Positions 1 to 64,000 of a stretch of DNA of 64,000 nucleotides are shown here, piece after piece. This DNA comes from Patescibacteria group bacterium (GTDB lineage: Bacteria; Patescibacteriota; Microgenomatia; UBA8517): contig DATDRP010000001.1 in the NCBI GenBank assembly GCA_035291665.1, positions 146,952 through 210,951 on the forward strand. Reading direction: 5' to 3'. How positions within the stretch are numbered: the stretch's first letter is position 1; each line of letters opens with the position of its first letter. Both the position numbers and the translations under genes were made by a program. Below the pieces are notes generated by a model that was not told the DNA's origin, searched no databases, and worked only from the letters and a program-made list of their open reading frames with translations.

Positions 1-669
1 GTACGGCAGGAGTCCCGCGATGAATAAGAATATAGATTTTAAGATGGTTTTAAAGTTGAGAAATAGTGACTTATCCCCCATAAAGATGGTTAGTAATATA
101 GAAGGAGCCAAAAGAATTGAGGTTAAATTGTTGCTTAACGCCAAACCAAATAATAATGCTATCAAATAAATGTATTTTTTCTTTTTTGTTTCCAAGAACT
201 TAATTTCTGAAAGAATTACCAAAAGTAATAAAAAAATATGGAGAGCAAAAACTTCAGCTACTTCGGCGAATAACCAGACCGGGTAGGATGTGGCTAAAAT
301 TAATGTCGACAAAAAAGAAAGAAATGAGTTCTTACATAATAATTTAATGATTAGAAAAGCAATTACTGCCGATAATGAAGAGAGAATACTTGATAATAGA
401 CCTATTTTCCAGGCAATCGGGATGTCAAAAGGGATATTTGAAAATATTATCCCCAATATCGTATAAAGCGGGTAGCCGGATGGGTGCGGCACACCCCTTG
501 TAATAATAGCTGAAATTAAGTCTCCTGAATCGCCGGCGTAAACGCTGGGTGATAAGTTTTTTATGTAAATAACTAATGTTACCCCGAAGATTAAAAGGCT
601 CCCGATGTTTTTACTATCTGAAATCTTTTTACCTAGTAATCTGATGGTTTTAAGTATATTAATTTTCAT
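1..669 (-). CDS. DUF2723/TMEM260-like integral membrane protein (N-terminal part; runs off window start)
   Basis: Minus-strand ATG at 669..667 overlaps the stop of the downstream GT2 gene (ATGA). Translation MKINILKTIRLLGKKISDSKNIGSLLIFGVTLVIYIKNLSPSVYAGDSGDLISAIITRGVPHPSGYPLYTIL... is open to position 1. The GDSGxLI...HPxGYPLY motif is typical of DUF2723. Absent from the ORF track because it is truncated. Confidence 0.4.
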   Translation of the reverse strand, partial: MKINILKTIRLLGKKISDSKNIGSLLIFGVTLVIYIKNLSPSVYAGDSGDLISAIITRGVPHPSGYPLYTILGIIFSNIPFDIPIAWKIGLLSSILSSLSAVIAFLIIKLLCKNSFLSFLSTLILATSYPVWLFAEVAEVFALHIFLLLLVILSEIKFLETKKKKYIYLIALLFGLALSNNLTSILLAPSILLTIFMGDKSLFLNFKTILKSIFLFIAGLLPY

Positions 670-1637
670 GAGTCAAGATGCCTGATTGGAGATGTAATTT
701 TTTTGTCTAGCATAAACTTAACACCGTCATAGACTCCTTGTATATAGGAAAGACCCGATTGGAAATTTTCAACTTTAAATAAAAGATAAAGAGGCAACTT
801 GAGGATTATTTGCATAACAATATAATAGCTTCTTTCGAACCCCTGAAGATTTATTGATCCGAAGAGTATTCCGTTTCTTGCAATCAAATAGCTTTGCAAT
901 TTTCCCATTTTTCTTAAACTTTTGCTATTTGTACTCCTGGAAACTTTATGAAAAACTACGCTTTCGGGAATTGCCCGGATAGTTATACCTAATTTCCTAG
1001 CCCGGGAACAGTAATCGAGATCTTCATAATATGCAAAATAAATTTCATTCAACAATCCTGATTTCTTAAAAACAGATACGGGAGCAAAAAAAACGCACCC
1101 GGGTGCATAATCCGGAATAATAACTTTCTTAAATTCGGTAGCCTTTTGGCCTTGGCCTATCATTCTGGGTATGCCCGAAATTTTTGATAACACTCCACCC
1201 ATTGACCATATTAAATTTGTACCGAAATAGAAAATTTTTGATGTAAGTATTCCTTCAAATTTATTCTTTACAGCATATGCAATTAAGAACTTCAGGAAAT
1301 TTTTATCAACTACCGTATCGTTATTAAGAAGTAAAATATAATCCGCTTTATGCCTGATTGCGTATTTAATCCCCTGGTTATTTGCTTTACAGTAGCCTTG
1401 ATTTTTATTATTTGAAAGGTAAATATTTTTCGGGAAATGTTTTTTTAATTTTTTAATTTCGTTATCCTTTGACCCGTTATCGATTATAATGACCTTGAAA
1501 TTTTTATAATTTATTTTATTAAGCGATTGCAGACAGTCAGTGGTATCTTTGATGCCGTTCCAATTAAGAACTATCACGAAAACAAACGGAGTCCCGTTAT
1601 TCAATTCAGTTTTTTTGTAGTTTTTGCTATTTTCCAT
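666..1637 (-). CDS. glycosyltransferase family 2
   Basis: 323 aa; N-terminal GT-A motif FVFVIVLNWNG...IIIDNGSKD (DxD-like). Translationally coupled to the upstream GT2. Confidence 0.8.
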   Translation of the reverse strand: MENSKNYKKTELNNGTPFVFVIVLNWNGIKDTTDCLQSLNKINYKNFKVIIIDNGSKDNEIKKLKKHFPKNIYLSNNKNQGYCKANNQGIKYAIRHKADYILLLNNDTVVDKNFLKFLIAYAVKNKFEGILTSKIFYFGTNLIWSMGGVLSKISGIPRMIGQGQKATEFKKVIIPDYAPGCVFFAPVSVFKKSGLLNEIYFAYYEDLDYCSRARKLGITIRAIPESVVFHKVSRSTNSKSLRKMGKLQSYLIARNGILFGSINLQGFERSYYIVMQIILKLPLYLLFKVENFQSGLSYIQGVYDGVKFMLDKKITSPIRHLDS

Positions 1638-2518
1638 ATACTCTGGTCGCGGATTTTGTACTTTATATCCAAATAACCGAAAATTCTGGCTGTTAATTCA
1701 ACAAAAGCTGATAGGAGTGCGTAATACAATTCTTTTGGACGGCCCGGTATTGCAGATAGAAATACAGGTATAACCGTAAAAGTGCTGAAAGTGATAACTT
1801 CATAACCGTAATTAACTTTCTCTAGATAATGCCCCGCGTAAATACTCCTCCGGCGGCTCAAAAGCTCCCGTAAGTTACTTGGTCCCATATTGAAAACAAT
1901 AGCATCAGGAACATATCTGACTTGATAATCCTGTAGTTTAATCAAAGGTTCTATGCTTGCTTCATCGGCTGCGGTTTTTGGAGGTATACGGGAAAACAAT
2001 TTTTTGAAAGCCACAAGCTCCCCGACCTTTGGCCGTTCAGGATATTTAATATTTATAAGGTGATGGAGCTTCCATCTGAATATATTTGAATAACCGCAGA
2101 ATGTATCTTCATCATCCATTGGGACAATCCGGGCACCAACCATTCCGACATGCGGTTTTGACAACTCAACAAGTACTTTTTTATAGCAGTCTTTCCCGGG
2201 AAGCGTATCCGCACTTTGTAAGATTATCAGTTTAGTATTTATTTTTTTCAAAAGTATATTCACCGCAGATGCCTTGCCTTCCCTATTCTTTTGACTAATA
2301 AGTTTTATGATTTTATATTTACGCATCAGATTCTCGACTATCGGAATTGTGTTGTCAGTACACCCGGAAGCCACGATTATTATTTCTTTGAGTATAAAAT
2401 TCGGAGAAGTTTTTTGGCTAATGACGGAAGTTATAAATTTCTTTATATTATTTTCTTCGTTATATACTGCAGTACCGACTGTATATAAATATTTTTTTGA
2501 TTGGTATGCCATACTCAA
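1601..2518 (-). CDS. glycosyltransferase family 2
   Basis: 305 aa; YLYTVGTAVYNEENNI GT2 N-terminal signature; 37-nt overlap with the downstream GT2. Confidence 0.8.
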   Translation of the reverse strand: MSMAYQSKKYLYTVGTAVYNEENNIKKFITSVISQKTSPNFILKEIIIVASGCTDNTIPIVENLMRKYKIIKLISQKNREGKASAVNILLKKINTKLIILQSADTLPGKDCYKKVLVELSKPHVGMVGARIVPMDDEDTFCGYSNIFRWKLHHLINIKYPERPKVGELVAFKKLFSRIPPKTAADEASIEPLIKLQDYQVRYVPDAIVFNMGPSNLRELLSRRRSIYAGHYLEKVNYGYEVITFSTFTVIPVFLSAIPGRPKELYYALLSAFVELTARIFGYLDIKYKIRDQSIWKIAKTTKKLN

Positions 2519-2568
2519 AGATAATTATTTAATATTAGTTATTATATATTAGCAATCTGATTATAATT

Positions 2569-3276
2569 ATGATTTGCATCGTTTGCGGTAAAAGTGTCAG
2601 AAAGTTCGATCAAATGGATATAATTGGTGATGATCTTTCTGATAAATGGAAATTAACAACAAAAGAAAGATTTCTGTTTGACCAGAGAGAGACCACGTTT
2701 TGTCCTTATTGCCGTTCAAGCCTTAGGGATCGGATTTTAGCTGAGGCAATTATCAAAACCCCTAAACCGGAAGCGAACTTAATCGAGTGGGTGAAAAATA
2801 ACCAAAACCTTAAAGTGGCTGAAATAAACTCCTGCGGATCATTGCATAAATATTTCAAACGACTATCATGCCTGAGTTACAGTGAATTTAAAAGTAAGGA
2901 TTTGTTAAGGAATTTATATAACAAATATATTTTACGGGTGCGGTGCGAAAACATTATGGATCTCAATTACCCCGATAATTATTTTGATTTAGTATTGCAT
3001 AGCGAAACACTGGAACACGTTTCTGATCCTGTTAAGGCTCTTGGAGAATGCCAGAGAGTCTTAAAGAAGGGGGGATGTTGTATTTTTACAATACCCGTGA
3101 TTAAAAGAAGAACTACAAAATATGTCTGTGACAATAATTCATATCACGGAAATCGTAACAGTAAGGATTACTTGGTTTTTTGGGAATTCGGTGGTGATTT
3201 TTTGAGCAGGAATAAAATAAGATATGCTGCAGGTGATGAAAAAAGATTGTGCTCTTCCTATTTAATTAAAAAATGA
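2569..3276 (+). CDS. class I SAM-dependent methyltransferase with N-terminal CxxC Zn-ribbon
   Basis: CIVCGK...CPYCRS Zn-ribbon; Methyltransf_11-like core LVLHSETLEHVSDPVKALGECQRVLKKGGCCIFTIP. Confidence 0.7.
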   Translation: MICIVCGKSVRKFDQMDIIGDDLSDKWKLTTKERFLFDQRETTFCPYCRSSLRDRILAEAIIKTPKPEANLIEWVKNNQNLKVAEINSCGSLHKYFKRLSCLSYSEFKSKDLLRNLYNKYILRVRCENIMDLNYPDNYFDLVLHSETLEHVSDPVKALGECQRVLKKGGCCIFTIPVIKRRTTKYVCDNNSYHGNRNSKDYLVFWEFGGDFLSRNKIRYAAGDEKRLCSSYLIKK

Positions 3277-4004
3277 CAAAAAAACAATTTTTGGTTCACG
3301 AGAGATTGGTACCCGACCGAATCCCTTGGTTTCAAATACAAATGCTTTGGGATCACGTTGACAGATACAAATTTGTCGTACCGTATATCAAAAGTAAAAC
3401 AGTCCTGGACATCGCTTGCGGAAGCGGCTATGGAACCTTATATCTTGCCGAAAACGGGGCAAAGAATGTACTCGGGATGGATCTTTCAACGTCTGCTATT
3501 ACATATGCAAAAAAACATTATTCCCATAAAAATGTACTTTATTCTGTGGGAAACGCAGAATCCATACCATTAAAAAATAATTCTATCGATGTTTTGGTTT
3601 CGTTCGAAACAATCGAACACCTCAATAATTATAAAAATTTTATAAAAGAGATCCAGAGAGTATTAAAAAAGAATGGCTTATTAATCATTTCTACACCGAA
3701 CAATATTACCGGTACGGGATCAAAGAATCCTTATCATAAAAAAGAATTTACTTTTAAGGAATTCCGACAATTAATTGAAAAACAATTCGTAAACATCAAT
3801 GTTTACGGACAAAAACCGGTATTAGTAAAATATATAAAGTTTATTAATGAAGTTACAAAAATGATTAAGAATGAAAAACTTAGATGGATGGCGGATACAA
3901 TCGGAAGAATAATTTTCCGTGGAAGCAAGGTTATGCCTATTGGTCACATCAGGAACGGATTTGAACCTTTATATGTAATCATCGTAGGAAAAAACAATAA
4001 ATAA
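3273..4004 (+). CDS. class I SAM-dependent methyltransferase
   Basis: VLDIACGSGYGTLYLAENGAKNVLGMDLS (motif I) ... LLIISTPN; 4-nt overlap with the previous methyltransferase. Confidence 0.8.
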   Translation: MTKKQFLVHERLVPDRIPWFQIQMLWDHVDRYKFVVPYIKSKTVLDIACGSGYGTLYLAENGAKNVLGMDLSTSAITYAKKHYSHKNVLYSVGNAESIPLKNNSIDVLVSFETIEHLNNYKNFIKEIQRVLKKNGLLIISTPNNITGTGSKNPYHKKEFTFKEFRQLIEKQFVNINVYGQKPVLVKYIKFINEVTKMIKNEKLRWMADTIGRIIFRGSKVMPIGHIRNGFEPLYVIIVGKNNK

Positions 4005-4034
4005 TTTTTTCATTTAATTATTCAAACAAAACCA

Positions 4035-4063
4035 TTGACTAGCCATTTTGAATAAATTATGCT
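4035..4063 (+). promoter_or_regulatory. sigma70-like promoter of the pilin operon (TTGACT-17-TATGCT)
   Basis: TTGACT at 4035-4040, 17-nt spacer, TATGCT at 4058-4063; strong SD GAAGGAGGTG precedes the first pilin ATG at 4104. Confidence 0.45.
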
Positions 4064-4103
4064 GAATAATGAAGGTTTTTGAAGGAGGTGAAAGATTTAA
4101 GTT

Positions 4104-4658
4104 ATGAAAAAATCATATGGTTTTACATTAATTGAACTGTTGATTGTAATGGCGATCTTGGGAGTGTTGGCTGTTGTTGTACTCGTTGCAATAAATCCTG
4201 TTCAACAATTGGCAAGAACCCGAGATGCGGGGAGAAAATCAGCCGTTACCCAAATCGGGCACGCATTGGAGGCCTTCGCAACTGTACATGAAGGTCAATA
4301 CCTGACGGATACGACTTGCGACTTGAATGGTGATTCTGCACTTGACAATGATTGGCAGAATTGTCTGGTCAATGCCGGTGAGCTTTCGACAGCTCCGGCT
4401 TTAATTACTTATTCTCTGACTACGGCTTGTTCAGGTGTAACAACAGCTCAAAATGGTGTTTGTTATGTTGTTAATGGTCCCGGTACTGAAGCAACCATTT
4501 ATGCCACCCTTGAATCAGATTCAGAAGGATCAAAATGCGATGTTCCTGGTGATACTCCGTATTTTGCATGGTCAACGGCAGACGGACGCGGAGGTTTGAT
4601 TTGTATCTCTACAGGCGAGCCGGGTTCCGGTTCTCTCGGATGGAATACAGTTCAGTAA
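4104..4658 (+). CDS. type IV pilin / pseudopilin (class III signal peptide)
   Basis: N-terminus MKKSYGFTLIELLIVMAILGVLAVVV: G-1/F+1/E+5 prepilin cleavage-methylation motif plus hydrophobic helix. Confidence 0.85.
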   Translation: MKKSYGFTLIELLIVMAILGVLAVVVLVAINPVQQLARTRDAGRKSAVTQIGHALEAFATVHEGQYLTDTTCDLNGDSALDNDWQNCLVNAGELSTAPALITYSLTTACSGVTTAQNGVCYVVNGPGTEATIYATLESDSEGSKCDVPGDTPYFAWSTADGRGGLICISTGEPGSGSLGWNTVQ

Positions 4659-4698
4659 AATAGTTTTTTCAAATTCGGACGCGGAGGTTTGGTATTCG

Positions 4699-5238
4699 TT
4701 GGATATGGTTAAGATTCGTAGTGGATTTACACTCATAGAGTTACTTATTGTTATTGCAATCCTGGGCGTGCTTGCGGTTGTTGTCTTTGTGGCAATAAAC
4801 CCCGCTGAACGGCAAGCGCAAGCTAGGGATACCGGAAGAATCTCTTCGGTCACACAAATCGGACACTCATTGCAGGGGTTTTATACGGTAGGAACAGCTT
4901 ACCCCAATGTCGCTACGTGGGCGCAGGAACTGATTGACCACGGCGAACTCAGCACATTCCCAGCCGGAATAAATTACAACATAAACGGGATTACTGCATG
5001 CACTGAATATGTTCAGCCGGCTCTTGATGGAACATATTGTTATAATGAAGACCAGGCTAACGGTAATGGAGCAATTGTTTATTCCAAAGCTGAAGCAACA
5101 GCGAACAGAGATGATTGTACATCTCCCGAGGAGGCATATTTCGTTTTCTCAACTGTAGATGGTCGCGGGGGTACAATCTGTAGTGACGGAGATCCCTTTC
5201 CCTGGACGGCCGGGACCCAAACATACGTAAATAATTAA
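4699..5238 (+). CDS. type IV pilin / pseudopilin
   Basis: SGFTLIELLIVIAILGVLAVVVFVAINP prepilin motif; C-terminal Cys pair. Confidence 0.85.
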   Translation: MDMVKIRSGFTLIELLIVIAILGVLAVVVFVAINPAERQAQARDTGRISSVTQIGHSLQGFYTVGTAYPNVATWAQELIDHGELSTFPAGINYNINGITACTEYVQPALDGTYCYNEDQANGNGAIVYSKAEATANRDDCTSPEEAYFVFSTVDGRGGTICSDGDPFPWTAGTQTYVNN

Positions 5239-5291
5239 CACTTCTCTCAAAACGATTTACTTTCAGGAAAGATTATATATATACTTAATTT

Positions 5292-6101
5292 ATGCCTGAT
5301 TTCTTTATTTACTTTGTGGTCATACTTTTTGGACTTGTGATAGGTTCATTCATCAGCGCATATACTTACCGCTTACCCAAAGGATTAAGCATTGTGAAAG
5401 GCAGATCTTTTTGCCCCAAGTGTCACAACAAAATATCCTGGTTTGACAACATTCCGATACTATCGTTTTATTTACTTCGGGGTAAATGCCGGAATTGCGG
5501 GAAGCCAATATCACTAAGATATTCGATGATTGAATTTTTTACGATGTCGGTGTTTTTATTGATAACAATCAGATATCTTCATTGTTCAAAATTGGATATC
5601 ACCATAACCGATTTTGTTTGTTCATGGAACAATATCATCGGAAGTTTTAATCTTTTTTACCAATTATTTATAGCTGCAATTTTAGTTTCAATATTTGTAA
5701 TTGATTTGGAAAAAAAGATAATTCCTGATCGATTATCATTAGGACTTTTTGCAATCGTCCTTTTAATGTTTATCTTTTTTAATCCTGACTACACATATAA
5801 AAATATATTTACAGGTTTTACCGCAGCTTCCTTTTTGCTGCTGGTGAACTTTGTGACAAAAGGTAAAGGGATGGGATTTGGCGATGTAAAGCTCGCACTA
5901 CCGCTTGGATTAATGCTTGGCTGGCCGCTTACAATCTCATGGTTCCTTCTTTCATTTGTAATAGGAGCCTTGGTCGGAGTGGCTTTAATTTTGGCAAAAA
6001 AAACTACTTTGGGAAAAGAAATCCCTTTTGGTCCATTCCTGGTGATAGGCTATTTCCTGACAATCATATGGGGCGATCTTATTATTTTGAGATTCTTTTA
6101 A
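5292..6101 (+). CDS. pilD: prepilin peptidase (A24 family)
   Basis: Tetracysteine Zn motif FCPKCHNKISWFDNIPILSFYLLRGKCRNCGKPISLRY plus catalytic-region GFGDVKL; multi-TM. Confidence 0.9.
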   Translation: MPDFFIYFVVILFGLVIGSFISAYTYRLPKGLSIVKGRSFCPKCHNKISWFDNIPILSFYLLRGKCRNCGKPISLRYSMIEFFTMSVFLLITIRYLHCSKLDITITDFVCSWNNIIGSFNLFYQLFIAAILVSIFVIDLEKKIIPDRLSLGLFAIVLLMFIFFNPDYTYKNIFTGFTAASFLLLVNFVTKGKGMGFGDVKLALPLGLMLGWPLTISWFLLSFVIGALVGVALILAKKTTLGKEIPFGPFLVIGYFLTIIWGDLIILRFF

Positions 6102-6108
6102 ATTAGTT

Positions 6109-6714
6109 ATGTTTGTCTATACGAAAAAAGAGACAAGAGGAATAATATTAATCTTTATGGTTCTTTCTTTATTAACTTTTGCAAACCTTCAAACATCAAT
6201 CAGAAAGTCCCGTGATGCACAAAGAAGAGCAGATATTAATTCTATTTTTGATGCCCTTTCGAAATATCAAAATGAATTCGGTTTTTTTCCACCTTCATCC
6301 GAATACGGAAAGATTATCGCATGCCGCAGTGGTGAGACTACCCCCCCATCGGAAAATCTGACTGAAGCGGAATATCAGCAATATTTTATTTCGACCTTAA
6401 AAGAGTGTGAATGGGGGCGGGATTCCCTTCGTGACGTTGAAGATCTTTCGTATCAACCATACCTTACGTCAATTCCTCCTGATCCATATCACAATCGCGG
6501 AATTGATTATTATTACCTTTCAAATATGCACCGATTTCAATTATTTGCCTATCTGGAGGGCGGATCGAGAGAGGATGGCTTCAGGGAAGAAGTTGTTTTA
6601 CGCAATATTAAATGCGGTAATAAAACGTGTAATTTCGGAAGAGCGTTTGCTGATGAAAACATCGGGAAAAATCTTGAAGAAATTGAAACAGAATTAAGAG
6701 ATAAAAATAGGTAA
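6109..6714 (+). CDS. atypical pseudopilin-like protein (GspG/GspK-like, lacks Glu+5)
   Basis: Hydrophobic N-term TRGIILIFMVLSLL without E+5; SRDAQRRADINSIFDAL and DPYHNRGIDYYYL resemble the GspG C-terminal region (DPWGNPY). Confidence 0.5.
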   Translation: MFVYTKKETRGIILIFMVLSLLTFANLQTSIRKSRDAQRRADINSIFDALSKYQNEFGFFPPSSEYGKIIACRSGETTPPSENLTEAEYQQYFISTLKECEWGRDSLRDVEDLSYQPYLTSIPPDPYHNRGIDYYYLSNMHRFQLFAYLEGGSREDGFREEVVLRNIKCGNKTCNFGRAFADENIGKNLEEIETELRDKNR

Positions 6715-6727
6715 TATAAAAAATAAT

Positions 6728-7162
6728 ATGAATAGAAATTTGGGAGGATTTACAATAGTTGAGGTGATGATTGTTCTTGTAGTGATCGGCGGTTTGGCAA
6801 CATTTGCAGCATTTACTTATCACAGTTCAACATCCCGTACCCGCGATGCTCAACGGCAGTCTGACCTTCGGAATTATCAGAATGCTTTGGAAATTTACAA
6901 TACGGTAAATAATACATATCCGGTTCAGGATACTGCAGCCGTTGATGTCACTACTTTATGTACAACTCTTAATATGACAACAGCTGAATGCAAAACCGAT
7001 CCTCAAAGCGGAGTTTACAGATACAGAAGCGACAGCAATGGCTTATCATATAATTTATGGGTATTTCTTGAGGGCTCGACAAATTACTTTATTTTATGTT
7101 CTAATGGAGAGGCGGGGTTTGTGACCGCAGAGCCTCCAAACGGAGCGTGTCCTGATTTTTAA
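6728..7162 (+). CDS. type IV pilin / GspG-like pseudopilin
   Basis: GGFTIVEVMIVLVVIGGLA...SRTRDAQRQSDLRNYQNALEIY. Confidence 0.85.
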   Translation: MNRNLGGFTIVEVMIVLVVIGGLATFAAFTYHSSTSRTRDAQRQSDLRNYQNALEIYNTVNNTYPVQDTAAVDVTTLCTTLNMTTAECKTDPQSGVYRYRSDSNGLSYNLWVFLEGSTNYFILCSNGEAGFVTAEPPNGACPDF

Positions 7163-7170
7163 TTTTTTAT

Positions 7171-7692
7171 ATGAAAATTTTTAAAGAGAGACTGATAAAT
7201 AATACTAAAGGTTTTACTTTTTTGGAACTTTTAATTGTGATGGGCATCATTTCACTTTTGTTTACATTTACGCTTATATCATATAAGGGTGTTCAGGCAA
7301 ATGCCCGGGATACACAAAGGAAAAATGATTTGAAGCAATATCAGACACTTTTGGAAACTCAGGCTAACGCAAACGGTGGTTTTTACCCCGGAAGATCAAC
7401 AACTGCCAGGGCTTCGGATGTTGGCACTCCTCCAATAAGTTTATGTGCTGATCTTGGTATTTCTGATTGTCCTTACGACCCCGCTGACGGAGTAAACAAT
7501 TGCAAAAGCGGTTTATGCCGGTATTTTTACCAATCTAACGGCACCTGTGATAACGGTACGGATTGCGGAAGCCGATTCGTTCTTTATTCAAGATTGGAGA
7601 AAGTTAATAATTATTTTATTGTCTGTTCAAGTGGAATTTCCGGAGAAAAGGTTAATACAACTACTTTCACCGCGGGTGCCTGTCCATTATAA
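7171..7692 (+). CDS. type IV pilin / pseudopilin
   Basis: KGFTFLELLIVMGIISLL...ARDTQRKNDLKQYQTLLE. Confidence 0.85.
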   Translation: MKIFKERLINNTKGFTFLELLIVMGIISLLFTFTLISYKGVQANARDTQRKNDLKQYQTLLETQANANGGFYPGRSTTARASDVGTPPISLCADLGISDCPYDPADGVNNCKSGLCRYFYQSNGTCDNGTDCGSRFVLYSRLEKVNNYFIVCSSGISGEKVNTTTFTAGACPL

Positions 7693-7754
7693 GGGCTTTC
7701 GGAGAAATCAAGTTTTGACCCATGCGATAGATGTTATAATTATTTAGTAATCTT

Positions 7755-8216
7755 ATGAAGAAGCCGCAGATGAATTTTGGTTTTACTCTTATCGAACTGA
7801 TGGTTGTTTTGGCAATTATCGGAATTTTGGCCACACTCAGCGCTTTCGGACTTCAGCAAGCAAGGGAATCTTCCCGCGACGCTCAAAGAAAATCAGATCT
7901 TCAGACAATCAGACTGGCATTGGAACAATATAGGACTGATTGTAATGCATATCCGGTTGAATCCGGCATATTTTCAACTTTGCATTCAAGCTTTTCCACC
8001 CCGGCGAGCTGCACGGGTACAGCTGTAAATTTTATAGCAAAATCACCCAATGATCCTATTTCCGGTAGAAATTACTACTATATTGGGACTGCGTTTTCGT
8101 TTACGTTATGTGCCAGTCTGGAAGGCGGAGGTACGTCGGGAGATACCTCTGCCTGTTCGACAGCCGGTGCAAATTGCGGGGGTGCGGCTTGCAATTACAG
8201 AGTAACCAATCCATGA
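7755..8216 (+). CDS. type IV pilin / pseudopilin
   Basis: FGFTLIELMVVLAIIGILATL...SRDAQRKSDLQTIRLALEQY. Confidence 0.85.
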   Translation: MKKPQMNFGFTLIELMVVLAIIGILATLSAFGLQQARESSRDAQRKSDLQTIRLALEQYRTDCNAYPVESGIFSTLHSSFSTPASCTGTAVNFIAKSPNDPISGRNYYYIGTAFSFTLCASLEGGGTSGDTSACSTAGANCGGAACNYRVTNP

Positions 8217-8219
8217 AAA

Positions 8220-8726
8220 ATGAAAATTCTCCGAACAAACTCAGCGAAAAATTATTCAGGATACTCACTGATTGAGGTTTTGGTTGCAATGTTTATTCTT
8301 GTAATAATATTTTCCGTTACTCAGGCAAATCTTCGGGGATATTCGCAAAATAAGTCTTTGGAACAGGCTGTCAAACAGGTCAGATCTGACTTAAAACTTC
8401 TACAGGAATATTCAATAGCCGGAAAATTAATGCCCGGTTGTTCGGGTTTGAATGGGTACATCTTCAGCTATAACACTTCGACGAATCTTTATTCGTTAAT
8501 TGCCGATTGTACTACCGATGTAAATGTTCCTAATAAAACCAGTCTTTCCCTTCCTCAAGGGATAAGCCTTAACAGTTTTCGTCCGCCCAATAACACCATT
8601 TTGTTCAAAGTTCTCGGAAAAGGAACGGACATACCAAACGGTACAAGCATAAACATTATATTAACCCAGCAAACATCCGGAAGTACTGCAACAATAAATA
8701 TTAATCCGGCCGGATTAATAAATTAA
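8220..8726 (+). CDS. minor pilin-like protein
   Basis: SGYSLIEVLVAMFILVIIF prepilin-type N-terminus. Confidence 0.7.
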   Translation: MKILRTNSAKNYSGYSLIEVLVAMFILVIIFSVTQANLRGYSQNKSLEQAVKQVRSDLKLLQEYSIAGKLMPGCSGLNGYIFSYNTSTNLYSLIADCTTDVNVPNKTSLSLPQGISLNSFRPPNNTILFKVLGKGTDIPNGTSINIILTQQTSGSTATININPAGLIN

Positions 8727-8737
8727 ATATTTGAGGT

Positions 8738-9190
8738 ATGACGAATTCATTTTCAAAAAAAGGCCAATCAATATTTGAGGTTGTGATTGCTATTGCGATT
8801 GCTGCCATTGTTATGACAGTTATCGTTTCACTGTCTGCGGATTCTTTGTCCAATTCAATCTACTCGAAAAATAAAACATTGGCCAATAGATATACCAGTG
8901 AAACGATTGAGTGGCTGCGATGGCAAAGGGAAAGTATGGGATGGCAAAGTTTTTCAACCCAAATTACTGCATCTGCCAATTGGTGTTTCGCAACACTTGC
9001 CCTTAGCGCTTCTTATCGGCATACCTGCGTTATTACGAATGCAGCCGACGCGATATCAGGTACTTCTTATTTCAGAAACGTATCAGTATCCAATACCGGC
9101 GGCCGGCTTGATGTTACTATTAATGTTTCCTGGCGCGAATCTGATGGTTGGCATGAAACCGAAACTTCCACATCTTTAGTAAATATATGA
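8738..9190 (+). CDS. minor pilin-like protein
   Basis: GQSIFEVVIAIAIAAIVM prepilin-type N-terminus. Confidence 0.65.
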   Translation: MTNSFSKKGQSIFEVVIAIAIAAIVMTVIVSLSADSLSNSIYSKNKTLANRYTSETIEWLRWQRESMGWQSFSTQITASANWCFATLALSASYRHTCVITNAADAISGTSYFRNVSVSNTGGRLDVTINVSWRESDGWHETETSTSLVNI

Positions 9191-9191
9191 T

Positions 9192-9764
9192 ATGAGAAAA
9201 ATAAAAGGCTATTCGGTAATAGAAGTCCTGGTGGTAATCGGTGTTTTTGCAATCCTATCAGTTATTGCAGCGCAATCCATTATCATTACCCTTCGCTCGC
9301 AAAAGAAAAACGATTCTTTGATAAATGTCAAAGGTGAAATTGATTTTGCAGCAAATATAATCGAAAGGAATCTTCAAACCGCGTCGTATATCATTGTTAA
9401 TCCGGTAACGGTTTGCGATGGCGCTACTGCCACACCGTCAATCGGCTTCTCTACTCCGTACGGCGGAAGGGGGGATTTTGCCTGTTTGGATATTTCCACA
9501 ATCGGAGGCGGAACGAATTTTTATAATTTGACAACACCCGATATCAGAGTTGCGTCTTCATCCGGAATTCCCATCAGATTCAGCCAAAGACTGACGACAA
9601 ATAATTTGGAAATTACTTCATGTTCTTTTACCTGTTTAACATTGGATGAAAAGTCATATGTAACTTTTACAATTTCAGCAAGTGCAAAAAATATTCCTGC
9701 AAGCGACGATAATATTGTCTCAACGTCTCGGCAGGTATTTATACGGTCTTCAAAAAGAGAATGA
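9192..9764 (+). CDS. minor pilin-like protein
   Basis: KGYSVIEVLVVIGVFAILS prepilin-type N-terminus. Confidence 0.7.
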   Translation: MRKIKGYSVIEVLVVIGVFAILSVIAAQSIIITLRSQKKNDSLINVKGEIDFAANIIERNLQTASYIIVNPVTVCDGATATPSIGFSTPYGGRGDFACLDISTIGGGTNFYNLTTPDIRVASSSGIPIRFSQRLTTNNLEITSCSFTCLTLDEKSYVTFTISASAKNIPASDDNIVSTSRQVFIRSSKRE

Positions 9765-9842
9765 ATAATGTGTTTTTTTTGATTTTCCTTCAAAGGAGGA
9801 TGACATACCGTGCCCGCCGGCAGGCAGGTCAGAGTTCAATTC

Positions 9843-9872
9843 ATCCCCGATTAAATCGGGGTTTTCTTGAAC
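9843..9872 (+). terminator. intrinsic terminator after the pilin gene block
   Basis: CATCCCCGATTAAATCGGGGTTTTCTT: GC stem (CCCCGA/TCGGGG) followed by a U-tract. Confidence 0.5.
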
Positions 9873-9933
9873 GCTGTTATAAATGCAATTGACCTTGTAG
9901 ACTTGTTCTTGCTACACTTGAAAATAAGTAATT

Positions 9934-10875
9934 ATGGCAAGACTGCCCTATAAAAAACTCAAACAAAGTGGTCAGGCAGTATTAATGATCGTACTTGTTT
10001 TATCCGTTGTATTAACGCTTGTTGTTTCGGCTGTAACAAGATCTGTAGTTGACCTTGATATTACAAAATATGACGATAACGCAATACGAGCATTTGATGC
10101 CGCACAAGCAGGTATTGAGCGAGTTTTAATCGGCGAAACGGTTCCACCCGGAACAACTCTTCAAAGCGGGGCAACGGTTACTGCTGCATCTACGGATTCA
10201 ACAACTGTTGCCAATATGTACTTATACCCGCTGGAACTTTATTCGGGAGAGTCGGCAGTATTCTGGTTTGTTAACCATAAATTAACCGCTTCCGGCGACT
10301 TGATTGTGGATTGCCTTATGGGTGGTTGTGTTACACCTGCTCAAGTCAGGTTTTGCTGGGGGACGCTTGGTACGGCCGGAGACGGCAACAGCAAAGCCCC
10401 GGCAATAGAAATTGAAACATATTATTCAACTTCCAGTCCCAGCCCTCAGTCTAAATATAATGATATGTATGACTGGTCGACAATTCAGACGAAAAAATTA
10501 AGTATAGATCCGAATACGACCCGGAGATTATCAAACAATTTCTCCGCTCCGGCAGTTGCGGGTGGAATCGGATGCGCTAACCCCATAAACTTTCAGTTTT
10601 CAACCAGGCATGATGACGACCTTGGTGACCTGGGGTACGAATCGCTGCCTAATGGAAGTTTGATATTAATAAGAGTAACAATGCTTTACAATGATGATAA
10701 AACTCATCCAATCGGAATCAGATCGTCCGGAAGCATTCCCCCTCAGGGAAGAGTAATAACATCCACCGGAGTGTCAGGTGACGCAACGCGAAAGTTAAGT
10801 CTTTACCAGGGTTTCCCTGAATTTCCGTTTGAATTTGGTTCGGTAATATTTTCTAAAGGTTCAATAACAAAATAA
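9934..10875 (+). CDS. PilX-like large minor pilin / pilus assembly protein
   Basis: N-terminal hydrophobic anchor QAVLMIVLVLSVVLTLVVS followed by a large secreted domain; sits immediately upstream of pilMNO. Confidence 0.45.
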   Translation: MARLPYKKLKQSGQAVLMIVLVLSVVLTLVVSAVTRSVVDLDITKYDDNAIRAFDAAQAGIERVLIGETVPPGTTLQSGATVTAASTDSTTVANMYLYPLELYSGESAVFWFVNHKLTASGDLIVDCLMGGCVTPAQVRFCWGTLGTAGDGNSKAPAIEIETYYSTSSPSPQSKYNDMYDWSTIQTKKLSIDPNTTRRLSNNFSAPAVAGGIGCANPINFQFSTRHDDDLGDLGYESLPNGSLILIRVTMLYNDDKTHPIGIRSSGSIPPQGRVITSTGVSGDATRKLSLYQGFPEFPFEFGSVIFSKGSITK

Positions 10876-10878
10876 AAT

Positions 10879-11889
10879 ATGATTGGTCTGGATATTGGTT
10901 CCAAAACAATAAAAATAGTCGAACTGGAAAAAGATCATGATGGATATGCTCTTAAAGCCAGCGGTATTATCGGATATAAAAGCACTTCTCCCGAACACCT
11001 GGCAGATGACCGCGAAATTGCAGTTTTATCAGATGTGGTCCGAAAGCTCGTACATGAGGCAAAAATAAGCTCAAACGATGTTATTGTTTCGCTTCCCGAA
11101 ACGCAGGTTTATACCCGGCTTGTAAGATACCCGCTTCTTACTGATTCCGAAATTGCATCAGCAATAAAGTGGGAGGCTGAACAATATATCCCTTTTCCAA
11201 TCGAAGAAGCGGAAATTGATCATCAGATTATAGATAAAAACGAAACCACAACTCCCCCGCAGGTTTTTGTCCTTTTAATCGCAGCTCCCAAAATACTGAT
11301 AAAGCGCTATGTAAAACTGATAGAAATGTCAAAATTGAATTTGGTAGCGATTGAAACTGAACTTATGGCAATGTCCCGGTCGATTTGTCCTCCTGATGCT
11401 ACGGTTATGGTTGCCGATTTTGGTGCAAGATCAACAAATATCGCGATAGTCAGGAATATGAACTTAATGATGAGCAGGTCAATTCCGACAGCGGGTGATG
11501 CACTAACACGGGCTGTAGCACAGGGATTGGGCATTGAAGCTCAGCAAGCTGAGGAATATAAAAAAACCTACGGCGTGGCATCTAATGAGCTTGAAGGACG
11601 CATTAAAGAAATCATGTACCCGGTGCTTCGTGTTGTTGCCGATGAAATGAAAAAAGCGATTCATTACTATCAGGCAGAAGGTGAAGGAAATCCTCCAAAA
11701 ACAATCGTTTTGTCCGGAGGAAGTTCCGGTATGCCTGAAGTCGTGTCTATCATGACAGAGCTTTTAGGTTTGGAAGTTGTAATAGGAAACCCTTTCAGCA
11801 GATTAAAAATAGATCCGTCAGTAACAAAATCCCTAACCGGTTATGCTCCTTTTTATTCAATAGCAGTAGGCCTTGCGATGAGGTCGTAA
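10879..11889 (+). CDS. pilM: type IV pilus assembly protein PilM (actin-like ATPase fold)
   Basis: MIGLDIGSKTIKIVELEK ... VLSGGSSGMPEV: FtsA/PilM family. Confidence 0.85.
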   Translation: MIGLDIGSKTIKIVELEKDHDGYALKASGIIGYKSTSPEHLADDREIAVLSDVVRKLVHEAKISSNDVIVSLPETQVYTRLVRYPLLTDSEIASAIKWEAEQYIPFPIEEAEIDHQIIDKNETTTPPQVFVLLIAAPKILIKRYVKLIEMSKLNLVAIETELMAMSRSICPPDATVMVADFGARSTNIAIVRNMNLMMSRSIPTAGDALTRAVAQGLGIEAQQAEEYKKTYGVASNELEGRIKEIMYPVLRVVADEMKKAIHYYQAEGEGNPPKTIVLSGGSSGMPEVVSIMTELLGLEVVIGNPFSRLKIDPSVTKSLTGYAPFYSIAVGLAMRS

Positions 11890-11890
11890 T

Positions 11891-12430
11891 ATGAATCAGA
11901 TCAATTTATTACCAAAAGAAGAGCGGAAAACCCAAGGTGTAACGGATTTAAAGAGAAAATTAGAAATAATCCTTATTTTGTTGGTCGCGGTATTTGTTAT
12001 ATCAGTTTCTTCTGCATTCGGCGCCACTCTCTATTTAAACAACAAATTAAAAGGACTTGTTTCAGAAAAAGATAAACTTGAAGCGGAAGTTAAGTCTTTA
12101 AGTCAGGCAGAAACAAAAACTATATATTTAAGAAATAGAGTTGAAAAATATAATTTAATAAAAACAGAAAATAACGAAATAGACGCGTTTACAACATTTG
12201 AGAATTTGGCTAAAGATTTTCCTGCAGATTCCGAATTCGGTCAATTAATAATTACTTCATCATCAATTAGTTTTGAGATTAAAATTCGGTCATTGGAATC
12301 GCTTGCCTACATGATTGACCTGATATTAAAAAGCGATAAATACGATCATGTGTTTATTAATAACTTGATTATTCAGGATAAAGATTTTCGATATGTTTTA
12401 GTATTGAGCTTAAATACGAAACAGGTATGA
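11891..12430 (+). CDS. pilN: type IV pilus assembly protein PilN
   Basis: MNQINLLPKEERK start typical of PilN; single TM plus coiled coil; coupled to pilM and pilO. Confidence 0.75.
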   Translation: MNQINLLPKEERKTQGVTDLKRKLEIILILLVAVFVISVSSAFGATLYLNNKLKGLVSEKDKLEAEVKSLSQAETKTIYLRNRVEKYNLIKTENNEIDAFTTFENLAKDFPADSEFGQLIITSSSISFEIKIRSLESLAYMIDLILKSDKYDHVFINNLIIQDKDFRYVLVLSLNTKQV

Positions 12431-13164
12431 AGGATATAAAATTTAATTTAAATAGTTTAGGTAAAGATGCAAGAGCCGTTGGAATTATCGTTTTCGGATA
12501 TGTTATCTTATTGGTGATGTTTATTGCGGGTTTTAATAATTTTTATCGGAATATCACTTCAATTCTTAGTAATATAAAAACCTCTGAGAATGATATTAAA
12601 GCTTTTTCAGCAAAAGCCGAGTCACTAACCGTTATCGAAGAAAAGCTTCCCAGCAATATGCTTGATATACAAATTGCCGTACCCGATGATGAACCGATAT
12701 TATTTTTATATACAAATATCAAAAGATTAGTTTCGGAAAATAATCTTGTTCCGGTATCGGTAGATCTGATACTTGCCGATAAAAGTGAAGCCGAGATGTC
12801 CGTTTCAAAGTTGAATATAATTTTGAATGGCAGTAAAAAAGATATGCTGAATCTGGTGACGCAAATTAAAACGATTGCACCCGCAACAACTATCGACACC
12901 ATAGATTTTGAGAAGTACGCAAACGATGTGAGCATCGGGGCTACGATTAATCTCCAAACATATTCATCACCTCTTCCCAAAGTAATTCCTTCGGGTAAGT
13001 CAAGTATTCAAAAATTAACCCCAACCGAGGAGGAAGTTATTCAGGACTTGCTCTCTTTGACAAAACCGCCAGTAAAATCATATGAAGCTCAAGAAAAAAA
13101 ATCCGGTCAAATTGATCCGTTTAATATATTTTTCGAAAATCCGACACCGACACCTACTCCATAA
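12427..13164 (+). CDS. pilO: type IV pilus assembly protein PilO-like
   Basis: Position after pilN, N-terminal TM, overlapping start; Pro/Thr tail PTPTPTP. Confidence 0.55.
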   Translation: MKDIKFNLNSLGKDARAVGIIVFGYVILLVMFIAGFNNFYRNITSILSNIKTSENDIKAFSAKAESLTVIEEKLPSNMLDIQIAVPDDEPILFLYTNIKRLVSENNLVPVSVDLILADKSEAEMSVSKLNIILNGSKKDMLNLVTQIKTIAPATTIDTIDFEKYANDVSIGATINLQTYSSPLPKVIPSGKSSIQKLTPTEEEVIQDLLSLTKPPVKSYEAQEKKSGQIDPFNIFFENPTPTPTP

Positions 13165-13217
13165 AAGTAAATTGAATGTAAATCAACTGAAGTTCAAATT
13201 GACCGAAATTGATGGAG

Positions 13218-13454
13218 TTACTCTTTTTCCTGAACTTCAAGAGTGAAACCCTTTTTATCGAGTGTTGCTTTTGATCTAAGGATTGCTCTTATGGCATTAA
13301 TAGTTTTTCCCTCTTTCCCGATTACTAATCCGATAAGTTCTTTTGGAAGCTTAGCCGTCAACTTAATAAAACCGTCATCCGAAGTTTCTTCAACAACCTC
13401 AAAGGTTTCAACCCCGGTTAAGTTTTTCAATAAGTAGGAAAGTAAATCTTTCAT
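13218..13454 (-). CDS. KH-domain RNA-binding protein (YlqC/UPF0109 family)
   Basis: KH GXXG motif LIGLVIGKEGKTINAIRAIL; conserved position next to rpsP. Confidence 0.8.
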   Translation of the reverse strand: MKDLLSYLLKNLTGVETFEVVEETSDDGFIKLTAKLPKELIGLVIGKEGKTINAIRAILRSKATLDKKGFTLEVQEKE

Positions 13455-13459
13455 TTATT

Positions 13460-13675
13460 TTAAATTAGCTTTTTAACAGCCGGCGTAACAACTGCTCCTT
13501 TTGCGACCCAATAATCAACTTTCTTCAAATCTATCTTTTTTATTTTTTTTATTGGATCCCAAGTTCCGACAATGTCTACCGCTTTACCGCCGCGTTTTTT
13601 CATTTCGTCAATTGCGATAATTCTATAGAACAATACGTTTTTTGCTCCTTTTCTTGATAATCTGATTTTTAACAT
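13460..13675 (-). CDS. rpsP: 30S ribosomal protein S16
   Basis: MLKIRLSRKGAKNVLFYRIIAIDEMKKRGGKAVDIVGTWDP. Confidence 0.95.
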   Translation of the reverse strand: MLKIRLSRKGAKNVLFYRIIAIDEMKKRGGKAVDIVGTWDPIKKIKKIDLKKVDYWVAKGAVVTPAVKKLI

Positions 13676-13737
13676 ATGCTTATAATTAACCCTAATTTTT
13701 AAGGCAATAGTGTGATTTTACTGATTTTTAGTTGAAT

Positions 13738-14406
13738 TTACAAGAATTTAGCCAATGCAGCTTCTGCAGCACTTTGTGCAGCTTCACTTTTATTTTTTCC
13801 TGTTCCTTTCGCAATTGCTTTATTGTCGACGACAACTTCAATCGTGAACTGTTTTGCATGATCTGGACCCTCCTCTTTTACGACCTGATATTTTGGAGCC
13901 GGCAATCCTTTGGATTGGACAATTTCTTGGAATGCGCTTTTGGAATCTTTAAGCGGAAGTTTTTCGATATCAGCCATTTTTGAGAGAATGTTGGCATTTA
14001 TAAATTCCCCGGCTTTCTCTACACCCCCGTCGATGAACAAAGAACCGATTATGGCCTCTATTGTATCGGCCAATAAAGATTGGTTGCTTCTTCCCCCGCC
14101 GTCTTCTTCCCCTTTGGAAAGATATATATATTTACCGACATTCAGGGATTCCGCAACTTTTGATAAACTGACTGTATTTACCAGTTTTGCCCTGAAAGCC
14201 GTCAGATAACCCTCCTCTTCATTCGGGAATTTATTATATAAATAGGAGGAGACCACATATTCCAAAATAGCATCTCCGAGAAATTCCAACCTTTCGTTGG
14301 ATCGTCTTATGCCTTTGTGTTCATTCACCCACGATTTGTGAGTTAAGGCAAGCTCCATAAGCTCAGTATTTTTATATAGTGTTTTTAATATTTCTATATC
14401 GTCCAT
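13738..14406 (-). CDS. rnc: ribonuclease III
   Basis: RNase III signature ERLEFLGDAILEYVVS plus C-terminal dsRBD. Confidence 0.95.
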   Translation of the reverse strand: MDDIEILKTLYKNTELMELALTHKSWVNEHKGIRRSNERLEFLGDAILEYVVSSYLYNKFPNEEEGYLTAFRAKLVNTVSLSKVAESLNVGKYIYLSKGEEDGGGRSNQSLLADTIEAIIGSLFIDGGVEKAGEFINANILSKMADIEKLPLKDSKSAFQEIVQSKGLPAPKYQVVKEEGPDHAKQFTIEVVVDNKAIAKGTGKNKSEAAQSAAEAALAKFL

Positions 14407-14421
14407 ATTTTGATTGAATAA

Positions 14422-14685
14422 TTAAAGTTCGTCATCGATTAATTGTTCAAAAAGCTCCTGCAAAGTTTCAATTGATTGAAGATTTACAGAATGAGTCGGA
14501 AATCCGTTTTCGTCAAGGATTTCCAGAAAATCAGTAATTTGCGCGGGGTCCATATGAAGATCGTCTTTGATGCTGTCATCAAGATTAATATCATCTTTCG
14601 AAACACCAAGAAATTCAGACAATAATATTTTTACCTGATTAAGTTTCTTGGGGTCAAGTGCTATAGCAACGTTATCGTCATCCAT
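14422..14685 (-). CDS. acyl carrier protein-like small acidic protein
   Basis: 87 aa, highly acidic; LGVSKDDINLDDSIKDDLHMD resembles the ACP phosphopantetheine-attachment region (LGxDSLD). Confidence 0.45.
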   Translation of the reverse strand: MDDDNVAIALDPKKLNQVKILLSEFLGVSKDDINLDDSIKDDLHMDPAQITDFLEILDENGFPTHSVNLQSIETLQELFEQLIDDEL

Positions 14686-14687
14686 TT

Positions 14688-15038
14688 TTATTCCTCCTTA
14701 TATATTGTACCCAAAACTCCGTTTATAAATGAAGGTGAATTTTCTGAACCGTATTCTTTAGCTAATTCCACGGCCTCATCAATCACAACCTTAGGGGGTA
14801 TCTTATCATATTTCAGCTCGTATATAGCAAGACGTAAAATTGCCAGATCGATGCGGTTCAGGTTGTTCACCGGCCAGGCAGGTGCCGAATTTTTAATAAT
14901 TTCGTCGATAACTTTAAGTTTTGTTTTAATTCTTACGACAATCTCAGGAAGACGTTTTTGTTTTGCAAAACTTTCAGCAAATAGCGCTTTGACTGCATTC
15001 TTTCTGTAAACATGTCTCGGATCTTTTGCCGTTTTCAT
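14688..15038 (-). CDS. nusB: transcription antitermination factor NusB
   Basis: [13 protein letters not shown] ... [12 protein letters not shown] NusB signature. Confidence 0.85.
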
Positions 15039-15085
15039 TGTAAGAAAAAAATAAAAACACGAGGTTTTTTGGCGAACCGCCTTTT

Positions 15086-15241
15086 TTACTTATAAAATCC
15101 GCAATAAGGGCATGCCTTATGGGGAAGTTTGAGTTTTTTGCACGACGGACATTTTGTCAATTGGGGTAAAATTGCTCTTTTATTGCCCCTCCTTTTACCT
15201 GAGCGTGAACGTGTATGTCTGCGTTTGGGTAGTGGTGTCAT
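15086..15241 (-). CDS. rpmF: 50S ribosomal protein L32
   Basis: Unannotated 51-aa [54 protein letters not shown]: basic N-terminus plus CxxC...CxxC zinc ribbon typical of L32. ATG at 15241..15239, stop TAA at 15088..15086. Confidence 0.75.
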
Positions 15242-15264
15242 AAAAAAATTTCTGAAATAATTTC

Positions 15265-15292
15265 AGAACTTTTTGATTTTAGCTTAAAAAGT
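15265..15292 (-). terminator. hairpin + U-tract after recG, immediately 5' of the rpmF start codon
   Basis: Minus strand: GTTCTGAAATTATTTCAGAAATTTTTTTATG (9-bp AT-rich stem, U7) abutting the L32 ATG. Confidence 0.45.
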
Positions 15293-15329
15293 AAAATAAC
15301 TCAATGGTTGTAAAAATACGTTTACTATT

Positions 15330-17345
15330 CTAATTTAATACGTAATCTTTAGGTTTAAATTTCTTTAATATTTTATTATATCTTTTGGGATATTTGACGA
15401 TTTCTTCAGCGAAAATTCTTGTCTTTTCAATCAGTTCGAAATCACTCCAGGATGCAATTTTCAGCTCATCAAATCCATGCTGTAATGTTCCATAAATTTG
15501 GCCTGGACCTCTCAGTTTGAGATCCAATTCGGCAAGTTCAAATCCTGACAATGATTTCTGAAGAGCCAAAAGCCGGTTTTTGACTTTTTCAGAGTTAGAA
15601 TTTGAGAAAAGCATGCAATAGGATTTTTTTGTACCTCTTCCGATCCTACCCCGCAATTGATGCAATTGGGCAAGACCGAACCTTTCAGCAGCCTCGATGA
15701 TCATAATGTTTGCATTTGCAACATCAATTCCAACTTCAACTACAGGTGTTGTTACCAGGATATCGGTAAATCCCTGCTTAAAATTATTAATAACTTTTTC
15801 CTTCTCGTTTAGTTTTAATCTTCCATGAAGAAGTCCGACTTTGAAACTCTTAAAAACATTTTTAATATTTTCAAATTCAACCGTAGCGGCTTTAATCTGC
15901 GACATCGTATCAATTTCGGATTCTTCGATGAGAGGGCAAACAATATATGCCTGAGTTTTTTGTCTTTTTAATTCTTTACCAATCCAGGAATATGCATTCT
16001 CTCTTTTTCGTGAAGGAACTATCCATGTTGAGATCGGGACTCTTCCTTTTGGAAGTTCATGGAGGATTGAAAGAGTAAGATCACCATAAATAGTTAGTGC
16101 AATGGTACGCGGAATCGGTGTAGCCGTCATGGTCAAAATGTGCGGACTTTTGCTTTGTAGTCCGATTTTCCTCACCAGATGGTTTCTTTGCTCAACGCCG
16201 AAACGGTGCTGTTCATCGATAACCACTAATGCGACGTTTTGGCTATCAATAACGCGGTGAATTAATGCATGTGTGCCTATATATATGTCGGACGATCCCA
16301 AATCGCCTTTTTCTCCGGCGGATGTAATCAGTTTCGCTCTTATTTTGTAGGGTTCAAAGAGTTTTGTAATTGTTTCAAAATGTTGCGATGCTAATATTTG
16401 GGTTGGCGCCATAATAACTGATTGATATCCGTTTAAAAATGCCGTAAAAGCAGCTGTTGCCGCAACGACTGTTTTTCCGCTTCCTACGTCGCCCTCCAGA
16501 AGCCTGTTCATAGGGACATTTTTTTTCATATCATTGAGAATTTCTTCGCAGGCGTTGATTTGAGAAATTGTTAATTTGAAGGGAAGGTTTTTGATAAATT
16601 GATCTATTTTTTCATCATCAATCTTAAGCTTGAATAAAGTTGCATTTTTTTCCCAATAGCGTTTTCGGTAAAGACTTTTGAGGTGTAAAAATAGCATTTC
16701 GTCAAAAGCAAACCTTTTTCTTGCTGTTTGTGCTTCGGCGATATTATCAGGAAAATGAATTTTTTTGATTGTCTTATTAATTTCCCAAAGATGATATTTG
16801 GATCTATCCTCACCAGATATATACTCATCATAGAAACTGTTATTTTCCAGAAGAAAATGAATTCTGCCTCTTAGCCATTTTGAAGAAAGACCCTTGGTTT
16901 GGGGATAAACTGGCACGATCCTTCCGGTATTAATACTGTCGCCACTGACCATTTCATATTCGGGAGATACCATTGACAATATACTTCCGAAGTAACCGAC
17001 CTCTCCCGAGAAAGAAAAACGCATTCCCTTTTTAATTGTCATAATCAAATATGGTTGGTTGAACCATATAACTTTTAATTTTCCTGTATCGTCTTCCACT
17101 TCGCTAAGCTGCATTTTTTTACCGCTTTTCGTATATTGGTTCTTAATAAATTTTATTTCACCGGTTATTGTAATCTGATCTCCGGGATGCACATGGCCAA
17201 TTTTTGTAATTTTTGAATAATCGATATACCTGAAGGGAATGTGCTTCAAAAGATCGTCAATTTTATTGATACCAACGCTTTTCAGTCGATTAACGTATAC
17301 CGGTCCGACTTTGACAAGTTTGGAAACAGGATCGTTTAGCTTCAT
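15330..17345 (-). CDS. recG: ATP-dependent DNA helicase RecG
   Basis: N-terminal wedge/OB domain; helicase motifs GDVGSGKT, DEQHRFGV, QLRGRIGRG. Confidence 0.95.
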   Translation of the reverse strand: MKLNDPVSKLVKVGPVYVNRLKSVGINKIDDLLKHIPFRYIDYSKITKIGHVHPGDQITITGEIKFIKNQYTKSGKKMQLSEVEDDTGKLKVIWFNQPYLIMTIKKGMRFSFSGEVGYFGSILSMVSPEYEMVSGDSINTGRIVPVYPQTKGLSSKWLRGRIHFLLENNSFYDEYISGEDRSKYHLWEINKTIKKIHFPDNIAEAQTARKRFAFDEMLFLHLKSLYRKRYWEKNATLFKLKIDDEKIDQFIKNLPFKLTISQINACEEILNDMKKNVPMNRLLEGDVGSGKTVVAATAAFTAFLNGYQSVIMAPTQILASQHFETITKLFEPYKIRAKLITSAGEKGDLGSSDIYIGTHALIHRVIDSQNVALVVIDEQHRFGVEQRNHLVRKIGLQSKSPHILTMTATPIPRTIALTIYGDLTLSILHELPKGRVPISTWIVPSRKRENAYSWIGKELKRQKTQAYIVCPLIEESEIDTMSQIKAATVEFENIKNVFKSFKVGLLHGRLKLNEKEKVINNFKQGFTDILVTTPVVEVGIDVANANIMIIEAAERFGLAQLHQLRGRIGRGTKKSYCMLFSNSNSEKVKNRLLALQKSLSGFELAELDLKLRGPGQIYGTLQHGFDELKIASWSDFELIEKTRIFAEEIVKYPKRYNKILKKFKPKDYVLN

Positions 17346-17412
17346 ATTTACATGATACCACCAAATAGATAAAGGAGCGGATTATGATAGGGTTAGTGAA
17401 TCTAAACTGAAT

Positions 17413-17517
17413 CTAAAGATAAAAAAGAAACGGTATAAAGGTCGTCAAAAGAAGTGCAACGGTCGCAATTATGACCACGATTTTAACAATTTTTTTTTGC
17501 CTTTTTGATCGAAGCAT
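17413..17517 (-). CDS. small hydrophobic protein (34 aa), translationally coupled to tyrS
   Basis: ATG 2 nt after the tyrS stop; MLRSKRQKKIVKIVVIIATVALLLTTFIPFLFYL: basic N-terminus plus one TM helix. Not in the ORF track (<60 aa). Confidence 0.3.
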   Translation of the reverse strand: MLRSKRQKKIVKIVVIIATVALLLTTFIPFLFYL

Positions 17518-17518
17518 T

Positions 17519-18667
17519 TTATTTTATTTTTAAAAATACTTTCTCGCCGACTTTGACTTCATCGCCAGATTTAAGTTTATGTCCGGGATTTGTAATCGTC
17601 TCGCCATTCACATCTACTGCCTGTTGCGAAATTAAACGCTTCGCATCAGTGGTGCTTTTTAACGAAGTGTACGGTGCAATTGTTGAGGCTAAATTTTCAA
17701 GTGCGTTTACCATTTGATCAAAGACAGGAGTATTGTCCTGAAAAGTTTTTTCAAAAGACTCCTGTGCCAGGTCAGCCTTTTCATTCCCCCAAATATTTTT
17801 GACTATTTCCCAAGCGAGTGCTTTTTTTTGTCCCATTGGATCTTTTTTTATCGCCTGCTCAAGACCTTTCAAGTCAATATTAGTAAGGAGCTCATACGTA
17901 AGATAAATACCCTCATCAGGAAACGACATAACTCCGCCGTAAAATTTTTCGGGTCCGGAACTTAAGAACAAAGCATTACCCGTAGTTTTTCCGATTTTTT
18001 CACCGTTATCGTCAACAAGAAGTTTTGTTCCAAGAACATATTTATCAATGTTTTTTAAGGCTTTTGAAAGCGATCGCCCGATTAGCATGTTGAAAATCTG
18101 ATCAGTTCCCCCTATTTCAAGATCCACGCCCATTTCTGCGCTGTCATATCCTTGAGCGACCGGATATAAAAACTCATGAAGATAGATCGGCTTTCCGTCT
18201 TTTAGACGTTTTTGGAACATATCTCTCTCAATCAGCTGCTGTACAGTCAGGTTTGAAGTGATATCGATTAGATCTTTGAAATTTATCTTATCGCTCCATT
18301 CTGAATTATATTTAAGTTCAGCAGCATTTTCTCCCTCGAAGTTTAATATGTTATTAATTTGGTCTTTCCAGAGTGATGAATTTTTTAAGACTTCATCGCG
18401 GGTCAATTTTTTTCTGACCGCCAGCTTATCGGTTGGATCACCGATCATACCGGTGAAGTCGCCGACCAAAAAAATTATCTTGTGTCCGAGTTTTTGGAAT
18501 TGAGCCAATTTCATTATCCCAACAAGATTCCCTAAATGAAGAGAATCGGAGGACGGGTCAAACCCCTGGTACAAAGTAATTTTTTTAGCTTCCATCAAAT
18601 TTTTTAATGACTCTTTTGACGGAAGAATTTTTTCTACACCTCTTGTTAACACCTCATCAATATCCAT
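17519..18667 (-). CDS. tyrS: tyrosine--tRNA ligase
   Basis: HIGH-region variant SLHLGNLVGI, KMSKS-like KIGKT, C-terminal S4 domain. Confidence 0.95.
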   Translation of the reverse strand: MDIDEVLTRGVEKILPSKESLKNLMEAKKITLYQGFDPSSDSLHLGNLVGIMKLAQFQKLGHKIIFLVGDFTGMIGDPTDKLAVRKKLTRDEVLKNSSLWKDQINNILNFEGENAAELKYNSEWSDKINFKDLIDITSNLTVQQLIERDMFQKRLKDGKPIYLHEFLYPVAQGYDSAEMGVDLEIGGTDQIFNMLIGRSLSKALKNIDKYVLGTKLLVDDNGEKIGKTTGNALFLSSGPEKFYGGVMSFPDEGIYLTYELLTNIDLKGLEQAIKKDPMGQKKALAWEIVKNIWGNEKADLAQESFEKTFQDNTPVFDQMVNALENLASTIAPYTSLKSTTDAKRLISQQAVDVNGETITNPGHKLKSGDEVKVGEKVFLKIK

Positions 18668-18721
18668 AAGATAATTTTAAATCAGTTTGGCATGAATATA
18701 AAGGTGTATTAAAATAAGAGT

Positions 18722-21517
18722 ATGGTTGAAAATAGTCAGGAATTGTCCAATAATGAAAATTTTGAAATCGATAAGATCATACCGGATAGGAAAAAGATTT
18801 CGTTCAGAAGATATTTTAATTTCATTAAACATTGGTTAAGTAATAAGGTCATAATATTAATCAATTTTCTAGTAATCAAATTTGTTAAAATTAAATCCGT
18901 TTTAAATAATCTCAAATTAAATATGTTTAAAAATAAAAAAAACCGCATGTTTAGGGGATCCCCTGACGGAAGACATAAAAGCATTTCCTCAAAAATTTAT
19001 TTTTTAACAAAACTTGCTTTTGTCGGCGTAATAATAGGTATTCTTATATTGGTAATCTCATTTCCACTGATTGCTTTGGATTTGCCTTCTCCGGAAAAAA
19101 TCATTCGCCATGAAGGTTTTTCAACGAAGATTGTCGATAGGAATGGTAAAGTTTTATATGATATTTATACTAATGAAAAAAGGATTCCGGTAAAAGTTGA
19201 AGATATTCCTGAATACCTAAAGCTGGCGACTGTTTCTATCGAAGATAAAAATTTCTATCAGCATCAGGGATTTGATCCGATCGGTATAATTCGCGGTCTT
19301 TCAAGGGCAATCACAAGAGGACGTGCTCAAGGCGGTTCAACGCTTACTCAACAGCTGGTAAAAAACGTACTTTTAACTTCCGAAAGAAGCGTTTTAAGGA
19401 AATTGAAAGAGTTTGTATTGGCTGTGCAAATAGAACGCAAATACACAAAGGATGAAATACTCTTAATGTACCTCAACGAAGCTCCGTATGGCGGAACTGC
19501 ATGGGGTGTGGAGGCAGCCTCCGAAACATATTTTGGTAAGAACGTTAGAGATTTGAATCTGATTGAATCAGCAATACTGGCGGGTCTTCCGCAGCGTCCA
19601 TCATACTACACACCGTATGGAACCACACCTGATGCCTACAAAGGCAGAACTGAGGATGTCCTGCGAAGAATGCGTGAGGACGGCCATATCAGTAAAGTTC
19701 AGGAAGACGAAGCTTTGAAAATGCTCGAATCTATTGAATTCGTCGGGAAAGGGGCAAATTTCGAAGCACCGCATTTTGTCCAATATGTTCAAAATATTCT
19801 TGAAGACAAGTACGGCTCAGACATTATCGAAAGGGGGGGGTTAAAAGTAACAACAACGCTTGACTTGGATCTTCAGAATGAAGCCCAAAAAGTAGTTACT
19901 GAAGAGATTCAAAAAGTTGAGAATTTTCATATAACAAATGGTGCAGCAGTTGTATTGAATCCCCAAACCGGTGAAATTCTTGCAATGGTAGGGTCAAAGG
20001 ACTTTCTGGCAAAAGATTATGATGGCCAGGTAAATGTCACTTTATCACTTCGTCAACCCGGTTCGGCAATTAAGCCGATAACATATATTACCGCTTTGAT
20101 GGAAAATTACACCGCCTCTACCCTGTTAATGGATGTTGCAACTGAATTCCCGGGAGGTGTGAATCAACCGAACTATAAACCTGTGAACTATGACGGAAAA
20201 TTCAAAGGTCCGATTCAAGTAAGATATGCACTCGCAAATTCCATAAATGTTCCGGCTGTAAAAATGCTGGCGATGGTGGGAATTAAAGATGCTCTCAAAA
20301 CAGCTTATGAACTCGGAATAAAGTCTTTGGAACCGACCGACGAGACGCTTTCCCGTGTCGGGCTATCTTTGACTCTTGGTGGCGGTGAAGTAAGACTTCT
20401 GGATTTAACAGGAGCATACAGCGCTTTCATGAATAAGGGTTACCGAATCGATCCGGTAGCAATTCTTAAAGTTGAAGACAGAGATGGTAAGGTTCTTGAG
20501 AAAATTGATCCTAAAAAAGGCAATCGGGTTTTGGAGGAATCGGAAGCATTCATTATTGCAAGTATTTTATCTGATAATGAAGCCAGATCAGCCGTTTTCG
20601 GATTGAATTCTCTATTAAACTTACCGGGAAAAAATGTTGCAGTAAAAACAGGAACAACAAATGACAAAAAAGATAATTGGACAATCGGGGGCAATTCAAA
20701 TGTGATTGTGGGTGTATGGGTGGGAAATAACGACAACACCTCAATGAAACAAGTGGCATCTGGTATATCCGGTGCATCACCTATTTGGCATCGAATTATC
20801 CTGAAAGCGCTTGAGGGTAAACCCAATGTATCCTTTGAAGTTCCTTCTGATATTGTGACTGCTGCAGTTGATAAAATATCCGGGTACAAGGAACATGATG
20901 GATTTCCCTCGAGGATTGAATATTTCAAAAAAGGAACAGTTCCCGGTGAAGATTCTGTGCATGTCAAGCTGAAAGTTTGTAAAAATGACGGTAAGTTGGC
21001 AACACCTTCTGATATTGCAGGCGGTAATTATGATGAAAAGGAATACCTATCCTTCAAGGAAGAGGATGCTACTGGCGGTATTGACGGTATAAACAAATGG
21101 CAGGAAGGAATTTTAGCCTGGATTGCCGGGCAGAATAACCCTATGTACAATCCGCCTACTGAATATTGCGGTTCCGGTAATCCTGTTAATGTTCAAATAG
21201 TAAGTCCTGAAGACCACTCAAATAACTTGCCGGGAAATTTTAATTTTGAAGCAAAAGCAAGTTCAACATCGAACATTGTTGAAGTAAAATTTGAAGTTGA
21301 CGGATCAAAACTAATCACTTTTGTATCTCCGCCCTACAAGCAGGATGTGAATCTTAATGATGGCATTCATGAATTAAAAGTTGTTGCAAAAGACGAAAAA
21401 GGAAACGAATCGGATAGAACCATAAAGATAGGAGTTGGAGTCCCTTGGGATTATTCACCTACACCGGTACCTACCGCGACCTCAACACCCACTCCATCCC
21501 CTTCCCCCACTCCCTGA
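18722..21517 (+). CDS. penicillin-binding protein 1A (bifunctional glycosyltransferase/transpeptidase)
   Basis: GT51 motifs EDKNFYQHQG, GGSTLTQQLVKN; transpeptidase SAIKP (SxxK), KTGTT; C-terminal beta-rich extension ending in a PTPVPTATSTPTPSPSPTP linker. Confidence 0.95.
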   Translation: MVENSQELSNNENFEIDKIIPDRKKISFRRYFNFIKHWLSNKVIILINFLVIKFVKIKSVLNNLKLNMFKNKKNRMFRGSPDGRHKSISSKIYFLTKLAFVGVIIGILILVISFPLIALDLPSPEKIIRHEGFSTKIVDRNGKVLYDIYTNEKRIPVKVEDIPEYLKLATVSIEDKNFYQHQGFDPIGIIRGLSRAITRGRAQGGSTLTQQLVKNVLLTSERSVLRKLKEFVLAVQIERKYTKDEILLMYLNEAPYGGTAWGVEAASETYFGKNVRDLNLIESAILAGLPQRPSYYTPYGTTPDAYKGRTEDVLRRMREDGHISKVQEDEALKMLESIEFVGKGANFEAPHFVQYVQNILEDKYGSDIIERGGLKVTTTLDLDLQNEAQKVVTEEIQKVENFHITNGAAVVLNPQTGEILAMVGSKDFLAKDYDGQVNVTLSLRQPGSAIKPITYITALMENYTASTLLMDVATEFPGGVNQPNYKPVNYDGKFKGPIQVRYALANSINVPAVKMLAMVGIKDALKTAYELGIKSLEPTDETLSRVGLSLTLGGGEVRLLDLTGAYSAFMNKGYRIDPVAILKVEDRDGKVLEKIDPKKGNRVLEESEAFIIASILSDNEARSAVFGLNSLLNLPGKNVAVKTGTTNDKKDNWTIGGNSNVIVGVWVGNNDNTSMKQVASGISGASPIWHRIILKALEGKPNVSFEVPSDIVTAAVDKISGYKEHDGFPSRIEYFKKGTVPGEDSVHVKLKVCKNDGKLATPSDIAGGNYDEKEYLSFKEEDATGGIDGINKWQEGILAWIAGQNNPMYNPPTEYCGSGNPVNVQIVSPEDHSNNLPGNFNFEAKASSTSNIVEVKFEVDGSKLITFVSPPYKQDVNLNDGIHELKVVAKDEKGNESDRTIKIGVGVPWDYSPTPVPTATSTPTPSPSPTP

Positions 21518-21550
21518 TTTTATGGTACAATTCACAAACTAAAATATAAC

Positions 21551-21796
21551 ATGGAAAAAATAAATGATGGCATCGATTCGGATAAAGTCGCAAAGGAAAA
21601 TTTCCGTAAAAAATTAATTGTCGAAGTTGCATTAAGGCGGCACAGAGGGATTACACAACATGTATTCAGTAAATTGACTAATGAAGAGTTAGAAAATTCT
21701 TCAAAATCAGTTGATAATATAGAACTTATCAAGACTCCCGATGGTGAGGTTGCAGGATTCAGGATTGTTGATCATAAAAGGAACCCTGAAGAGTAG
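21551..21796 (+). CDS. hypothetical small protein
   Basis: 81-aa ORF with ordinary composition in the gap between PBP1A and pheT; no SD. Confidence 0.3.
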   Translation: MEKINDGIDSDKVAKENFRKKLIVEVALRRHRGITQHVFSKLTNEELENSSKSVDNIELIKTPDGEVAGFRIVDHKRNPEE

Positions 21797-21797
21797 G

Positions 21798-23708
21798 TCA
21801 AAGGCTCTTAAGTATTTTCTTTCTAATTTCTTCGATCTCTCCATCTTCCAACGTTTTATTTTCGTCAAGATAATAAATCTTAAGAGTAATATTGTCTTTG
21901 TATTTACCAACATATTCAATGCGGTTTACCCTTTTATCAGATTTTAGGATTTTTGCGACGATATCTTTATAAAGAAAACCAGCCTTTTGAGTTATTGTCA
22001 GATCTTCGATTTGGGGAGGGTGCTTGGAAATTGGATCAAAACTTATATAGTCCTTTTCCAAAGATAGAAGTTCGGGAACGTATAATTCAATAACAATTTT
22101 TCCATCATCCATAATTTCAAAATAGCCCAATATTGCTTTCCCGGCATTAATATTAAATATTTTATAGTTTGACTCCATTTCAATTTCAAATTCAATTTTC
22201 AGCTCTTTTGATAAAAATGTTTCAATGATCCCCTTAACGGAAGTGTACCTATAACCGTCAAAAACCATTCCTAAGGTTAGTTTTTCTTCAGGAAGTTCAT
22301 CTTTCTTTGGTATGTAGACATTTGATAGTTCATATAAAAATATATTATCGTATTGGCCTTTATTCGATTGAACCGCTTCAAGAAGTGAATTTTTCAAATT
22401 ATTACGTAAATATTTTGTATCTGATCCGAGCGGGTTTTTCAATTCCAAACTGCTTTTATTGTCAGTCAGTTTATCCGATACAAGAGATAACGTAAACATT
22501 TCGTTACCTCCTAATGCTTTTAAAATGTTTTTTATTTTCCATTCAAAAGGAAGACCCGATTTGAATAAAGGATCCGGAATCTTTCCTTCCATGAGATTGG
22601 AAGGCAAATTATGATAGCCGTAAATTCTGGCAACTTCTTCGACAATATCTTCAGGAATTTTTACATCGTTAAGCCTGAAAGAAGGAACGGTTACAGAAAG
22701 ACGATTCCCCTTCCACAAGCAACCGAAACCCAAACTGGTTAAATATTTGGTAATATCATCTTTTGCTATAGCAATGCCGAGTCTTTTATTTATGAATTCA
22801 TCAACTAAATCAATTTTAGTGACCTTTGGTTTTACTAAATATTCATCATAGATTTTACTGTCAACTTTAACTTTACAAATATTTTTATAAAGCTCAATTC
22901 CTCTTAACAACGCATCCTCGGAAAGCATCGGGTCAACTCCTTTTTCATTTATCATTGCCGCAACTGTACGTATTCCCAACGTCATTGATGTATTCCGGAT
23001 TCTGACCGGATCATTGTTATCGATAAAGAAAAAAATGCGTTTTGTGTTTCCGTCAACGACTGAATTTTTGGTACCGATAATTCCCGGTAAGTCAATAATT
23101 TCACCATCTCCGTCGTCAAAAACAATATCACCCCCCGGAAGGGAATAGGTTTTACCATCGAAACTGGTTACTTTTTCACCCTTAGACGATTCTCTTATGA
23201 CAAATTTTGCGTTTTTTATTTTATCGTAATCGAAAGCATGCGATGGTTGACCGAGTTCGAGCATAATATAGTTTGTAACGTCTACGAGTGCGTTCAGAGA
23301 CCTTAGACCGGACACTTCTAGACGTTTCTTCATCCATTCAGGAGTTTGGCGGTTTTTTATATCCGACAAAACTACTCCCATTGCCCGATAAACAAGTTTT
23401 TCTTTATTTATAATTGTGAACGGAAGCTTATTTCCGACCGTTTGAGGCTTTTTTGTGTTTTGCTTTTTCAGTTTTGCACTGATTCCGAAACGGGGTAGAA
23501 TAGCTGCGCATTCTCTGGCAAATCCATATATCCCCACCGTATCAATTCTATTTGTTGTAATTTCAACATGATATACAAAATCACTTCCGATTTTTTCTAC
23601 TTTTTCTATGGAAGGACCACACAATGAAATGTATTTTTCAATTTGCTTCGGTGTCGCCTTTGTAATAAGGAATTCCCTGAGCCAATTATCTGAGATTAAT
23701 ATATCCAT
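21798..23708 (-). CDS. pheT: phenylalanine--tRNA ligase beta subunit (short form)
   Basis: MDILISDNWLREF start typical of PheT; B3/4 and B5 regions; 636 aa, so lacks some accessory domains of the ~800-aa bacterial form. Confidence 0.9.
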   Translation of the reverse strand: MDILISDNWLREFLITKATPKQIEKYISLCGPSIEKVEKIGSDFVYHVEITTNRIDTVGIYGFARECAAILPRFGISAKLKKQNTKKPQTVGNKLPFTIINKEKLVYRAMGVVLSDIKNRQTPEWMKKRLEVSGLRSLNALVDVTNYIMLELGQPSHAFDYDKIKNAKFVIRESSKGEKVTSFDGKTYSLPGGDIVFDDGDGEIIDLPGIIGTKNSVVDGNTKRIFFFIDNNDPVRIRNTSMTLGIRTVAAMINEKGVDPMLSEDALLRGIELYKNICKVKVDSKIYDEYLVKPKVTKIDLVDEFINKRLGIAIAKDDITKYLTSLGFGCLWKGNRLSVTVPSFRLNDVKIPEDIVEEVARIYGYHNLPSNLMEGKIPDPLFKSGLPFEWKIKNILKALGGNEMFTLSLVSDKLTDNKSSLELKNPLGSDTKYLRNNLKNSLLEAVQSNKGQYDNIFLYELSNVYIPKKDELPEEKLTLGMVFDGYRYTSVKGIIETFLSKELKIEFEIEMESNYKIFNINAGKAILGYFEIMDDGKIVIELYVPELLSLEKDYISFDPISKHPPQIEDLTITQKAGFLYKDIVAKILKSDKRVNRIEYVGKYKDNITLKIYYLDENKTLEDGEIEEIRKKILKSL

Positions 23709-23743
23709 ATACGAAAATATTTAATTACTAATTTCATATTCTT

Positions 23744-24772
23744 TTAGAATTGTCTTAGGTATCGTAAATCTGTACTATAAAGCTGACGTAAATCAGGAAT
23801 ATTAAGATTCGGTTTCATCATCAAAACGCGCTCAACTCCCCAACCAAAGGCGTAACCTGTGTATTTTTGAGGATCGATTCCCCCCTCTTTTAGGACATTG
23901 GGGTGCACCATTCCGGATCCGCCCACTTCCAGCCAGCCAGCTTTACAAAGTTTACAACCGGCTCCCTTGCAAACAGTACAGGAGAAATCGACTTCAAAAG
24001 ATGGTTCCGTGAATTGAAAATGATATGGCCTGATCCTGGTCTTTACATCGGGACCGTAGAATGATTTTGCGAAATAATCAAGAGTCCCTTTAAGATGTGT
24101 TATATTTATACCTTCATCAATAACAAGACCTTCAAATTGATGAAACATCGGATAATGTGAGATGTCAGATTGTCTTCGGTAGCATTTGGCAATATTTACC
24201 ATTCTAACTGGAGGAGTTTTAACTCGCCACATTTCCCGGACTTGTCCTGATGAAGTGTGCGGAGTCAAAAGCATTGCCCCGTACTTAGGATTTGGTTTTT
24301 CGTCGATAAAAAAAGTTTCCCATTCATCCCGTGCCGGATGTTTTTGCGGGAAATTTAAAGATCCGAAGGCAAAATAATCCCATTCAACTTCCGGGTATCG
24401 CATACGGGTAAAGCCTATCCGTTCAAAAATATTCGTAATTTCTTCTATAGTCTTGCTTATTAAGTGAATTGTACCCAAGTTTTTCTTTTTTCCCGGAATT
24501 GAATAATCAAATGGTTGTCTGGCTTTCGTTTCTTTTAAATCGGAGAGTTTATTTTCAATTGTATTTTCAATTGTATTTTTTGTTTCATTAATTAAGATAC
24601 CGATTTCCTTTTTTTCATCCGGTAATAGATTTTTGAGAACTGTAAGAAGCGAGTTAACTTTACCGTTCCTGCCGAGATAGTTAATTCGTAATTCCTCTAA
24701 TGTATCCGTTGAATCGGCATCCAAAATTCTTGAAATTGCTTCATTTTTAATACCGATAATATCTTCTCTCAT
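23744..24772 (-). CDS. pheS: phenylalanine--tRNA ligase alpha subunit
   Basis: Class II motifs: FRPSY-like ...FTEPSFEVDF..., GWLEVGGSGMVHPNVL, GFAFGWGVERV. Confidence 0.95.
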   Translation of the reverse strand: MREDIIGIKNEAISRILDADSTDTLEELRINYLGRNGKVNSLLTVLKNLLPDEKKEIGILINETKNTIENTIENKLSDLKETKARQPFDYSIPGKKKNLGTIHLISKTIEEITNIFERIGFTRMRYPEVEWDYFAFGSLNFPQKHPARDEWETFFIDEKPNPKYGAMLLTPHTSSGQVREMWRVKTPPVRMVNIAKCYRRQSDISHYPMFHQFEGLVIDEGINITHLKGTLDYFAKSFYGPDVKTRIRPYHFQFTEPSFEVDFSCTVCKGAGCKLCKAGWLEVGGSGMVHPNVLKEGGIDPQKYTGYAFGWGVERVLMMKPNLNIPDLRQLYSTDLRYLRQF

Positions 24773-24877
24773 ATAAAAAACTCTCCTAACTAATATTAGC
24801 TGGAGAGTTTGGGAAATACAAAAAACCCCGTCCAGCTTATCAAATATTAAAGCTAAAGCCGAGGAGAATTATAATCA
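24773..24877 (-). promoter_or_regulatory. pheS leader with alternative hairpins (SD-sequestering or terminator-like)
   Basis: Minus strand: ...AGCTGGACGGGGTTTTTTGTATTTCCCAAACTCTCCAGCTAATATTAGTTAGGAGAGTTTTTTATATG. CTCTCC/GGAGAG hairpin + U6 contains the only SD (GGAGAG). AGCTGGA can pair alternatively with TCCAGCT, which overlaps the 5' arm. Confidence 0.4.
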
Positions 24878-25222
24878 TTATTTTTCTTTTACGGAAGAAA
24901 CAATCTTTTCGAATGTTGTTGGATCTTTGATTGCAATTTCTGATAATATTTTTCTGTCTAAACCGATTTTTTTATCACCTAAGGCTTTAACGAATTTTGA
25001 ATAATTCATACCATGTTCTCGGACCGCTGCATTGAGTCTTGTGATCCAGAGTTTCCGTAAATTACGTTTCTTATTTTTTCTTCCGATATAAGCATGTTGT
25101 CCAGCATGAAGAACTGCGTCTTTTGCCGATTGTACACGTTTGCTTCTTGCCTGTTTGTACCCGCGGGCAAGTTTAAGTGTTCTTCTGTGGTTCCTTTGTG
25201 ATGGTGATTTAACTCTGGTCAT
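24878..25222 (-). CDS. rplT: 50S ribosomal protein L20
   Basis: MTRVKSPSQRNHRRTLKLARGYKQARSKRVQSAKDAV... Confidence 0.95.
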   Translation of the reverse strand: MTRVKSPSQRNHRRTLKLARGYKQARSKRVQSAKDAVLHAGQHAYIGRKNKKRNLRKLWITRLNAAVREHGMNYSKFVKALGDKKIGLDRKILSEIAIKDPTTFEKIVSSVKEK

Positions 25223-25226
25223 AGAT

Positions 25227-25421
25227 TTATTTTCCTAATGCTTTTTTTACTTTCTTCGCGAATGTTTTTTTTGAAACAATCATGCCGCTTAACCTTCTTT
25301 TCCGCTTTGAGGATTTTTTTTCATTCAAATGACGTCTGAAGCTCTGACCACGCATAACTTTTCCGTTTTTTGTAATACGCAGGCGTTTTGTCAGAATCTT
25401 TTTTGTTTTTAATTTAGGCAT
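25227..25421 (-). CDS. rpmI: 50S ribosomal protein L35
   Basis: MPKLKTKKILTKRLRITKNGKVMRGQSFRRHL. Confidence 0.95.
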   Translation of the reverse strand: MPKLKTKKILTKRLRITKNGKVMRGQSFRRHLNEKKSSKRKRRLSGMIVSKKTFAKKVKKALGK

Positions 25422-25443
25422 ATGTAAAATCTTAACTCAACAG

Positions 25444-25995
25444 TCACGATTTTACATCGTCTGAGGCTTTTTTGGAAGAAGATGTTGCTGAAATGCTCAT
25501 AATGAGGTGTTTTCCCAAGAATTTGGGTTCCATGTCAACTTTTACCCGCGGCTTTAAATCGGTAAGTAGTTTTTGGAGAAGATCATAGCCGAATTGCTTA
25601 CTGCCTAGCTGTCTGCCTTTAAAAACGACTGCTACGCGTATTTTATTGCGATCGTCGAGAAATTCATTAATTCTTTCAAGCCGGACATTATAGTCATGCG
25701 GCCCAATAAAAGGAGTAAAACGGATTTCTTTAAGTTCTCCGGCTTTACTGCCCTTTTTTTCTTTTCTGGCTTTTTTGTCTTCAAGATATTTGAGCTTTCC
25801 GAGTTCTGTAATTTTTGCAACAGGTGGTTTTGCCATTGGAGCTATTTCTACAAGATCAAACCCTTCTATTTCCGCATGCTTGAGAGCATCCTGCAAACTC
25901 ATGACGCCTAGCTGTTTACCTTCGGAGCTGATGACCCTAAGTTCAGAAGCACGGATCTGATGATTAATTTTCCAGTTGATTTTAGATTTTTTCAA
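25444..25995 (-). CDS. infC: translation initiation factor IF-3
   Basis: INHQIRASELRVISSEGKQLGVMSLQDALKHAEIEGFDLVEIAPMAKPPVAKI; conserved thrS-infC-rpmI-rplT order. Confidence 0.9.
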   Translation of the reverse strand: MKKSKINWKINHQIRASELRVISSEGKQLGVMSLQDALKHAEIEGFDLVEIAPMAKPPVAKITELGKLKYLEDKKARKEKKGSKAGELKEIRFTPFIGPHDYNVRLERINEFLDDRNKIRVAVVFKGRQLGSKQFGYDLLQKLLTDLKPRVKVDMEPKFLGKHLIMSISATSSSKKASDDVKS

Positions 25996-26089
25996 TTTTT
26001 ATTATTTTTTTCGACTTCGGCTGAAAAATACTTCCAATTACAATTATTTTACTAAACTCTTTGTAAATAGCAACAATATCTTTGTAAAT

Positions 26090-27880
26090 TTATCTCTTCA
26101 GGTCTGATTTCCAAATTACTTTATCTTCAATTTCCTTTTTAATATTTTTTATAAAGATATCAAGATCGAACGGACCGTCCACTTCTCCTGACCTGGCTCT
26201 TTCTGTAACTGTCTTATTTTTTACTTCTTTGTCGCCAACAATCAGCATATAGTTTACTTTTTGATTTTGTGCATCACGGATTTTTGCACCCAAAGTTTCA
26301 CTTCTGTCGTCAAGTTCGGTTCGTATATTTTCGGCTTTCAGTCTATTGACTACAGATTCTGCATAAGACAATTGCCTATCGGTAATCGGAAGAACTTTAA
26401 CCTGAACCGGAGCTAGCCAGGTTGGGAAATTGCCTTTGAATTTTTCAATCAAAAATGCCATAGTACGCTCAATACAGCCGATTGCAGCTCGGTGAATAAC
26501 AATCGGTTGAACATCTTTTCCGTTTTTGTCGATATATTTAAGGTCAAATCTTTTTGGCATAACGAAATCATACTGGACCGTGAAGGCTGTTTCTTCCTTT
26601 CCGTTTACTTTTTTAACCTGAACATCAATTTTGGGTCCGTAAAAAGCAGCTTCGTTATCAGCTTCGTAGTAAGGGGCTTTTGTATCAACGAGTACTTTAC
26701 GGAGAATTGCTTCAGCCTCATCCCATTGAGCGTCGTCTTTATAATATTTTTTATTATCTTTCCTGTCACCCAACGACAATCTAAAAAGGTAATCAACACC
26801 TTTTACCAAACCTAAGGTTTGGTTGGCATAATCGATAAGATCCAAGACGGATTTTATCTCATCTATTGCTTTTTCTTTCTGTATGAAGATGTGAGCATCG
26901 TTAAGAGTAAACATTCGTACACGAACTAAACCTGATAGCTCTCCACTTTTCTCATATCGGTGTTGTGAAGCCATTTCTGCATACCTTATGGGTAAATCCT
27001 TATAACTGCGGGTATCTGACTTGAAAAGCATAAAATGATGCGGACAAGTCATTGGCCGAAGGATGAGCTCTTCATCGTCGACTTTCATCACCGGATACAT
27101 TGTGTCTTTGTAATAAGGATAATGACCCGACATCCTGTAAAGATCCGTTTTTGCCAACGGCGGAGTAATAACGTGTTTGTAGCCGCGTTTTATTTCTTCG
27201 TCGACGATAAACCTTTCCAATTCCCGCCTGATTGTTGCGCCTTTATCCGTAAGAAGGGGTAATCCTTTCCCAACAAGATCGGAGAAGGTAAAAAGGCCTA
27301 GTTTTTTACCGATAATTCTGTGATCTGATTCTTTTGCCTCATCAAGAAGTTTGAGGTGGTCATCGAGTTCTTTTTGCGAAAAGAAAGCAGTGCCGTAAAT
27401 ACGGGTCAGCATTTTATTTTTTTCAGACCCCCGCCAATAAGCTCCGGCAATAGAAAGCAGTTTGAAATATTTAAGATTTTTGTCAGGATGTTCGATGTGG
27501 CCTCCTTTGCAAAGATCCCAATAATTCCCGGATTTGTAAAAACTAACTTTCATTTTTCCGTTTTCTGAAAATTCATCTATCATTTCATGTTTGTAAGGGT
27601 TATCAGGGTGTTCTTTTTTTGCATCGTTAGCCGACACAAGATGTTTAACAAATCCTTTCCATGAAGGTTGAATTTTCCGCATTTCGCCTTCAATTTTCGT
27701 AAGGTCTTCATCGGAAATCTTTATATTGTCAAAATCATAATAAAACCCTTCCTCAATTGCAGGTCCGATTGTAGGTTTTGCATTCGGATACAGCTTCAAA
27801 ACCGCAGCAGCCAGGAGGTGGCTTGCGGAATGTCTTAAATGCTCAAGATTTTTATTCTCTTTGTGAACTTTTGTTTTCAT
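26090..27880 (-). CDS. thrS: threonine--tRNA ligase
   Basis: Editing domain LRHSASHLLAAAV, class II core, C-terminal anticodon-binding domain. Confidence 0.95.
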   Translation of the reverse strand: MKTKVHKENKNLEHLRHSASHLLAAAVLKLYPNAKPTIGPAIEEGFYYDFDNIKISDEDLTKIEGEMRKIQPSWKGFVKHLVSANDAKKEHPDNPYKHEMIDEFSENGKMKVSFYKSGNYWDLCKGGHIEHPDKNLKYFKLLSIAGAYWRGSEKNKMLTRIYGTAFFSQKELDDHLKLLDEAKESDHRIIGKKLGLFTFSDLVGKGLPLLTDKGATIRRELERFIVDEEIKRGYKHVITPPLAKTDLYRMSGHYPYYKDTMYPVMKVDDEELILRPMTCPHHFMLFKSDTRSYKDLPIRYAEMASQHRYEKSGELSGLVRVRMFTLNDAHIFIQKEKAIDEIKSVLDLIDYANQTLGLVKGVDYLFRLSLGDRKDNKKYYKDDAQWDEAEAILRKVLVDTKAPYYEADNEAAFYGPKIDVQVKKVNGKEETAFTVQYDFVMPKRFDLKYIDKNGKDVQPIVIHRAAIGCIERTMAFLIEKFKGNFPTWLAPVQVKVLPITDRQLSYAESVVNRLKAENIRTELDDRSETLGAKIRDAQNQKVNYMLIVGDKEVKNKTVTERARSGEVDGPFDLDIFIKNIKKEIEDKVIWKSDLKR

Positions 27881-28094
27881 AATAAAGTTTATAAAATTTT
27901 ATCTTCTTAAAACAAAAAAAGCGTCCTTAAGAAAATTTGCGGGACTCCGCATCTCGGATCAAAACCGACTCTGCGGGGGGTTCCATCCCACTTTCCATAT
28001 AGGACACTTAATTACGTTTAAAGCTTTGAGGTTGGTTGAGTCTCATGCAATCGCTTTATATTCTTAATATATTACGATCTACTACAATTGTCAA
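27881..28094 (-). promoter_or_regulatory. thrS leader: promoter plus structured 5' UTR with terminator-like hairpin (T-box-like candidate)
   Basis: Minus strand TTGACA(28094..28089)-17-TATATT(28071..28066). About 180-nt leader contains GGGATGGAACCCCCCGC (resembles the T-box consensus AGGGTGGNACCGCG) and GCGGAGTCC...GGACGC followed by U7, 30 nt before the ATG. Confidence 0.4.
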
Positions 28095-28099
28095 AAAAG

Positions 28100-28279
28100 T
28101 TATTTAGAATCTTTTCCTTTTTGATTTGTTGTTTCAACTCCCCTGACAACTTTATTAGAGACTTTAAGTCCTTTTAATGCCTCATCTTCGGTAGGTCTGG
28201 TTAAATCCAAACTCCCGCTAGCTGAAGTTTCTACAGTATATTGACTAACTACTGCCTGTTCAGTCGATATTCTTGTCAT
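28100..28279 (-). CDS. hypothetical small protein (59 aa)
   Basis: ATG at 28279 preceded by strong SD AGGGGGTG (10-nt spacer); MTRISTEQAVVSQYTVETSASGSLDLTRPTEDEALKGLKVSNKVVRGVETTNQKGKDSK. Below the ORF-track cutoff. Confidence 0.4.
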   Translation of the reverse strand: MTRISTEQAVVSQYTVETSASGSLDLTRPTEDEALKGLKVSNKVVRGVETTNQKGKDSK

Positions 28280-28523
28280 TATTCTTACACCCCCTAACTA
28301 AATATATATTACGTTTAAACCTATCACCTTCAGTATTATACATAATTTTTATGTAATATGAGGTACCCCGACCGATAAATAGTATAAAGAATGAAGAATA
28401 TAGTAATAGCGTATTTGACAATTTACGTTATTTTCGATACTCCCATGTCACATATAATGATATATGTGACATGATATAGTATACAGGGAGTTATATAGGA
28501 AAAGGGTAAAAGGTGTTGATTAA

Positions 28524-30332
28524 TTACTTAAGGATCTTGTTTTTTCTTCTTTCCTCAACTTCATCAAGAATAATTTTTCTGATTCTGACGCTTTTCGGTG
28601 TAACCTCAACAAGTTCCGTGTTGTCAATGTATTCTAAACTTTCTTCGAGGCTCATAGTTTTAGGGGTATTAAAATGCGCAGTCGGACCATCACCTTTTGA
28701 CCTCATGTTCGATAGTTGTTTTTCTTTACAGACATTGACACTCATGTCGCCGCTTCTTGAGTTTTTCCCGACAACCTCACCTTTATAAACTTTTACGGCA
28801 GGACCATAAAATAGTTCTCCCCTATCCTGAACATTAACAAGTCCGTAAAGACGTGTTTCTCCCGTTTCATGGGCAACAAGCGAACCTTGTTCCCTTGTTC
28901 GTTGGAATCCGTCATCCGGAAGGTAGTCAAAAAATGATGTATTTATGATTCCCAATCCTTTAGTGTCTGTTATAAATTCCGATCTGTAACCGATTAGCTC
29001 TTTTGTGGCAACTGTAAATTCCAGATGAGTTACACCTTCAAAGCTTTGCATGTTGATAAGTTTTGCATGCCGTTTACCCATCTTTTCGATGTTATTTCCG
29101 GTATATTCATCGGGTATTTCAATTTCGACGGTTTCGTAAGGGGTCAGTTTTTTACCGTTAACAATTTTATTAATAACTTGAGGTTGGGAAACCTGGAATT
29201 CAAAGCCTTCCCGTCTCATCCTTTCGATAAAAATAGCTAAATGCAGCTCTCCCCGGCCGGAAACCGTCCATGTACCGTTTTCATTATCTTCCACCCGTAA
29301 AGCCACATCTGTTTCAAGTTCTTTATACAACCGGGCTCTTATTTGGCTAGATGTTTTGAATTCACCTTCATACCCGCCAAAAGGAGAATTATTTACCATA
29401 AAAATCATCTTTACAGTCGGCTCTTCAATATCAAGAAGAGGTAAGGCAGAACCAAGTTTCGGATCGGCAATTGTTTCTCCGATTGTCACGTCGGATATTC
29501 CCGAGACGGCAACAATATCACCCGCGAATGCCTGATTAACATACTCTTTTTCTAAGCCTGTAAAAGTAGCTATTGAAGTTATTGTGCAATTTTTTACAAT
29601 CCCTTTTCGATTAATGTGCGCAATAGTCTGGCCTACGCTTATGGTACCGTTAAAAATTTTTCCGATTGCAATTCTACCTTTATAATCGTCTCTGCCTAGC
29701 GTTGTCACCCTCATCTGAAGTGGTTTGTCGGGATTTGATTGCGGACTCGGGATTGTTTTTATAATTTCATCAAAAACAGGCGTGATGTCTTTCATTGAGG
29801 TCATATCCGGCAGTATTCCCGCCAAACCATTCTTTCCGGAGGCATAGATCACCGGAAAATAAGCAGTTTCTTCATTTGAACCCAAATCAATGAATAAATC
29901 GAAAGTTTTATTTACGATCTGTGACGGGTTGGCGTCTTTCTTATCGATCTTATTGACAACAACGATGATCTTAAGTCCCATTTTTAATGCCTGTTTCAGA
30001 ACAAACCTCGTCTGAGGCATTGGACCTTCTTTTGCATCAACCAAAAGAAGAGCTCCATCAGCCATTGAAAGAACCCGTTCGACTTCTCCCCCAAAGTCAG
30101 CGTGACCCGGTGTGTCAATGATATTAATTTTGTTATTTTTATAAACGACTGAGGCGTTCTTTGAGAAAATTGTTATACCGCGTTCTCTTTCGATCTCATT
30201 TGAGTCCATAATTTGGTTTGTTTCTGAGAGCGTTTTATCCAAGTGTGTATGCGACTGGCGCAAAAGCGCATCCACAAGGGTAGTTTTACCGTGGTCGACA
30301 TGTGCAATAATAGCGACATTTTTTATATCCAT
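28524..30332 (-). CDS. typA: translational GTPase TypA/BipA
   Basis: G1 AIIAHVDHGKTTL, EF-G-like domains; start moved to MDIKNVAII (30332) from the track's 30440, whose N-extension is non-conserved. Confidence 0.9.
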   Translation of the reverse strand: MDIKNVAIIAHVDHGKTTLVDALLRQSHTHLDKTLSETNQIMDSNEIERERGITIFSKNASVVYKNNKINIIDTPGHADFGGEVERVLSMADGALLLVDAKEGPMPQTRFVLKQALKMGLKIIVVVNKIDKKDANPSQIVNKTFDLFIDLGSNEETAYFPVIYASGKNGLAGILPDMTSMKDITPVFDEIIKTIPSPQSNPDKPLQMRVTTLGRDDYKGRIAIGKIFNGTISVGQTIAHINRKGIVKNCTITSIATFTGLEKEYVNQAFAGDIVAVSGISDVTIGETIADPKLGSALPLLDIEEPTVKMIFMVNNSPFGGYEGEFKTSSQIRARLYKELETDVALRVEDNENGTWTVSGRGELHLAIFIERMRREGFEFQVSQPQVINKIVNGKKLTPYETVEIEIPDEYTGNNIEKMGKRHAKLINMQSFEGVTHLEFTVATKELIGYRSEFITDTKGLGIINTSFFDYLPDDGFQRTREQGSLVAHETGETRLYGLVNVQDRGELFYGPAVKVYKGEVVGKNSRSGDMSVNVCKEKQLSNMRSKGDGPTAHFNTPKTMSLEESLEYIDNTELVEVTPKSVRIRKIILDEVEERRKNKILK

Positions 30333-30505
30333 AATTGGAAAAGTATAGTGAAAAATTCGAATCAAAAAAAATGCCGAGCTAATCTCGGCTTGTTTTCTTA
30401 ACCTAAACGATATTTTACTCTTATTTAAGCTAATTAACAATTAAATTGGTTTTTCATAAACTCCTTTTACATATTTCACTTAATCTTGTAAAATATCACT
30501 CACTA

Positions 30506-30579
30506 GGACGGTTAGCTCAGTTGGCTAGAGCGTTTCTTTGACGTAGAAAAGGTCAGGGGTTCGAGTCCCTTACCGTCCA
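30506..30579 (+). tRNA. tRNA-Val (anticodon GAC)
   Basis: Cloverleaf folds: acceptor GGACGGT/ACCGTCC, anticodon loop TTGACGT, T-loop TTCGAGT. Confidence 0.85.
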
Positions 30580-30602
30580 CATCTCACATACGTTCGATGT
30601 GA

Positions 30603-30893
30603 ACTTGGGATTTACTGTATAATGTCAAAGAATGGTTTGTATACATCCTAAAATGCCGAGACAATACATTCTATACAGGATTAACTACAAATCTTAATCG
30701 AAGAGTTCAGCAACATACTTTAGGTGTATTTTTAAATTATACAAAATCAAGAAGACCGATTAAATTAGTATATTTTGAAATTTTTAATGATAAGCATGTT
30801 GCTGCATTACGAGAAAAACAAATAAAAAATTACAGCCAAAAGAAGAAAGGATTATTAATTTCCATGTTTACTTCGAAGATACAAAGTACCTGA
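30603..30893 (+). pseudogene. GIY-YIG nuclease family gene lacking an in-frame start (degenerate or non-canonical start)
   Basis: Open frame between tRNA-Val and tRNA-Ala translates ...EWFVYILKCRDNTFYTGLTTNLNRRVQQHTLGVFLNYTKSRRPIKLVYFEIFNDKHVAALREKQIKNY..., a clear GIY-YIG (UPF0213-like) signature. The only nearby ATG (30632) is out of frame by 1 nt. Confidence 0.55.
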
Positions 30894-30896
30894 GAA

Positions 30897-30970
30897 GGGC
30901 CTGTAGCTCAATTGGCCAGAGCACTTGGCTGGCAGTCAAGGGGTTGGGGGTTCAAATCCCCCCGGGTCCA
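30897..30970 (+). tRNA. tRNA-Ala (anticodon GGC)
   Basis: Acceptor GGGCCTG/CGGGTCC with the G3:U70 alanine identity pair; anticodon loop CTGGCAG; T-arm GGGGG-TTCAAAT-CCCCC. Confidence 0.85.
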
Positions 30971-31000
30971 CCCAGTAAGATTCATTTTAATAAGAAGAGT

Positions 31001-31279
31001 TTAGAGATTGGTGTTTATTTTCACTCTTTTTCGAAGCATATTACCGTCAGCATCAATTACGGGTTCTCCATCTTCATATACATAAGTGATTACTAATGTA
31101 TCTCTCCCATCGTTTCCCGCTCTATTTCCAGTACCATGCCCGGATTTACGGTGGCCTCTGACGTCGATAATTAATTCTGAGTCGGGATTATCTTCAATTT
31201 CTTCCAGTACTATCTTCTCTGCCGATTTAAGATAATGTTTAGCATTAGATTGTGAAAGGATCGATTCTGTTGATGTCAT
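31001..31279 (-). CDS. hypothetical protein (92 aa)
   Basis: No recognised motif; Gly/His-rich stretch RGHRKSGHGTGNRAGNDGRD; downstream of the HNH-like gene. Confidence 0.4.
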   Translation of the reverse strand: MTSTESILSQSNAKHYLKSAEKIVLEEIEDNPDSELIIDVRGHRKSGHGTGNRAGNDGRDTLVITYVYEDGEPVIDADGNMLRKRVKINTNL

Positions 31280-31312
31280 AGGCTTACAATTTTAGCGGAG
31301 AAACTGAAAAAA

Positions 31313-31759
31313 TCAAATTTCTGATAATTTTAAATCTCCGATTTTTACAACCCAATCGTATTTTGATCGTCTTTCGAACATTTTTAAAGCTTTTTGATAG
31401 TCGCTTTTGAAAAATTCTTTCCTACATTTATTGACAGTGCAATAGTGTTTTACTAATACTTCCCAGTCAATATCTCCTCTATCTGACTGGATTTTTGCAA
31501 AACCAATATGCTTGATTGCATGACAAAGCTCGCAAAGAGCGATGAATCCGGTTAAAGTTTGAGTGTGATCTTCGTCATCAAATTTCCAAATTTCATGACA
31601 TTGAAGTTTCCTCTTGGTTTTGCAAATTCCACACTGCAACTTATAAAGTTTGTATACTTTTTTACGAAGCTTATCCCACTCAGATACCCCCATCATGTTT
31701 CTAATATTATTGTTCCAAGTTGTATCAGGAAGTAGGTCGAAAGTTAATTTCATTATCAA
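31313..31759 (-). CDS. HNH-type zinc-finger nuclease-like protein
   Basis: CGICKTKRKLQCHEIW ... LCELCHAIKH: paired CxxC with His residues in HNH-like spacing. Confidence 0.45.
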   Translation of the reverse strand: MIMKLTFDLLPDTTWNNNIRNMMGVSEWDKLRKKVYKLYKLQCGICKTKRKLQCHEIWKFDDEDHTQTLTGFIALCELCHAIKHIGFAKIQSDRGDIDWEVLVKHYCTVNKCRKEFFKSDYQKALKMFERRSKYDWVVKIGDLKLSEI

Positions 31760-31804
31760 GATACTTTTATGCTTGAATTTTTAGCAAAGATTTTTACGGA
31801 AAGA

Positions 31805-32581
31805 TTACCATTTTTCATAATTATCTTCTATGAAATTGAAATGTATATTAAATTTGTTTTGAAGATGATTTCCAAGAGCAATAACTCCCCATTTTTCTGT
31901 ATTATAATGTCCTGCTGCAACGTATACGATTCCCAGTTCATTGCATAATGCGATAACTCCTTCATCAATGTTGCCCGACACATAGCAATCAATATTGTTA
32001 AATTTTGTTTCATAAAAATATTCAGATCTTGCTCCACCCCCGCTTATTACTGAAATATTATTAACACTCCTTACATTTCTTGGCCAGATTATTTCTAAAG
32101 GTTTAATATTAAGACAACTTTTTAAATATTTCTCCAATCCATATTTATCTGAAATAGCTTTGGGTAGCTTGCCGGAATAGCCAATCTTTATTCCATGATA
32201 TTCACCGAATTTTTCAACATGCTTCAGTTTAAGCAATTTAACCAATTGCGTATTATTTCCGTATATTTCATTAACATCGAGCGGAATATGATAGGAAATA
32301 TAAGAGATATTATTTTCATTTAAGAAATTTATTCTGTCTTTAAATGAATATAAAAACGGTTGGGACTCTATTTTCAAAAGTCCATGATGGGCGAGTATTA
32401 AATCTGGTTTATTTTTCAATGCTTTTTGAAATACATTAATATTGGGTGAAACAATTCCGGTTATTTTTGATATTTCACTGTTATTTGATACGAGTTCGAG
32501 ACCATTGACAAAAGATCTTTCAGGGATACTACCTTGATTCAAAATCTTATCCAGATATTTCGTTAATTTAAATATATCCAT
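31805..32581 (-). CDS. Nif3-family dinuclear-metal protein (GTP cyclohydrolase 1 type 2 homolog)
   Basis: LILAHHGLL ... YISYHIPLD ... VAAGHYNTEKWG: conserved His clusters of the NIF3/YqfO family. Confidence 0.75.
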   Translation of the reverse strand: MDIFKLTKYLDKILNQGSIPERSFVNGLELVSNNSEISKITGIVSPNINVFQKALKNKPDLILAHHGLLKIESQPFLYSFKDRINFLNENNISYISYHIPLDVNEIYGNNTQLVKLLKLKHVEKFGEYHGIKIGYSGKLPKAISDKYGLEKYLKSCLNIKPLEIIWPRNVRSVNNISVISGGGARSEYFYETKFNNIDCYVSGNIDEGVIALCNELGIVYVAAGHYNTEKWGVIALGNHLQNKFNIHFNFIEDNYEKW

Positions 32582-33810
32582 TAATTTAATAATAATACTG
32601 ATTGGTCTCTCATTGGATAACTGTTTTCAGGTTTCGCATATACAGCACTAAACTGATCAATTGATATATTACTTTTTCTTATTGCATTATCAAGGGTTCG
32701 GGTTCGATCTTCAAAAGATTGCATTACTAAAGTGCAATTGTCAATCCTTGCTCTTTCAATGATATATGCTAAAACATTTTCTCCGGTGAAATATCTTCGG
32801 TGCCCATTGTGCTTGAATAATTCGCCGACAAACTTTTTGGGCTTTACTGCCTCATCCAGCCTTTTATGATAATTTATTGGAGAAATATTACTTTTTAGTA
32901 TTTCATCAACGCATCTCGAAGTTATTTCAGTGGGTTCGTAGACAGTAAAAATATCCCAGATGTCTTCTTTTTGAATACCTTTTTCGGTTAGTAAGCGATT
33001 GAAAAAAGCATTAGGATCACTTCTTTTAATGGGTTCTTTATTATCCATTCCCAGATCCTTTTTAATAGCTGAGTAGTCTCTGTTTTCCATAGCAGAGCAA
33101 ATCATTTTATTTAATTTATTACCGGCTTCAATTAAGGTTAAAGACCCTTCAGCGTATTCGGTAAGTAACGTGTTTAGTATGTAGGTTTCAAATCTTTTTA
33201 CAATCCTATTCCTTAATTCTTTTGGAAACACTAAATCGAACGCATCTTGGTCAATTTTTTTACCAGCATATAAATTATATTTAATTTCATTTCCCGATGT
33301 ACTGGGTGGAACGGAAACAACTTTAGTTTCAATTGAATTTCTTTTAAAATGTAGATCGAGAACGTGTTGGTCAAATTCTGCAAAAGAATCTGCAAGAGAC
33401 ATTTGAGCCCTGGTTGTATTGTGATTTAGAGAAAAATTCAGATATCCCAGACTATGTATAAATTTATTAAATACCGCAGGTTTAGTCTCCACTTCGTCCG
33501 CAGGTTTTGTAAAATCTACTGAAGCGCTTTCTTCGCCAGTAATTAATTCGCAAAAACTACTTTGAATTGAATTTTGATCGCGCTCAGATAAACCGTTTGT
33601 CAGATTAATAAAATATTTTGATACAGGTACGGCCGGAATCGGAACAACGATGAATTTATTCGGTGTTCCGTAGGCTTTTATAGTGTCTACTGCACTGAAA
33701 ACATTATTAGCTGTAATTGGACCCCTGCGCGATCCAGGCACGAAATATACCGGTTTTCCTTGTATACTTTCTTTACCCCCTTCTTCAGTAAACAAATGTT
33801 CGTGTCCCAT
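32581..33810 (-). CDS. hypothetical protein (409 aa), co-directional with the aromatic operon
   Basis: No recognisable family; start codon directly preceded by a hairpin + U-tract and its own TTGACA-17-TAAAAT promoter. Confidence 0.5.
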   Translation of the reverse strand: MGHEHLFTEEGGKESIQGKPVYFVPGSRRGPITANNVFSAVDTIKAYGTPNKFIVVPIPAVPVSKYFINLTNGLSERDQNSIQSSFCELITGEESASVDFTKPADEVETKPAVFNKFIHSLGYLNFSLNHNTTRAQMSLADSFAEFDQHVLDLHFKRNSIETKVVSVPPSTSGNEIKYNLYAGKKIDQDAFDLVFPKELRNRIVKRFETYILNTLLTEYAEGSLTLIEAGNKLNKMICSAMENRDYSAIKKDLGMDNKEPIKRSDPNAFFNRLLTEKGIQKEDIWDIFTVYEPTEITSRCVDEILKSNISPINYHKRLDEAVKPKKFVGELFKHNGHRRYFTGENVLAYIIERARIDNCTLVMQSFEDRTRTLDNAIRKSNISIDQFSAVYAKPENSYPMRDQSVLLLN

Positions 33811-34001
33811 ATAACTAAAAAACCTCTCGGGTGAGAGGTTTGTTCTTTAAAAAAATGGTTTATAAAATATTTAATCCCTCACCATATTAACCCCTCCTCG
33901 AATGAGGAGGCTAATAATGCTGAGCAAAACTTGCTCAGTGGTGAGAAAAAGATTCTTCATATCTTAGCAAGTATTTTAAGCAAAATTTAGATTACTGTCA
34001 A
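33811..34001 (-). promoter_or_regulatory. promoter plus highly structured leader of the 409-aa gene
   Basis: Minus strand: TTGACA(34001..33996)-17-TAAAAT(33978..33973). Three-way structure CUCACC[CUGAGCAA-guu-UUGCUCAG][CCUCCUC-auuc-GAGGAGG]GGUGAG. Then AAACCUCUC-accc-GAGAGGUUU + U-tract ends 9 nt before the ATG and sequesters the only SD-like GAGAGG. Confidence 0.5.
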
Positions 34002-34016
34002 GAAAATGTTATAGGA

Positions 34017-35336
34017 TTATATTCTTTCTACGACAAGGAAACTGGTGTAATTTTCTTTGGCATCCTGAAGATTATCCTCAACAATTCTTAAATCATAAAT
34101 TTGAGCTAATATTTTACTTCCCATGACAGCTGTATTTTTCCCCAACGTCCTTTCTGATAGTCGTTTTGCCACAAGTGCATGGTCAACTAATTTTCCTTTT
34201 CCTGATATTCTTTTCAGATAAGGATATTTTTCATCTAATGTCCTTTGGCATTGCGCAAAAACCTGAGGATGAGACATGATTGAATCAACTTCTCCAAAAG
34301 TTGCGTCTGATCGAATCATTAGAGCATGAGATATTTTTATTGAAAATTGATCAGTTATATTAAATTTGTATTTTGACATTGCCTCAATACTTTCTCCCAC
34401 CACCCCGCCTAATGAATTATGTATAGCAAACTGACCAAGGTCTATGCTTCCTTCATGTAGTGCCTTGAGGACTGCACCGGATGTATAAAGGAATTTAATT
34501 TTATATTTTTTATCGGTTTCTCTCTCGAAATAATATTTGGCTGCTTCTTCATTAAAACTACCCCTACCTCCTTGTATACCATAAGTGACGAAGTTCTTAT
34601 TGACTGCTTTTGGAAGCAGTTTGTTATAAAGCGAATCATATTTTTCACCTATTTTTATGCGCATTTCTTTTGTATAGGAGTTGTAATTTTGTAAATTTAA
34701 AAATAATTGCATGGTGTCATTACATGTTTGATTTTTGACCTCAAGTAGTTTTTTGGTTCCAAGAGTGTCAATTTCAGAAGGTGATAAACCGAAAGAATCA
34801 AGTAGTCTTCCGATAAAATGTGTTAATCCCTGAGAATTTGCAGCTATTTTGTCGTGTTTTTGCGGAGACATCTCAATCACTTTAAGTCCCTTTTGGGTAA
34901 AGTAATTTTTCCAAAACTTGAAATTATTATTGTTAGATAAAAAACGATTTAAAACGATTGGCAGATTTGAAAATCCACCTTTACTGCTATCTGGACCAAA
35001 CATTGGATGTGTAAGGATTGCCTGTGTTTTTAATCCCTTCAAATGTTTTGTTAAAATTTTAGCCGGATGCATTTTTACAGACAGAACATCTATGAGCAAG
35101 TGATTATCTGAGAAGTATGATTTGTGGGCAGAAATAACATTCTCAAATTCATCTATAGGAACTGCAATAAATATTATTTCCGATTTATATACTTCTTTAA
35201 TATTTTCTGCAATCTTTAAACCATCCTTATGGGCAATCACTTTTTTGTCAAAGACAATTACATCAAAGTCAGATTTCAATAAACGATATAAAACCTGACC
35301 AAATCTTCCATAACCCACAATGCTTATTTTTTTCAT
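34017..35336 (-). CDS. bifunctional prephenate dehydrogenase / prephenate dehydratase (TyrA-PheA fusion, no ACT domain)
   Basis: N-terminal NAD-binding ISIVGYGRFGQ and HPMFGP (prephenate dehydrogenase). C-terminal PDT catalytic domain: TYGIQGGRGSFNEEAA, SHPQVFAQC, TSFLVV. Confidence 0.8.
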   Translation of the reverse strand: MKKISIVGYGRFGQVLYRLLKSDFDVIVFDKKVIAHKDGLKIAENIKEVYKSEIIFIAVPIDEFENVISAHKSYFSDNHLLIDVLSVKMHPAKILTKHLKGLKTQAILTHPMFGPDSSKGGFSNLPIVLNRFLSNNNNFKFWKNYFTQKGLKVIEMSPQKHDKIAANSQGLTHFIGRLLDSFGLSPSEIDTLGTKKLLEVKNQTCNDTMQLFLNLQNYNSYTKEMRIKIGEKYDSLYNKLLPKAVNKNFVTYGIQGGRGSFNEEAAKYYFERETDKKYKIKFLYTSGAVLKALHEGSIDLGQFAIHNSLGGVVGESIEAMSKYKFNITDQFSIKISHALMIRSDATFGEVDSIMSHPQVFAQCQRTLDEKYPYLKRISGKGKLVDHALVAKRLSERTLGKNTAVMGSKILAQIYDLRIVEDNLQDAKENYTSFLVVERI

Positions 35337-35626
35337 AAGTCATTAATTTCTTCTATTATCTGACTTTCAATTGTCAATGATTCCTCATGAAGTCTTTCGA
35401 AAATGTCCAAAATTAATTTCTCAGACAATCCCAATTTTCTACCAATTTCAATTCTATTTTTTATGACCTTATCCCATCTGTTTTGATCCAATGGTATTAT
35501 TTTATTCTCTTTTTTTAAAATCCCAACTTTTTTGACAAGCTCAATACGTTTCGAAATTATAGAAACTAAAGCCACGTCGTTTTCATCAATTTGAATCCGC
35601 AAATCATTTAATATTTCTCTTCCCAT
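35333..35626 (-). CDS. chorismate mutase (AroQ class)
   Basis: 97 aa; LRIQIDENDVALVSIISKRIELVKKVG...RWDKV: AroQ helical CM. Confidence 0.8.
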   Translation of the reverse strand: MGREILNDLRIQIDENDVALVSIISKRIELVKKVGILKKENKIIPLDQNRWDKVIKNRIEIGRKLGLSEKLILDIFERLHEESLTIESQIIEEINDL

Positions 35627-35629
35627 ATT

Positions 35630-36604
35630 TTAAGATAAATTTTTTTGCTCGACAAAATCGGGTGATCTTAAATTTCTGAATCTTGCCAAATCCTGAAGCA
35701 GGCACCTCAACTCGTCATGTGTTATATGTTGTTCGGAATCTGTGATAGATTCTCCGGCTTCGATTAAAAGTCCGTCATAAAGCCAATTATTACCATCTTT
35801 CATTCTCATTACTTTTATTGATTCATCAACGATTTTGTTTCTCATGTTTGGTCCACAGCTGTGGCTGGGGTCAAAAAATAATCGAGCTCCGATTACAGAT
35901 CTTTTTGTATGTCTGGCAATTTCATGGACAGGTGCACTTCGCCATTCACCTTTATCTGGTGAATCGATACCTCTGTGGATAAATATCAATCTTTCATTAT
36001 TTTGCGCAAAACTTGCCTGTCCGCTCCATTGTCTTTGAAGTGCGCTTCCACTATATTTTACAGGATCATTCGACATATCAAGAGAAATATCAAGGTTTTT
36101 AGCGTTTTTCACTCCCTGAAACCAGATGTTTCTCCTTGCATATTCTCCCATCGTAAGTTGAGCATATCCAAGACCCTCAACCGAAGGCTGCCAGATTAAG
36201 AGTTTTTCTGGTTGGATTCTTCCCTCATATTGTGGCAATTGAACACTCGGCATCATTATCTCAGTTGCAATTAGAAGTCCTGTTTCTTTGACTATTTTTA
36301 TTCCTGCCTCAACGCTCGGCGGTGGTGCAGTGGGAAGCGGGTTTTTAAGGACAATGATATTTTCTTTACATTCAAAATAATAATTAAAATCTGCCCCCAT
36401 CGGACTTTTTCCATCTAAATTAGTTCGGGATTTAAGTCCAACTACTCGTGTACCCCACAAACATGTTTGGATTTGACCTTTTATATTTCTAACCTTAATT
36501 TCCGAAAGATCATAGTATCCGGATAGATTTCTCACGAGTTCCAAATCTACCGAACATGGACCGGCTATAACTTCTGTGTCAAATTGATTTAATGATTCTG
36601 ACAT
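35630..36604 (-). CDS. 3-deoxy-7-phosphoheptulonate (DAHP) synthase, class I-beta (KDO8PS-like)
   Basis: VIAGPCSVD and FDPSHS motifs of the I-beta DAHPS/KDO8PS family; first gene of the aromatic operon. Confidence 0.8.
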   Translation of the reverse strand: MSESLNQFDTEVIAGPCSVDLELVRNLSGYYDLSEIKVRNIKGQIQTCLWGTRVVGLKSRTNLDGKSPMGADFNYYFECKENIIVLKNPLPTAPPPSVEAGIKIVKETGLLIATEIMMPSVQLPQYEGRIQPEKLLIWQPSVEGLGYAQLTMGEYARRNIWFQGVKNAKNLDISLDMSNDPVKYSGSALQRQWSGQASFAQNNERLIFIHRGIDSPDKGEWRSAPVHEIARHTKRSVIGARLFFDPSHSCGPNMRNKIVDESIKVMRMKDGNNWLYDGLLIEAGESITDSEQHITHDELRCLLQDLARFRNLRSPDFVEQKNLS

Positions 36605-36615
36605 ATTTATACATT

Positions 36616-36639
36616 AAAAAACCCCGACTATGCGGGGTT
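36616..36639 (-). terminator. attenuator terminator 2
   Basis: AACCCCG-CATAGT-CGGGGTT + T6; its 5' arm CCCCGCAT is also complementary to upstream ATGCGGGG (36670..36663). Confidence 0.7.
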
Positions 36640-36669
36640 GGTATTTTTACATAGAGAATTTTCCCCGCA

Positions 36670-36726
36670 TTAGTTAGGATAAAAATAATAAAAACTAAAC
36701 AGATTGTTTTTGTAAATATTGTTCAT
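36670..36726 (-). CDS. leader peptide 2 (MNNIYKNNLFSFYYFYPN)
   Basis: 18 codons, 7 Phe/Tyr; SD AGGAGGG 13 nt upstream; stop TAA overlaps the 5' strand of the antiterminator (TAATGCGGGG). Confidence 0.6.
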   Translation of the reverse strand: MNNIYKNNLFSFYYFYPN

Positions 36727-36840
36727 ACTTCAATAGCACCCTCCTAATTTTCACACTTGGCTTTTTGGGAACTATTCGTTCACGCCTCGTGCCAAAATTG
36801 GTCGGAGGGTTATGTACTATTTGAAAATTACAAAGTACAT

Positions 36841-36867
36841 AAAAAAACCTCCTAACTCTAGGAGGTT
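36841..36867 (-). terminator. attenuator terminator 1
   Basis: AACCTCCTA-GAGT-TAGGAGGTT followed by T7 (read on the minus strand). Confidence 0.7.
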
Positions 36868-36920
36868 GATTTTCTGGGATTTATTTAATTAAACCAAATA
36901 AACTCGCCCCCTAGGGTTTC

Positions 36921-36965
36921 TTAGGAGGTAAAGTAAAAATAAAATTTTACCGAATTTATTTTCAT
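36921..36965 (-). CDS. leader peptide 1 (MKINSVKFYFYFTS)
   Basis: 14 codons with FYFYF run; stop UAA lies inside segment 1 (ACCUCCUAAG); starts ~10 nt after the -10 box (leaderless-like). Confidence 0.5.
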   Translation of the reverse strand: MKINSVKFYFYFTS

Positions 36966-37029
36966 ATTAGAGGTTATTATAGATATTTATAAAACTATTG
37001 TCAATAATTCAAAAGCTATTCAAAATATA

Positions 37030-37674
37030 CTATCCTGCTGATCTTGTTACGTAATGTTCGCCGGAAAGCAAAAACTTTGCTCCGTGTTTTTTGTATGAGC
37101 TCCAATAATTTTTCTTTTGTGCCCTTTTATTAACTGAAAAGAGCCAATTGGTGGACTCCTGAATGTTCTTTCTGAATGAAATGATAAAACTCAAAAGTTT
37201 TTCAAAAAATACAACGTGATAAATTCCAGGTTCAATTGGTGCTTGCATCGATGCAATTTCAACTTGGGTACCGAGACCTGATGTGGTTTTTGCCAATAAT
37301 ATTACCTCATCAGTAATTGCTTTCAGCTGCATTCGAAGTTCGTTTGTCTTTTTTTGAATCATCAATGATTCTTCCTGATGAAGTCGTCTTTCAAAAGTTA
37401 TTTGTTTTTGTAATTTATCTCTTTCTTCTTTTTGGGCTTTGGCAATGGGATTGAACTCCAATGATTCACCCGGATGCAGTTCGCCGGAATAATTTGGTGC
37501 ACTTTGCGGACCGAATAATTGATCCATAAAATCACCCGGCATCTTGTCAAAAAGGTCTTGTTTGATCGATTTTGCTGTTGATGTGCCCACGTCTTTTAGG
37601 GATTCCAAAACATTCGGTTGATTTTGACTTTTTTGGCCTTTCCCCGATTTGCTCTTAGGATTGTTGTTAGGCAT
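37030..37674 (-). CDS. hypothetical protein with coiled-coil
   Basis: 214 aa; Lys/Gln-rich N-terminus, central coiled coil; no recognised motif. Confidence 0.5.
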   Translation of the reverse strand: MPNNNPKSKSGKGQKSQNQPNVLESLKDVGTSTAKSIKQDLFDKMPGDFMDQLFGPQSAPNYSGELHPGESLEFNPIAKAQKEERDKLQKQITFERRLHQEESLMIQKKTNELRMQLKAITDEVILLAKTTSGLGTQVEIASMQAPIEPGIYHVVFFEKLLSFIISFRKNIQESTNWLFSVNKRAQKKNYWSSYKKHGAKFLLSGEHYVTRSAG

Positions 37675-37754
37675 ATAATTATCCTATAATAACTTCAACG
37701 GTGATGATATTCTACCAAAAAATTATATATTTTACAACCGGACCTAAGTACAAA

Positions 37755-38666
37755 TTATACTAATGAAGTCAGGAAATCAAGCGCTTTTCTTCTTTGCAGT
37801 ATGACTCTGATCACAGATCTTTGTTCGGGAGTTTCTCCACTATTTTTCAGATTGGGGTCTGAATGGCTTGCCTTGATTGCCTCGTCTATGTCTTTATCAT
37901 CAACATTTAATGATTCATTTTTAGCTATTTTTTCCAGTATAAGTTCGAGTCTTATAGCTTTCTCGGATTGATCTTTATAATCACTTCGTATTGATTGTGC
38001 GGTTTTTCCGATTGAATTGAGGTATGAATCTAGTGTTAGACCCAATTTTTCGGTCTGTTCAAGAAGCTTTGATAATCTTGTGTTTACTTCTTCATCAATA
38101 AGAACGGTTGGGACAATAAAATTTATTGTTTTAAGTAAAATATTTATAACTTTTTGTTCTTTTTCCTGACGGGAAAGCCCTTTATCGTCAACGTCCTTAT
38201 TTTTTCCGGGAGTCCATATTTTACCTGAAGCGAGTTCGGTTTTAATGGGATCCTTATAGTTCCCCAATTCAAATTCCGTTATTTGACAAGTTGTCGCACG
38301 GATTTGCCACGTTTCATTTTGTTGTGCGTTAATGAGTTCGAATTTAGGAAAAACAGCCGGTCGGATTTTTTCTGACATAATGACTTCGTTAAACATTTGA
38401 GGCAATAGTCCCGAAAGCGTCTGTTGAATTAATTTATCCCTGGATACCGCCGATTCAATTTTATCAAGCGGGGCTTTTCCTTTTCTGAATCCGGCGATTT
38501 CAAGATCTTTACCCAATTCATGAAGAGCTTTTGTTTTATTTTCTTCAACCGTCTTCCAGGGTATATTGAATGTAATTTGAATCGTTCCGTCATCCTGTTT
38601 GGCTACAATCGGTTTAAAATCCTGATTTACGGACTTTTTCTGATTTTTTATGTTTGTTTTTGCCAT
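37755..38666 (-). CDS. tig: trigger factor (short form)
   Basis: Ribosome-binding signature GFRKGKAP in the N-domain; 303 aa, shorter than canonical ~430 aa. Confidence 0.75.
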   Translation of the reverse strand: MAKTNIKNQKKSVNQDFKPIVAKQDDGTIQITFNIPWKTVEENKTKALHELGKDLEIAGFRKGKAPLDKIESAVSRDKLIQQTLSGLLPQMFNEVIMSEKIRPAVFPKFELINAQQNETWQIRATTCQITEFELGNYKDPIKTELASGKIWTPGKNKDVDDKGLSRQEKEQKVINILLKTINFIVPTVLIDEEVNTRLSKLLEQTEKLGLTLDSYLNSIGKTAQSIRSDYKDQSEKAIRLELILEKIAKNESLNVDDKDIDEAIKASHSDPNLKNSGETPEQRSVIRVILQRRKALDFLTSLV

Positions 38667-38735
38667 AAATTATTACTATATACCGCGCTATAACAGATTT
38701 CAAGAAAACTACGTTCAGTTTACATAAACGTAGAT

Positions 38736-38803
38736 GAATTGAATTCTGATATGTCATCCTCCTTTCGAGGAAACCCCGCTCGCAAGAGTGGGGAGGATGT
38801 CAT
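38736..38803 (+). repeat. structured REP-like repeat, copy 1
   Basis: GAATTGAATTCTGATATGTCATCCTCC-[CCCCGCUC-GCAA-GAGUGGGG hairpin]-GGAGGATGTCAT; arms ATGTCATCCTCC/GGAGGATGTCAT form a ~12-bp outer stem. Confidence 0.7.
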
Positions 38804-39011
38804 TATACATAAATAAAGTCTGATTTGATACAAACAGCTATCCTTTATGCTGTGTTCTGAAGACTCCCGTTGCCGGTTTAAGATTTTTTGCGCTATACGA
38901 CGGGTTTTGAGAACCAAAGCGGCTGAATTGCTGCTTCGGCAAAGGTTGATACGAATTCAACTTTTTTACGGGATCTGAGGATGATTTTTGAGATTGGGTT
39001 ACCATAAAATG

Positions 39012-39350
39012 TTATCCTTTTGAGAGTTTGGAAAGAAAAGTTGAAACCAATGTCAAAACTATAGAAGAAATGACAGCCGTTAGGAAATTGTTGATAGTAA
39101 AACCTGGAACAATATAGGCTACTACCCAGAGCAAGGCAACATTTATCAAAAAAGCTGTAATTCCGAGAGTTACGATTGATAAAGGCAGTAAAAGTATTTG
39201 GATAATAGGACGGATAAATGTATTAACTACACCTATCACGATAGCGGTAACTATTGCTGCCCAAATTGTATCGAAGAGAAATCCGGGAATAAGATACGAA
39301 ACAATCAATAAAGTAAAAACATTGATAATAATTTTCATTAGTAATTTCAT
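39012..39350 (-). CDS. DUF360-family membrane protein (phage holin 4-like superfamily)
   Basis: MKLLMKIIINVFTLLIVSYLIPGF...GVVNTFIRPIIQILLLPLSIVTLG...; start trimmed from the track's 39410 because the extra 20 codons are the translated repeat copy 2. Confidence 0.6.
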   Translation of the reverse strand: MKLLMKIIINVFTLLIVSYLIPGFLFDTIWAAIVTAIVIGVVNTFIRPIIQILLLPLSIVTLGITAFLINVALLWVVAYIVPGFTINNFLTAVISSIVLTLVSTFLSKLSKG

Positions 39351-39389
39351 AGCAATTTCAAGGAAACCGTGGGCTTTCAGCCAACGGAG

Positions 39390-39456
39390 GAATTGAATTT
39401 GATATGTCATCCTCCCTCACGGGAAACCACGGACTATGGTCTGTGGAGGATGTCAT
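39390..39456 (+). repeat. structured REP-like repeat, copy 2
   Basis: GAATTGAATTTGATATGTCATCCTCC-[CCACGGAC-uaug-GUCUGUGG hairpin]-GGAGGATGTCAT. Confidence 0.7.
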
Positions 39457-39515
39457 GATTTTATTATAATAGAAAGGTGTAAGTTTTTAAACTAATGTAT
39501 ATAAATCAGGCTGAA

Positions 39516-40550
39516 TTACTGTTTATTTGCGTTGAAAAATTCCAGCGATCTTTCTGCGACTGTATTCCAGGATGGACGCATGTCATGGTCTGATCCCGGA
39601 TATTTATGGTAATCAACTTCTTTTTCAATTTTCTTAAGTTTTTTTGAAAAAGTATCACTCCAGGCAACAGGGACCGCATCATCTGCCGTTCCCTGATGGA
39701 GCTGGATTTTAGCCTGGATCCGATCAAGATATTTGTCGAGTGAGAATTTATCTGAATCATTCATAGTTTCGAATTTAGATAGTTCAGACCGAATAAGTTT
39801 TCCTCCGTCGGGTGATTCATCTGTGTAATAAAGAACAGAATACGGGAAAGGTTTTGTGACAGGAGCCCACAATACGGTTGGATAGGCTTTTTGCGAGGCT
39901 TCGAGGGCGGTTATAGCAATTTGTCCACCGTTTGAATGTCCCCAGATGAAAATATTTTTACCGTCCCAACTGTCAATCTGACCCTCCTCAATACTTTTTA
40001 AAAGTGAAAGGATTGTGATATATGATTGAAAACGCGATTCAAAAATATTTGAAGATTCGGAATCAGAGTTTGCGTATCCCAAGAAATCCGGTGCAATGGT
40101 TATGAAACCATTGTTGGCAAGGAATGTACCGAAATTATAACTACCCATGCCTGTTTTATATATATTTTGATCAACGTATCCTCGGATCAAAATAACAATC
40201 GGATATTTATTTACTTCATAGTCTGAAGGAAGATTTAGTAGCCCGGAAGTCGTTTTATATTCCCCATCCTTTGCGGGTGAAAACGTAAATTTGAATACAT
40301 ATGGTAGAAACTTTTCTTCAGGGGGCAGTTTATCTGCAATTGAAAAATGGGCTCGTTTCAAATTCTCGTTTAATTTTTCAATTTCATATTTCTCAAAAAT
40401 ATTTTCAGGAGTTACATTTACACTTTTTTTTATTAAGCCTTCTATTTGTGAGGGATTTTTTCTGGAACCAAAATGATAACCAAAAAGAAATATCAATAAA
40501 ATAAATCCGGCCATCAATATCGAAATTAATAATTTATTCACAATTCGCAT
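39516..40550 (-). CDS. alpha/beta-hydrolase (S9 peptidase/esterase-like), membrane-anchored
   Basis: N-terminal TM; nucleophile elbow IWGHSNGGQIA (GxSxG); Asp/His-containing C-terminal region. Confidence 0.7.
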   Translation of the reverse strand: MRIVNKLLISILMAGFILLIFLFGYHFGSRKNPSQIEGLIKKSVNVTPENIFEKYEIEKLNENLKRAHFSIADKLPPEEKFLPYVFKFTFSPAKDGEYKTTSGLLNLPSDYEVNKYPIVILIRGYVDQNIYKTGMGSYNFGTFLANNGFITIAPDFLGYANSDSESSNIFESRFQSYITILSLLKSIEEGQIDSWDGKNIFIWGHSNGGQIAITALEASQKAYPTVLWAPVTKPFPYSVLYYTDESPDGGKLIRSELSKFETMNDSDKFSLDKYLDRIQAKIQLHQGTADDAVPVAWSDTFSKKLKKIEKEVDYHKYPGSDHDMRPSWNTVAERSLEFFNANKQ

Positions 40551-40640
40551 CCTTATTTTAGAACAAAGTTCAAATTACTTCACGAATATCCGGATATCTT
40601 CAAAACTAAGTATAGTAACATTAGAAAAATTTAATTAAAA

Positions 40641-41222
40641 TTGTGGAAAGGTTTTATCATGAAAAAAATTTTAGTATTAACTTTTCTTGCTTTGTTGGTT
40701 TTTGTTATATATTACTTCTTTTTCAGAAATTCTCAGGATTTTGAAGTAAATGTGGGAAATCAGATATTTCCTGTAAGCGAATTTGTATATACCAAAGATA
40801 ATGAAAAAATTCAGCAAATATTATTAACCAATCTGCCGACAAAAATCATTACGACAGACAGAGGAAAAGTATTTTGTTCAACAAAAGTTTTTGATTCTCT
40901 TTATGATAAAAAAACCGATTTAATAAATACCTATATTTGGGCTTATTGTAACGAATTCTTCCTTAACGATACCGATATTATGAAAGGATATTCATACAAC
41001 AACCCGGCTCTGGTAAAGTTATCGCACAATGGCGATGCATATGACATTGCTGAAGTAATTAGAATTGATAACGGCTCTGATCGTAATTTATGGATTATTG
41101 AAAATTTTCCGAAACAACTTTCCGAAAACTTTAGTTTTGATTTCGACTTCAAGAGCTTGAATCCGAGTCCTGAAATTCAGGCTAATAATTATTATAAAGG
41201 TATACTTGAAGCTTATTTTTGA
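40641..41222 (+). CDS. hypothetical secreted/membrane-anchored protein
   Basis: Signal/TM MKKILVLTFLALLVFVIYYFFF; probable true start at 40659. Confidence 0.5.
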   Translation: MWKGFIMKKILVLTFLALLVFVIYYFFFRNSQDFEVNVGNQIFPVSEFVYTKDNEKIQQILLTNLPTKIITTDRGKVFCSTKVFDSLYDKKTDLINTYIWAYCNEFFLNDTDIMKGYSYNNPALVKLSHNGDAYDIAEVIRIDNGSDRNLWIIENFPKQLSENFSFDFDFKSLNPSPEIQANNYYKGILEAYF

Positions 41223-41491
41223 ACCTTTTTACTTTTATCACTTAATAATTTTGTAACCTTTTTCAATTTATCGGAGCTTAAGATTTTAGCGTCCCTGATT
41301 TTTTCTATAATTTCGTCGAGTTCCTTTTTACCGAGTTTTTCAAGACTTTTTACTTTTTTGCTGAGTGCTCTCCTGGTCTTTTTGTTGGATAGCGCAACAC
41401 CTACTCCGACAGCAGCTGCTGAAACCAAAGCTGCAGAAATAGCTTTTTTACCTATTTTAAGTTTTTTCTTTTTTTGAGGCATCTTTCTCAC
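41213..41491 (-). CDS. YtxH-like small membrane protein
   Basis: Basic N-terminus, TM AISAALVSAAAVGVGVAL, charged coiled-coil tail. Confidence 0.4.
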   Translation of the reverse strand: MRKMPQKKKKLKIGKKAISAALVSAAAVGVGVALSNKKTRRALSKKVKSLEKLGKKELDEIIEKIRDAKILSSDKLKKVTKLLSDKSKKVQK

Positions 41492-41729
41492 CCCCCTCTT
41501 CGGCAGATATAAAATTTTTCAGTTTCGTAAAAAATTCTTCAAGAACGTCCAATATTTTAAGTTTAATTTCTTCTTTATCTTTAGATAATAAATCTAATTG
41601 TATATCGATTTTTATTAATAATTTTTTAAGGATAAGGACTGATTGGGTGAGAACAATGATGAAAATAATCATAAAAATTATTACCATCGAAACCCCCAAC
41701 ACTAATAAAATTAATAAAACGTCGTTCAT
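41457..41729 (-). CDS. DUF948-like small membrane protein
   Basis: N-terminal TM LLILLVLGVSMVIIFMIIFIIVL plus coiled coil; adjacent to the YtxH-like gene as in the Firmicute ytxG/ytxH pair. Confidence 0.35.
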   Translation of the reverse strand: MNDVLLILLVLGVSMVIIFMIIFIIVLTQSVLILKKLLIKIDIQLDLLSKDKEEIKLKILDVLEEFFTKLKNFISAEEGGEKDASKKEKT

Positions 41730-41810
41730 AAAAGGTTATCTATCGCCCCGATTAAATTAGGAAGGCAATAATCGAGCATAATTAAACTGGGCAAAAAATT
41801 AATAATAATG

Positions 41811-43205
41811 TTATAAGTTTTTTATCAATGTAAAAAGACTAAAGCCTCCGTATAAAAATATACCTCCTAAAATCATAGCACGTCTAAAAGTTGTTGGCCT
41901 GATTGCATACGGTAGTGATTTTGTATTCAATATGTAAAGCATCACGGAATAGAAAAACATTGTTATAGCATTAAGAACCGCTCCGGTAATCACCAGTTTC
42001 AATGGTTCATTAAATCCCAAAAGCATGATTACTATTCCGGCAAGGATCTGAAACCATAAAAATAAATAGAAATATTTTGATAATTTATTAACGCTGAATT
42101 TTTTCGGAGATGCGAGGACAAGATTTTCCGACATAATTCTTGCAGTAGACGCAAACACGGAAAATTGTGTCCCAAATAGCATCAAAGCTGCAACAAGTAC
42201 AAATGCAGTTCCAACAAATAAAGTCGTTTTTTCAGATATAAAGGAAGATTCACGCAATAAAAAATTAATACCGTTTTCGATACCAGGTGCTTTATAGGCT
42301 GTTGAGTAAGCCAATAGTGAGAGCATGAGCATTGTTAAAAGTCCGGTTCCCCAAAAGACTACAAGATGTTCGAGATTTATTCTTTTCCACCAGAGTCTGA
42401 ATAATTTTAGATTTTCGATACTTTGTCGGAAAAGAGATCCGGTTAAGCTTAATTTTTCAGTCTTTTTGGAAAATAAAGCCGTAATTTTCCCCGAATATTT
42501 TCCCATACCATAACCTTTTTCCTTAACGTAATAAGATTGGGCTAAGTTTAGATTGCCTCCGGCTCCGGCATATGCAAGGGCGCCTAAAAAAGTTGCCATC
42601 ACAATCCCTTCAGGTAGAAAAATAAATCCCTCGCCGATCCCAAAAATACCTTTCCCTAAAGACAGCCAATCAGTTGGTTTTGCCAATATAAATGTCAGAA
42701 GCAAAACAAACGGTATACCGATAAAAATTATTGATTTTTGAAATTTCTCCTGAGTTTTATAAAGGTATGATCCCGAACTTAAGATTGCACCGATTAATAT
42801 AAGCAATATTATCGGGAACGTAATATTATATTTAAGTCCGAATGCGGCTGTAAAAAGCTTTGCCGATGTAGCAATAATTCCCGGCCAAATCCATGGGAGA
42901 AACGTTGATAATAAAAACCAATATGATGATAGTTTCCCGAACTTTCTCCGAAGACCTGTAAAAATGCTTTCACCGGTTGCCAGGGTATATCTTTCTATTT
43001 CCATATTCAGAAAAAATTGCATTGTAATTCCGAGAACTGCTCCCCATATTATGCCCAAACCATAATTTGAAGAAAGGTATGGCCACAAAATAAGCTCCCC
43101 GCTCCCTAATCCCAATCCCAAAAGAATAAAGCTCGGGCCGACTAATTTTGAAAACGGCAGCGGTTTGGGCAAATCGTGTTCGGAGATCTTCAAATCCTTA
43201 TCCAT
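41811..43205 (-). CDS. polytopic membrane transporter, NRAMP-like (divalent metal)
   Basis: ~11 TM segments; GPSFILLGLGLGSGELILWPY resembles the NRAMP TM1 (GPGFLMS...DPGN). Confidence 0.45.
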   Translation of the reverse strand: MDKDLKISEHDLPKPLPFSKLVGPSFILLGLGLGSGELILWPYLSSNYGLGIIWGAVLGITMQFFLNMEIERYTLATGESIFTGLRRKFGKLSSYWFLLSTFLPWIWPGIIATSAKLFTAAFGLKYNITFPIILLILIGAILSSGSYLYKTQEKFQKSIIFIGIPFVLLLTFILAKPTDWLSLGKGIFGIGEGFIFLPEGIVMATFLGALAYAGAGGNLNLAQSYYVKEKGYGMGKYSGKITALFSKKTEKLSLTGSLFRQSIENLKLFRLWWKRINLEHLVVFWGTGLLTMLMLSLLAYSTAYKAPGIENGINFLLRESSFISEKTTLFVGTAFVLVAALMLFGTQFSVFASTARIMSENLVLASPKKFSVNKLSKYFYLFLWFQILAGIVIMLLGFNEPLKLVITGAVLNAITMFFYSVMLYILNTKSLPYAIRPTTFRRAMILGGIFLYGGFSLFTLIKNL

Positions 43206-43287
43206 GAGTAGTTAATATTAGTATATTATTTTGTACTTTTGAAGTAAGTCAAAAAAAGCTTGCAGAGGAGATATAAAAAAACCTAAA

Positions 43288-43938
43288 TTATCTCGAAAAG
43301 ATTATTTGATGCTTGAATCCTGTATTTTGTTTTTCCTGAACTCCAACACCCTTACTCAAAATGTAATAATTACGCTTTTCGTTGGATGCCTGATACAAAG
43401 GTTTAAATTTAGTGCTTCCGATTATTGACAAAAACGTATCCGGATCAAAATGGCTGATATACATTTGGATATTTTCAACAAAAGAAACAACTTGGTCTTT
43501 TGCTCCCATCGGATGGCTAAGAAGAAGTTTACCTCCGTCGTTAAGAGAATTATGAAATAAATCCAAGAGGTTTTTATGATATTCTCTTTGGATATTTTCT
43601 ATACTGTGAAGGCAAACTATTCCGTCGTATTTTTGGTTGTTTTTAAGAATTTCGAGGATGTTGCCTTCCAAAAATAAGGTTGACGGGTAAATTCTTCTGG
43701 CGATTTCCAGTTGGTTTTTCGAAATATCGACTCCTGTTACATTATGGTTTTTATTCAAAAAATATGAAATTACTGGCTGTCCTGTTCCACATCCTGCATC
43801 AAGAATATGGGAATTTCTGCCGAGAAGTTTTTCAAATTTACTAAGATATTCTATTTCTTCAGATAAATCACGATGGCCAAAATTTCTTTTTGCATATTCA
43901 TCCCAACCGATTCTTACCAAGTTTGCCTTATCATACAT
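43288..43938 (-). CDS. class I SAM-dependent methyltransferase
   Basis: ILDAGCGTGQPVISYF...VTGVDISKNQLEIARR. Confidence 0.8.
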   Translation of the reverse strand: MYDKANLVRIGWDEYAKRNFGHRDLSEEIEYLSKFEKLLGRNSHILDAGCGTGQPVISYFLNKNHNVTGVDISKNQLEIARRIYPSTLFLEGNILEILKNNQKYDGIVCLHSIENIQREYHKNLLDLFHNSLNDGGKLLLSHPMGAKDQVVSFVENIQMYISHFDPDTFLSIIGSTKFKPLYQASNEKRNYYILSKGVGVQEKQNTGFKHQIIFSR

Positions 43939-44014
43939 ATTATAGGTTATTATAAACCATTCGGATGTTTATTCAAAGTAAAAGAGTCATGACTCTGGAA
44001 TTAAAAGATCCAAC

Positions 44015-44159
44015 TTGACTTCGGGTAATATTCGGGATAGAGTGAAATAGATTGGAAGAGTGTAAGAGTAGAAGAGTGTAAGCAAAACTTAAGACAAATG
44101 TCAAAAGAAATCTCAACTTTTACTCTCCCCGCTCTTATACTCTTTTACTCTAATTTGCC
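44015..44159 (+). promoter_or_regulatory. R1: promoter/operator element built from AAGAGTNN 8-mer arrays
   Basis: TTGACT(44015-20)...ATTCGGGATAGAGTGAAATAG; direct 8-mers GAAGAGTGTAAGAGTAGAAGAGTGTAAG (44054-44083); spacer with ACTTAAG; inverted copies TTTTACTCTCCCCGCTCTTATACTCTTTTACTCTA (44119-44152) ending 8 nt before the ATG. Homologous to R2. Confidence 0.55.
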
Positions 44160-44420
44160 ATGCTTGATAAAATTTCTCTTCCCGTATCAGTCAGCCTTAT
44201 TTTTGACAGTACCAAGCGCAGTGTCTATCCGAAGTCTCTTGTCTGGAACGGACGAAAGTACCCAATTTTGAAGATTGGCCTGCATCATACATATCGAACC
44301 GGAAAGGTCCTTTTCCATGTGTTTAGTGTAGCCAGCGACACGCTTTTCTTCCGGTTGGTGCTTAACACAGAAACACTGCACTGGCGGCTTGAAGAAATTG
44401 CGGACAGCTTTACCGATTAA
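44160..44420 (+). CDS. hypothetical small protein (86 aa) under the R1 element
   Basis: MLDKISLPVSVSLIFDSTKRSVYPKSLVWNGRKYPILKIGLHHTYRTG...; preferred over the antisense ORF 44187..44426 because of upstream R1 homology to the dinB promoter. Confidence 0.4.
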   Translation: MLDKISLPVSVSLIFDSTKRSVYPKSLVWNGRKYPILKIGLHHTYRTGKVLFHVFSVASDTLFFRLVLNTETLHWRLEEIADSFTD

Positions 44421-44913
44421 ATGCATTTTAATACCCGACCTGCATTCTGATTAAAGCTACAATGGCGGCGAATAGGACTATCACTAAAACGAAATATATT
44501 TTGTTCATCTGAAATAATTTTACAACACAAATCAAGTGTTTATTTTAAAATAGCTATTTATCTATATCTTAGGAGTCTTATGGTTTGAATTAATTCGGAA
44601 TTTTACGCTGATTGAAGTTGCTAATTTTTAATTCATGCTGAATTCTTGCATTCGTACCCGGTTTATCTTTCTGATTCTGCGATAATAGACCTGATGGTTT
44701 TATTCTTATCGTGGATATTCTGAACGGTAATCGGGTTTTTTTCTGCGAAGCTGAAAATTCATATTTCATTTCTGGTGCCATAGTGAAATTACATCAATTG
44801 TTAAGATCGGTTTCAACTCTTGAAAAGTAAACAATATGTAGGTTAGGATGTAAAGTTGGCGGGAGGGTTATAACAGTTTCGAGAAAACCGCGTCTTTTAA
44901 GATAGGGAGGATA

Positions 44914-45705
44914 TCATAGCGTATAAGTATTAATTAGTTTTTTTTCAGTTTCTTTGGCTACAACAGCCTTAACTTCAACAAATTTTTCTATCCTTGATTT
45001 TTTAAGTTTGCTTTTTAAGAGTTCATCTATTTGAAATATTCCGGCAGAATTATTAAGCGTGATGAAAATCTGGATAATTTTTTTTGATCCTTTTTTTATT
45101 TCCACTTTATCAATAGCTGCAGCAGAAATAGCATAAATATCTTTCTCGCCTTTTTCATATGGTATTCGGGATCTGCCTTCGCTCATATCCAGGGCGTCTG
45201 CAACCCGGACTATTCCAGCTTCAATTGTATTGGGAATACCGTTTTTACGATGACTGATGATTGCATGTAAGACTTCTGACGAAATGATGACCCTTTCCCT
45301 TGTTGGTAAAAAGGTGAGAATTTCATGAAGCAAATTGTTTGACAGAAATAAACTATACTCCTCATGACCTTCGCGGTTTATGCTCATTCCAAGATCGTGC
45401 ATGATACTTGTCAAAAAAACGACCAGCTCCGCATGGTGATAAGACAATCCGAAATCTTTTACAATGCTCATTTCTACGTTTGCTTCAGATAGCATTCTGG
45501 ACAACCTTAAAGCAATATTGGAAACAATCTGGAAGTGAACAGGACCGTGATCGCTCATCCCCAACCTGTCAATCGCGTTGACATTAATAACGTCCCAAAG
45601 TGCATATATCTCATCATTTTGATTGATTTTCTCCAAACACATCTCAAGGAGTTTGTTTCCTTTTGTCGGAACATGTATTTTGACTGTACCTTTTTTATTT
45701 TTCAT
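44914..45705 (-). CDS. HD-domain metal-dependent phosphohydrolase
   Basis: His/Asp-containing HD motifs: DHGPVHFQIVSNIALRL ... IMHDLGMSI. Confidence 0.7.
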   Translation of the reverse strand: MKNKKGTVKIHVPTKGNKLLEMCLEKINQNDEIYALWDVINVNAIDRLGMSDHGPVHFQIVSNIALRLSRMLSEANVEMSIVKDFGLSYHHAELVVFLTSIMHDLGMSINREGHEEYSLFLSNNLLHEILTFLPTRERVIISSEVLHAIISHRKNGIPNTIEAGIVRVADALDMSEGRSRIPYEKGEKDIYAISAAAIDKVEIKKGSKKIIQIFITLNNSAGIFQIDELLKSKLKKSRIEKFVEVKAVVAKETEKKLINTYTL

Positions 45706-45864
45706 CTAAAGAATTTTCTTGGATTTTTCTGTTCGGATTTATGCCTTCCATAGAATACGTTTGAGGCGAATGGTATTTTAGCATTTTGGTAGTAATTGCG
45801 CCATAAAAAAGGAAATTTAGCTATAGCAGCGTTCAAGAGAACCCCGGACTTCCAGTCCGGGGGT

Positions 45865-45932
45865 GAATTGAACTCTGATATGTCATCCTCCTCTAAAGGA
45901 AACTCCGTCTTTTAAGGCGGAGAGGATGTCAT
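45865..45932 (+). repeat. structured REP-like repeat, copy 3
   Basis: GAATTGAACTCTGATATGTCATCCTCC-[CUCCGUC-uuuuaa-GGCGGAG hairpin]-GAGGATGTCAT. A degenerate fourth copy (3' half only: ...CCGCGTCTTTTAAGATAGGGAGGATATCAT) is at ~44866-44916. Confidence 0.7.
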
Positions 45933-45935
45933 TGA

Positions 45936-46056
45936 TATTCGGGTAATTTATGGGTAGAGTGAAAGAGTAAAAGAACAGGAGAGTATAAGAGTGTAAGTAT
46001 TTTTTAAACTTAAGCTTTTCTACTCTTACACTCTTCTACTCTTATATTTTAGGTTT
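45936..46056 (+). promoter_or_regulatory. R2: promoter/operator element homologous to R1, upstream of dinB
   Basis: ATTCGGGTAATTTATGGGTAGAGTGAAAGAGTAAAAG...AGAGTATAAGAGTGTAAG, spacer with ACTTAAG, inverted copies TTTTCTACTCTTACACTCTTCTACTCTTATATTTTAGG ending 8 nt before the ATG. Confidence 0.55.
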
Positions 46057-47349
46057 ATGTCTAGTAAATATATTCCGTCCGGACTTTCTTTTAACCCCGC
46101 AGCTCCTGCCATAATGCACATCGATCTTAATTCCTGCTTTGCGACAATTGAGCAGCAGGCAAACCCCTTCCTGCGCGGTAAACCTGTTGCAGTTGCCGCA
46201 TATACAACTCCGTCGGGCTGCATTGTTGCACCTTCGGTTGAAGCCAAGAGACTTGGTATAAAAGTCGGAATGCGCGTTAAGGACGGAAAAGCGATTTTTC
46301 CGAAACTGATTATCCTTCCGCCCGACCCCTGGAAGTACAGAGATGTGCATCTGAAATTAAGGCGTCTCTTGGAAGATTACTCCAGCGAGATTTTACCCAA
46401 ATCAATTGACGAGTTTGTGCTTGATCTTCGGGGAATGCCCGTTTTGAAAAGCGGCTCTTTCGAAAGTGCGGCAAAAGAGATAAAAAAAAGGATCAGGAAC
46501 GAAATAGGAGACTGGCTTATGGTTTCAATCGGCTTTGGCCCCAATAGGTTTTTGGCAAAGCTGGCCTCGTCATTACATAAGCCGGATGGATTGGATATCA
46601 TAAGAAGAGGCAACTTCAAGGATATCTATAAGAATCTGAGCCTCACCGATCTTTGCGGAATAAAGTTTAGAAATACCCTCAGGCTTAACAATTTCGGAGT
46701 GTTTGATGTTTGGGATTTTTATGAAAGCCCCTACTGGAAATTGAAGGCTACTTTTGCATCAATTGCCGGATATTATTGGTATTTGCGTCTCAGGGGGTGG
46801 GAAATTGATGATTTCCCCTACTCCAGGAAAAGCTATGGCAATTCATATGCACTTCCCAAACCTTTGAAAACCGTAGAAGAGCTTTCTCCGATACTTTCCA
46901 AATTAACGGAAAAGATGAGCTTCAGGCTCCGCCGTGCGGGTTATGTTGCCAGAGGAATCCACCTTGCACTGGGATTTCGCGACGGCAGATTCTGGCACAA
47001 GGGAAGCACTTTCTCCAAGGTTATTTTTGACTCGAGGGAGATTTACAAAAAAGCCGTTGGGCTTTTGACGATGTCTCCGCTTGACGGTCCCGTGCGTGAT
47101 ATTGCGGTTTCGGTATTCGATCTTAAGAAAAAAAACATTCTTCAGCTTGATCTTTTTGAAGACGTTGTTAAAAAAAGTGAATTGTCCGATGCGGTGGACC
47201 TTGTAAACGAACGTTGGGGAAATTTTGTCATTACACCAGCCAGAATGGCATTGGCCGAAAAGAACGCTGTTCCCGACCGGATCGCTTTCGGAGGTGTTAA
47301 GGAACTGGAGGAATTTACTATAGAGGACGTTGGTAAATTGGATGCCTAG
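46057..47349 (+). CDS. dinB: Y-family DNA polymerase IV
   Basis: IMHIDLNSCFATIEQQANPFLRGKPVAV (catalytic Asp region), palm/fingers/little-finger organisation. Confidence 0.9.
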   Translation: MSSKYIPSGLSFNPAAPAIMHIDLNSCFATIEQQANPFLRGKPVAVAAYTTPSGCIVAPSVEAKRLGIKVGMRVKDGKAIFPKLIILPPDPWKYRDVHLKLRRLLEDYSSEILPKSIDEFVLDLRGMPVLKSGSFESAAKEIKKRIRNEIGDWLMVSIGFGPNRFLAKLASSLHKPDGLDIIRRGNFKDIYKNLSLTDLCGIKFRNTLRLNNFGVFDVWDFYESPYWKLKATFASIAGYYWYLRLRGWEIDDFPYSRKSYGNSYALPKPLKTVEELSPILSKLTEKMSFRLRRAGYVARGIHLALGFRDGRFWHKGSTFSKVIFDSREIYKKAVGLLTMSPLDGPVRDIAVSVFDLKKKNILQLDLFEDVVKKSELSDAVDLVNERWGNFVITPARMALAEKNAVPDRIAFGGVKELEEFTIEDVGKLDA

Positions 47350-47864
47350 AAATTAATATCAACTTCATTTCCCGGAATAAAACTATATTTATCGGAAAGA
47401 CCGGCATTAATCTCCAATACAAAATCAACAGGCGCTCCGGGTGTGTAAAGTGTCAAATTGTAATCAGGCGTGTTTTTTAAAGGGATCGGAGCATTTTTAG
47501 AAATATAAATAATTTTTAAGTCCTTTATCCATATCAAATCGAGTGGAATCAACATGTCCTTCATCCAAAAAGTTCTAATTGATGGGGGTTCTATCACAAA
47601 AAGCATTCCCCAATCTTCGCCCAAAGATGCTCGGTCTGAAAGTCCCTTGGCAAGTTTTTGGGGAGTATCCGCAATCTCAACTTTAAATTTATGATTATTA
47701 ATAACAACGGAACCTGATTTATAGTTATCCCCTTTTGCAGTTGAGTTAGATTTACTGAATGAGAAACTAAAAGGTGAGAGATTCAATTTTTTGGAAAGAT
47801 AAAAAATTAAGGCTCCAAAGAACATTAAAACAAATAAGATTAAAAAAATATTATTTTTACTCAT
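47346..47864 (-). CDS. DUF192-domain protein
   Basis: N-terminal TM; ADTPQKLAKGLSDRASLGEDWGMLFVI matches the DUF192 (COG1430) core. Confidence 0.6.
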   Translation of the reverse strand: MSKNNIFLILFVLMFFGALIFYLSKKLNLSPFSFSFSKSNSTAKGDNYKSGSVVINNHKFKVEIADTPQKLAKGLSDRASLGEDWGMLFVIEPPSIRTFWMKDMLIPLDLIWIKDLKIIYISKNAPIPLKNTPDYNLTLYTPGAPVDFVLEINAGLSDKYSFIPGNEVDINF

Positions 47865-47875
47865 GAAGATAACCC

Positions 47876-48139
47876 TTAAATAGCGGTATCAAGTTCAGCT
47901 TCAATATTTATTAATTCTTTATCGATATTTTCAACATCGGTGCTGTCGATATCTTTTTTGATTTCACTTACTTCATCCGAGTTTGATTGAGTATTTATTT
48001 TGACAGCGTCAGGATCAACTTCCGTTAGCCTATTGAGTTTTTTATAAATATTTTCTTTTATCAAAAAGAATGAAAGAATTGCAAGAACAGCAAATGCAAA
48101 AAAGAAGAATGTTTTTTTGGGATCTTTTGATATTTCCAT
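47876..48139 (-). CDS. hypothetical small membrane protein
   Basis: 87 aa; N-terminal TM FFFAFAVLAILSFFLI; acidic tail. Confidence 0.4.
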   Translation of the reverse strand: MEISKDPKKTFFFFAFAVLAILSFFLIKENIYKKLNRLTEVDPDAVKINTQSNSDEVSEIKKDIDSTDVENIDKELINIEAELDTAI

Positions 48140-48140
48140 A

Positions 48141-48767
48141 TTAAGCGCTAGTTGGTATTGGTGTTACGGTGACTCCGGGAGTCGGTGTGACATTTTTTGA
48201 TTGTCCGACCCTTAATCCTGCAACTTTACCGATAACCTTAACCAAAATTAAATGCACCTCCTTCAAGTTGTTTTTTATATCTTTAAAATTTTCTCTTACC
48301 ACCAAGAATGCCTGTTTTGGATCAGAAGATTTCAAAACCTCTTCCATCATAGTATTTGATGAATCAAGAAGTGTTTTTGTTTCTTTCAAAAGCGCTTTCG
48401 CTTTATCAAGTTCAACCTGAATCATTGCAACATCCGTAGGTTTATTAAGCTCATCAACTTTGGCCAGTCTTGATTCAATACGCGATGTCAGGGTTTCAAG
48501 TCTTTTTATCATTGCTTCAATCCTTACCGCCATTGACGCATAATATTTTCGAATTATTTTGATTCTTGTTTCTTGGAGCATGGCTGATCTTGAAGCTTTT
48601 CTTTCCTGGAAACGTTCCTCAATCATTTTGAGTTTTTGTTCACGAAGCTCTAATTTTTGCTGAATTTTGTCTTGGACAACAGTCGGCATCTTTGCGTTTG
48701 CAACTGATGAAGAACTAAACGTTAAAGCTGCAAAAAGAACCAAGATAGCCGTAATACCGTTTTTCAT
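48141..48767 (-). CDS. secreted coiled-coil protein
   Basis: Signal peptide MKNGITAILVLFAALTFSSSSVANA; extended heptad-like helices; Thr/Pro tail. Confidence 0.5.
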   Translation of the reverse strand: MKNGITAILVLFAALTFSSSSVANAKMPTVVQDKIQQKLELREQKLKMIEERFQERKASRSAMLQETRIKIIRKYYASMAVRIEAMIKRLETLTSRIESRLAKVDELNKPTDVAMIQVELDKAKALLKETKTLLDSSNTMMEEVLKSSDPKQAFLVVRENFKDIKNNLKEVHLILVKVIGKVAGLRVGQSKNVTPTPGVTVTPIPTSA

Positions 48768-49004
48768 ATAATAGATTTAATAATAAAAACTACCCAAAAG
48801 TCAAATGGATAGGATTAAAAAGAAAAAATATAATAAGAAACCAAAAGTGTCAAGAAAAACAGAATTGCAGGGAAAAAATACAATAGATATAAATTTAATT
48901 TTGAGGAATCTGTTTTTTGAATATGGATATTTTGATTCATATATTAATTATATCAGTTTTGGAAAAATATCACTTTTTGATGCGCGGTAGATGACTAAAT
49001 AAAA

Positions 49005-49220
49005 TTATTTATGTCTTTTTAAAAAGGAAAAAAAGGACTTTTTGGGAGCTAAGGAATCATGAGCCATTTGTAAAGCCAATTCTAATGCTTCACTGTCACC
49101 TTTATCGATTCTTTCAAGTAATGGGCCATAAAGTTCCGACACCATAGGACAATCAGGATTCTCAGATAATTCCTTTTGTATGGCAGAAAAAATTAAAGAT
49201 TTATCGATTTCAGGAATCAT
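49005..49220 (-). CDS. hypothetical small protein
   Basis: 71-aa ORF; no recognised motif. Confidence 0.3.
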   Translation of the reverse strand: MIPEIDKSLIFSAIQKELSENPDCPMVSELYGPLLERIDKGDSEALELALQMAHDSLAPKKSFFSFLKRHK

Positions 49221-49360
49221 ATCTTTTCGTTAATTACTTCATACAGATTGGATTTGTGCCAAATCAAACCCGGTTAAACAAGATTGACTTGGTGCCGGGA
49301 AGAGGACTTGTCATGGCAAAGCAAGATCCTGCTTTGCAGGAAACCTCCAACCAAAAGCTG

Positions 49361-49445
49361 TGCCGAGAGAGGGAGTTGAACCCACACGTCTTATAAAGAC
49401 ACAGGATCCTAAATCCTGCGCGTCTGCCAATTCCGCCATCCCGGC
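49361..49445 (-). tRNA. tRNA-Leu (anticodon TAG), type II
   Basis: Reverse complement folds: acceptor GCCGGGA/TCTCGGC, anticodon stem-loop CAGGA-TTTAGGA-TCCTG, long variable arm, T-loop TTCAACT. Confidence 0.8.
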
Positions 49446-49611
49446 TTATACAACTTCACTATTATATCAATACTAAAGTTTTTCCCAAAAAAAAGAGGCG
49501 CACCTTGGGGTACACCTCATAAAAAAATCCTAACGCCCATCTAATCTATAGGATTAGTAAGCCTCAGAATCTAGAGATACTATAACATAAGACTATAAGT
49601 ATGTCAATATA

Positions 49612-50364
49612 TTACTTCTTGCTTGCTAATATGAATAATGAAGGACCAAATCTTGTTTTAGAAAACATCCTTTGTAGATATTTTTCAAGATACAATAAAA
49701 TCTCAACGGGAAGTAGTTTTTTAAGAATTACGCTTCGTATATTGGACACGGATTTGATGTCAATTATGCGGAAACCGTTATTTTCCAAATGATTAAGGAC
49801 ATCATCCGGATGATAATTAAAAAAATCTATACAACCTGTATTAATAGATTTTTTACTCCGAATGTCTTTTGGAAATATATCAAGTAAAAAAGTCAAATTC
49901 CCATGACGCAATTCATTAAGAGCAGATTTAAAATGAAGTTTATTGGGAAATTCGAGAATCAGATGTCCATTATTTTTTAAAAGCCTGTTGATGATCCTGA
50001 ACGCATTGTCGAGATTTTTGACGTGATGCAACACTCGGATAAATAGAACCAGATCAACACTTGATGGCTTTATTTTTGTTTCTAAATTTTCTATTTTTGA
50101 ATGGATAAATTTAATTTTTTTGTTTTTGTATTTTTCTTTTGCTATGGAGAGTAATTTTGAAGAAGGGTCCGTGAGGTAAATTCGTTTGGCTCGGTGGATG
50201 TATGTGGGAATCAAACGCCCATACCCCGCGCCGATATCGGCAATGGTTCCGATAATTTTTAGTCTTTTGAAAAAATTTTCAAGTACAAAAACTTCTGACT
50301 TGTGTTCGTAGATTCTGGACTCCCAATATGATGGATAATCGAAATTATCGTAATGAGCAGACAT
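49612..50364 (-). CDS. class I SAM-dependent methyltransferase
   Basis: IADIGAGYGRLIPTY...RIYLTDPS; DLVLFIRVLHHV. Confidence 0.8.
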   Translation of the reverse strand: MSAHYDNFDYPSYWESRIYEHKSEVFVLENFFKRLKIIGTIADIGAGYGRLIPTYIHRAKRIYLTDPSSKLLSIAKEKYKNKKIKFIHSKIENLETKIKPSSVDLVLFIRVLHHVKNLDNAFRIINRLLKNNGHLILEFPNKLHFKSALNELRHGNLTFLLDIFPKDIRSKKSINTGCIDFFNYHPDDVLNHLENNGFRIIDIKSVSNIRSVILKKLLPVEILLYLEKYLQRMFSKTRFGPSLFILASKK

Positions 50365-50449
50365 ATTATGTGTATTGTAAGGATATATGATTGATGCAAA
50401 TTATGTCAAAAGTAATCATAGATAAGAAATATATTTGTGGCTGGAATTG

Positions 50450-51076
50450 CTATTCCATTTCAGACATGAAGCTTGAGACGCCCTCCGCCCAGCTCCCATT
50501 TGACAGAGGCGTATATTTTGTCATTATTTCTTCGGGTGTTGTGTAGCCTTCGTCCAAGTAATCATCCCGAATCCCCTTTGTTACAGTATTTATTCCTTCT
50601 TCAAATGAGGAAAAGCCGAGTGTTCCTCGACTGTGGATTCCCCACCCCCAGCAGTTGAATGTTCCTTCCGGATAGGCTTTACAAAGATTTGATTCCTGCT
50701 GGGCAATGGCAGTAACCAGTCTGAAATCTACATCGTATTTATCTGCCGTATTTACAATATAAAAAGAATACGGTTCCAGAATTGAATCATATCTTTGAAG
50801 ATATGATTTAACTATCTCCCCTCTTGCATCCGATTCTACCGGATAGCCATTTATGGTTTGTGCTGATGGAGGAAGTGAAGAAAAAATACGAATATTTTGT
50901 GAATTATCACCCAGTACAGAAGGTTTTTTTTCACTCGAAATGTTTAAAAGGGCGTATAAAGATAAAGCAATAACTACTGGTGTTATGAGAAAAAACATTG
51001 AAGCTGTTATAAGACTATTGATATAAGATAATCCCCTGAGGTGCTTAAAATTAAATATAGGCATTTCAAATATCAT
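50450..51076 (-). CDS. membrane-anchored lytic transglycosylase-like peptidoglycan hydrolase
   Basis: N-terminal TM; LVTAIAQQESNLCKAYPEGTFNCWGWGIHS resembles the SLT-domain catalytic ES motif. Confidence 0.5.
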   Translation of the reverse strand: MIFEMPIFNFKHLRGLSYINSLITASMFFLITPVVIALSLYALLNISSEKKPSVLGDNSQNIRIFSSLPPSAQTINGYPVESDARGEIVKSYLQRYDSILEPYSFYIVNTADKYDVDFRLVTAIAQQESNLCKAYPEGTFNCWGWGIHSRGTLGFSSFEEGINTVTKGIRDDYLDEGYTTPEEIMTKYTPLSNGSWAEGVSSFMSEME

Positions 51077-51301
51077 ATCAAAAATAAATAATTATTAATA
51101 ACGATAATGAAGTGTTGGAGGTTTTCAATTGTTGATATACCGGAAGGAATCGGTGATTTGATGTAAAGAAAATCAGCTTATTACCGAAGCAATCTTCTTT
51201 ATTAAAATATTAAATTATATGTGAGCTTGGAAGGATTCGACCAAGTACAACTTGGGTTCATTCCTGAAATCGCTTCCTGAATTCAATTTTGATTTTTGAG
51301 G

Positions 51302-51373
51302 TGATCCCGGAAGGAATCGAACCTTCGACCATCTCCTTAAGAGGGAGTTGCTCTACCGCTGAGCTACGGGACC
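51302..51373 (-). tRNA. tRNA-Lys (anticodon CTT)
   Basis: Reverse complement: GGTCCCG-TA-GCTC...CTCTTAA anticodon loop...GAAGG-TTCGATT-CCTTC-CGGGATC-A. Confidence 0.75.
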
Positions 51374-51386
51374 ATACTCCTCAGTA

Positions 51387-52640
51387 TTATAATTTCCGAA
51401 ACATTAAAATGCCAATATGACCGGGATCGATCCTCGTAAAGAGCGGGTATCCGATTTCGGCATCGATATCATAGCCTTCTATCTTTACAATATACAGATT
51501 ATCCATTTCCCAAATCATCTGACCGGTATTTTTCAGAATCGAAAGTTGGTAAGTCTTATCGTCTTTTTGAATCAAGTCGGGAGTAAGCTCGGCCACCATA
51601 GTTGCAGAGTTAATTCTTTTGGGATTACCGGATTTTTTTAGCATTTTTTGAATTTCCGAGTAAAAATCATAAAAGCTTCCATCAGCCTTTTTGAATGAGA
51701 AAGTATTGAAAGGTTCACTCTGATAATTCAACATGAATGGGGTTACCGCCACTATATTTGGATCTTTTAACCATTTTTCAAATGCCTGTGTATAGTATTT
51801 TTTCAAAACATCAACAGACAAAAATTTATTTTCACCCCCCACATCGTGCGTCCAGCCTGTTTCGGTTATAAATATGGGTAAATTCTTTTTAACGCTCAAG
51901 GTTTTTATAAATTCAATTTCGTTAATATAACCCGTAATACTAACAATCCCCGTTTTATCGGGGCTTTCGGAAAAATTCGGATTTGGATATGAGTGTGAAG
52001 TCCACCCGTCGATATGGTCAAAAATATCAGGAACTTTATCGTGCATTGACTTAATAAAATTTGTTTCGCTCATATGCGTTTTGTTGTTGGGAGAAGATGC
52101 ATCTAATCCTGCTGGAAGAACAAAAAAATCATCATCTTTTCTTTTAAGTTGTATTGAAAATTCTTTTAAGAATTCAGCATAACCTTGAGGATCAATTACA
52201 CCTCCCCATTCAGCTGCATGATTCGGTTCATTACCAACCACAACATACCTATTTTGAGTGACCCAATTAAGAGAGTCCAGGAAATTTACCCAGCCATCAA
52301 TATCGTCAGTTGTCGGTTTCAACCAGCCTGAACCCTCTTGTTTCGTAGCTATTCTTATAATCGGAATAAGATGAAGTTCCCGCATCCGGTCAAAAACATT
52401 CTGCCACCTGTTTACATCCCTCTCATCTGATCTTAGTACCATAGTCACATACCCCCATTCGCCACCGGAAGAATTCACCAACTTTGCAGCATCGATTAGA
52501 TCGTTTTCATCCTGAATATGGATACCGAAAATGTTATTTTCCGTCGAATGCGGATTAGTTACAGCAAAAGTTGATTTATATGATTTAAAAAATATTAGAG
52601 CAGCTGCAATTAATATTATTAATTTGTAAAATTTTTTCAT
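51387..52640 (-). CDS. secreted glycoside hydrolase (GH5/GH53-like TIM barrel)
   Basis: Signal peptide MKKFYKLIILIAAALIFF; catalytic-like motifs VVGNEPN (acid/base) and ITETGW (nucleophile). The track's 110-codon N-extension to 52970 is antisense to the tRNA-Leu genes and was trimmed. Confidence 0.65.
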   Translation of the reverse strand: MKKFYKLIILIAAALIFFKSYKSTFAVTNPHSTENNIFGIHIQDENDLIDAAKLVNSSGGEWGYVTMVLRSDERDVNRWQNVFDRMRELHLIPIIRIATKQEGSGWLKPTTDDIDGWVNFLDSLNWVTQNRYVVVGNEPNHAAEWGGVIDPQGYAEFLKEFSIQLKRKDDDFFVLPAGLDASSPNNKTHMSETNFIKSMHDKVPDIFDHIDGWTSHSYPNPNFSESPDKTGIVSITGYINEIEFIKTLSVKKNLPIFITETGWTHDVGGENKFLSVDVLKKYYTQAFEKWLKDPNIVAVTPFMLNYQSEPFNTFSFKKADGSFYDFYSEIQKMLKKSGNPKRINSATMVAELTPDLIQKDDKTYQLSILKNTGQMIWEMDNLYIVKIEGYDIDAEIGYPLFTRIDPGHIGILMFRKL

Positions 52641-52745
52641 ATTAACCATTATACAAAATCCAAAAGATATAAGGGCGTTATGTAATAAATTCCAACTGTA
52701 TTTGGTATAATACAGGTGAAGTTTTGCCCTTGTGGCGGAATTGGC

Positions 52746-52830
52746 AGACGCGCAGCGTTCAGAACGCTGTCTCGATTTCCGAGGTAGGGGTTCAAATCCT
52801 CTCAAGGGCACTCGATAAACTCGTGCTCCT
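52746..52830 (+). tRNA. tRNA-Leu (anticodon CAG), type II
   Basis: GCCCTTG...CAGCG-TTCAGAA-CGCTG...long variable arm...TTCAAAT...CAAGGGC-A. Confidence 0.85.
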
Positions 52831-52903
52831 GTTCGGGTTTGATAGTGCGAATTAAGGTAGATATTATGCACACAAATCCTCTCAAGGGCACCGTTATTTA
52901 TAC

Positions 52904-52985
52904 GCGCGGGTGGCGAAATTGGTAGACGCGCAGTCTTGAGGAGGCTGTGGAGTAATCCTTGCAGGTTCAAGTCCTGTCCCGCGCA
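52904..52985 (+). tRNA. tRNA-Leu (anticodon GAG), type II
   Basis: GCGCGGG...CAGTC-TTGAGGA-GGCTG...TTCAAGT...CCCGCGC-A. Confidence 0.85.
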
Positions 52986-53155
52986 CTAATACAAAATGAC
53001 GAAAACTTTCGTTGTTTTGTTTTAACGGATAGGAATTGAACCGAAGGTCATGGGTGAGCGAAAGCGAATCCCTGGATACCCTTGTGGTATTCAAGTCCTG
53101 TCCCGCGCACTAAATCGGTCGCTTGGCTCAGTTGGTCAGAGCATCTCGTTTATAA

Positions 53156-53229
53156 GGATCTATAGCTCAGTTGGTCAGAGCGTTCGGTTTACATCCGAAA
53201 GGTCGTAGGTTCGAACCCTACTAGATCCA
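53156..53229 (+). tRNA. tRNA-Val (anticodon TAC)
   Basis: GGATCTA-TA-GCTC-AGTTGGTCA-GAGC-G-TTCGG-TTTACAT-CCGAA...GTAGG-TTCGAAC-CCTAC-TAGATCC-A. Confidence 0.85.
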
Positions 53230-53372
53230 CATTATTATAGAAAGTCGGGGGAAATGACACCGAGTCTGACTCGGACGAATCCCTCAGCGACTACAAATAT
53301 GATAGAATTTGAAAGAAAATAGCCGAGGTACCCAAGTTTGTTATAAATGTTAAGAATTGGAGGTGACATAAA

Positions 53373-53585
53373 ATGGCAATACCAGAAAACAAGAGCAAAA
53401 TATTAAAAGTTAAGTATATTAGTTTCAGTATACTGCCAGGTCAAGAAATTAAAAGTTTTGAAGAACTTTCAAAATCTGAGCCAGGTACAAGCGTAATAGT
53501 TGAAGGTGGCGGAGATTTGGACTACCTATCTTCAGATTTACAGAATGTTAAAAAAACAAGTGAGGATGATACATCTCAGGGTTAA
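53373..53585 (+). CDS. hypothetical small acidic protein (70 aa) inside a duplicated tRNA-Phe 5' segment
   Basis: Strong SD GGAGGTGA 7 nt upstream; MAIPENKSKILKVKYISFSILPGQEIKSFEELSKSEPGTSVIVEGGGDLDYLSSDLQNVKKTSEDDTSQG; flanked by a tRNA-Phe 5' fragment (53322-53338) and intact tRNA-Phe. Confidence 0.5.
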   Translation: MAIPENKSKILKVKYISFSILPGQEIKSFEELSKSEPGTSVIVEGGGDLDYLSSDLQNVKKTSEDDTSQG

Positions 53586-53594
53586 ATATTATAA

Positions 53595-53667
53595 GCCGAG
53601 GTAGCCAAGTTGGTCACGGCGGGCGCCTGAAGAGCGTCAGATTCGGGTTCGATTCCTGACCTCGGCA
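53595..53667 (+). tRNA. tRNA-Phe (anticodon GAA)
   Basis: GCCGAGG...GGCGC-CTGAAGA-GCGTC...TCGGG-TTCGATT-CCTGA-CCTCGGC-A. Confidence 0.8.
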
Positions 53668-53674
53668 CATTTAC

Positions 53675-53746
<72 letters not shown>

Positions 53747-53751
53747 CAAAA

Positions 53752-54819
53752 TTAATTTATTTTTGTCTCTTCACCTTCGCTAGGAGTTATCGGCAGCCTT
53801 TCTTTACCTACTGCATCACGCATTGTATTAAGCAGCAGCCTTTTCAGAATTTCACTAAATTTGACTCCATACATATCAAGAATTGTTGAAATAGCTACAG
53901 CTGCCTCTTTTGGTGCAAATGCGGGATTACAATTTGAATCGATAAAAAAATATCTCCCCGACTGATCCAACCTGACATCAAATTTTCCGTAATCGTACAT
54001 TTTATTAACATCAAATGCTTTTTTTACATACTCTTTTAATATCGGATCTTCATACTTTTGATAATAGAATGCATCGTAAGATTTACTCATCCATTGGTCC
54101 TCAAATGTAGAAAATATATATTTTTCGTTTTCTTTATTGAATATTTTTTCTGCAAGATAAACTTTTTTGTTAAGTCCTTCAAGAAGCATGCATGTGATTT
54201 CCCTTCCCACAATAAACTCCTCAACGATAACGGATTGTTTGTATGTTGATATCAAAAACTTCAGTCTTTCTCTTAAGTGCTTTTCATTTTCCGATACAGC
54301 ATCTTGTGTAATTTCTACTCCTCCGTGAATTTCATTAAGTTTTGATATCAAAGGAAAACGAAGTGTTGGATCTTTCAAATCATTTGAAGTATTAAACAAT
54401 TGGAAGTTTGGAATAGGGACTCCGTTTTGCTGAAGAAGTTTTTTTATTAAAAATTTATTTGACGTTAAAGAAAGTCCCAGTATATCCCCGCCGGTATAAG
54501 GAATATCAAGAATTTCCAAAACTCCAGGAATTGATGAAGCAAGACTTTCAATTCCTTTAACTGAATCTACAAGATTGATTACCATATTAGGTTTATCTTT
54601 GCGAAGATGAGAGGAAAGATCCGAATTGCCGGGATATAATTTGACTTCAATAAAAAGTTTCTTTAAGTAGTCTGCAACCATTCTTGCATCATCTTCCGCA
54701 TCTTTTTCAGTAATATACTGTTCTTCCGTCGGGAAATATTCTCTTTTTACATCACTAAAAACTATCCCTACCTTTTTAGGTAATTCATAAGTTGAGGACA
54801 ACCCATTTTCTTGAACCAT
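53752..54819 (-). CDS. ATP-grasp enzyme, D-Ala--D-Ala ligase family-like
   Basis: 355 aa; N-domain VGIVFSD...; central ATP-grasp region EEFIVGREITCMLLEG; C-terminal FIDSNCNPAF resembles the Ddl (E/D)xN metal-binding loop. Confidence 0.6.
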   Translation of the reverse strand: MVQENGLSSTYELPKKVGIVFSDVKREYFPTEEQYITEKDAEDDARMVADYLKKLFIEVKLYPGNSDLSSHLRKDKPNMVINLVDSVKGIESLASSIPGVLEILDIPYTGGDILGLSLTSNKFLIKKLLQQNGVPIPNFQLFNTSNDLKDPTLRFPLISKLNEIHGGVEITQDAVSENEKHLRERLKFLISTYKQSVIVEEFIVGREITCMLLEGLNKKVYLAEKIFNKENEKYIFSTFEDQWMSKSYDAFYYQKYEDPILKEYVKKAFDVNKMYDYGKFDVRLDQSGRYFFIDSNCNPAFAPKEAAVAISTILDMYGVKFSEILKRLLLNTMRDAVGKERLPITPSEGEETKIN

Positions 54820-54942
54820 TATAATTTCTTAAACATTACTAAATTATTAGATTATTTGGTAAAATACAATAGCTAGATTATAAAACAAGAAGTGTATTTT
54901 AAGTTAGTAAACAAAAAATACAATAGTTAAATCTTTTCAATT

Positions 54943-55018
54943 GGCCCAGTAGCTCAATGGACAGAGCAGTTCCCTTCTAAGGAAAAGGTTGGTGGTTCAA
55001 CTCCACCCTGGGTCACCA
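54943..55018 (+). tRNA. tRNA-Arg (anticodon TCT), CCA encoded
   Basis: GGCCCAG-TA-GCTC-AATGGAC-AGAGC...GTTCC-CTTCTAA-GGAAA...GGTGG-TTCAACT-CCACC-CTGGGTC-A-CCA. Confidence 0.8.
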
Positions 55019-55125
55019 AGACTGATCGGTTCTTCAGAGGAAAATCAAAAAACATGTTCAACGTATCTAAGCCATTTTCAATTATATTTTGAAGACTAAT
55101 TTTTAAGGATTTGGATAATGTTATT

Positions 55126-56094
55126 TTAAAATAACCCCTCTTTCAGCTCGTTAATTGACAAAACAACTTCGAATGTTGTCATATCACCGACATTAACAAA
55201 AAGAGAAAGCGAATCTTTATTGTCTCTTTTTATTATTCCCCCACAGGAATAAACTACCCGCCGGTTAGAATGTAATTCACTGACCAGTGGCTTACCGTTT
55301 TCTTTGATAAAATTGTCAGGAGTAATAATAGGTTCTTCGGCTACTTTTACTTTAAATTTATTACCTTTACGGGTTAATTTTGCACGACCGATACTATATA
55401 CAAATTTTCTAATGCCGTGAATTTTTTGAATAGTAATACCATGAATAATAAATAAAGCCTCGTTTTCATTAATCCAAATTGGCGGCATAGTTGTACCTAT
55501 CCTCCATTTAGCCCAATATAAATTTTTCGGAAATACTATATCATCAAGTTTTCGCGGAAGCTGATGATGCAATGAAAATGCGAGAATCTTATGGTGATAT
55601 TTGAGACCTTCCGGACGGAAAAAATAAGTAACATCATCGATCGGCGTCGTATTTTTACCGGGTCCGAAAGTGTTGATAATTAAATAAGGAGGCAGTTCTT
55701 CATTCCATGAACTATGAGAGTCGATTTTAATGATTGCAGGGAAGGGAATCGGGCGTCCCTTTTTATCCCGTAATAATGCAGTGACCCCAATAAGAAGATT
55801 TTCATTTGGAAGCTCAATTACTCTGGGGTCTTCCAAATTTACTCCATCGTACACCGGTTTCCATATGAGGCGTTTATGAACTATATTTCCTGAAATATCC
55901 AATTCAAATAATTTTAATACTCCTGTATCGGGTTCTCCCCTGCTGCCCGGTCTTTTTACTTCTCTGCCTATGAAATAAACCGAATCATTATGAAGGTTTT
56001 GCCAGGCTGCCATATTATATCGGGAAACCCTGCTGCCCGGAAATAAATTTTTTATATTTTTAATTTTCATGGTGTTCTTCGACGATTTTATCAA
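55126..56094 (-). CDS. hypothetical protein, possible beta-propeller glycosidase/phosphorylase (GH130/DUF377-like)
   Basis: 322 aa; no firm motif; assignment rests mainly on the overlapping upstream GT4-GH fusion gene. Confidence 0.3.
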   Translation of the reverse strand: MIKSSKNTMKIKNIKNLFPGSRVSRYNMAAWQNLHNDSVYFIGREVKRPGSRGEPDTGVLKLFELDISGNIVHKRLIWKPVYDGVNLEDPRVIELPNENLLIGVTALLRDKKGRPIPFPAIIKIDSHSSWNEELPPYLIINTFGPGKNTTPIDDVTYFFRPEGLKYHHKILAFSLHHQLPRKLDDIVFPKNLYWAKWRIGTTMPPIWINENEALFIIHGITIQKIHGIRKFVYSIGRAKLTRKGNKFKVKVAEEPIITPDNFIKENGKPLVSELHSNRRVVYSCGGIIKRDNKDSLSLFVNVGDMTTFEVVLSINELKEGLF

Positions 56095-58267
56095 TATTGT
56101 TATATAAATTTAATTTGGATATTGCTATACGGGATAATAAATAAGAAACAAGAGATTCCGCTCCTTGATTTAAATTAATTCGGTCAGGATGCAGTCCGTC
56201 ATAACAACCGCCATTCTGATCATTATAAAGCGGGATTTGTAAACTATTATTTCCCAAAAACCAGCTAAAAGATATTCCAATTAGATTAAGATAATTTTCA
56301 TCGTTAGTTATTTTATGAGCAGTCGATAGAGCCATTATCATAGAAGCAGGATCTTCCGGCTGCTGATCAAAATTACTTCTTTTCCGGTTATTTTTATACC
56401 AAAATGAATGACCAATAGGAATATATCTATTTGATGAAAATGTTTTATTTATGAGAAATGTTAGTGAAGCCTTACCTTTTTCAGTATAGATTTTTGAATG
56501 TGTAATATTTCCGGCGATAAGCAAAGATTCAGGTATGATTGCATTATTGTATCCCAAATAATCAGCAAACCAATTCCAGGATTTTATTGAATTTTTTTTG
56601 TATTCCTTAATCAGTAAATCGGCATGCTCTATGATTAAAGCCAGAAGTTCATCCCGATACTCGGAATAAGCAGTTGAAACCATAGCTAAAGATTTAATAA
56701 TAAAAGCAGAAGAGCGTATATGTTTTAGTTTTCGGGTGACCGGAAGTGCTTTTAAAAATATATCTTTAGCGATATTCCGTAATAATTTTGTATTTTTTTT
56801 GTTACTCATAACTTCACTTACTGCCCATATTGCTCGTGCCGACGAATCTTCCAAATCCTCCGAACTGTTTTGAGTCGTGGCTTCTTTGTGTAAATAATCT
56901 AAATAATTTATAAAACTACCATCATCCTGCTGACACCTTTTAATGAATAAAAGATATTTCAATATTTGCGATTCAGAATACTTATAAGAATCAGATGTCA
57001 TCCAACTGCAGATAACCAACGCCCGCGCATTATCGTCCAAAGTGTACCCGAATTCTTTACTTGGTTTATCCAGTTTGGCAAATTGAAAAAGACCAAAATC
57101 ATCAGTCATATTATTTAAGTGTGTAAAGTTTATTGTTGGCAAAATATTTTGTTTTAGAAGCTCCGAATATTTTTGCGCAACATTGCTCCATAGCATCGGT
57201 CGTGTTTGTTTATAGGCATTCAAATGTTTTTTTTCAAGTTCGGATTTATCACTAAGAAGACCCTTTAATGCTCTCGCATATGCATTGGAATCTTTAATAG
57301 GCACAAGGATTCCGGAATCTTTATTTATAATTTCCTTTGCCTGGGCAAATTCAGTACTTACAACCGCTCTCCCTGTTCCCAATGCATAAGATAAAGTTCC
57401 GCTTACAGCCTGGTTGATATTAATTGAAGTGGATATATAAATATCTGTAGCTTTCAAAAATGTAAATAAATCAGATAGCGATAAATATTGATCATAAAAC
57501 CTAACGTGATTTTCTAATTTCAATTCAGTAACAAGTTCAATCAACCCGTTTCTGTAACTTTCACCTTCATCTCTTTTGACTATCGGATGGGTTTGTCCCA
57601 AAATAAGATAAAGTAATTTAGGTTGGGTTTTTATAAGTTCTGGAAGAGCTTTTATAACATATTCAATACCTTTTCCTCTACTCAGTAACCCAAATGTTGA
57701 CAGGATGCTCAAGTCTTCATTTAATTTTAGTTTTTGTTTTGCCTTTTTGGTAGTCGAAAAAGCAGTGAAGTGGATACCGTGAGGAATGACATAAACTTTC
57801 CCTTTTGATTTTGGGTATAGTATTTCTAATATACTTTTCGAACTTTCTGTTAATACAACAATTATGTTAGCCCTATTAATTATCCTTTCTGTTACATCTT
57901 TCATATGGGTAGATGGTGAAGGAAGTACAGTATGGAGTGTAACCAGTAACGGTTTTTTATAAGAATCGATAAATGAAAGAATGTATTTACCATCAATTCC
58001 GCCATAGATTCCGTATTCATGCTGAATCATTACCCCGCTTATTTCGGAGTCAGAATTAAAGCGTAATGCTAGTTTTTTATATTCTTTTTTGTTGTTCTGA
58101 TTAATAATCCATTCCACCTCCGAAGGATAATTGAATAAATCGAGAGGTGAAAAGTTCATCGCCGCAACTTTACATTGAATCTCATTACCCAGAAGCTTTT
58201 GACTTGAGTTTAATAAATCCTGGTTGAATGTTGCTATTCCGCATTCACGGGGAGGATATGTTCCCAT
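56060..58267 (-). CDS. glycosyltransferase family 4 fused to a C-terminal (alpha/alpha)6-barrel glycoside-hydrolase-like domain
   Basis: N-terminal GT4 MGTYPPRECGIATF... with RGKGIEYVIKAL...; C-terminal ~350 aa helical-repeat domain (DDNARALVICSWM...) like amylo-alpha-1,6-glucosidase/GDE_C. Confidence 0.6.
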   Translation of the reverse strand: MGTYPPRECGIATFNQDLLNSSQKLLGNEIQCKVAAMNFSPLDLFNYPSEVEWIINQNNKKEYKKLALRFNSDSEISGVMIQHEYGIYGGIDGKYILSFIDSYKKPLLVTLHTVLPSPSTHMKDVTERIINRANIIVVLTESSKSILEILYPKSKGKVYVIPHGIHFTAFSTTKKAKQKLKLNEDLSILSTFGLLSRGKGIEYVIKALPELIKTQPKLLYLILGQTHPIVKRDEGESYRNGLIELVTELKLENHVRFYDQYLSLSDLFTFLKATDIYISTSININQAVSGTLSYALGTGRAVVSTEFAQAKEIINKDSGILVPIKDSNAYARALKGLLSDKSELEKKHLNAYKQTRPMLWSNVAQKYSELLKQNILPTINFTHLNNMTDDFGLFQFAKLDKPSKEFGYTLDDNARALVICSWMTSDSYKYSESQILKYLLFIKRCQQDDGSFINYLDYLHKEATTQNSSEDLEDSSARAIWAVSEVMSNKKNTKLLRNIAKDIFLKALPVTRKLKHIRSSAFIIKSLAMVSTAYSEYRDELLALIIEHADLLIKEYKKNSIKSWNWFADYLGYNNAIIPESLLIAGNITHSKIYTEKGKASLTFLINKTFSSNRYIPIGHSFWYKNNRKRSNFDQQPEDPASMIMALSTAHKITNDENYLNLIGISFSWFLGNNSLQIPLYNDQNGGCYDGLHPDRINLNQGAESLVSYLLSRIAISKLNLYNNIDKIVEEHHEN

Positions 58268-58437
58268 GAAGACAACAGTAGGTTTTATTGTCAGCGTACT
58301 TATCCATTATACGCTTTTGGATCAAATTAGACTGAAATTAGTGTTTCAAAACCGATGTAATTAATAGAATAATTTACCTGCTGTAACATTATTCTTAAAT
58401 GTTTTTTGGAAATAACGATAGTTACAAATTAGTCAGA

Positions 58438-59580
58438 TCATATAAACCTGATCTTCATTCCGTCTTCAACTTTTGTTTTCAGTGAAACTTCCTGTCCGGG
58501 AAACTTTGACCCGGTTCCCCAAATTTTCGCTTTTATTATATTTTCGGAAAATTCTTCACCAATTTTCTCCAAAATTTTTCCAAGATCATAGCCATTTTTA
58601 ACCACCATTGGTTGATCATCTCCCGGCTCATCATCATGTTTAATCAAGTATATTCGAATAAGACCAAGTGTCTTCAATACCTCATCTTTTAATTCTTCAA
58701 TTCCGATTCCCATTTGAGCACTAACTTTAAAAATCTTCTGCAAATGAATCGATTCATTAGAAGTATCAGTTTGATCAATTGAATCATTGTTTTTTCGAGA
58801 CTCATCCAATAAATCAACTTTGTTCAAAAGATATATTGCCGGAATATAGACACGGTTTCTCGATGTTGCGTCAATTAATTGCTCAAGGTCAACCTTTTCA
58901 TTTATAGTAATTTCAGCATTTTTTATTCCCATTTCAGAAACAACTTCTTTTATCGTTTCCTTTCCGATTTCTTGATGATGATTTGAGTGAATTGTAATTC
59001 CGCCTTTGAGTTTTTTATCGATTAGTATTTGTGGTTTTTTCTTATTAATTCTGATCCCGTGTTTTTCCAAAGAATCCGTTATTTTTTCTAATGCATTCGG
59101 GAATTCGTTATCGGTCATAATTATCAAAAGATCAGCCCCCCGTACAACAGACAAAACTTCCCTGCCACGGCCTTTTCCGATTTCAGCTCCTTCAATAAGC
59201 CCCGGAACATCCAATATTTGAATTCTAGCGTCTTTATATACCATCATTCCGGGAATAACAGTAACGGTCGTAAAGGCATATGGTGCAACTTTACTTCTCG
59301 CATTAGTAAGCTGATTTATCAAAGTTGATTTTCCAACTGAAGGAGGACCAACCAAAACTACTGTAGCATCCCCTTGGTGTTTAACTGAATAACCTCCTCC
59401 GCCTCCGCCTTTTGATTTGATAACGCTCTCAAATTGTTTATCTTTGAGCCTCGAAAGTCTTGCCCGGAGCATCCCGATATGATGTTCAGTCCCTTTGTGA
59501 TAGGGAGTTTCCCTGATTTCTTTTTGAATTGACTCAATTTGTTCTTGAATTGTTGACATTTCAGTGAAATTATACCTCAT
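58438..59580 (-). CDS. DRG-family (developmentally regulated GTP-binding protein-like) GTPase with C-terminal TGS domain
   Basis: N-terminal helix IQKEIRETPYHKGTEHHIGMLRARLSRLK, G1 LVGPPSVGKSTL, G2 FTT, G3 DVPGLIEGA, DRG hallmark GKGRGREV, NKVD (G4), C-terminal TGS. Confidence 0.8.
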   Translation of the reverse strand: MRYNFTEMSTIQEQIESIQKEIRETPYHKGTEHHIGMLRARLSRLKDKQFESVIKSKGGGGGGYSVKHQGDATVVLVGPPSVGKSTLINQLTNARSKVAPYAFTTVTVIPGMMVYKDARIQILDVPGLIEGAEIGKGRGREVLSVVRGADLLIIMTDNEFPNALEKITDSLEKHGIRINKKKPQILIDKKLKGGITIHSNHHQEIGKETIKEVVSEMGIKNAEITINEKVDLEQLIDATSRNRVYIPAIYLLNKVDLLDESRKNNDSIDQTDTSNESIHLQKIFKVSAQMGIGIEELKDEVLKTLGLIRIYLIKHDDEPGDDQPMVVKNGYDLGKILEKIGEEFSENIIKAKIWGTGSKFPGQEVSLKTKVEDGMKIRFI

Positions 59581-59682
59581 ATTGAGTATAATTAGCGGAT
59601 AAGGAAAGTATTTATCTGATTTTAAGGATATTTAGCCACTGTGATGAAATGGATATCACATCGGTCAGATAATCAAAATATA

Positions 59683-59712
59683 TGTGCTCGTAGCTCAATG
59701 GATAAGCAGAGC
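59683..59712 (+). pseudogene. tRNA 5' fragment (resembles the 5' half of the downstream tRNA-Arg)
   Basis: GTGCTCGTAGCTCAATGGATAAGCAGAGC parallels GCCCGTGTAGCTTAACGGATAAAGCAGCGG of tRNA-Arg(TCG), but no T-arm follows. Confidence 0.35.
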
Positions 59713-59772
59713 TTGGCCAAACTACGTTTGGTAGATCATCTGTCTTAGACATTGATGATGACAAGAAAATTA

Positions 59773-59844
59773 GCCCGTGTAGCTTAACGGATAAAGCAGC
59801 GGTCTTCGGAACCGCTGATGAGGGTTCAATTCCCCCCACGGGCA
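59773..59844 (+). tRNA. tRNA-Arg (anticodon TCG)
   Basis: GCCCGTG-TA-GCTT-AACGGATA-AAGC-A-GCGGT-CTTCGGA-ACCGC...TTCAATT...CACGGGC-A. Confidence 0.8.
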
Positions 59845-59897
59845 CATGAATTATTTGGAAAGCAATTGTAGAGTATAGTTAAAAAATTGAATATTAG

Positions 59898-59982
59898 GCC
59901 GAGGTGGCGGAATGGCAGACGCGCAGGACTTAAAATCCTGTTTCTGAAATCAGAAGTGAGGGTTCGAGTCCCTCCCCCGGCA
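59898..59982 (+). tRNA. tRNA-Leu (anticodon TAA), type II
   Basis: GCCGAGG...CAGGA-CTTAAAA-TCCTG...long variable arm...GAGGG-TTCGAGT-CCCTC-CCCCGGC-A. Confidence 0.8.
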
Positions 59983-60011
59983 CACCTGCATAGCAGGTTT
60001 CAGTCTGGCTA

Positions 60012-60272
60012 ATGTACATTGTTTACTTGTTACAAAGCAAAACTAATCCAGAAAAGAGTTACGTCGGTCGAACTATTAAGCCTATTCTTGTAAGATTAGA
60101 TGAACATAATAAAGGTTTAACAAAATCAACCAAACCTTATATTCCATGGAGATTGGTTTATTATGAACAGTTTTATTGTAAACTCTGTTCAGATAAACGA
60201 GAGATTTATTTGAAATCAGGTAGGGGGTTTAGACTAAGAAAATTAATATTGATCAACCAAAATATGTTGTAG
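60012..60272 (+). CDS. GIY-YIG nuclease family protein (UPF0213-like)
   Basis: MYIVYLLQSKTNPEKSYVGRTIKPILVRLDEHNKG...PWRLVYYEQF; begins 30 nt after tRNA-Leu(TAA). Confidence 0.7.
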   Translation: MYIVYLLQSKTNPEKSYVGRTIKPILVRLDEHNKGLTKSTKPYIPWRLVYYEQFYCKLCSDKREIYLKSGRGFRLRKLILINQNML

Positions 60273-60292
60273 TTGAATTCTGCTTTGCAGAA

Positions 60293-60365
60293 CGGAGTGT
60301 GGCTCAGCTGGTAGAGCGCCGCGTTTGGGACGCGGAGGTCCCCGGTTCGAATCCGGGCACTCCGA
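60293..60365 (+). tRNA. tRNA-Pro (anticodon TGG)
   Basis: CGGAGTG-TG-GCTC-AGCTGGTA-GAGC-G-CCGCG-TTTGGGA-CGCGG...CCCGG-TTCGAAT-CCGGG-CACTCCG-A. Confidence 0.85.
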
Positions 60366-60505
60366 CAAGTGAAAATCGATAGTGTCCGGGTTCGATGGTG
60401 CAACTTAAGGAAAAATTATGCACGGCGAATCCCTGTCTGCCGACAGGCAGGCGGGCACTCCGACTGATAGATTTTGTTTTGATATAATATATTTTGACAA
60501 TTTAA

Positions 60506-60576
60506 GCGGGTGTAGTTGATCGGCTCAACACCTCCCTTCCAAGGAGGAAAGACGGGTTCAACTCCCGTCACCCGCT
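60506..60576 (+). tRNA. tRNA-Gly (anticodon TCC)
   Basis: GCGGGTG-TA-GTTG-ATCGGCT-CAAC-A-CCTCC-CTTCCAA-GGAGG...ACGGG-TTCAACT-CCCGT-CACCCGC-T. Confidence 0.85.
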
Positions 60577-60656
60577 CAAAAATCTGAGATTAAATAGAAG
60601 AACAACGTATTATTTTGTTTTAAGTCTTAAGTTTTCTGAAGGTTGCGAAATGAAGA

Positions 60657-61571
60657 TTATTTCCTGACTCCGATAATTACCTGGACGTCAAATGCAGAAT
60701 CTTTATTCAATTCACTTGATTTTGATGCTACTTGGAAAGTATCTGAAAGAGCTTCTTTCAAATCTTCATAAACTGAATCGGGAACTCCATCTTTCAACTT
60801 AATTTCAGCATCTTCATAATTATAATTGTCAGCGTTACCTGCTGTAACAGCGTCAAACTCAAATTCTTTAAGAAGATCCTTTGCAACACCTGCTTCTCCC
60901 GGAACACCTGAACCGTTAAGAATACTTAATTTATACTTTGAATAATCAACTTCACTCGATGTTTCTGCTGGTGTGGGAGTGGCGGTTGGTTCAGTTTCAA
61001 CCGGTTTTGGTTCTTCTTTATTTTCATCAGTTGTTTTTGTAGCAATACTTTTCTGATAGTAAATTACTCCTCCAGCAATTGCGGCAACAAGAGAAAGGAT
61101 CAGTAGAATGATTAAGAATATTTTGAAAAAACTTCTGTCTTTTTTTGGTTGGTTGGTCGGTTCAGATTCATTATAATTCTCGATCCATTTATTTACTTCT
61201 TCAGCCGATGATTTTGGTTTTTCATCAGTAGTTTCAGTAGTCGCCTCTTCGCTTGGAGGGTTTGAAGTGGGATCTTCTTTTTTATCTGAGTCGATTAATG
61301 AAAACGAGGTAACGCCAGTTGGTGAGGAAGTTTCAGTTTTGACATCCGAATCTGAAGATAAAATATCAGTTTCGGGTTTCAGATCAACCTCTTTTACATC
61401 TTTAGATGATTCAGGTTCGACCTTTTTGCTATCAGCTTTTGGAGATTTTGTTGAAGTTTTAACAGTTACAACTTCTTCTTTTACGTCTGATTTATCAACT
61501 ATAACCGAATCTTCATCACCGGGAACTTCAATTTCAACTTCTTCTTTATCTTTTTTGTCAGCAGATACCAT
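60657..61571 (-). CDS. membrane-anchored protein with C-terminal LytR_C domain
   Basis: Acidic low-complexity N-region, one TM (FFKIFLIILLILSLVAAIAGGVIYY), C-terminal LSILNGSGVPGEAGVAKDLLKEFEFDAVTAGNADNYNYE. Confidence 0.6.
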   Translation of the reverse strand: MVSADKKDKEEVEIEVPGDEDSVIVDKSDVKEEVVTVKTSTKSPKADSKKVEPESSKDVKEVDLKPETDILSSDSDVKTETSSPTGVTSFSLIDSDKKEDPTSNPPSEEATTETTDEKPKSSAEEVNKWIENYNESEPTNQPKKDRSFFKIFLIILLILSLVAAIAGGVIYYQKSIATKTTDENKEEPKPVETEPTATPTPAETSSEVDYSKYKLSILNGSGVPGEAGVAKDLLKEFEFDAVTAGNADNYNYEDAEIKLKDGVPDSVYEDLKEALSDTFQVASKSSELNKDSAFDVQVIIGVRK

Positions 61572-61765
61572 GTCTATTGTTTATTTTGTAAGATATAGAA
61601 TGTTTTGTCAACATATAACTGTAGGATCAAATATGTTAAAATATCAATGTAAATAGTTAGAACTTTGAAAAAATTGGAAATTGAACATCATGAATTGATC
61701 ACTTGAAGTTTGTAATTTCATAATTTTATTAGAAATTAAGAATTAAAAATTAGTAATTTGTTTAT

Positions 61766-61839
61766 GGTGGGTGTAGCTTAATGGCTAAAGCGCTTCCCTG
61801 TGGAGGAAGAGACTGCCGGTTCGAGCCCGGTCATCCACC
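61766..61839 (+). tRNA. tRNA-His (anticodon GTG) with encoded G-1
   Basis: G(-1)+GTGGGTG acceptor, C73 discriminator, anticodon stem-loop CTTCC-CTGTGGA-GGAAG, T-loop TTCGAGC. Confidence 0.85.
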
Positions 61840-61843
61840 CCTA

Positions 61844-62893
61844 TTAAACTTCAACCTTTTCTGTTGATTCGATGTAATTTATAAGTTGGTCACCGATGCT
61901 TTGGTCTTCTCCGCTAATTCCGATTTCTGTGGTTAATGCTTTTGAACCAAATTTTGTATGGTTACTGGTCCCCACAAACCACCAGTATTTTCCCTGATTT
62001 TCAGTTAATATGAATTTTGCATGTATTTGTTTACCTGTTGGATTAAATATTTTTAATATTGAATTTTTAGTAGAAGATCTAAATTCGTTATTTGAAAGAA
62101 TTTTAGTAATATTAAAAGGAATCTTTTTTAAACTCTCCCATTCGTACTGTCTATTAACTAATAGATTAATGTTTGAACCTCTGGAACTCGCAAAATTAAC
62201 AGTATCATTTAGTTCATCCGGACACCATGAAGATACAACCCATAGGTTTGAGCTTGCATTGAGATTTTCGTGTAGTTTTTGATCGGCATATCTTGAAAGT
62301 ACACCAGCTGAACTTTTACCAGTATCGAAAACCAATTCTAAATCTCCAGCTTTTTGATTCCAACTCTTTTTTTCTTTACTATAATCCCAAAAACTTACTA
62401 TTTTTAACATTTGCACGATTTCTGGTTGAGTAATTTTCATAAACAGTTCATCACGATTAAATGAAGGTTCTGCAAAATCAAAAGATGATAAATATGCTGT
62501 TTCTCCAAGCATAATAATTCTTACATGGTTTCTTCCGACATACTTATTTATTATTGGTATATTGGAATATTTTTCATGCGTGAAGCGAATTACGAAACCA
62601 TCGCCATTGATACCGTCTGCTGGAAATCCCTTTTCGAACTCTTTTCTTGCACTAGAATCGACATTTACGATAGTTTTACATTTCTTTTCTGATAAATCAT
62701 GATAAAAAGGAGTACATCGAGTTCCGGCTTCAAACTGTCGTGACTGCAATATGATTACCTCTATATCATCTTGTTGTAGCTTTTGGTGAATTTCTTCAAT
62801 AACACTTTTTAAATTCATTAACTCAACCCCGGTTTCCGCTTTTTCCCCAAGAACAGAGTCTGCCTGTTTAAGATTAACTACACTTTCTATCAT
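61844..62893 (-). CDS. phospholipase D-like (HKD motif) domain protein
   Basis: C-terminal HKD motif IHAKFILTENQGKYWWFVGTSNHT; degenerate N-terminal repeat (NHVRIIMLGETAYLSSFDF). Could be a PLD-family nuclease or phosphodiesterase. Confidence 0.55.
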   Translation of the reverse strand: MIESVVNLKQADSVLGEKAETGVELMNLKSVIEEIHQKLQQDDIEVIILQSRQFEAGTRCTPFYHDLSEKKCKTIVNVDSSARKEFEKGFPADGINGDGFVIRFTHEKYSNIPIINKYVGRNHVRIIMLGETAYLSSFDFAEPSFNRDELFMKITQPEIVQMLKIVSFWDYSKEKKSWNQKAGDLELVFDTGKSSAGVLSRYADQKLHENLNASSNLWVVSSWCPDELNDTVNFASSRGSNINLLVNRQYEWESLKKIPFNITKILSNNEFRSSTKNSILKIFNPTGKQIHAKFILTENQGKYWWFVGTSNHTKFGSKALTTEIGISGEDQSIGDQLINYIESTEKVEV

Positions 62894-63069
62894 AATAATA
62901 CCTATAGTATATCATATCTAAAGTTCATAATTAAATATTAAACGTCTATATTTTAACCGAATATTTAAGTTTTTAAGCACAATAAATTTAGACTCAATAT
63001 TTATTAATCATTATCATATAGTACAGATTTGAATCTACATAAATAATATGATAAAATTTACCCTATATT

Positions 63070-63495
63070 ATGAAAAGCGTATTGATTAAAATAATTTTAT
63101 TTGTCGCAGTATTGATCTCGACATCATATTTATTGGGAGATAAACAGATATTAGCCAAACAAAACAACAAGAACGTTCCAATCGTTGATTTTCATTATAA
63201 CTGGCTTGATCTTTATGTTGGTTTCGATATTGAAAATACATCACAATATACCCAAATAGGATACGAAATTAGTTATATTAAAAACGATGATCAGACGATG
63301 GTTGTTAAAGGGATTATTGATAATTCAACCAGACAGTCTTTTATAGAAAGAGAGAAAATAATTTTGGGTAGTTGTTCTACTGGAGGAACGTGTATATATG
63401 ATAACCGTACGTCCCCCGTCACACTTACTCTTAATTTTAGTAGATCTCATAATGGACACCACTTCAATTATTCGGTAACAGAAATCTTAAAATAA
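63070..63495 (+). CDS. hypothetical secreted protein
   Basis: Signal peptide MKSVLIKIILFVAVLISTSYLLG; 141 aa; no motif. Confidence 0.45.
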   Translation: MKSVLIKIILFVAVLISTSYLLGDKQILAKQNNKNVPIVDFHYNWLDLYVGFDIENTSQYTQIGYEISYIKNDDQTMVVKGIIDNSTRQSFIEREKIILGSCSTGGTCIYDNRTSPVTLTLNFSRSHNGHHFNYSVTEILK

Positions 63496-63667
63496 TTAGT
63501 GTTTTCGGTAAGAAGTTATACCCGTATACTCTCAAAATCTTTGGAATCCGGGGCTATTGTAGCTTGAACATCGTTTAAGGTGACCCTCATTTATTTGTAA
63601 ATTACATACCTAAAAAATACCCATTAGTAATCTAACTGATCCTAATTTGGGTTATAATAAGTAAATT

Positions 63668-64000
63668 ATGTTAATTGACAGGGCTGAAATTACCTTATCC
63701 GGTGGGCACGGCGGAGCCGGAATGCTGAAAAAACCCAAAGGACCGGATGGAGGAAACGGAGGAAACGGCGGTGATGTTTATATAGCAGGATCTTCTAATT
63801 TGAATCTATTGAACCAGTTTGGACAAGTAGACTTTTTCTCTGCTGGTAATGGTGGAATGGGAGCACGTAATAATAAAACTGGCAAACGAGGGGATGATAT
63901 TGAAATACTTCTACCGGTCGGAACATCTGTTTACAATAGAAAAACGAGTGAGTTAATTATTGACATAAGAAAGACTGACGATCGCTTTCTTATTTGCAAC
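63668..64000 (+). CDS. obg: GTPase Obg, N-terminal Obg-fold region (partial; continues beyond window)
   Basis: MLIDRAEITLSGGHGGAGMLKKPKGPDGGNGGNGGDVYI: glycine-rich Obg fold. Confidence 0.8.
   Translation, partial: MLIDRAEITLSGGHGGAGMLKKPKGPDGGNGGNGGDVYIAGSSNLNLLNQFGQVDFFSAGNGGMGARNNKTGKRGDDIEILLPVGTSVYNRKTSELIIDIRKTDDRFLICN

Follow-up and report, generated by a model that had tools for sequence, protein, structure and literature searches.

Phage T4 encodes SegB, a free-standing GIY-YIG homing endonuclease whose gene lies in the T4 tRNA gene cluster (PMC2330249). SegB recognises the T-arm motif GGTTCRANTCC and cuts tRNA genes at their 3' end (PMC2330249); its site is 27 bp long, and enzymes of this kind have ~220 aa and a separate DNA-binding region (PMC2330249). 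The UPF0213 family of GIY-YIG proteins is described as mostly vertically inherited (PMC1564403) and its role has been described as unknown (PMC1564403; PMC7017083), although a fusion to the tRNA methyltransferase TrmH led to the suggestion of a role in RNA metabolism (PMC1564403). We found no report in the UPF0213 literature of tRNA linkage, flanking repeats or target duplications. Nor did we find a published description of tRNA-linked minimal GIY-YIG cassettes, an absence that is no proof of novelty.

We analysed a 64,000-nt stretch of a contig from a Patescibacteria group bacterium (the whole stretch is hereafter named the window), in which two GIY-YIG genes, copy 1 and copy 2, are embedded among tRNA genes as segB is, both lying between tRNA genes of the same strand. 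Each gene is part of a cassette of ~310 nt, laid out as the tRNA 3' end, a left repeat of ~25 nt, an ORF of ~90 aa, a right repeat and the next tRNA. The cassettes begin at the position where SegB cuts, the tRNA 3' end, and both fill their spacers with flush junctions. Sequence comparison with other genomes suggests that the window genes belong to a widespread family of miniature cassettes at tRNA 3' ends, which are probably selfish in nature.

Copy 1 lies between tRNA-Val(gac) (30506-30580, + strand), which ends with the discriminator A plus C and is followed by cassette 1 from the very next base, and tRNA-Ala(ggc) (30897-30972, + strand), whose first base lies 3 nt past the copy 1 stop codon; both tRNAs were identified by ARAGORN and Rfam. 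The 317-nt spacer contains a single ORF (30603-30893, + strand), which opens directly past the TGA at 30600-30602, stops at the TGA at 30891-30893 and translates as TWDLLYNVKEWFVYILKCRDNTFYTGLTT...REKQIKNY...FTSKIQST, with the conserved core starting at a Trp residue (codon 30633). It matched the complete Pfam GIY-YIG domain (PF01541) with E=1.4e-17 and 64.2 bits (cut-off 22.6), bearing out the initial annotation of a GIY-YIG frame in this spacer, and the homology was supported by Pfam, UPF0213 profile matches and fold. As also annotated, the frame has no in-frame ATG, GTG or TTG between 30603 and 30893, and the ORF listing (20-aa minimum) omits it. TGA is a true stop in this genome, as it closes 14 of the 52 long ORFs in the window, and 76% of the window is taken up by table-11 ORFs of 120 aa or more. 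These two observations rule out a code with TGA as a sense codon, in which ATG 30597 and the TGA directly after it would open the copy 1 frame; such a code was also rejected because read-through of the TGA at 30891 would enter tRNA-Ala. One ENA gene caller did use a TGA read-through start for copy 1 (P0040).

Copy 2 (60012-60272, + strand; GenBank HLE48642.1) is an intact GIY-YIG gene of 86 aa with an ATG start and a TAG stop. It is the single ORF of the 309-nt spacer between tRNA-Leu(taa) upstream (59898-59983, + strand) and tRNA-Pro(tgg) downstream (60293-60366, + strand), both again found by ARAGORN and Rfam, and it matched the Pfam GIY-YIG domain with E=1.3e-10 and 41.9 bits (cut-off 22.6). 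The two proteins are only 32% identical, and by this measure copies 1 and 2 are distant relatives and not recent paralogs. The copy 2 lineage is separate from that of copy 1 and has a relative of its own between Leu(taa) and Pro(tgg) in other Patescibacteria (L090 in our numbering of related loci). Thus the annotated 86-aa gene after tRNA-Leu(TAA) is indeed intact, but on the evidence of the 32% identity and the separate lineage it is not a recent paralog of copy 1.

Profile searches and structure prediction identify both proteins as predicted minimal UPF0213/Slx1-like nucleases. The family profile matched only the UPF0213 structures 1ZG2 (E=3e-19) and 1YWL (E=3e-17). An AlphaFold model of the GIY-YIG domain (pLDDT 89.5) had a beta-beta-alpha-beta-alpha-alpha fold, in which a three-stranded sheet with flanking helices (E2-8, FVYILKC; E13-18, FYTGLT; H21-30; E42-50; H54-65; H69-85) carries the GIY and YIG motifs on strands 1 and 2, and its best PDB fold matches were, in order, 1ZG2, 1YWL, Slx1 (7CQ3, TM 0.61), UvrC (0.50) and I-TevI (0.40). 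Profile and fold are those of the UPF0213/Slx1-like proteins E. coli YhbQ, B. subtilis YazA, BH0048 (1ZG2) and EF2693 (1YWL), which the window proteins also resemble in their size, in having one domain and in retaining the Tyr, Tyr, Arg, His and Glu positions. Unlike eukaryotic Slx1, the window proteins (86-96 aa) end after the third helix and contain no RING/PHD zinc finger domain. Proteins of the family have 80-109 aa with GIY-YIG as the sole Pfam family above cut-off; V, Y, Y, G, H, T and L are invariant and R, A, E and K nearly so, and all of these are present in the copy 1 frame. PHROGs, PADLOC and NCBIfam searches gave no informative match to the window proteins, and a six-frame profile search of the window for further GIY-YIG copies or remnants found just the two known copies. 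Same-family relatives (~49% identity) are carried by Rhizobium phages, not beside tRNAs.

The reading frame of copy 1 is disrupted relative to its intact relatives. Two out-of-frame ATG codons lie in the 5' region, at 30622 (+1 frame) and 30632 (+2 frame), and the in-frame ATG at 30597 is followed directly by a TGA. The annotation of 30632, shifted by one nucleotide, as the only ATG was therefore mistaken, and the relevant vestigial start is that at 30622, which opens a nine-codon +1 frame (30622-30651, + strand; MSKNGLYTS*) matching the N-terminus MSKHG of an intact relative. This relative, P0007 (MSKHGWFVY...), occupies the Val(gac)-Ala(ggc) spacer of other Patescibacteria (L082-L087), and the repaired copy 1 protein aligns with it gap-free from residue 1 with 65% identity. 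The inferred lesion is at 30634-30639 (+ strand), where copy 1 reads GGTTTG against GGTTGGTTTG in the intact relative, which is longer by one GGTT unit (4 nt); the position of the lesion is ambiguous within the GGTT repeat. Judged by this alignment, the frame set by ATG 30622 was probably broken by a deletion of 4 nt and not by a one-nucleotide offset of ATG 30632; a 1-nt loss in the AAA at 30627-30629 is less likely. Strand slippage that removed one GGTT unit behind codon 5 would have uncoupled ATG 30622 from the nuclease frame, leaving the start codon out of frame. Every invariant family column is retained in copy 1, and no other conserved residue is changed. The best reading of the sequence is that copy 1 is a frameshift pseudogene, by itself a minor finding.

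We consider it distinctly unlikely that copy 1 is still expressed, by initiation at ATC 30645 or CTG 30615 or by a -1 slip at A-AAG (30627-30630), even though every invariant domain residue is intact and PGAP (GenBank) annotates an 82-aa product from ATC 30645. This product begins too late to include W-F-V-Y in beta-strand 1, and with it the invariant Val-Tyr of the GIY motif is lost; it is almost certainly not a functional protein. No Shine-Dalgarno sequence lies ahead of CTG 30615 or ATC 30645, and the close homologs without exception start at a normal ATG located 1-5 codons ahead of the Trp. Slippage on A-AAG is known, and here TCA AAG would let tRNA-Lys re-pair on AAA, the next codons being GAA TGG TTT and the product MSKEWFVY.... 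However, the window encodes tRNA-Lys(ctt) (51300-51373), which reads AAG directly and should lower slippage, and there is no evident stimulatory element. Of the two options offered by the initial annotation, the frameshift was upheld by the comparison of MSKNG with MSKHGWFVY, whereas the non-canonical start is weak, since initiation at ATC 30645 removes Val-Tyr.

An assembly or sequencing error, with an intact ATG-initiated gene in the real genome, is a slightly less probable account still. The source is a metagenome-assembled genome; thrS is split in two in L083 and whole in L082, so such records can carry indels, and a 1-nt gain in the AAA run at 30627-30629 would also restore a plausible protein (MSKEWFVY). 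Nevertheless, a second assembly record (L081, ENA ERZ27254860), which may share reads with the metagenome-assembled genome, is identical over 30521-30971, the whole spacer included, and the neighbouring TypA (638 aa), ThrRS (596 aa) and glycosyltransferases match Pfam models end to end. In addition, the better-supported lesion is a 4-nt loss and not a homopolymer miscount.

As in the family at large, both cassettes are bounded by conserved inverted repeats that abut the tRNAs. The left repeat of cassette 1 (ATCTCACATACGTTCGATGTGAACTTGG; 30581-30608, + strand) has the family layout (A)YCTC/ACTTC, ~7 nt, then TYCRRTGYRAAC, and is kept in L082, L089 and L015; the right repeat (..GTTTACTTCGAAGATACAAAGTACCTGAGAA; 30861-30896, + strand) overlaps the last 11 codons and ends on the base that directly precedes tRNA-Ala. 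In cassette 2 the left repeat (ACCTGCATAGCAGGTTTCAGTCTGG; 59984-60008, + strand) is conserved in L090, and the right repeat (GTAGTTGAATTCTGCTTTGCAGA; 60270-60292, + strand) runs from the stop codon to the base before tRNA-Pro. The arms of cassette 1 pair with -22.3 kcal/mol, compared with -10.4 +/- 2.8 for shuffles (2/2000 as good; z = -4.3), and those of cassette 2 with -23.7 kcal/mol, compared with -13.1 +/- 2.9 (7/2000 as good; z = -3.7); none of the arms of the other 19 cassettes pairs equally well with the cassette 2 arm. The terminal stem is present in the MFE and centroid folds of both whole spacers, and across the family 85.5% of cells pair when the arms are in register, compared with 29-41% when they are slid. 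G:U oppositions outnumber A/C oppositions in the sense strand of the repeats (51 versus 18). Compensatory changes among the 19 type-A repeats were seen at 3 of 24 pairs, no more than in shuffles, and pairing within cassettes did not differ significantly from that between cassettes (p=0.08), because the inner helix sequence is conserved across cassettes. The repeats may act at the level of RNA or of DNA.

Upstream of tRNA-Val by 11 nt, a promoter-like site (TTTACA, 17-nt spacer, TAAAAT; 30466-30494, + strand) has 10 of 12 consensus matches, and no promoter-like or terminator-like site was found on the + strand between tRNA-Val and tRNA-Ala. By consensus match only, this site is thus the only candidate promoter for a unit of tRNA-Val, cassette and tRNA-Ala. 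Rfam found tRNAs only, both in the window and in 20 related loci. Within the right repeat, a CUGA...hairpin...GAAA stretch looks by eye like the core of a hammerhead; a hammerhead is excluded, as the required G8 and A9 are missing. A group I intron or an archaeal-type T-loop intron was likewise rejected, as the flanking tRNAs are complete and Rfam finds no ribozyme; the tRNA introns described for Patescibacteria concern the anticodon loop only.

The tRNA linkage of the family is non-random. A same-strand tRNA lies within 180 nt upstream in 47 of 80 related loci, for a chance expectation of ~1% per locus, and 17 loci show the two-tRNA sandwich. Relatives of both window copies occupy the same tRNA positions in distant Patescibacteria, for which vertical descent alone could be the cause. 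Such positional conservation would also fit an ordinary host gene, that is, a UPF0213 nuclease in tRNA operons tied to tRNA or RNA metabolism, in which case the repeats would be RNA-processing or stability signals only and copy 1 a redundant duplicate being lost. Consistent with this account are also the sandwiched cassettes without target duplication, the G:U-tolerant stem, which points to an RNA-level role, and the TrmH fusion with its suggested role in RNA metabolism (PMC1564403). We nevertheless regard it as unlikely. Closely related ORFs with the same repeats follow 18 different tRNA species, and occupancy is patchy, as the Phe(gaa)-Gly(gcc) spacer is empty in the window (6 nt) and filled in nine loci. 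Decay recurs, in copy 1 and in further decayed copies such as L035, and the tail duplications, tandem units and ORF-less copies described below are hard to explain without DNA mobility.

Signs of mobility were found in the family, most of all in a sister subfamily. In 16 of 30 non-sandwiched loci, involving nine tRNA species, the element is bordered by a second, exact copy of the tRNA tail of 17-18 nt; ORF-less miniature copies with the same repeats and duplications are present in L020, L077 and L091. There is a tandem unit in L067, and two genomes with 48% identity in ThrRS have 65% identity in the GIY protein, a contrast that, like the patchy spacer occupancy, hints indirectly at preferential inheritance. 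Downstream of the window copies the tail of tRNA-Val or tRNA-Leu does not recur, and none of the 17 sandwiched loci has a tRNA-tail duplication, so the transposon-like signature comes from the sister subfamily. As to copy number, two family genes lie within 1.5 kb in L090; the window has just two copies, 32% identical, and no miniature copy of their own repeats, and an IMG/VR scan for the type-A repeat gave 0 matches. The tRNA-fragment duplications that had been cited as context for the GIY-YIG genes sit at other tRNAs and flank neither gene. Thus the proposal of selfish elements targeting tRNA loci gained strong support by comparison, from the linkage (47/80), the inverted repeats and the sister-subfamily duplications, but as neither window copy has a target-site duplication, we infer the mobility of their own subfamily.

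A duplication from the T-loop to the 3' end of a tRNA is the classic footprint of integrase-mediated insertion, and the sister subfamily shows it. The cassettes might accordingly be passive cargo, miniature satellites that use a tRNA-specific integrase in trans while the GIY-YIG protein is idle in movement. We think this very improbable, as no integrase was found in or beside the cassettes of the examined related loci, and the tails of nine or more different tRNAs are duplicated at elements whose left repeat is the same, so that the duplicated sequence comes from the target and not from a fixed attachment site of the element.

Taken together, our results lead us to favour, with somewhat better than even confidence, a selfish cassette directed at tRNA 3' ends and transcribed together with the tRNAs, recently decayed in copy 1 and intact in copy 2. 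The cassette would have no promoter of its own and be transcribed from the tRNA promoter; its inverted repeats would pair in RNA, so closing the insert off as a folded domain, and as a result RNase Z acting on the upstream tRNA and RNase P acting on the downstream tRNA could still free both, which would make the insertion harmless to the host. The same processing would free an mRNA with base-paired ends. The nuclease may recognise a feature that tRNA genes share, namely the T-arm and 3' end, as T4 SegB does, and cleavage at the tRNA 3' end would promote insertion of the cassette or its spread by gene conversion; the conserved left repeat is a candidate protein-binding site. By this analogy the cassettes would be SegB-like in action, not members of the SegB family. 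Against the selfish cassette stand the mostly vertical inheritance described for the family (PMC1564403), the Rhizobium phage relatives away from tRNAs, the window and sandwiched copies without a duplicated tRNA tail, the scarcity of compensatory changes in the repeats, and metagenome scans that gave 0 matches both for an empty Val(gac)-Ala(ggc) site and for indel variants or an intact allele of copy 1. Moreover, a 90-aa domain without a DNA-binding module is not known for site-specific cleavage or for moving DNA.

A further possibility, which we put forward tentatively and hold to be clearly less probable than the selfish cassette, is that the family comprises autonomous mobile elements of ~0.3-0.4 kb whose sole protein is a ~90-aa Slx1-like GIY-YIG nuclease, a new class of prokaryotic transposon. 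The enzyme, perhaps as an oligomer, would recognise the nearly invariant left repeat and the hairpin-prone T-arm and nick the DNA in a staggered manner, once at T-loop position 57/58 and once immediately beyond the 3' end of the tRNA, and insertion with a 17-18-nt duplication would keep the tRNA intact. The paired ends would, in RNA, also let the host process its tRNAs; the class would have its own miniature non-autonomous derivatives, and the two genes of the window would be fixed members of long standing, of which one has died only recently. We know of no GIY-YIG protein acting as a transposase.

With the cassette family, the widespread UPF0213/YhbQ group, so far without an assigned function, gains a biological role that can be put to the test. 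The family further suggests that miniature selfish cassettes shape the tRNA arrays in the streamlined genomes of Patescibacteria, and it may account for many tRNA-fragment duplications and small ORFs cluttering the tRNA loci there. It would also offer a possible minimal insertion system, one 90-aa nuclease and ends of ~25 bp, with a target site in every genome.

Compared with SegB, the window proteins are much smaller (86-95 aa), have one domain and are UPF0213/Slx1-like rather than of the I-TevI/Seg type, and they matched none of the PHROG homing-endonuclease families. Flanking inverted repeats or tRNA-tail duplications have not been reported for SegB, whereas the family of the cassettes has repeats, and the SegB host is a phage whereas the cassettes reside in bacterial chromosomes. 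Like transposons with terminal inverted repeats and target-site duplications, casposons and MITEs, the sister subfamily has the order duplication-repeat-ORF-repeat-duplication as well as ORF-less copies, and casposons share insertion at tRNA 3' ends. Unlike in transposons and casposons, there is no transposase, integrase or Cas1, a 90-aa GIY-YIG nuclease being the sole protein, and the sister-subfamily duplication is unusually long (17-18 nt) and always of the same part of the tRNA gene; the window copies have terminal inverted repeats as transposons do, yet no target-site duplication. The elements also differ from tRNA-targeting integrative islands, in that they have no integrase and their duplications vary with the target tRNA.

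Free-standing GIY-YIG ORFs of fungal mitochondria insert at gene 3' ends and duplicate the displaced end, as in Allomyces atp6. The likeness lies in the host gene remaining intact, as its 3' end is present twice, before and after the nuclease ORF; unlike the cassettes, the fungal ORFs target protein-coding genes, are larger, contain DNA-binding domains and have no conserved inverted repeats. Hairpins of repeats are known from the Correia elements of Neisseria, where they are cut by RNase III, and mRNAs are released from tRNA-containing precursors in mitochondrial 'tRNA punctuation' and in the E. coli thrU-tufB operon. Unlike in the tRNA-punctuation systems, the processing of the cassettes is predicted here from sequence alone; if it proceeds as proposed, they would be a natural case of a bacterial mRNA excised from between tRNAs. 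As with tRNA-punctuation mRNAs, the ORF is flush with the tRNAs, no promoter or terminator lies between them, and a long stem pairs the ends of the insert.

Copy 1 lies between tRNA-Val(gac) (30506-30580, + strand) and tRNA-Ala(ggc) (30897-30972, + strand), both called by ARAGORN and Rfam. One frame of the 316-nt spacer, read on the + strand, is open from 30603 to the TGA at 30891-30893 and translates as ...NVKEWFVYILKCRDNTFYTGLTTNLNRRVQQH...RRPIKLVYFEIF...REKQIKNY...FTSKIQST, which matched the Pfam GIY-YIG model with E=1.4e-17. ATG, GTG and TTG are all absent in-frame, and copy 1 is for this reason missing from the mechanical ORF list. Both results agree with the initial annotation, which had described 30603-30893 as a GIY-YIG frame devoid of these start codons, and the HMM comparison that it proposed was also positive for copy 2 (60012-60272, 86 aa; E=1.3e-10), flanked by tRNA-Leu(taa) and tRNA-Pro(tgg). 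Copy 2 had been regarded as an intact paralog; it is indeed intact, although the two proteins share only 32% identity, and a six-frame profile search for further copies revealed no third one in the window. The GenBank entries from this Patescibacteria MAG are HLE48608.1 (copy 1) and HLE48642.1 (copy 2), which share a contig of 331,681 bp. When tabulated, ORFs of at least 120 aa spanned 76% of the window and TGA ended 14 of 52. The genetic code of the organism is standard, and therefore the in-frame ATG at 30597, just before the TGA at 30600, is unusable as a start. The ENA gene caller's version of copy 1 (P0040) applied a TGA=Trp code and ran through tRNA-Ala to give 144 aa.

By every feature that can be tested computationally, the protein belongs to the UPF0213/Slx1-like family. 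A profile of the closest homologs matched only two solved structures, UPF0213 BH0048 (1ZG2) and EF2693 (1YWL). The topology of an AlphaFold model of the copy 1 frame (pLDDT 89.5) is that of a GIY-YIG domain, and Foldseek ranked 1ZG2, 1YWL and Slx1 (7CQ3), in this order, all above UvrC and I-TevI. The window proteins belong to the 'Slx1 cluster, non-eukaryotic' group of Dunin-Horkawicz et al., a minimal form of the GIY-YIG domain regarded as mostly vertically inherited, in which one TrmH fusion hints at RNA metabolism (PMC1564403). None of the phage homing-endonuclease and defence families matches the window protein. Stand-alone genes of the same family, ~49% identical, are carried by large Rhizobium, Listeria and Staphylococcus phages (L093 2480-2740, from Rhizobium phage RHph_Y65, and 24 other phage records); in RHph_Y65, the one phage record inspected, the gene adjoins an HNH endonuclease gene, with no tRNAs beside it.

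All close homologs have an ATG 1-5 codons ahead of an invariant Trp/Tyr-Phe-Val-Tyr. The window ATG at 30622 belongs to the +1 frame, from which it gives MSKNGLYTS and then a stop. The related protein P0007, 65% identical to copy 1 and likewise encoded in a tRNA-Val(gac)/tRNA-Ala(ggc) spacer (ENA, JGI and Logan sample contigs), has the N-terminus MSKHGWFVYIL; its gene begins ATG AGC AAA CAC GGT TGG TTT GTT TAT, and the corresponding window DNA is ATG TCA AAG AAT GGT TTG TAT. With one GGTT unit put back, copy 1 reads MSKNGWFVYILKC... and aligns gapless with P0007 from residue 1, and the lesion is therefore best read as a slipped-strand loss of one GGTTGGTT unit. Alternatively, one A may have gone from the AAA at 30627-30629, which would give MSKEWFVY; the match between MSKNG and MSKHG would then be coincidence, and thus slipped-strand loss is favoured. 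These data favour a frameshift pseudogene, one of the two readings proposed initially. All invariant and near-invariant family columns are retained in the copy 1 frame, suggesting that either the frameshift is recent or expression is leaky. The product annotated in HLE48608.1 (window 30645-30893; 82 aa, MLKCRD...) starts at ATC 30645. It lacks the W-F-V-Y of modelled strand 1, including the invariant Val-Tyr of the GIY motif, and is thus, judging from the model, unlikely to be a working enzyme.

That the frameshift is an assembly artefact not present in the real genome appears quite improbable. A 528-bp contig of another assembly record (L081), possibly built from the same reads, is identical over 30521-30971 including the lesion, and diverges from the window outside this region. 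Furthermore, the long genes near copy 1 match their Pfam models over the full length, and two pairs of ORFs that overlap proved to be separate, complete genes; the neighbouring genes being intact, the assembly is not full of indels. In a relative, thrS is in two ORFs in contig L083 (3574-5319) and whole in L082 (3574-5319), another assembly of the same population; the split is due to an indel in the assembly or to true polymorphism.

We scanned 80 loci with related genes, one genome per GTDB species, for tRNAs. A same-strand tRNA ended within 180 nt upstream in 47 of the 80 loci, 31 of which had it no more than 70 nt away, whereas the chance expectation, from tRNA density in the flanks of the same loci, is ~1% per locus; 17/80 were sandwiched between two same-strand tRNAs. 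The linked loci comprised 18 tRNA species, and the hosts of related loci were mostly Patescibacteria, but also Omnitrophota and Planctomycetota. The Phe(gaa)-Gly(gcc) pair, occupied by a cassette in nine loci, is empty in the window (6 nt, 53668 to 53675). In a rough neighbour-joining tree, without support values, Phe>Gly, Leu>Pro, Tyr>Thr, Arg>Arg, Arg>His and Gly>Thr cassettes were intermixed. In several relatives (L001 489-498, L002, L014 3259-3273 and L088 1541-1550) the GIY-YIG stop lies 10-15 nt within the downstream tRNA gene, so that ORF and tRNA overlap. L035 (3001-3210; Berkelbacteria, between two tRNA-Arg) has an in-frame stop after YILR and is therefore another decayed copy, decay thus recurring outside the window. 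In L018 (3001-3225; Absconditabacterales) the Gly codon of the YTG motif is TGA, as genetic code 25 predicts.

The left end of the cassette, directly 3' of the upstream tRNA, is conserved irrespective of context and phylum, reading ACTTCGGCAAGCTCAGTGCAAGC in one subfamily, ACTTCACTACGTTCAGTGTAAAC and variants in another and ATCTCACATACGTTCGATGTGAAC in window copy 1. The right end is the reverse complement at the ORF end; it often overlaps the last codons, reaches the base before the next tRNA, and is laid out as GTTTAC, NNYGA, a small variable hairpin (nine different sequences in nine loci) and GAAGT/GAGAA. Both window copies share a left junction of discriminator, C, then A-Y-C/T-T-C. Arm pairing was -22.3 kcal/mol for copy 1 compared with -10.4 for shuffles (2/2000 as good) and -23.7 compared with -13.1 kcal/mol for copy 2 (7/2000 as good), and both full spacers kept the terminal stem when folded (MFE and centroid). 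The copy 2 arms are unlike all others in sequence, yet pair with each other, and 0/19 foreign arms paired as well. In type-A loci (one left-repeat subfamily; n=21) there were 378 Watson-Crick, 51 G:U and 18 A/C oppositions; in 43 of the 51 G:U oppositions the left arm supplied the G and the right arm the U, a bias that would fit selection on sense RNA. Two-sided compensatory changes were rare in type-A repeats, and the formal test did not rise above shuffles. The left arm is nearly invariant although the ORFs are 40-60% identical, which points to an added, sequence-specific role for this arm. The repeats may act as RNA, DNA or both.

In the sister subfamily, 16 of the 30 non-sandwiched loci with an upstream tRNA have an exact copy of the tRNA tail after the element. 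This copy is 17-18 nt long (12-14 nt in two of the 16), and always starts at T-loop position 57/58 (between GGTTCG and AATCC) and ends one base beyond the discriminator. The duplications occur at nine tRNA species (Glu-ttc, Glu-ctc, Tyr, three Ser, Asn, Gln and Lys-ctt) and differ between elements that share one left repeat; therefore the duplicated sequence originates from each target, and the resulting layout is duplication, repeat, ORF, repeat, duplication. Copies of 60-100 nt that lack an ORF but share these ends and duplications follow tRNA-Lys(ttt) in loci L020 and L077, and others are nested at tRNA-Gly(tcc) in L091. Two identical GIY-YIG units stand in tandem in L067 (2970-3652), with the same tRNA-Gln tail after each, and the tRNA tail and left repeat occur again after the element in L056 (3278-3368) and L050 (375-490); such repeats would be compatible with tandem or circular intermediates. 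No duplicated tail was found at either window copy or at 17/17 sandwiched loci. Thus the suggestion of selfish elements targeting tRNA loci is supported by tRNA linkage, repeats and duplications in relatives, but the window copies themselves lack the duplicated tail.

The tRNA fragment duplications mentioned in the initial annotation are present in the window, but no GIY-YIG ORF lies inside them. Exact tail duplicates of tRNA-Leu(cag) (52793-52811 = 52873-52891), tRNA-Leu(gag) (52966-52989 = 53090-53113) and tRNA-Pro(tgg) (60354-60366 = 60452-60464) lie 61-100 nt downstream of the intact tRNA genes; they resemble those flanking GIY-YIG elements in other genomes, but the ends of the inserts differ. 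The inserts between these duplicates contain, at 52845-52871 and 60398-60423, pseudo T-arms with the T-loop broken by a ~27-nt hairpin (GTGCRAMTTAAGG...ATTATGCAC, two copies), and a CGAATCCCT motif is common to inserts (53065-53073, 53276-53284 and 60426-60434). The hairpin inserts may be a separate miniature palindromic element targeting T-loops. 5' fragments of tRNA-Val and tRNA-Phe lie directly upstream of the intact genes (53126-53152 and 53321-53341), and between the Phe fragment and tRNA-Phe is a 70-aa ORF (53373-53585) that has a GGAGG ribosome-binding site and matches nothing in Pfam; this ORF may be a further small cassette of the tRNA array. On the - strand, a 527-aa TTG-initiated ORF of the mechanical list (51387-52970) overlaps the two tRNA-Leu genes, which are on the other strand; the true start of this ORF is probably further downstream.

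Counterparts of copy 1 are P0007 and P0006 (contig L089, where only the downstream Ala(ggc) was called and the contig end cuts off the upstream tRNA), and the gene neighbourhoods of both are unlike that of the window. The counterpart of copy 2, P0042 from a Microgenomates genome (76% identity), is also at Leu(taa)-Pro(tgg), and its arms are those of copy 2 (ACCTGCAGAGCAGG... and ...TTCTGCTTTGCAGAA); P0044 (64% identity) is at Leu(taa)-Arg(tct). Between the window and the L082 genome, the GIY-YIG protein is 65% identical compared with 48% for ThrRS, which would fit a transfer of later date as well as a small domain under tight constraint.

From the observed cassette anatomy, tRNA linkage, repeats and duplications in relatives we infer a working model. 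A promoter-like site (TTTACA-17-TAAAAT) lies 11 nt upstream of tRNA-Val, and neither a promoter-like nor a terminator-like site was found between tRNA-Val and tRNA-Ala, so that the cassette would be transcribed together with the tRNAs. The terminal stem would seal the insert off from the flanking tRNAs, and RNase Z at the upstream tRNA and RNase P at the downstream one, which begins 3 nt after the stop, would free both tRNAs together with an mRNA with paired ends, making insertion neutral to the host. Spread as DNA may follow T4 SegB, with cleavage at the tRNA 3' end. A target common to all tRNA genes would allow many tRNA species to be used, two flanking tRNAs would put homology at hand for gene conversion between genomes, and staggered nicks at the T-loop and 3' end could produce the 17-18-nt duplications in relatives.

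Copy 1 by itself is a modest, probably real pseudogene; its value is as a pointer to miniature elements targeting tRNA 3' ends, a family that seems to have gone unrecognised. TRNA-linked minimal GIY-YIG cassettes were not described in the literature that we covered, which was incomplete. It is the sister subfamily that resembles a transposon, whereas the window copies have no duplication. The window protein would work like SegB but, having no DNA-binding region and being on a different branch, does not belong with the SegB enzymes. SegB reads the T-arm motif GGTTCRANTCC and cuts at the tRNA 3' end (PMC2330249), and its cut position is where the cassettes begin.

Follow-up and report, generated by a model that had tools for sequence, protein, structure and literature searches.

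What is the long, structured spacer that separates tyrA/pheA from the gene behind it, and what would it do for that gene? In the window, by which we mean the whole 64-kb stretch of DNA analyzed, the spacer occupies positions 33811 to 34001 of the minus strand, between the tyrA/pheA stop codon and the ATG of orf409 (32581 to 33810, minus strand), a gene encoding 409 amino acids with no Pfam match. The sequence-only reading had placed here a promoter, a three-way junction, and a hairpin with a U-tract before the 409-amino-acid gene, and all of these were found, every element lying on the minus strand at the coordinates first given. The promoter is of the sigma-70 type (33973 to 34001, minus strand), with TTGACA (34001-33996) and TAAAAT (33978-33973) separated by 17 nt, an 11/12 match whose -35 box starts 16 nt beyond the tyrA/pheA stop codon. 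Seven sites on the two strands of the window match at 11/12 or better, compared with 2.6 expected, and four of the seven lie wholly in intergenic DNA. Twelve nucleotides past the -10 box begins an open reading frame (33871 to 33960, minus strand) of 29 codons plus TAA, MKNLFLTTEQVLLSIISLLIRGGVNMVRD, which has no SD sequence and traverses the junction. The 12-nt spacing implies a 5' untranslated region of 3 to 5 nt, which is not a strict 5'-AUG; the transcript would be near-leaderless if transcription starts at the usual distance from the -10 box.

Folding of positions 33968-33805 of the minus strand with RNAfold returned both the three-way junction and the terminator, with an energy of -56.6 kcal/mol, against a shuffle mean of -32.7 (sd, 3.6; z = -6.56), and none of 200 shuffles was as stable. 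The outer helix of the junction, CUCACC/GGUGAG, joins segment 1 (UUCUCACC; 33940 to 33947, minus strand), which lies in leader codons 5 to 7 and forms the 5' strand of this anti-antiterminator, to segment 2 (GGUGAGGG; 33876 to 33883, minus strand). Within it stand hairpins P2 (CUGAGCAA-guu-UUGCUCAG; 33920 to 33938, minus strand), an insertion in the leader ORF, and P3 (CCUCCUC-auuc-GAGGAGG; 33893 to 33910, minus strand). The intrinsic terminator (33814 to 33841, minus strand) consists of AAACCUCUC-accc-GAGAGGUUU (33841-33820), three more U residues (to 33817), and AGU; its stem has 9 bp, and it ends 9 nt before the orf409 ATG at 33810. Segment 2 is a switch strand, with either segment 1 or segment 3 as its partner, and segment 3 (CUCUCACC; 33830 to 33837, minus strand) comprises terminator 5' arm and loop. 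The segment 2:segment 3 antiterminator is an 8-bp duplex of -13.9 kcal/mol, the segment 1:segment 2 duplex has an energy of -13.8 kcal/mol, and the terminator hairpin has one of -11.7 kcal/mol. Both the ORF through the junction and the pairing of segment 2 with the terminator had been missed in the sequence-only reading. The effect of a ribosome was modeled by folding only the RNA 3' of it; a fold of the full leader with a blocked footprint was set aside, as helices were still drawn around the ribosome. With the A site at codons 2 to 22, the RNA folded 3' of the ribosome always sequestered segment 3, and with the ribosome at codon 25 or beyond, or at the stop codon, the antiterminator was impossible.

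We consider it likely that the spacer is a ribosome-mediated transcription attenuator, probably one sensing the supply of Leu/Ile/Val, with orf409 and probably also the NIF3 gene that overlaps it under its control. The start of this NIF3/DUF34 gene (31805-32581, minus strand) overlaps the orf409 stop codon, and the two genes therefore probably form one operon. Attenuator features present in the spacer are a conserved short ORF, a terminator before the gene, a mutually exclusive 2:3 antiterminator, a 1:2 helix whose 5' strand lies inside the ORF, and a stop codon (33873-33871, minus strand, just 3' of segment 2) at which a terminating ribosome would cover segment 2. From these features we infer that the promoter gives a near-leaderless transcript and that a hydrophobic, Leu/Ile/Val-rich peptide of 29 residues is translated from it. 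On an untranslated leader, segments 1 and 2 would pair and close the junction, the terminator (segments 3:4) would form, and transcription would stop 9 nt before orf409. A ribosome that reaches the stop codon should lead to the same termination outcome, because segment 2 is then covered. A ribosome stalled in the ORF would mask segment 1 and leave segment 2 free to pair with segment 3 before the 3' arm of the terminator is made, and polymerase would enter orf409-NIF3. The stalling signal would most likely be a shortage of charged tRNAs reading Leu, Ile, or Val within codons 11 to 20. A terminator scan found none between the tyrA/pheA stop codon and the leader promoter, and the same hairpin should therefore also end the transcripts of the aromatic operon, on which the leader AUG would be internal and without an SD.

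A DNA pattern search recovered 38 further metagenome stretches with the leader, giving 31 distinct copies in all, and a UGGUGRRRR box is shared by L082-L084, the close homologues, and by another 27 distinct copies from metagenomes. All 31 distinct copies contain an equivalent ATG-initiated ORF, compared with 6.8 expected from dinucleotide shuffles, and the remaining two frames hold 50 and 44 stops. The ORF starts 52 to 64 nt upstream of the box, except in five copies that have an earlier in-frame ATG or an insertion, and stops between -10 and +20 relative to it. A promoter match of at least 9/12 precedes the ORF in 22 of the 31, its -10 box ending 7 to 12 nt before the leader ATG. A covariance model scored the window at 65.7 bits (E = 2e-10) with the window left out of its construction; the covariance-model searches covered the retrieved loci. 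In the alignment of 40 copies, nothing but the pairing segments, an ATG, and a stop codon is conserved. The leaders always share the orientation of a gene and lie immediately upstream of it, and their upstream contexts differ widely, in agreement with the earlier claim that the leader regulates in cis, from a promoter of its own and by way of a conditional terminator. A repeat or mobile element was rejected as an explanation, since a BLAST search with the spacer as query turned up no second copy in the window and the family pattern had no match in viral contigs.

The outer helix is paired in 83.5 to 85.9% of cells (22 or 40 copies), compared with 51 to 64% in slid controls, and 6 to 8 of its 10 pairs are changed on both sides. 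In P3, which like the outer helix is conserved and covarying, all six pairs show both-sided changes, e.g., GUCCUC/GAGGAC, GCCUC/GAGGC, CCUU/AAGG, and UUGCC/GGCAA; CCUCCUC and GAGGAGG, which the sequence-only reading had cast as anti-SD and SD-like partners, are simply the two arms of this hairpin. For the terminated structure as a whole, pairing reaches 87.5% (slid controls, 51 to 64%), and both-sided changes affect 17 of 24 pairs. The antiterminator formed by segments 2 and 3 is paired in 89.8% of cells over 40 copies (51 to 56% when slid) and the terminator helix in 98% across the family, figures to be read with the covariation in the helices of segments 2 to 4 being limited and partly ascertained, because the pattern that recovered 31 of the 40 aligned copies fixes the cores of these segments. 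Both mutually exclusive pairings are thus kept in 84 to 90% of cells. Of the 30 distinct copies with a three-base loop, 29 have loop bases, left free in the search pattern, that can pair with UGG. In the examined alignments, the window and L118 (GAGCGA-gcu-UUGCUC) are the sole copies with P2; on this alignment evidence it is an insertion and not a conserved feature of the family.

The peptide of the window is modestly enriched in branched-chain residues (L+I+V, 12/28; p = 0.03) and, unlike the trp, his, and phe leaders, has no single-codon run. Relatives of its target gene strengthen the connection to these amino acids. orf409, a protein with a HUP-type fold, had no match in PHROGs or PADLOC, and a word-indexed protein search returned no homologue of it; an exhaustive HMMER search gave five remote homologues at 23 to 31% identity, and a profile search added nothing beyond this set. 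Each of the five is preceded by a homologous leader that combines a short ORF rich in L and I with a terminator and a switch-strand box, which reads UGGUG in three of them. Together with the window, these six orf409-family peptides contain L+I at 49 of 127 residues against a background of 18.7% (p = 1.4e-7). Over the whole family, composition is a hydrophobic mix (L, 15%; I, 13%; V, 7%; F, 7%), and some subfamilies with the same segment design have peptides rich in His/Tyr/Met/Trp, e.g., MKLKSHITYMYPHFWRSF; the signal therefore need not be one amino acid. At 80 tyrA/pheA-related loci (51 to 68% identity), neither orf409 nor NIF3 lies downstream, and these loci therefore yielded no orthologous spacer. 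The genes downstream of family copies are diverse and mostly unannotated, peptidases M19 and M20 being among the targets, and Pfam searches had no match in nine of nine tested. Many target genes lie in a variable region bounded by a DUF5660 gene and bipA, each packed with its own leader as a separate cassette. A target that makes or supplies the sensed amino acid is typical of the attenuator class and is not required by the mechanism; orf409 and NIF3 are not branched-chain amino-acid biosynthesis genes.

Other leaders in the window and its relatives belong to the same general class. Peptides of the FYFYF type precede DAHP synthase in relatives and, in tandem, in the window, where leader 1 encodes MKINSVKFYFYFTS (36965-36921, minus strand) and leader 2 encodes MNNIYKNNLFSFYYFYPN (36726-36670, minus strand). 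Nine relatives have F/Y/W-rich peptides at aromatic-operon loci, four of them no more than 150 nt upstream of a DAHP-synthase match, and F+Y+W make up 30% of residues when these nine leaders are taken together with two from other loci and the two of the window. A Leu-rich peptide (..NLLGLLLLALLLGAFLGRSF) stands directly before a LeuA-like gene whose product has HMGL-like and HCS_D2 domains. The sequence-only reading had held that a hairpin and U-run directly before an AUG recur at rpmF, pheS, and DAHP synthase, and might be a lineage-wide expression strategy. At DAHP synthase the hairpin (36639-36616, minus strand) is indeed a terminator, that of a Phe/Tyr leader-peptide attenuator, and the rplT-pheS spacer holds two tandem terminator-like hairpins (z = -3.1). 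The rpmF example is unconvincing, its stem being AU-only and its region no better folded than shuffles (z = -1.2). What stands of the wider idea is that the lineage employs many leader-peptide attenuators, with terminators that abut the gene under their control.

Could an element of the same architecture answer to a different signal? A general slowdown of translation, or a drug or metabolite that stalls the ribosome through the nascent peptide, would fit the hydrophobic mixtures without single-codon runs, the subfamilies that keep the segments with very different peptides, and the diverse, unannotated genes downstream. The erm, cat, and ABC-F leaders are antibiotic responsive, control resistance genes, and need the drug and a specific nascent peptide; the ErmCL peptide (MGIFSIFVISTVHYQPNKK) is likewise hydrophobic. 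Those leaders share with ours a short hydrophobic ORF in which the proposed stalling remodels downstream hairpins, but neither a resistance gene nor a conserved stalling motif is evident here, and no resistance-type gene was seen downstream of the family leaders. The six orf409-family leaders, moreover, are very divergent and all L/I-rich, sister leaders in the same genomes are amino-acid specific (F/Y/W at aromatic loci, Leu-rich before the LeuA-like gene), and M19 and M20 peptidases as targets fit amino-acid supply, so that we regard a different signal as rather unlikely. Less probable still is a stand-alone small gene, either for a hydrophobic micropeptide or for a small RNA of about 150 nt, with orf409 expressed by leaky, unswitched read-through. 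A strong promoter and a strong terminator do mark off a unit of some 150 nt, the family conserves both the ORF and the hydrophobicity of its peptide, and RNAs and leader peptides derived from attenuators can act in trans (rnTrpL/peTrpL; PMC7298713). Such a gene would leave unexplained why segment 2 is complementary both to segment 1 and to the terminator 5' arm and loop, and the loop bases pair although they were free in the search pattern; a gene in the same orientation always follows the unit directly, and a 17-residue peptide is too short for a membrane span. We therefore think it improbable, while noting that a small gene and attenuation can both hold and are not exclusive. A type I toxin was rejected, the peptide being too short and always in cis with a downstream gene.

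The sequence-only reading had favored a riboswitch or an RNA thermometer, and neither fared well against the family. That the junction is a metabolite or ion aptamer with the terminator as its expression platform is suggested by the great stability of the junction beside the terminator and by the alternative pairing of the P1 3' strand with the latter. We judge it very improbable: the junction, lacking P2 in nearly all members, is not a conserved feature; the 40 aligned copies show no pocket of conserved unpaired nucleotides, nonhelical conservation amounting to an ATG and a stop in one frame; and the sister elements have obvious regulatory codons. Rfam gave no family match for the whole window at gathering thresholds or for nine typical family loci at E values up to 1, and for the spacer at E values up to 10 it gave only subthreshold, terminator-driven matches. 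The best of these are Phe_leader (RF01859; 26.9 bits, gathering threshold of 55) and His_leader (RF00514; 27.9 bits, threshold of 49), proteobacterial families of which the element is not a member, the alignment being mostly driven by the terminator. A T-box, a purine-like three-way-junction aptamer, and a hammerhead were rejected, with no matching core and no Rfam signal. That the hairpins merely constitute the terminator or 3' untranslated region of the tyrA/pheA operon, which has no other terminator after it, or a thermometer or SD mask for orf409, whose only SD-like sequence is the GAGAGG in the 3' arm, is scarcely credible. The genes that homologous leaders follow include DUF5660, NIF3, and a peptidase gene, and the close copies with the UGGUGRRRR box never follow tyrA/pheA. 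The distance from terminator to start codon in homologues ranges from 4 to 128 nt, several have their own SD-like sequence (GGAGGTG or GGGGGTG) 3' of the terminator hairpin, and the GAGAGG of the window stands 12 nt away from its ATG. Thermometers that melt are also unlike this hairpin, with its strong stem of 9 bp and its U-tract.

The attenuator that we favor has well-known counterparts in the ilvGMEDA, ilvBN, and leu operons of Escherichia coli, which are governed by multivalent Ile/Leu/Val leader-peptide attenuation. It resembles them in its short ORF rich in branched-chain codons, in the covering of segment 2 by a ribosome at the stop codon, and in the mutually exclusive 1:2, 2:3, and 3:4 hairpins, the last being a terminator just upstream of the first structural gene. 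It differs in its unrelated sequence, in being near-leaderless where theirs are SD-led, in an extra hairpin inside 1:2 (P3, plus P2 in the window), in a mostly A-rich spacer of about 40 nt between segments 2 and 3, and in its targets, an ORFan and NIF3 instead of ilv or leu genes. The first DAHP-synthase leader is like pheL in peptide and layout, and the DAHP-synthase leader reached 31.7 bits against Phe_leader (threshold of 55). The general model of leader-peptide attenuation has been summarized together with a case in Deinococcus deserti, in which a transcript starting at its 5'-AUG is translated into a leader peptide with a predicted role in controlling transcription attenuation (PMC4007540). 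In Corynebacterium glutamicum, small leader peptides occur in the 5' untranslated regions of trpE, leuA, ilvB, and aroF (PMC3890552, PMC10272879, PMC11857589). These cases come from other phyla, have unrelated sequences, and target amino-acid biosynthesis or tRNA synthetase genes; their transcription start sites were mapped, whereas that of our leader is deduced from the promoter.

The mechanism itself is textbook, and the advance lies in scope and targets, not in principle. How CPR/Patescibacteria regulate their genes is scarcely known. A review from 2024 brings up riboswitches in these bacteria only as possible engineering tools (PMC11665869), and our search of the literature on leader peptides and attenuation in CPR/Patescibacteria found nothing relevant and no paper on this leader. 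The family is apparently undescribed, common in ultrasmall (CPR/Microgenomates) bacteria, and placed before many genes of unknown function. Our findings suggest that a Microgenomates lineage relies heavily on classical ribosome-sensing attenuators, which appear to run from near-leaderless transcripts. A related hydrophobic-peptide leader before many unannotated genes gives a testable hint, pointing to amino-acid or translation stress, for orf409-NIF3 and other orphans, and the leader is a compact native switch that might serve as a genetic tool. A broader and more speculative possibility, which we hold to be unlikely, is that the leader with its UGGUGAGAG box is the common switch of an unseen stress or starvation regulon in Microgenomates, in which dozens of unannotated genes may be switched on together by ribosome stalling on a short, hydrophobic, leaderless ORF. 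Its signal may then not be a single amino acid; stress on translation in general, a compound from the host, and an antibiotic that acts through the nascent peptide are examples of what it might be. If this were true, the leader would be a handle for the function of CPR "dark matter" proteins, including orf409-NIF3.

On the minus strand of the window, DAHP synthase (36604-35630), a chorismate mutase, a TyrA/PheA fusion (35336-34017), a 409-aa ORF without a Pfam match (orf409; 33810-32581) and a NIF3/DUF34 protein (32581-31805) follow one another. A 206-nt spacer separates tyrA/pheA from orf409, and every element that the sequence-only reading had listed there is present: the promoter TTGACA-17-TAAAAT at 34001-33973 (11/12 match), a CUCACC/GGUGAG helix around CUGAGCAA-guu-UUGCUCAG and CCUCCUC-auuc-GAGGAGG, and a terminator hairpin, AAACCUCUC-accc-GAGAGGUUU, after which come three more U; 9 nt separate the end of its stem from the ATG. 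RNAfold recovered the same fold for the spacer at -56.6 kcal/mol, with a z-score of -6.56 against dinucleotide shuffles. Promoter matches this good are rare: counting both strands, the 64 kb contain 7 (2.6 expected), 4 of them fully intergenic. The observation is thereby confirmed.

That reading missed two features. The first is an ORF: an ATG 12 nt 3' of the -10 box opens a 29-codon frame, MKNLFLTTEQVLLSIISLLIRGGVNMVRD, which crosses the entire junction and reaches its stop immediately 3' of GGUGAGGG. The second is that GGUGAGGG, which forms the outer helix as its 3' strand, is complementary also to CUCUCACC, the terminator's 5' arm and loop. The resulting duplexes are isoenergetic, with -13.8 kcal/mol for segments 1:2 (anti-antiterminator) and -13.9 kcal/mol for segments 2:3 (antiterminator); the terminator, segments 3:4, has -11.7 kcal/mol. 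This 1:2, 2:3, 3:4 layout is the same as that of a classical attenuator.

The organism belongs to the Microgenomates within the CPR; the window encodes a DUF5660 protein, and its best TyrA/PheA matches (up to 68% identity) are labeled Woesebacteria, Pacebacteria or Daviesbacteria. Neither orf409 nor NIF3 was found downstream of tyrA/pheA in 80 loci of related genomes, and a word-indexed search yielded no orf409 homologues. An exhaustive search of 1.84 billion representatives gave five remote homologues (23 to 31% identity), and all five have a homologous leader upstream, encoding the peptides MSRNLILNTLSLLLLKD (locus L082), MNKTLIIINIIAIRQMA (L083), MKAHISINIIILIKGI (L084), MVLSFVLSIITLALLIGERGSMVEG (L085) and MGSLFLFITILFILIW... 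(L086, where the peptide continues and a 268-aa gene separates leader and homologue). The leaders of L082 to L084 also contain a small hairpin, a UGGUGRRRR box (the switch strand, segment 2) and the terminator ACCUCUCAYYACGAGAGGU6-7; in L085 and L086 the layout is kept with different switch-strand and terminator sequences. NIF3 again follows the homologue in L083 and L084. The gene order in L083 is tig, DUF5660, a 68-aa ORF, leader, orf406, NIF3, a second leader, a small ORF and bipA, and in the window tig and DUF5660 lie on the upstream side and bipA (28524-30440) on the downstream side, from which it follows that in the window the aromatic operon was inserted into the tig-DUF5660/bipA region. 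This region is variable (window 28524-38666; L083; L090), and in relatives it holds an M20 peptidase, small Cys/His proteins or orf409-NIF3, each with its own leader copy. After NIF3 the window encodes a 148-aa HNH endonuclease (PHROG 5200, E = 4e-32) and a 92-aa ORFan (31001-31759 and 30506-30970), which adjoin two opposite-strand tRNA genes and may be a small mobile insertion.

The pattern TGGTGRRRR-N25-50-CCTCTCA-N2-3-CGAGAGGTTT matched 38 metagenome stretches, which with the window and L082 to L084 give 31 distinct copies of the leader. A typical copy reads TTGACA-N17/18-TAnAAT, 7 to 12 nt, ATG AGA AAT ATT TCT CTC ACC ATT ATT ..., GUCCUC-uuuauu-GAGGRC, UAR, about 5 nt, UGGUGAGAG, a mostly A-rich spacer of about 40 nt and AACCUCUCACCACGAGAGGUUUUUU. 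Independent evidence comes from the parts that the pattern left unconstrained. All 31 copies have an ATG-initiated ORF with its stop at -10 to +20 relative to the box, versus 6.8 expected from dinucleotide shuffles; it starts 52 to 64 nt 5' of the box, except in five copies, where an in-frame ATG occurs earlier or sequence is inserted, and the other two frames contain 50 and 44 stops. A promoter matching at least 9/12 is found in 22 copies, placed such that the transcript would start at the ATG or within a few nucleotides of it. Segment 1 pairs with the box in 85.9% of cells of a plain MAFFT alignment, versus 51 to 60% when slid, and both sides have changed in 6 of the 10 pairs; hairpin P3 likewise covaries (5 or 6 of 6 pairs). 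The terminator loop, free in the pattern, could base-pair with the box's UGG in 29 of the 30 distinct copies whose loop has three bases (CCA, CUA, UCA or CCG). A covariance model of 22 copies, the window left out, scored the window leader at 65.7 bits (E = 2e-10). In the model alignment of 40 sequences, pairing is 87.5% for the terminated structure (17 of 24 pairs changed on both sides) and 89.8% for the antiterminator, versus 51 to 64% in slid controls, with the segment 2 to 4 cores fixed by the pattern in 31 of the 40 sequences, so that the terminator itself varies little. The window's P2 hairpin is an insertion found otherwise only in L118, so the three-way junction does not characterize the family.

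The model also matches the window at 36960-36841 (36.5 bits), within the 425-nt DAHP synthase leader on the minus strand. There, a 12/12 promoter (37004-36976) is followed after 10 nt by an ORF, MKINSVKFYFYFTS (36965-36921), a first terminator (36867-36841), the small ORF MYFVIFK (36840-36817), another ORF, MNNIYKNNLFSFYYFYPN, with an AGGAGG Shine-Dalgarno (SD) sequence (36726-36670), and GCGGGG ... CCCCGC-auagu-CGGGG-U6 (36668-36616), ending 11 nt before the DAHP synthase ATG. Judged from its sequence, this leader is a putative tandem of two Phe/Tyr leader-peptide attenuators, with regulatory codons that are unmistakable; against Rfam Phe_leader it scores 31.7 bits (threshold, 55). Equivalent F/Y/W-rich peptides occur in the aromatic-operon loci of nine relatives, in four at most 150 nt upstream of a DAHP-synthase match, and L003 repeats the tandem arrangement. 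When the relatives' leaders are pooled with two from other loci and the two of the window, F, Y and W make up 30% of residues. Among other sister leaders, one with a Leu-rich peptide (..NLLGLLLLALLLGAFLGRSF) lies immediately upstream of a LeuA-like gene (HMGL-like + HCS_D2), one with a Phe-rich peptide precedes an M19 dipeptidase, and a third precedes an M20 peptidase. With so many leader-peptide-type attenuators in the lineage, the same reading is natural for the orf409 leader.

Two further groups of leaders were observed. One sub-family (L090 210-348, L120 6440-6578, L093 2466-2619, L113 2289-2430) keeps the segment 1/2/3 design with a different terminator (AACUCUCACCU...GAGAGUU) and encodes peptides rich in His, Tyr, Met and Trp, of which MKLKSHITYMYPHFWRSF is an example; an M20 peptidase follows it in L090. 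The other lies directly 3' of tyrA/pheA in four relatives (L053 7506-7643, L016 7354-7488, L042 7343-7483, L009 7469-7602), encodes a MSKTISIDLKRVENLVSLLIVLLAGAFLGGLFR-like peptide of 32 to 34 residues, long enough for a transmembrane helix, and precedes small unannotated proteins, with a Leu-richer version before a LeuA-like gene in L042.

The RNA 3' of the ribosome was folded as it would be before the terminator 3' arm is transcribed. A-site positions at codons 2 to 22 left segment 3 sequestered every time, usually by GGUGAGGG and at codons 15 to 18 by P3's 3' arm, which is then freed. A ribosome that has reached codon 25 or beyond, or the stop, covers segment 2 and makes the antiterminator impossible; when no ribosome is present, segment 2 is held in the junction (-35.7 kcal/mol). 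From these foldings we infer, beyond sequence, energy and conservation, that a stall inside the leader ORF would give read-through, and that a leader untranslated or fully translated would give termination. A ribosome stalled at the hydrophobic codons, immediately 3' of segment 1, would mask that segment, and L and I account for 49 of 127 residues in six orf409-family peptides (background, 18.7%; p = 1.4e-7), the window peptide's own enrichment being modest (p = 0.03). On this codon placement and enrichment we favor Leu/Ile/Val supply as the signal, with real uncertainty because of the His/Tyr/Met/Trp-rich sub-families and the unannotated targets.

As for the proposed masking of the SD sequence by the hairpin, GAGAGG lies 12 nt from the ATG, the terminator-to-start distance ranges from 4 to 128 nt in the family, and several copies have a separate downstream SD-like sequence; any masking would be no more than a side effect at single loci. 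The spacing in L083 is 7 nt. The hairpin pattern was also said to recur before pheS and rpmF. The rplT-pheS spacer (24773-24880, minus strand) does contain two terminator-like hairpins in tandem, both with a U6 tract behind them (z = -3.1), and a 12-codon ORF, MIIILLGFSFNI, overlapping the rplT stop (TAATG), and there is complementarity between AGCUGG of the first hairpin and the loop sequence CCAGCU of the second; it may be a pheS attenuator. At rpmF (15265-15292, minus strand), the AU-rich stem of 7 to 8 bp has two G-C pairs and its region folds no better than shuffles (z = -1.2), which is weak evidence for recurrence.

An AlphaFold model of orf409 from a six-sequence alignment is confident (pLDDT 82.8, pTM 0.83), and Foldseek found nothing significant in the PDB. 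In an Rfam scan, which the sequence-only reading had suggested, no family matched the leader. None of the literature searched links attenuation or leader peptides to Patescibacteria, CPR or Microgenomates, and a 2024 review names riboswitches solely as tools. Leaderless leader peptides are known in Deinococcus (PMC4007540) and leader peptides of amino-acid operons in Corynebacterium (PMC3890552), so the mechanism is known, and the novelty lies in the leader family, the phylum and the targets.

Follow-up and report, generated by a model that had tools for sequence, protein, structure and literature searches.

A predicted DAHP synthase, chorismate mutase and TyrA-PDT fusion operon behind two candidate Phe/Tyr attenuators in a Patescibacteria bacterium

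Locus and operon layout

Can three adjoining genes in a Patescibacteria (CPR) genome, one of which encodes two enzymes on a single chain, serve phenylalanine and tyrosine biosynthesis, and how would they be controlled? We addressed this question in a 64,000-nt stretch of contig DATDRP010000001.1, referred to here as the window. Three genes on its minus strand are co-oriented and almost contiguous. The first encodes a predicted divergent class Ibeta DAHP synthase (DAHPS) of 324 aa (36604-35630; assigned from Pfam, NCBIfam, profile, fold and operon context), the second an AroQ chorismate mutase (CM) of 97 aa (35626-35333; Pfam, NCBIfam and residue alignment), and the third a TyrA+PDT fusion of 439 aa without an ACT domain (35336-34017; Pfam). 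A gap of 3 nt separates the DAHPS stop codon from the CM start codon, and the CM stop and fusion start overlap in the sequence ATGA. A three-gene aromatic module had been described here by the first-pass annotation, and we found its ORFs at these coordinates and every motif it quoted in their translations. Since independent assemblies (JGI, ENA and Logan data) recover the same locus, the fusion is no assembly artefact.

We consider it likely that this is a functional, Phe/Tyr-responsive operon for the entry and exit steps of phenylalanine and tyrosine biosynthesis, equipped with attenuators and with an arogenate-type TyrA half. The pathway is an ordinary one; the fusion is a variant without characterisation, and the CPR attenuator is newly recognised. 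The operon design, a fusion combined with two Phe/Tyr attenuators, appears to be common to hundreds of CPR species and to have had no earlier description.

The fusion protein

Pfam placed two domains on the 439-aa chain, both above their gathering scores: PDH_N (PF02153) at residues 44-154 (56.5 bits, cutoff 26.5, E 2.9e-15) and PDT (PF00800) at residues 253-438 (123.5 bits, cutoff 25.2, E 1.1e-35), the latter covering profile positions 2-178 of 181. The proposed PDH/PDT-type fusion, with a PDT domain in residues ~250-439, is therefore real. An AF2 model of the fusion (pTM 0.63) gave an interdomain geometry without confidence.

The C-terminal half (residues 250-439 and the stop codon; 34589-34017, minus strand; Pfam and alignment) is a PDT-family catalytic domain. 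No Pfam match to ACT (PF01842), the domain with GALV/ESRP motifs that ends canonical bacterial PheA and plant ADT, was found in the fusion, which ends in N429-Y-T431-S-F433-LVVERI, 6 residues past the TSF motif and hence with no space for an ACT domain, as had been claimed. The tail after this motif measures 4-6 residues in 109 of 121 relatives. TSF is the local form of the catalytic TRF motif: T431, at the place of the essential Thr, is kept in 121/121 and F433 in 120/121 sequences, with the Arg replaced by Ser in 102 and by Thr in 13 of the 121, and a stand-alone CPR PDT (locus L009) also reads TSF. Because the known ADT/PDT substrate determinants are situated in the ACT/PAC region (PMC13217925), which is absent here, the substrate of the dehydratase half is left as arogenate or prephenate.

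The N-terminal half (residues 1-245; 35336-34602, minus strand; Pfam, PDB alignment and TYRAAT1_C) is a plant-type TyrA dehydrogenase. Its GxGxxG motif occupies residues 8-13, with G8, G10 and G13 kept in 120-121 of 121 sequences. Asp30, which stands at the end of beta-strand 2 at a position that varies within the family, suggests by the Rossmann-fold rule a use of NAD+ rather than NADP+. The best PDB match is soybean PDH1 (GmPDH1, E 5e-25), and the Pfam domain TYRAAT1_C is present. The PDB alignment pairs S86 and H110 with the catalytic Ser101 and His124 of GmPDH1 (S86 being kept in 118/121 and H110 in 121/121 family members), and, with no gaps nearby, D207 (codon 34716-34718) with its position 222, which is Asn in the wild type and Asp in a mutant. 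D207 is invariant in all 121 family members (this protein and 120 relatives), and Asp occupies the position in 24 of 27 representatives spanning all TyrA+PDT architectures. In plant, spirochaete and alpha-proteobacterial enzymes an acidic residue at 222 leads to arogenate dehydrogenase activity, and mutation of this position (Asp/Asn) interconverts arogenate and prephenate specificity; the Asn of GmPDH1 at this site accounts for its use of prephenate. This rule was derived from TyrA clades I and II (PMC5681985), in which we placed the CPR TyrA by PDB and Pfam similarity alone. We read the TyrA half as probably an arogenate rather than a prephenate dehydrogenase and, given the Asp at the 222-equivalent, the fusion would probably yield tyrosine itself from arogenate and not its keto-acid precursor. 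The original label of prephenate dehydrogenase was right as to a TyrA dehydrogenase; as to prephenate it gives way to arogenate as the probable substrate.

Alternatively, the operon could follow the keto-acid route, in which a prephenate dehydrogenase and a prephenate dehydratase make 4-hydroxyphenylpyruvate and phenylpyruvate, and a general aromatic aminotransferase turns these into Tyr and Phe. Pfam and NCBIfam name both halves as 'prephenate' enzymes, GmPDH1 is itself a prephenate dehydrogenase, and prephenate is the substrate of most bacterial PDT-family enzymes. CM and fusion are direct neighbours here, with no aminotransferase gene separating them as in the two closest relatives, and the aminotransferase of the relatives' operons is about as similar to 1dju (an aromatic aminotransferase) as to 5wmh (a prephenate aminotransferase) and received no NCBIfam assignment. 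We nevertheless regard this route as unlikely. The residue at the 222-equivalent is Asp, not the Asn of GmPDH1, throughout the family. A class I aminotransferase lies between CM and fusion in 32 of 66 related loci, so that the genes follow one another as the reactions of the arogenate route do. Both this gene order and the trifunctional PDT-TyrA-aminotransferase proteins, which carry Asp, fit a transamination that precedes the dehydrogenase reaction. Tyr may also be made via arogenate and Phe via phenylpyruvate; such a mixed route is counted within our preferred reading of an arogenate-type TyrA half.

Distribution and pathway context

No fewer than 368 GTDB species genomes encode the fusion architecture, and wherever their labels are credible they are Patescibacteria; public data also hold the related architectures TyrA-PDT-ACT, CM-TyrA-PDT-ACT and PDT-TyrA-aminotransferase. 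The fusion had been called unusual, which is correct when it is set against the textbook T- and P-proteins, but in Patescibacteria it is the norm. In most related loci it is the last gene of a complete shikimate operon running from DAHPS to chorismate. Given these operons, aromatic biosynthesis is no surprise in CPR bacteria, and the view of the first-pass annotation that it is unexpected there is not supported.

The present operon belongs with the reduced DAHPS-CM-(AT)-fusion clusters, of which there are about 10 among 80 related loci. It might be a remnant or salvage module in a genome that has lost the steps from DAHP to chorismate, its genes being relics or acting on chorismate or prephenate from a host or community. 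The 64-kb window was found to contain neither an aminotransferase nor any of the six core genes of the shikimate pathway, reduced clusters are recurrent, and CPR bacteria are generally auxotrophic symbionts. A chorismate synthase search returned no match on the contigs of this genome among the best 120 matches listed, but none of these fell below 79% identity to the query, which makes their list uninformative. We judge a remnant or salvage role to be improbable. None of the three ORFs is disrupted and their catalytic residues are invariant, retention of a DAHP synthase would have little point without the downstream steps, and two attenuators have been kept in a relative whose fusion is 68% identical, which implies selection on regulated expression. 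Furthermore, in the L006 genome DAHPS and fusion occupy one site and, at a distance of ~20 kb, the contig carries a DHQS-EPSPS-SK/SDH-DHQase-CS-CM operon; both sites have an NYFWFYFT leader of their own. L006 is the one reduced-cluster genome that was checked for a core operon. We infer that in the genome studied here, too, the missing genes are present outside the window.

Chorismate mutase and DAHP synthase

The separate AroQ chorismate mutase reported earlier was recovered as CM_2 (PF01817; 63.6 bits, cutoff 27, E 1.9e-17). Its R10, R27, K38 and R50, invariant in 59 CPR CMs, correspond to what we take to be the cationic active-site residues of the E. coli CM (R11, R28, K39 and R51); the E. 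coli sequence served as landmark, with a cross-check of the positions against 1ybz. Trp51 stands at the position of E. coli Glu52, so that the active-site Glu is absent. This is a CPR-wide trait, Trp being found at the equivalent position in 47 of the 59 CMs, those of complete operons included.

Assignment of the 324-aa protein called for more care, and we weighed whether it could be some other PEP-utilising aldolase, either a KDO8P synthase or an enzyme of new specificity, that is adjacent to CM by coincidence. It scored 18 bits with Pfam DAHP_synth_1 (PF00793, cutoff 25.5) and 18.8 with NCBIfam NF006421 (cutoff 335), and a single-sequence search found no PDB relative. Its identity to canonical CPR DAHPS is no more than 24%. 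It has ~65 extra residues, most of them inserted after strand beta-1 and ahead of the KxRT motif, which itself reads K58-S59-R60-T61 in place of KPRT. A search with the family profile, however, matched Ibeta DAHPS structures exclusively, and with an AF2 model (pLDDT 91) the top 17 Foldseek matches were all Ibeta DAHPS, KDO8P synthases appearing from rank 18. C17, H248, E282 and D289, the Cys-His-Glu-Asp metal ligands, and R211, the PEP-binding Arg of the (E/H)RG motif, do not vary among 36 sequences and correspond in the alignment to C102, H272, E298, D309 and R237 of the Thermotoga maritima enzyme. The motif is of the form K-x-R-T and not KANRS, which is typical of KDO8PS. Among 80 loci the divergent type occurred in 15 and the canonical type in 27, never both together; in its 15 loci, mostly otherwise complete shikimate operons, and in the operon of L007 the divergent protein is the lone DAHPS candidate. 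In the present operon its gene lies directly behind a Phe/Tyr attenuator. A different aldolase is accordingly very improbable, and profile and structural model confirm the 324-aa protein as a predicted divergent, noncanonical class Ibeta DAHP synthase of a CPR subfamily of 300-340 aa. The class I-beta assignment made at first sight was upheld by profile, fold and metal ligands, with the revision that the enzyme is not a canonical one.

Promoter, leader peptides and attenuators

Between the upstream DUF5660 gene and the leader ORFs a consensus scan identified a sigma-70-type promoter, TTGACA-17 nt-TATAAT (37004-36976, minus strand as for all features below; 12/12 matches), whose equivalent in the related locus L011 is TTGACA-17-TATATT. 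Leader ORF A (MKINSVKFYFYFTS, followed by a stop codon; 36965-36921) has five Phe/Tyr codons running (FYFYF) and is supported by ORF scan, shuffle test and homologues in L010 and L011. It is near-leaderless since its start is only 11 nt downstream of the -10 hexamer. Folding and covariation in 39 leaders support a 1:2 hairpin for attenuator A (CCUCCUA...UAGGGGG; 36928-36907), in which region 1 overlaps the stop codon of leader ORF A together with the two sense codons that precede it, and region 2 (CUAGGGGG, 36914-36907) has as its alternative partner the 5' arm of terminator T1, forming an antiterminator. With region 1 masked and region 4 absent, this 2:3 structure has -16.8 kcal/mol. T1 itself (AACCUCCUA-GAGU-UAGGAGGUU and a U-run; 36867-36840) folds with -12.6 kcal/mol and shows covariation.

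A putative mini-ORF, MYFVIFK (36840-36817; ORF scan), follows directly 3' of the T1 U-run; in L011 the ATG at its position is the direct start of leader B. Leader ORF B (MNNIYKNNLFSFYYFYPN, followed by a stop codon; 36726-36670; ORF scan, shuffles and L011) has Phe/Tyr at 6 of 7 codons in a run (FSFYYFY), a GGAGG 13 nt upstream and an L011 homologue ending in VFNFYYFNPS. The antiterminator segment of attenuator B (CCUAACUAAUGCGGGG, 36678-36663; folding and covariation), which comprises the end of leader ORF B and 7 nt past its stop codon, is complementary to terminator T2 (AACCCCG-CAUAGU-CGGGGUU and a U-run; 36639-36614; -10.6 kcal/mol, covariation), which ends ~10 nt upstream of the DAHPS start codon. 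The full-length MFE of attenuator B contains the pairing of this segment with T2; with a ribosome masking the stop codon, T2 is the only remaining structure.

Rfam gave as its best match Phe_leader (RF01859), on attenuator A, where the match begins immediately within the start codon of leader ORF A and runs slightly beyond the U-run of T1 (36963-36839; 31.7 bits, E 0.002), and 17.4 bits for attenuator B. No family reached its gathering score in the leader region (55 bits for Phe_leader), so that attenuator A works like RF01859 but is not a member of it. That result, together with the frequency of TTT and TAT triplets at 33% GC, could be taken to mean that the leader ORFs arose by chance in AT-rich intergenic DNA and that the hairpins are terminators of the DUF5660 gene or insulators, with no attenuation. 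We regard this as extremely improbable. Of 5000 shuffles, 4 produced an ORF with at least 6/7 F/Y and none the combination of leaders A and B, and a perfect promoter separates the upstream gene from the leaders. Leaders homologous to these, F/Y/W-rich with the consensus NYFWFYFT and accompanied by a terminator, precede about 30 related operons (control strand: 1 unexplained match), and the tandem A+B arrangement of L011 is identical. We compared 39 leaders, all from loci with a fusion protein that shares 54-68% identity with the present one. In every leader the segment that can pair with the 5' arm of the terminator lies 7-16 nt past the aromatic run, and this antiterminator pairing has a dG comparable to that of the terminator. 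The pairing covaries: cognate pairs surpassed non-cognate ones in all of 50000 permutations, and against shuffled spacers z was < -1.64 for 36 of the 39. Transcription attenuation by two leader peptides in tandem, predicted to sense Phe and Tyr, is therefore strongly supported on sequence grounds, and the suspicion that regulation is at the attenuator level was borne out by promoter, tandem leaders, terminators and covariation alike. In equilibrium folding of the full RNA the terminators remain competitive, so the attenuation model presupposes co-transcriptional kinetics and, for CPR bacteria, a coupling of transcription to translation.

Proposed mechanism

Transcription would begin at the consensus promoter and meet one leader-peptide attenuator after the other; at both, a ribosome would translate a short ORF with interleaved Phe and Tyr codons. 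A shortage of charged tRNA-Phe or tRNA-Tyr would stall the ribosome in the Phe/Tyr run and free the downstream G-rich segment to pair with the terminator 5' arm, allowing read-through. With ample Phe and Tyr it would reach the stop codon and cover the G-rich segment, the terminator would form and transcription would end. Of the enzymes so expressed, DAHPS would condense PEP and erythrose-4-phosphate to DAHP at the entry to the pathway and AroQ CM would convert chorismate to prephenate; the N-terminal half of the fusion would convert arogenate to tyrosine, and the C-terminal half would make either phenylalanine from arogenate or phenylpyruvate from prephenate. Genes elsewhere in the genome would supply the aminotransferase and the six steps that lead from DAHP to chorismate. 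As neither half has an allosteric domain and their ratio is fixed at 1:1, control would have to be transcriptional and answer to either amino acid.

A more far-reaching proposal, which we advance tentatively as possible rather than likely, is that the fusion is a single-substrate branch-point enzyme with both halves acting on L-arogenate, controlled entirely by the tandem leaders, and that this is standard across Patescibacteria. If true, an arogenate-only, plant-like Phe/Tyr pathway would be the standard of the Patescibacteria, together with a lineage-wide ribosome-mediated attenuator in bacteria with no previously known use of the mechanism.

Comparison with known systems

The E. coli T-protein (CM-PDH) and P-protein (CM-PDT-ACT) draw on the same TyrA, PDT and AroQ families, as partial NCBIfam matches indicate. 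They combine the mutase with one branch enzyme, i.e. consecutive steps, and are feedback-inhibited, whereas the present fusion joins two competing branch enzymes with neither mutase nor allosteric domain and probably acts after transamination. TyrA and PDT do share one chain, as here, in the TyrA-AroQ-PheA-ACT protein of Archaeoglobus fulgidus, a four-domain form also found in Ca. Huberarchaea (PMC1173090; PMC11237513); here, however, CM is a separate gene, ACT is lacking and a plant-type TyrA carries the Asp of arogenate-type enzymes. Asp at 222 and the catalytic Ser and His likewise occur in the arogenate dehydrogenases of plants (Arabidopsis TyrAAT1/ADH), and soybean PDH1 (PDB 5t9e, 5t95) is the closest solved structure at ~30% identity, but the plant enzymes prefer NADP+ and carry no fused dehydratase.

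The DAHP synthase shares with the class Ibeta enzymes of T. maritima (1rzm) and Pyrococcus furiosus (1zco) the TIM-barrel (TM 0.6-0.75), the Cys/His/Glu/Asp metal site and the (E/H)RG and DPSH motifs, and differs from them in its 14-18% identity, its ~65 additional residues and its KSRT for KPRT. Co-transcription of DAHPS with branch enzymes, apart from the common-pathway genes, is also seen in E. coli aroF-tyrA and in Thermus aroAIbeta>tyrA, but a single operon serves both Phe and Tyr here by way of the fused enzyme. E. coli aroF-tyrA is regulated by the TyrR repressor. Attenuators are reported to precede tyrA supraoperons in several phyla (Song et al. 2005, PMC1173090 Table 7). The leaders resemble E. 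coli pheA and the classic trp/phe attenuators in having a short ORF of regulatory codons, mutually exclusive hairpins and a U-run. Attenuator A also keeps the classic four-region 1:2/2:3/3:4 layout, while attenuator B is a simpler two-state device in which the end of the ORF is the antiterminator. Compared with the pheA leader, they are unrelated in sequence beyond the design and fall below the Rfam gathering threshold, they interleave Phe and Tyr codons (plus Trp in relatives), and they stand in tandem in a CPR host.

A compact gene cluster for Phe and Tyr synthesis

Translation of the minus strand recovered the three open reading frames of the first-pass annotation exactly where it had placed them: a DAHP synthase (DAHPS) gene of 324 aa (35630-36604), an AroQ chorismate mutase (CM) gene of 97 aa (35333-35626) and a 439-aa gene (34017-35336) described as a dehydrogenase/dehydratase fusion. 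Pfam detected both halves of the fusion (PDH_N, E = 2.9e-15; PDT, E = 1.1e-35) and, as had been claimed, no ACT domain in this protein; it also matched the 97-aa protein to CM_2 (E = 1.9e-17), and NCBIfam concurred for both fusion and mutase. The genes are tightly packed, with 3 nt between DAHPS and CM and the CM stop codon overlapping the fusion start. Independent contigs from JGI (447 kb), ENA (352 kb) and Logan carry the identical locus, which excludes an assembly error as the source of the fusion. The DAHPS protein also occurs, identical in sequence, on a Patescibacteria MAG contig of 519 kb. As judged from its sequence, the module is an entry-plus-exit operon for Phe and Tyr under putative attenuator control.

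The fusion protein

The N-terminal half of the fusion had been taken for a prephenate dehydrogenase. Its best solved relative is soybean PDH1 (GmPDH1), a plant-type TyrA (E = 5e-25); precomputed Pfam assignments add a TYRAAT1_C domain to the protein. At position 222 of GmPDH1, an acidic residue gives arogenate dehydrogenase activity and Asn or Gln prephenate dehydrogenase activity; exchanging the residue switches specificity in enzymes from plants, spirochaetes and archaea (Schenck et al., PMC5681985). In our alignment, where the PDB entries of GmPDH1 include wild-type (N222) and mutant (D222) sequences, Asp207 of the fusion falls at position 222 with no gaps around the site, and the catalytic Ser101 and His124 of GmPDH1 correspond to S86 and H110. 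Because Asp207 occupies the specificity position and is invariant, as is H110, in 121/121 family members, we predict that this half is an arogenate dehydrogenase instead.

The C-terminal half consists of a PDT catalytic domain and ends 6 residues past its catalytic motif. This motif is T431-S-F433 where TRF is canonical: all members share the Thr, and nearly all have another residue instead of the Arg. The features published as deciding whether a dehydratase prefers arogenate or prephenate sit in the ACT/PAC region (PMC13217925), which is absent from the fusion. The protein is best read as a predicted arogenate dehydrogenase joined to an ACT-less dehydratase. AF2 modelling folded each of the domains (pLDDT 86.5) without settling how the two are placed relative to each other (pTM 0.63). 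Locus L009, one of the related loci carrying aromatic clusters, encodes a stand-alone TyrA of 267 aa with the same Ser/His/Asp as the fusion and a stand-alone, ACT-less PDT of 220 aa with the same TSF ending. For aromatic-pathway enzymology the fusion offers a natural ACT-less dehydratase and, if the prediction is right, a compact natural arogenate dehydrogenase-dehydratase with a clear specificity residue, D207.

The fusion had also been called unusual, which holds only by comparison with the textbook T- and P-proteins: when each GTDB species was represented by a single genome, at least 368 genomes carried it. The best 80 of these all encode full-length fusions and come from Microgenomates, Saccharimonadales, Gracilibacteria, Peribacteria and Torokbacteria, together with obviously mislabelled MAGs; the Saccharimonadales carriers include a closed 1.1-Mb chromosome. 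A word-indexed search with the fusion returned 1402 relatives, the best 120 of which are all ∼440 aa with the same architecture and belong to Woese-, Pace-, Davies- and Levybacteria, Saccharimonadia and others. The best match in this list is 68% identical; the window's own 439-aa protein is left out although it is called on public contigs, so absence from the list is not evidence of absence.

In an exhaustive search of 1.84 billion cluster representatives, ∼25 clusters consisted of full-length fusions, the most distant being 33% identical; the search also recovered other architectures that pair these domains (TyrA-PDT-ACT, CM-TyrA-PDT-ACT, PDT-ACT-TyrA and PDT-TyrA-CM) and PDT-TyrA-aminotransferase proteins of 900-1040 aa. 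Position 222 is Asp in 24/27 representatives of the TyrA+PDT architectures, every aminotransferase-containing one included. Proteins of ∼880-1040 aa that match both fusion halves (P0405, P0420, P0421, P0434, P0435, P0456, P0467 and P0473) all have Asp at the TyrA specificity position. A Pfam scan resolved P0405 and P0435 as PDT, TyrA and class I/II aminotransferase, which places all three post-prephenate enzymes of the arogenate route on one chain; from their size and two-stretch match, we infer that P0420, P0421, P0434, P0456, P0467 and P0473 are of the same trifunctional type.

The chorismate mutase

Cationic active-site residues are invariant across 59 CPR CMs. At the position of E. coli CM Glu52 the window's protein has Trp (W51), as do 47/59 CPR CMs, those of complete operons included, so that CPR AroQ mutases carry Arg-Trp versus the Arg-Glu of the E. 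coli and P. furiosus enzymes. We considered whether the Trp-for-Glu change reflects decay of the mutase; since it is family-wide and present in complete operons, decay is ruled out and Trp51 is regarded as a family trait. The CPR CM gene usually adjoins that of DAHPS or the fusion. As with the CM of M. tuberculosis and its DAHPS, activity may depend on a partner protein.

A divergent DAHP synthase

Assignment of the 324-aa protein to class Ibeta DAHPS, the least secure of the first-pass calls, holds as to enzyme and class, with the reservation that it belongs to a divergent subfamily of 300-340 aa and scores only 18 bits against PF00793, below the Pfam cutoff of 25.5. The protein is only 24% identical to the canonical 255-aa CPR DAHPS and found no match in a single-sequence PDB search; its family is nearly confined to CPR and mostly annotated as "hypothetical". 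A 36-sequence profile of this family matches class Ibeta DAHPS structures only, and in the 36-sequence alignment the T. maritima metal ligands C102, H272, E298 and D309 correspond to invariant C17, H248, E282 and D289, and the PEP-binding R237 to invariant R211. When the AF2 model (pLDDT 91.2, pTM 0.91) was compared with the PDB by Foldseek, the best 17 matches were all DAHPS, followed by KDO8P synthases. A family member is the only DAHPS of an otherwise complete shikimate operon in locus L007, and across 80 related loci the same operon slot is filled by the divergent DAHPS in 15, by the canonical DAHPS in 27 and by both in 0. Profile, invariant ligands, fold, L007 context and mutually exclusive slot use together establish that the 324-aa protein is a divergent but genuine DAHPS. 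Since the subfamily falls below Pfam/NCBIfam cutoffs, CPR pathway reconstructions will mistakenly treat the first step as absent.

Directly upstream of DAHPS, nine related loci have a PfkB-family sugar kinase of ∼310 aa (L010:6667-7605, L028:2691-3605 and L013:510-2305; also L016, L039, L046, L048, L055 and L059), and a Phe/Tyr/Trp leader maps upstream of the kinase in 6/9 (L010, L013, L028, L046, L048 and L055). A class II fructose-bisphosphate aldolase comes after the kinase in L013, and other loci have transketolase and transaldolase instead of this arrangement. Kinase and aldolase may represent a sedoheptulose-bisphosphate-type route feeding erythrose-4-phosphate under the same attenuator.

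Operon context and inheritance

CPR/Patescibacteria are usually described as auxotrophs relying on hosts for amino acids, and aromatic biosynthesis had been noted as unexpected in such a genome. The related loci do not bear out this expectation: most of the 80 have a complete operon that ends with the fusion, in the order DAHPS-DHQS-EPSPS-SK-SDH-DHQase-CS-CM-[aminotransferase]-fusion. Among the 66 loci with enough upstream sequence, the gene immediately upstream of the fusion is a class I aminotransferase in 32 and CM in 22; genes in the order CM-aminotransferase-fusion follow the steps of the arogenate route, which fits D207. By PDB and NCBIfam similarity the operon-linked aminotransferases of relatives are nearest to DapL/DapC-like models, under their cutoffs, a placement with no discriminating power.

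Reduced DAHPS-CM-[aminotransferase]-fusion clusters without nearby core genes occur in ∼10 of the 80 loci, including the closest relatives, L010 and L011. TBLASTN with probes from L004 and L005 detected no DHQS, DHQase I/II, SDH, SK, EPSPS, CS or aminotransferase in the 64-kb window, and Pfam found no core shikimate gene or aminotransferase among 30 further window ORFs. In L006, the one reduced-cluster genome checked, a core operon (DHQS-EPSPS-SK/SDH-DHQase-CS-CM) lies ∼20 kb from the reduced cluster on the same contig.

The module sits in a conserved neighbourhood (RecG, TyrRS, PBP1, PheRS beta/alpha, IF3, ThrRS and BipA at 15330-30440; DUF5660 and trigger factor at 37030-38666), much of which also flanks the fusion in L005, L006 and L009. 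We saw no sign of recent lateral acquisition: GC of the operon region (33%) is similar to that of the window (31-42%), and the synteny is common to distant relatives. The TyrRS, PheRS, ThrRS-IF3 and trigger factor synteny shared with L005, L006 and L009 argues for vertical inheritance of the operon. Hundreds of CPR species, as this locus and its relatives show, keep a predicted capacity for de novo Phe/Tyr synthesis, in an economical design that joins a predicted arogenate dehydrogenase to a dehydratase without its allosteric domain and would shift feedback to the RNA.

Putative tandem attenuators upstream of DAHPS

The 425-nt region upstream of DAHPS contains a promoter of perfect consensus (TTGACA-17-TATAAT; 37004-36976, minus), two strong terminator-like hairpins (T1 and T2) and one weaker hairpin, together with two leader ORFs on the minus strand that are rich in Phe/Tyr codons, A (MKINSVKFYFYFTS, then a stop; 36965-36921) and B (MNNIYKNNLFSFYYFYPN, then a stop; 36726-36670). 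An ORF with at least 6/7 Phe/Tyr arose in 4 of 5000 dinucleotide-preserving shuffles and the observed pair in 0 of 5000. Ten small ORFs in the whole window reach 5/7 Phe/Tyr, two of them in this region. Elsewhere, a stretch of 7 codons with 5 Tyr occurs in the small ORF MIYYRYYYDRKCS (62874-62915, minus), which overlaps the start annotated for a PLD-like gene (61844-62893) and may be due to chance.

Attenuator A has the classic four regions. The 1:2 hairpin (CCUCCUA/UAGGGGG), which is the weaker hairpin of our scan (36928-36907, minus), overlaps the leader stop codon, and 3:4 is T1; in predicted folding, region 2 pairs with region 3 at -16.8 kcal/mol when region 1 is masked and region 4 absent. 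A stalled ribosome would mask region 1 before region 4 is synthesized and so permit the 2:3 antiterminator pairing. In attenuator B the end of the leader ORF with UGCGGGG is complementary to T2, and a ribosome at the leader B stop codon would mask this antiterminator segment, leaving T2 free to form. No Rfam family reached its gathering score in the leader region; the best sub-threshold match, Phe_leader (31.7 bits, E = 0.002), runs from just inside the leader ORF A start codon to just past the T1 U-run. The window also has thirteen tRNA genes over ∼12 kb (49360-61841), including tRNA-Phe(GAA) at 53595-53668, and no tRNA-Tyr.

L004-L007 and L009 have comparable leaders ahead of the operon (for example MNIFNQSYFWFNYF, MAFVNKNYFWFYFTSP and MLQKSSHRFYFFFYFTR, each continuing further), with a terminator after each, and in L011, whose fusion is 68% identical to that of the window, A and B again stand in tandem, there behind a TTGACA-17-TATATT promoter. 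In an unbiased scan of the 80 loci, the operon strand yielded 35 intergenic ORFs that are rich in aromatic codons and come with a terminator, ∼30 of them directly upstream of the first aromatic gene; the opposite strand yielded 3, 2 of which lie upstream of DAHPS operons running on that strand. Strict inverted-repeat detection of hairpin arms located, in 39/39 leaders, a complementary partner of the terminator 5' arm 7-16 nt past the run of aromatic codons, the pairing being about as stable as the terminator. This partner covaries with the terminator arm (GGGAGG/CCUCCC, GCGGGG/CCCCGC, GGGGG/CCCCC, GAGGG/UCCCUC): cognate pairs average -11.16 kcal/mol versus -9.39 for non-cognate pairs, a mean reached in 0 of 50000 permutations, and 36/39 leaders beat shuffled spacers at z < -1.64. 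A Trp codon is present in the leaders of 16/22 full operons versus 4/12 reduced clusters (Fisher p = 0.036, not corrected for phylogeny), and the split core operon of L006 has its own NYFWFYFT leader.

Promoter, Phe/Tyr leaders, alternative hairpins and comparative covariation thus all favour the transcriptional (attenuator) regulation proposed in the first-pass annotation, in which loss of the allosteric domain would be matched by RNA-level feedback sensing both Phe and Tyr. Conserved leader peptides imply working transcription-translation coupling in CPR, and NYFWFYFT plus two hairpins is a ready signature for annotating aromatic operons, one missed by current Rfam models.

Flanking genes

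The 409-aa gene that follows the fusion (32581-33810, minus) has no Pfam or NCBIfam match. We rejected it as a conserved partner, as it is unrelated to a 435-aa ORF of L009 (E = 0.6), and left it out of the module because a promoter, a small ORF and a terminator of its own precede it. The promoter (TTGACA-17-TAAAAT; 34001-33973, minus) is strong and lies right after the fusion stop codon, the 29-codon ORF is Leu/Ile-rich (MKNLFLTTEQVLLSIISLLIRGGVNMVRD, then a stop; 33960-33871, minus), and the terminator is at 33841-33820 (minus), an internal CCUCCUC/GAGGAGG hairpin also being present. This region (33811-34016), which precedes the 409-aa gene and NIF3, may be another leader or attenuator. The 435-aa protein (L009:10945-12252), also without a Pfam family, is encoded between a DAHPS-like gene and the stand-alone plant-type TyrA, in a Phe/Tyr cluster with two putative leader-peptide attenuators. 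Other large minus-strand ORFs of the window without a Pfam family encode 464 aa (41811-43205), 527 aa (51387-52970) and 322 aa (55126-56094).

Comparison with known systems

The pathway and all mechanisms involved are of known kinds. Other phyla are known to have attenuators before tyrA supraoperons (PMC1173090), and we found no report in the literature of leader-peptide attenuators in CPR. Our searches of the searchable literature found no description of a direct ACT-less TyrA-PDT fusion, the only TyrA/PDT protein described there being the TyrA-AroQ-PheA-ACT of Archaeoglobus/Huberarchaea. Against this background, what appears to be new is this variant of the fusion, the leader-peptide attenuator that is CPR-wide and stands in tandem here, and the divergent subfamily of DAHPS.
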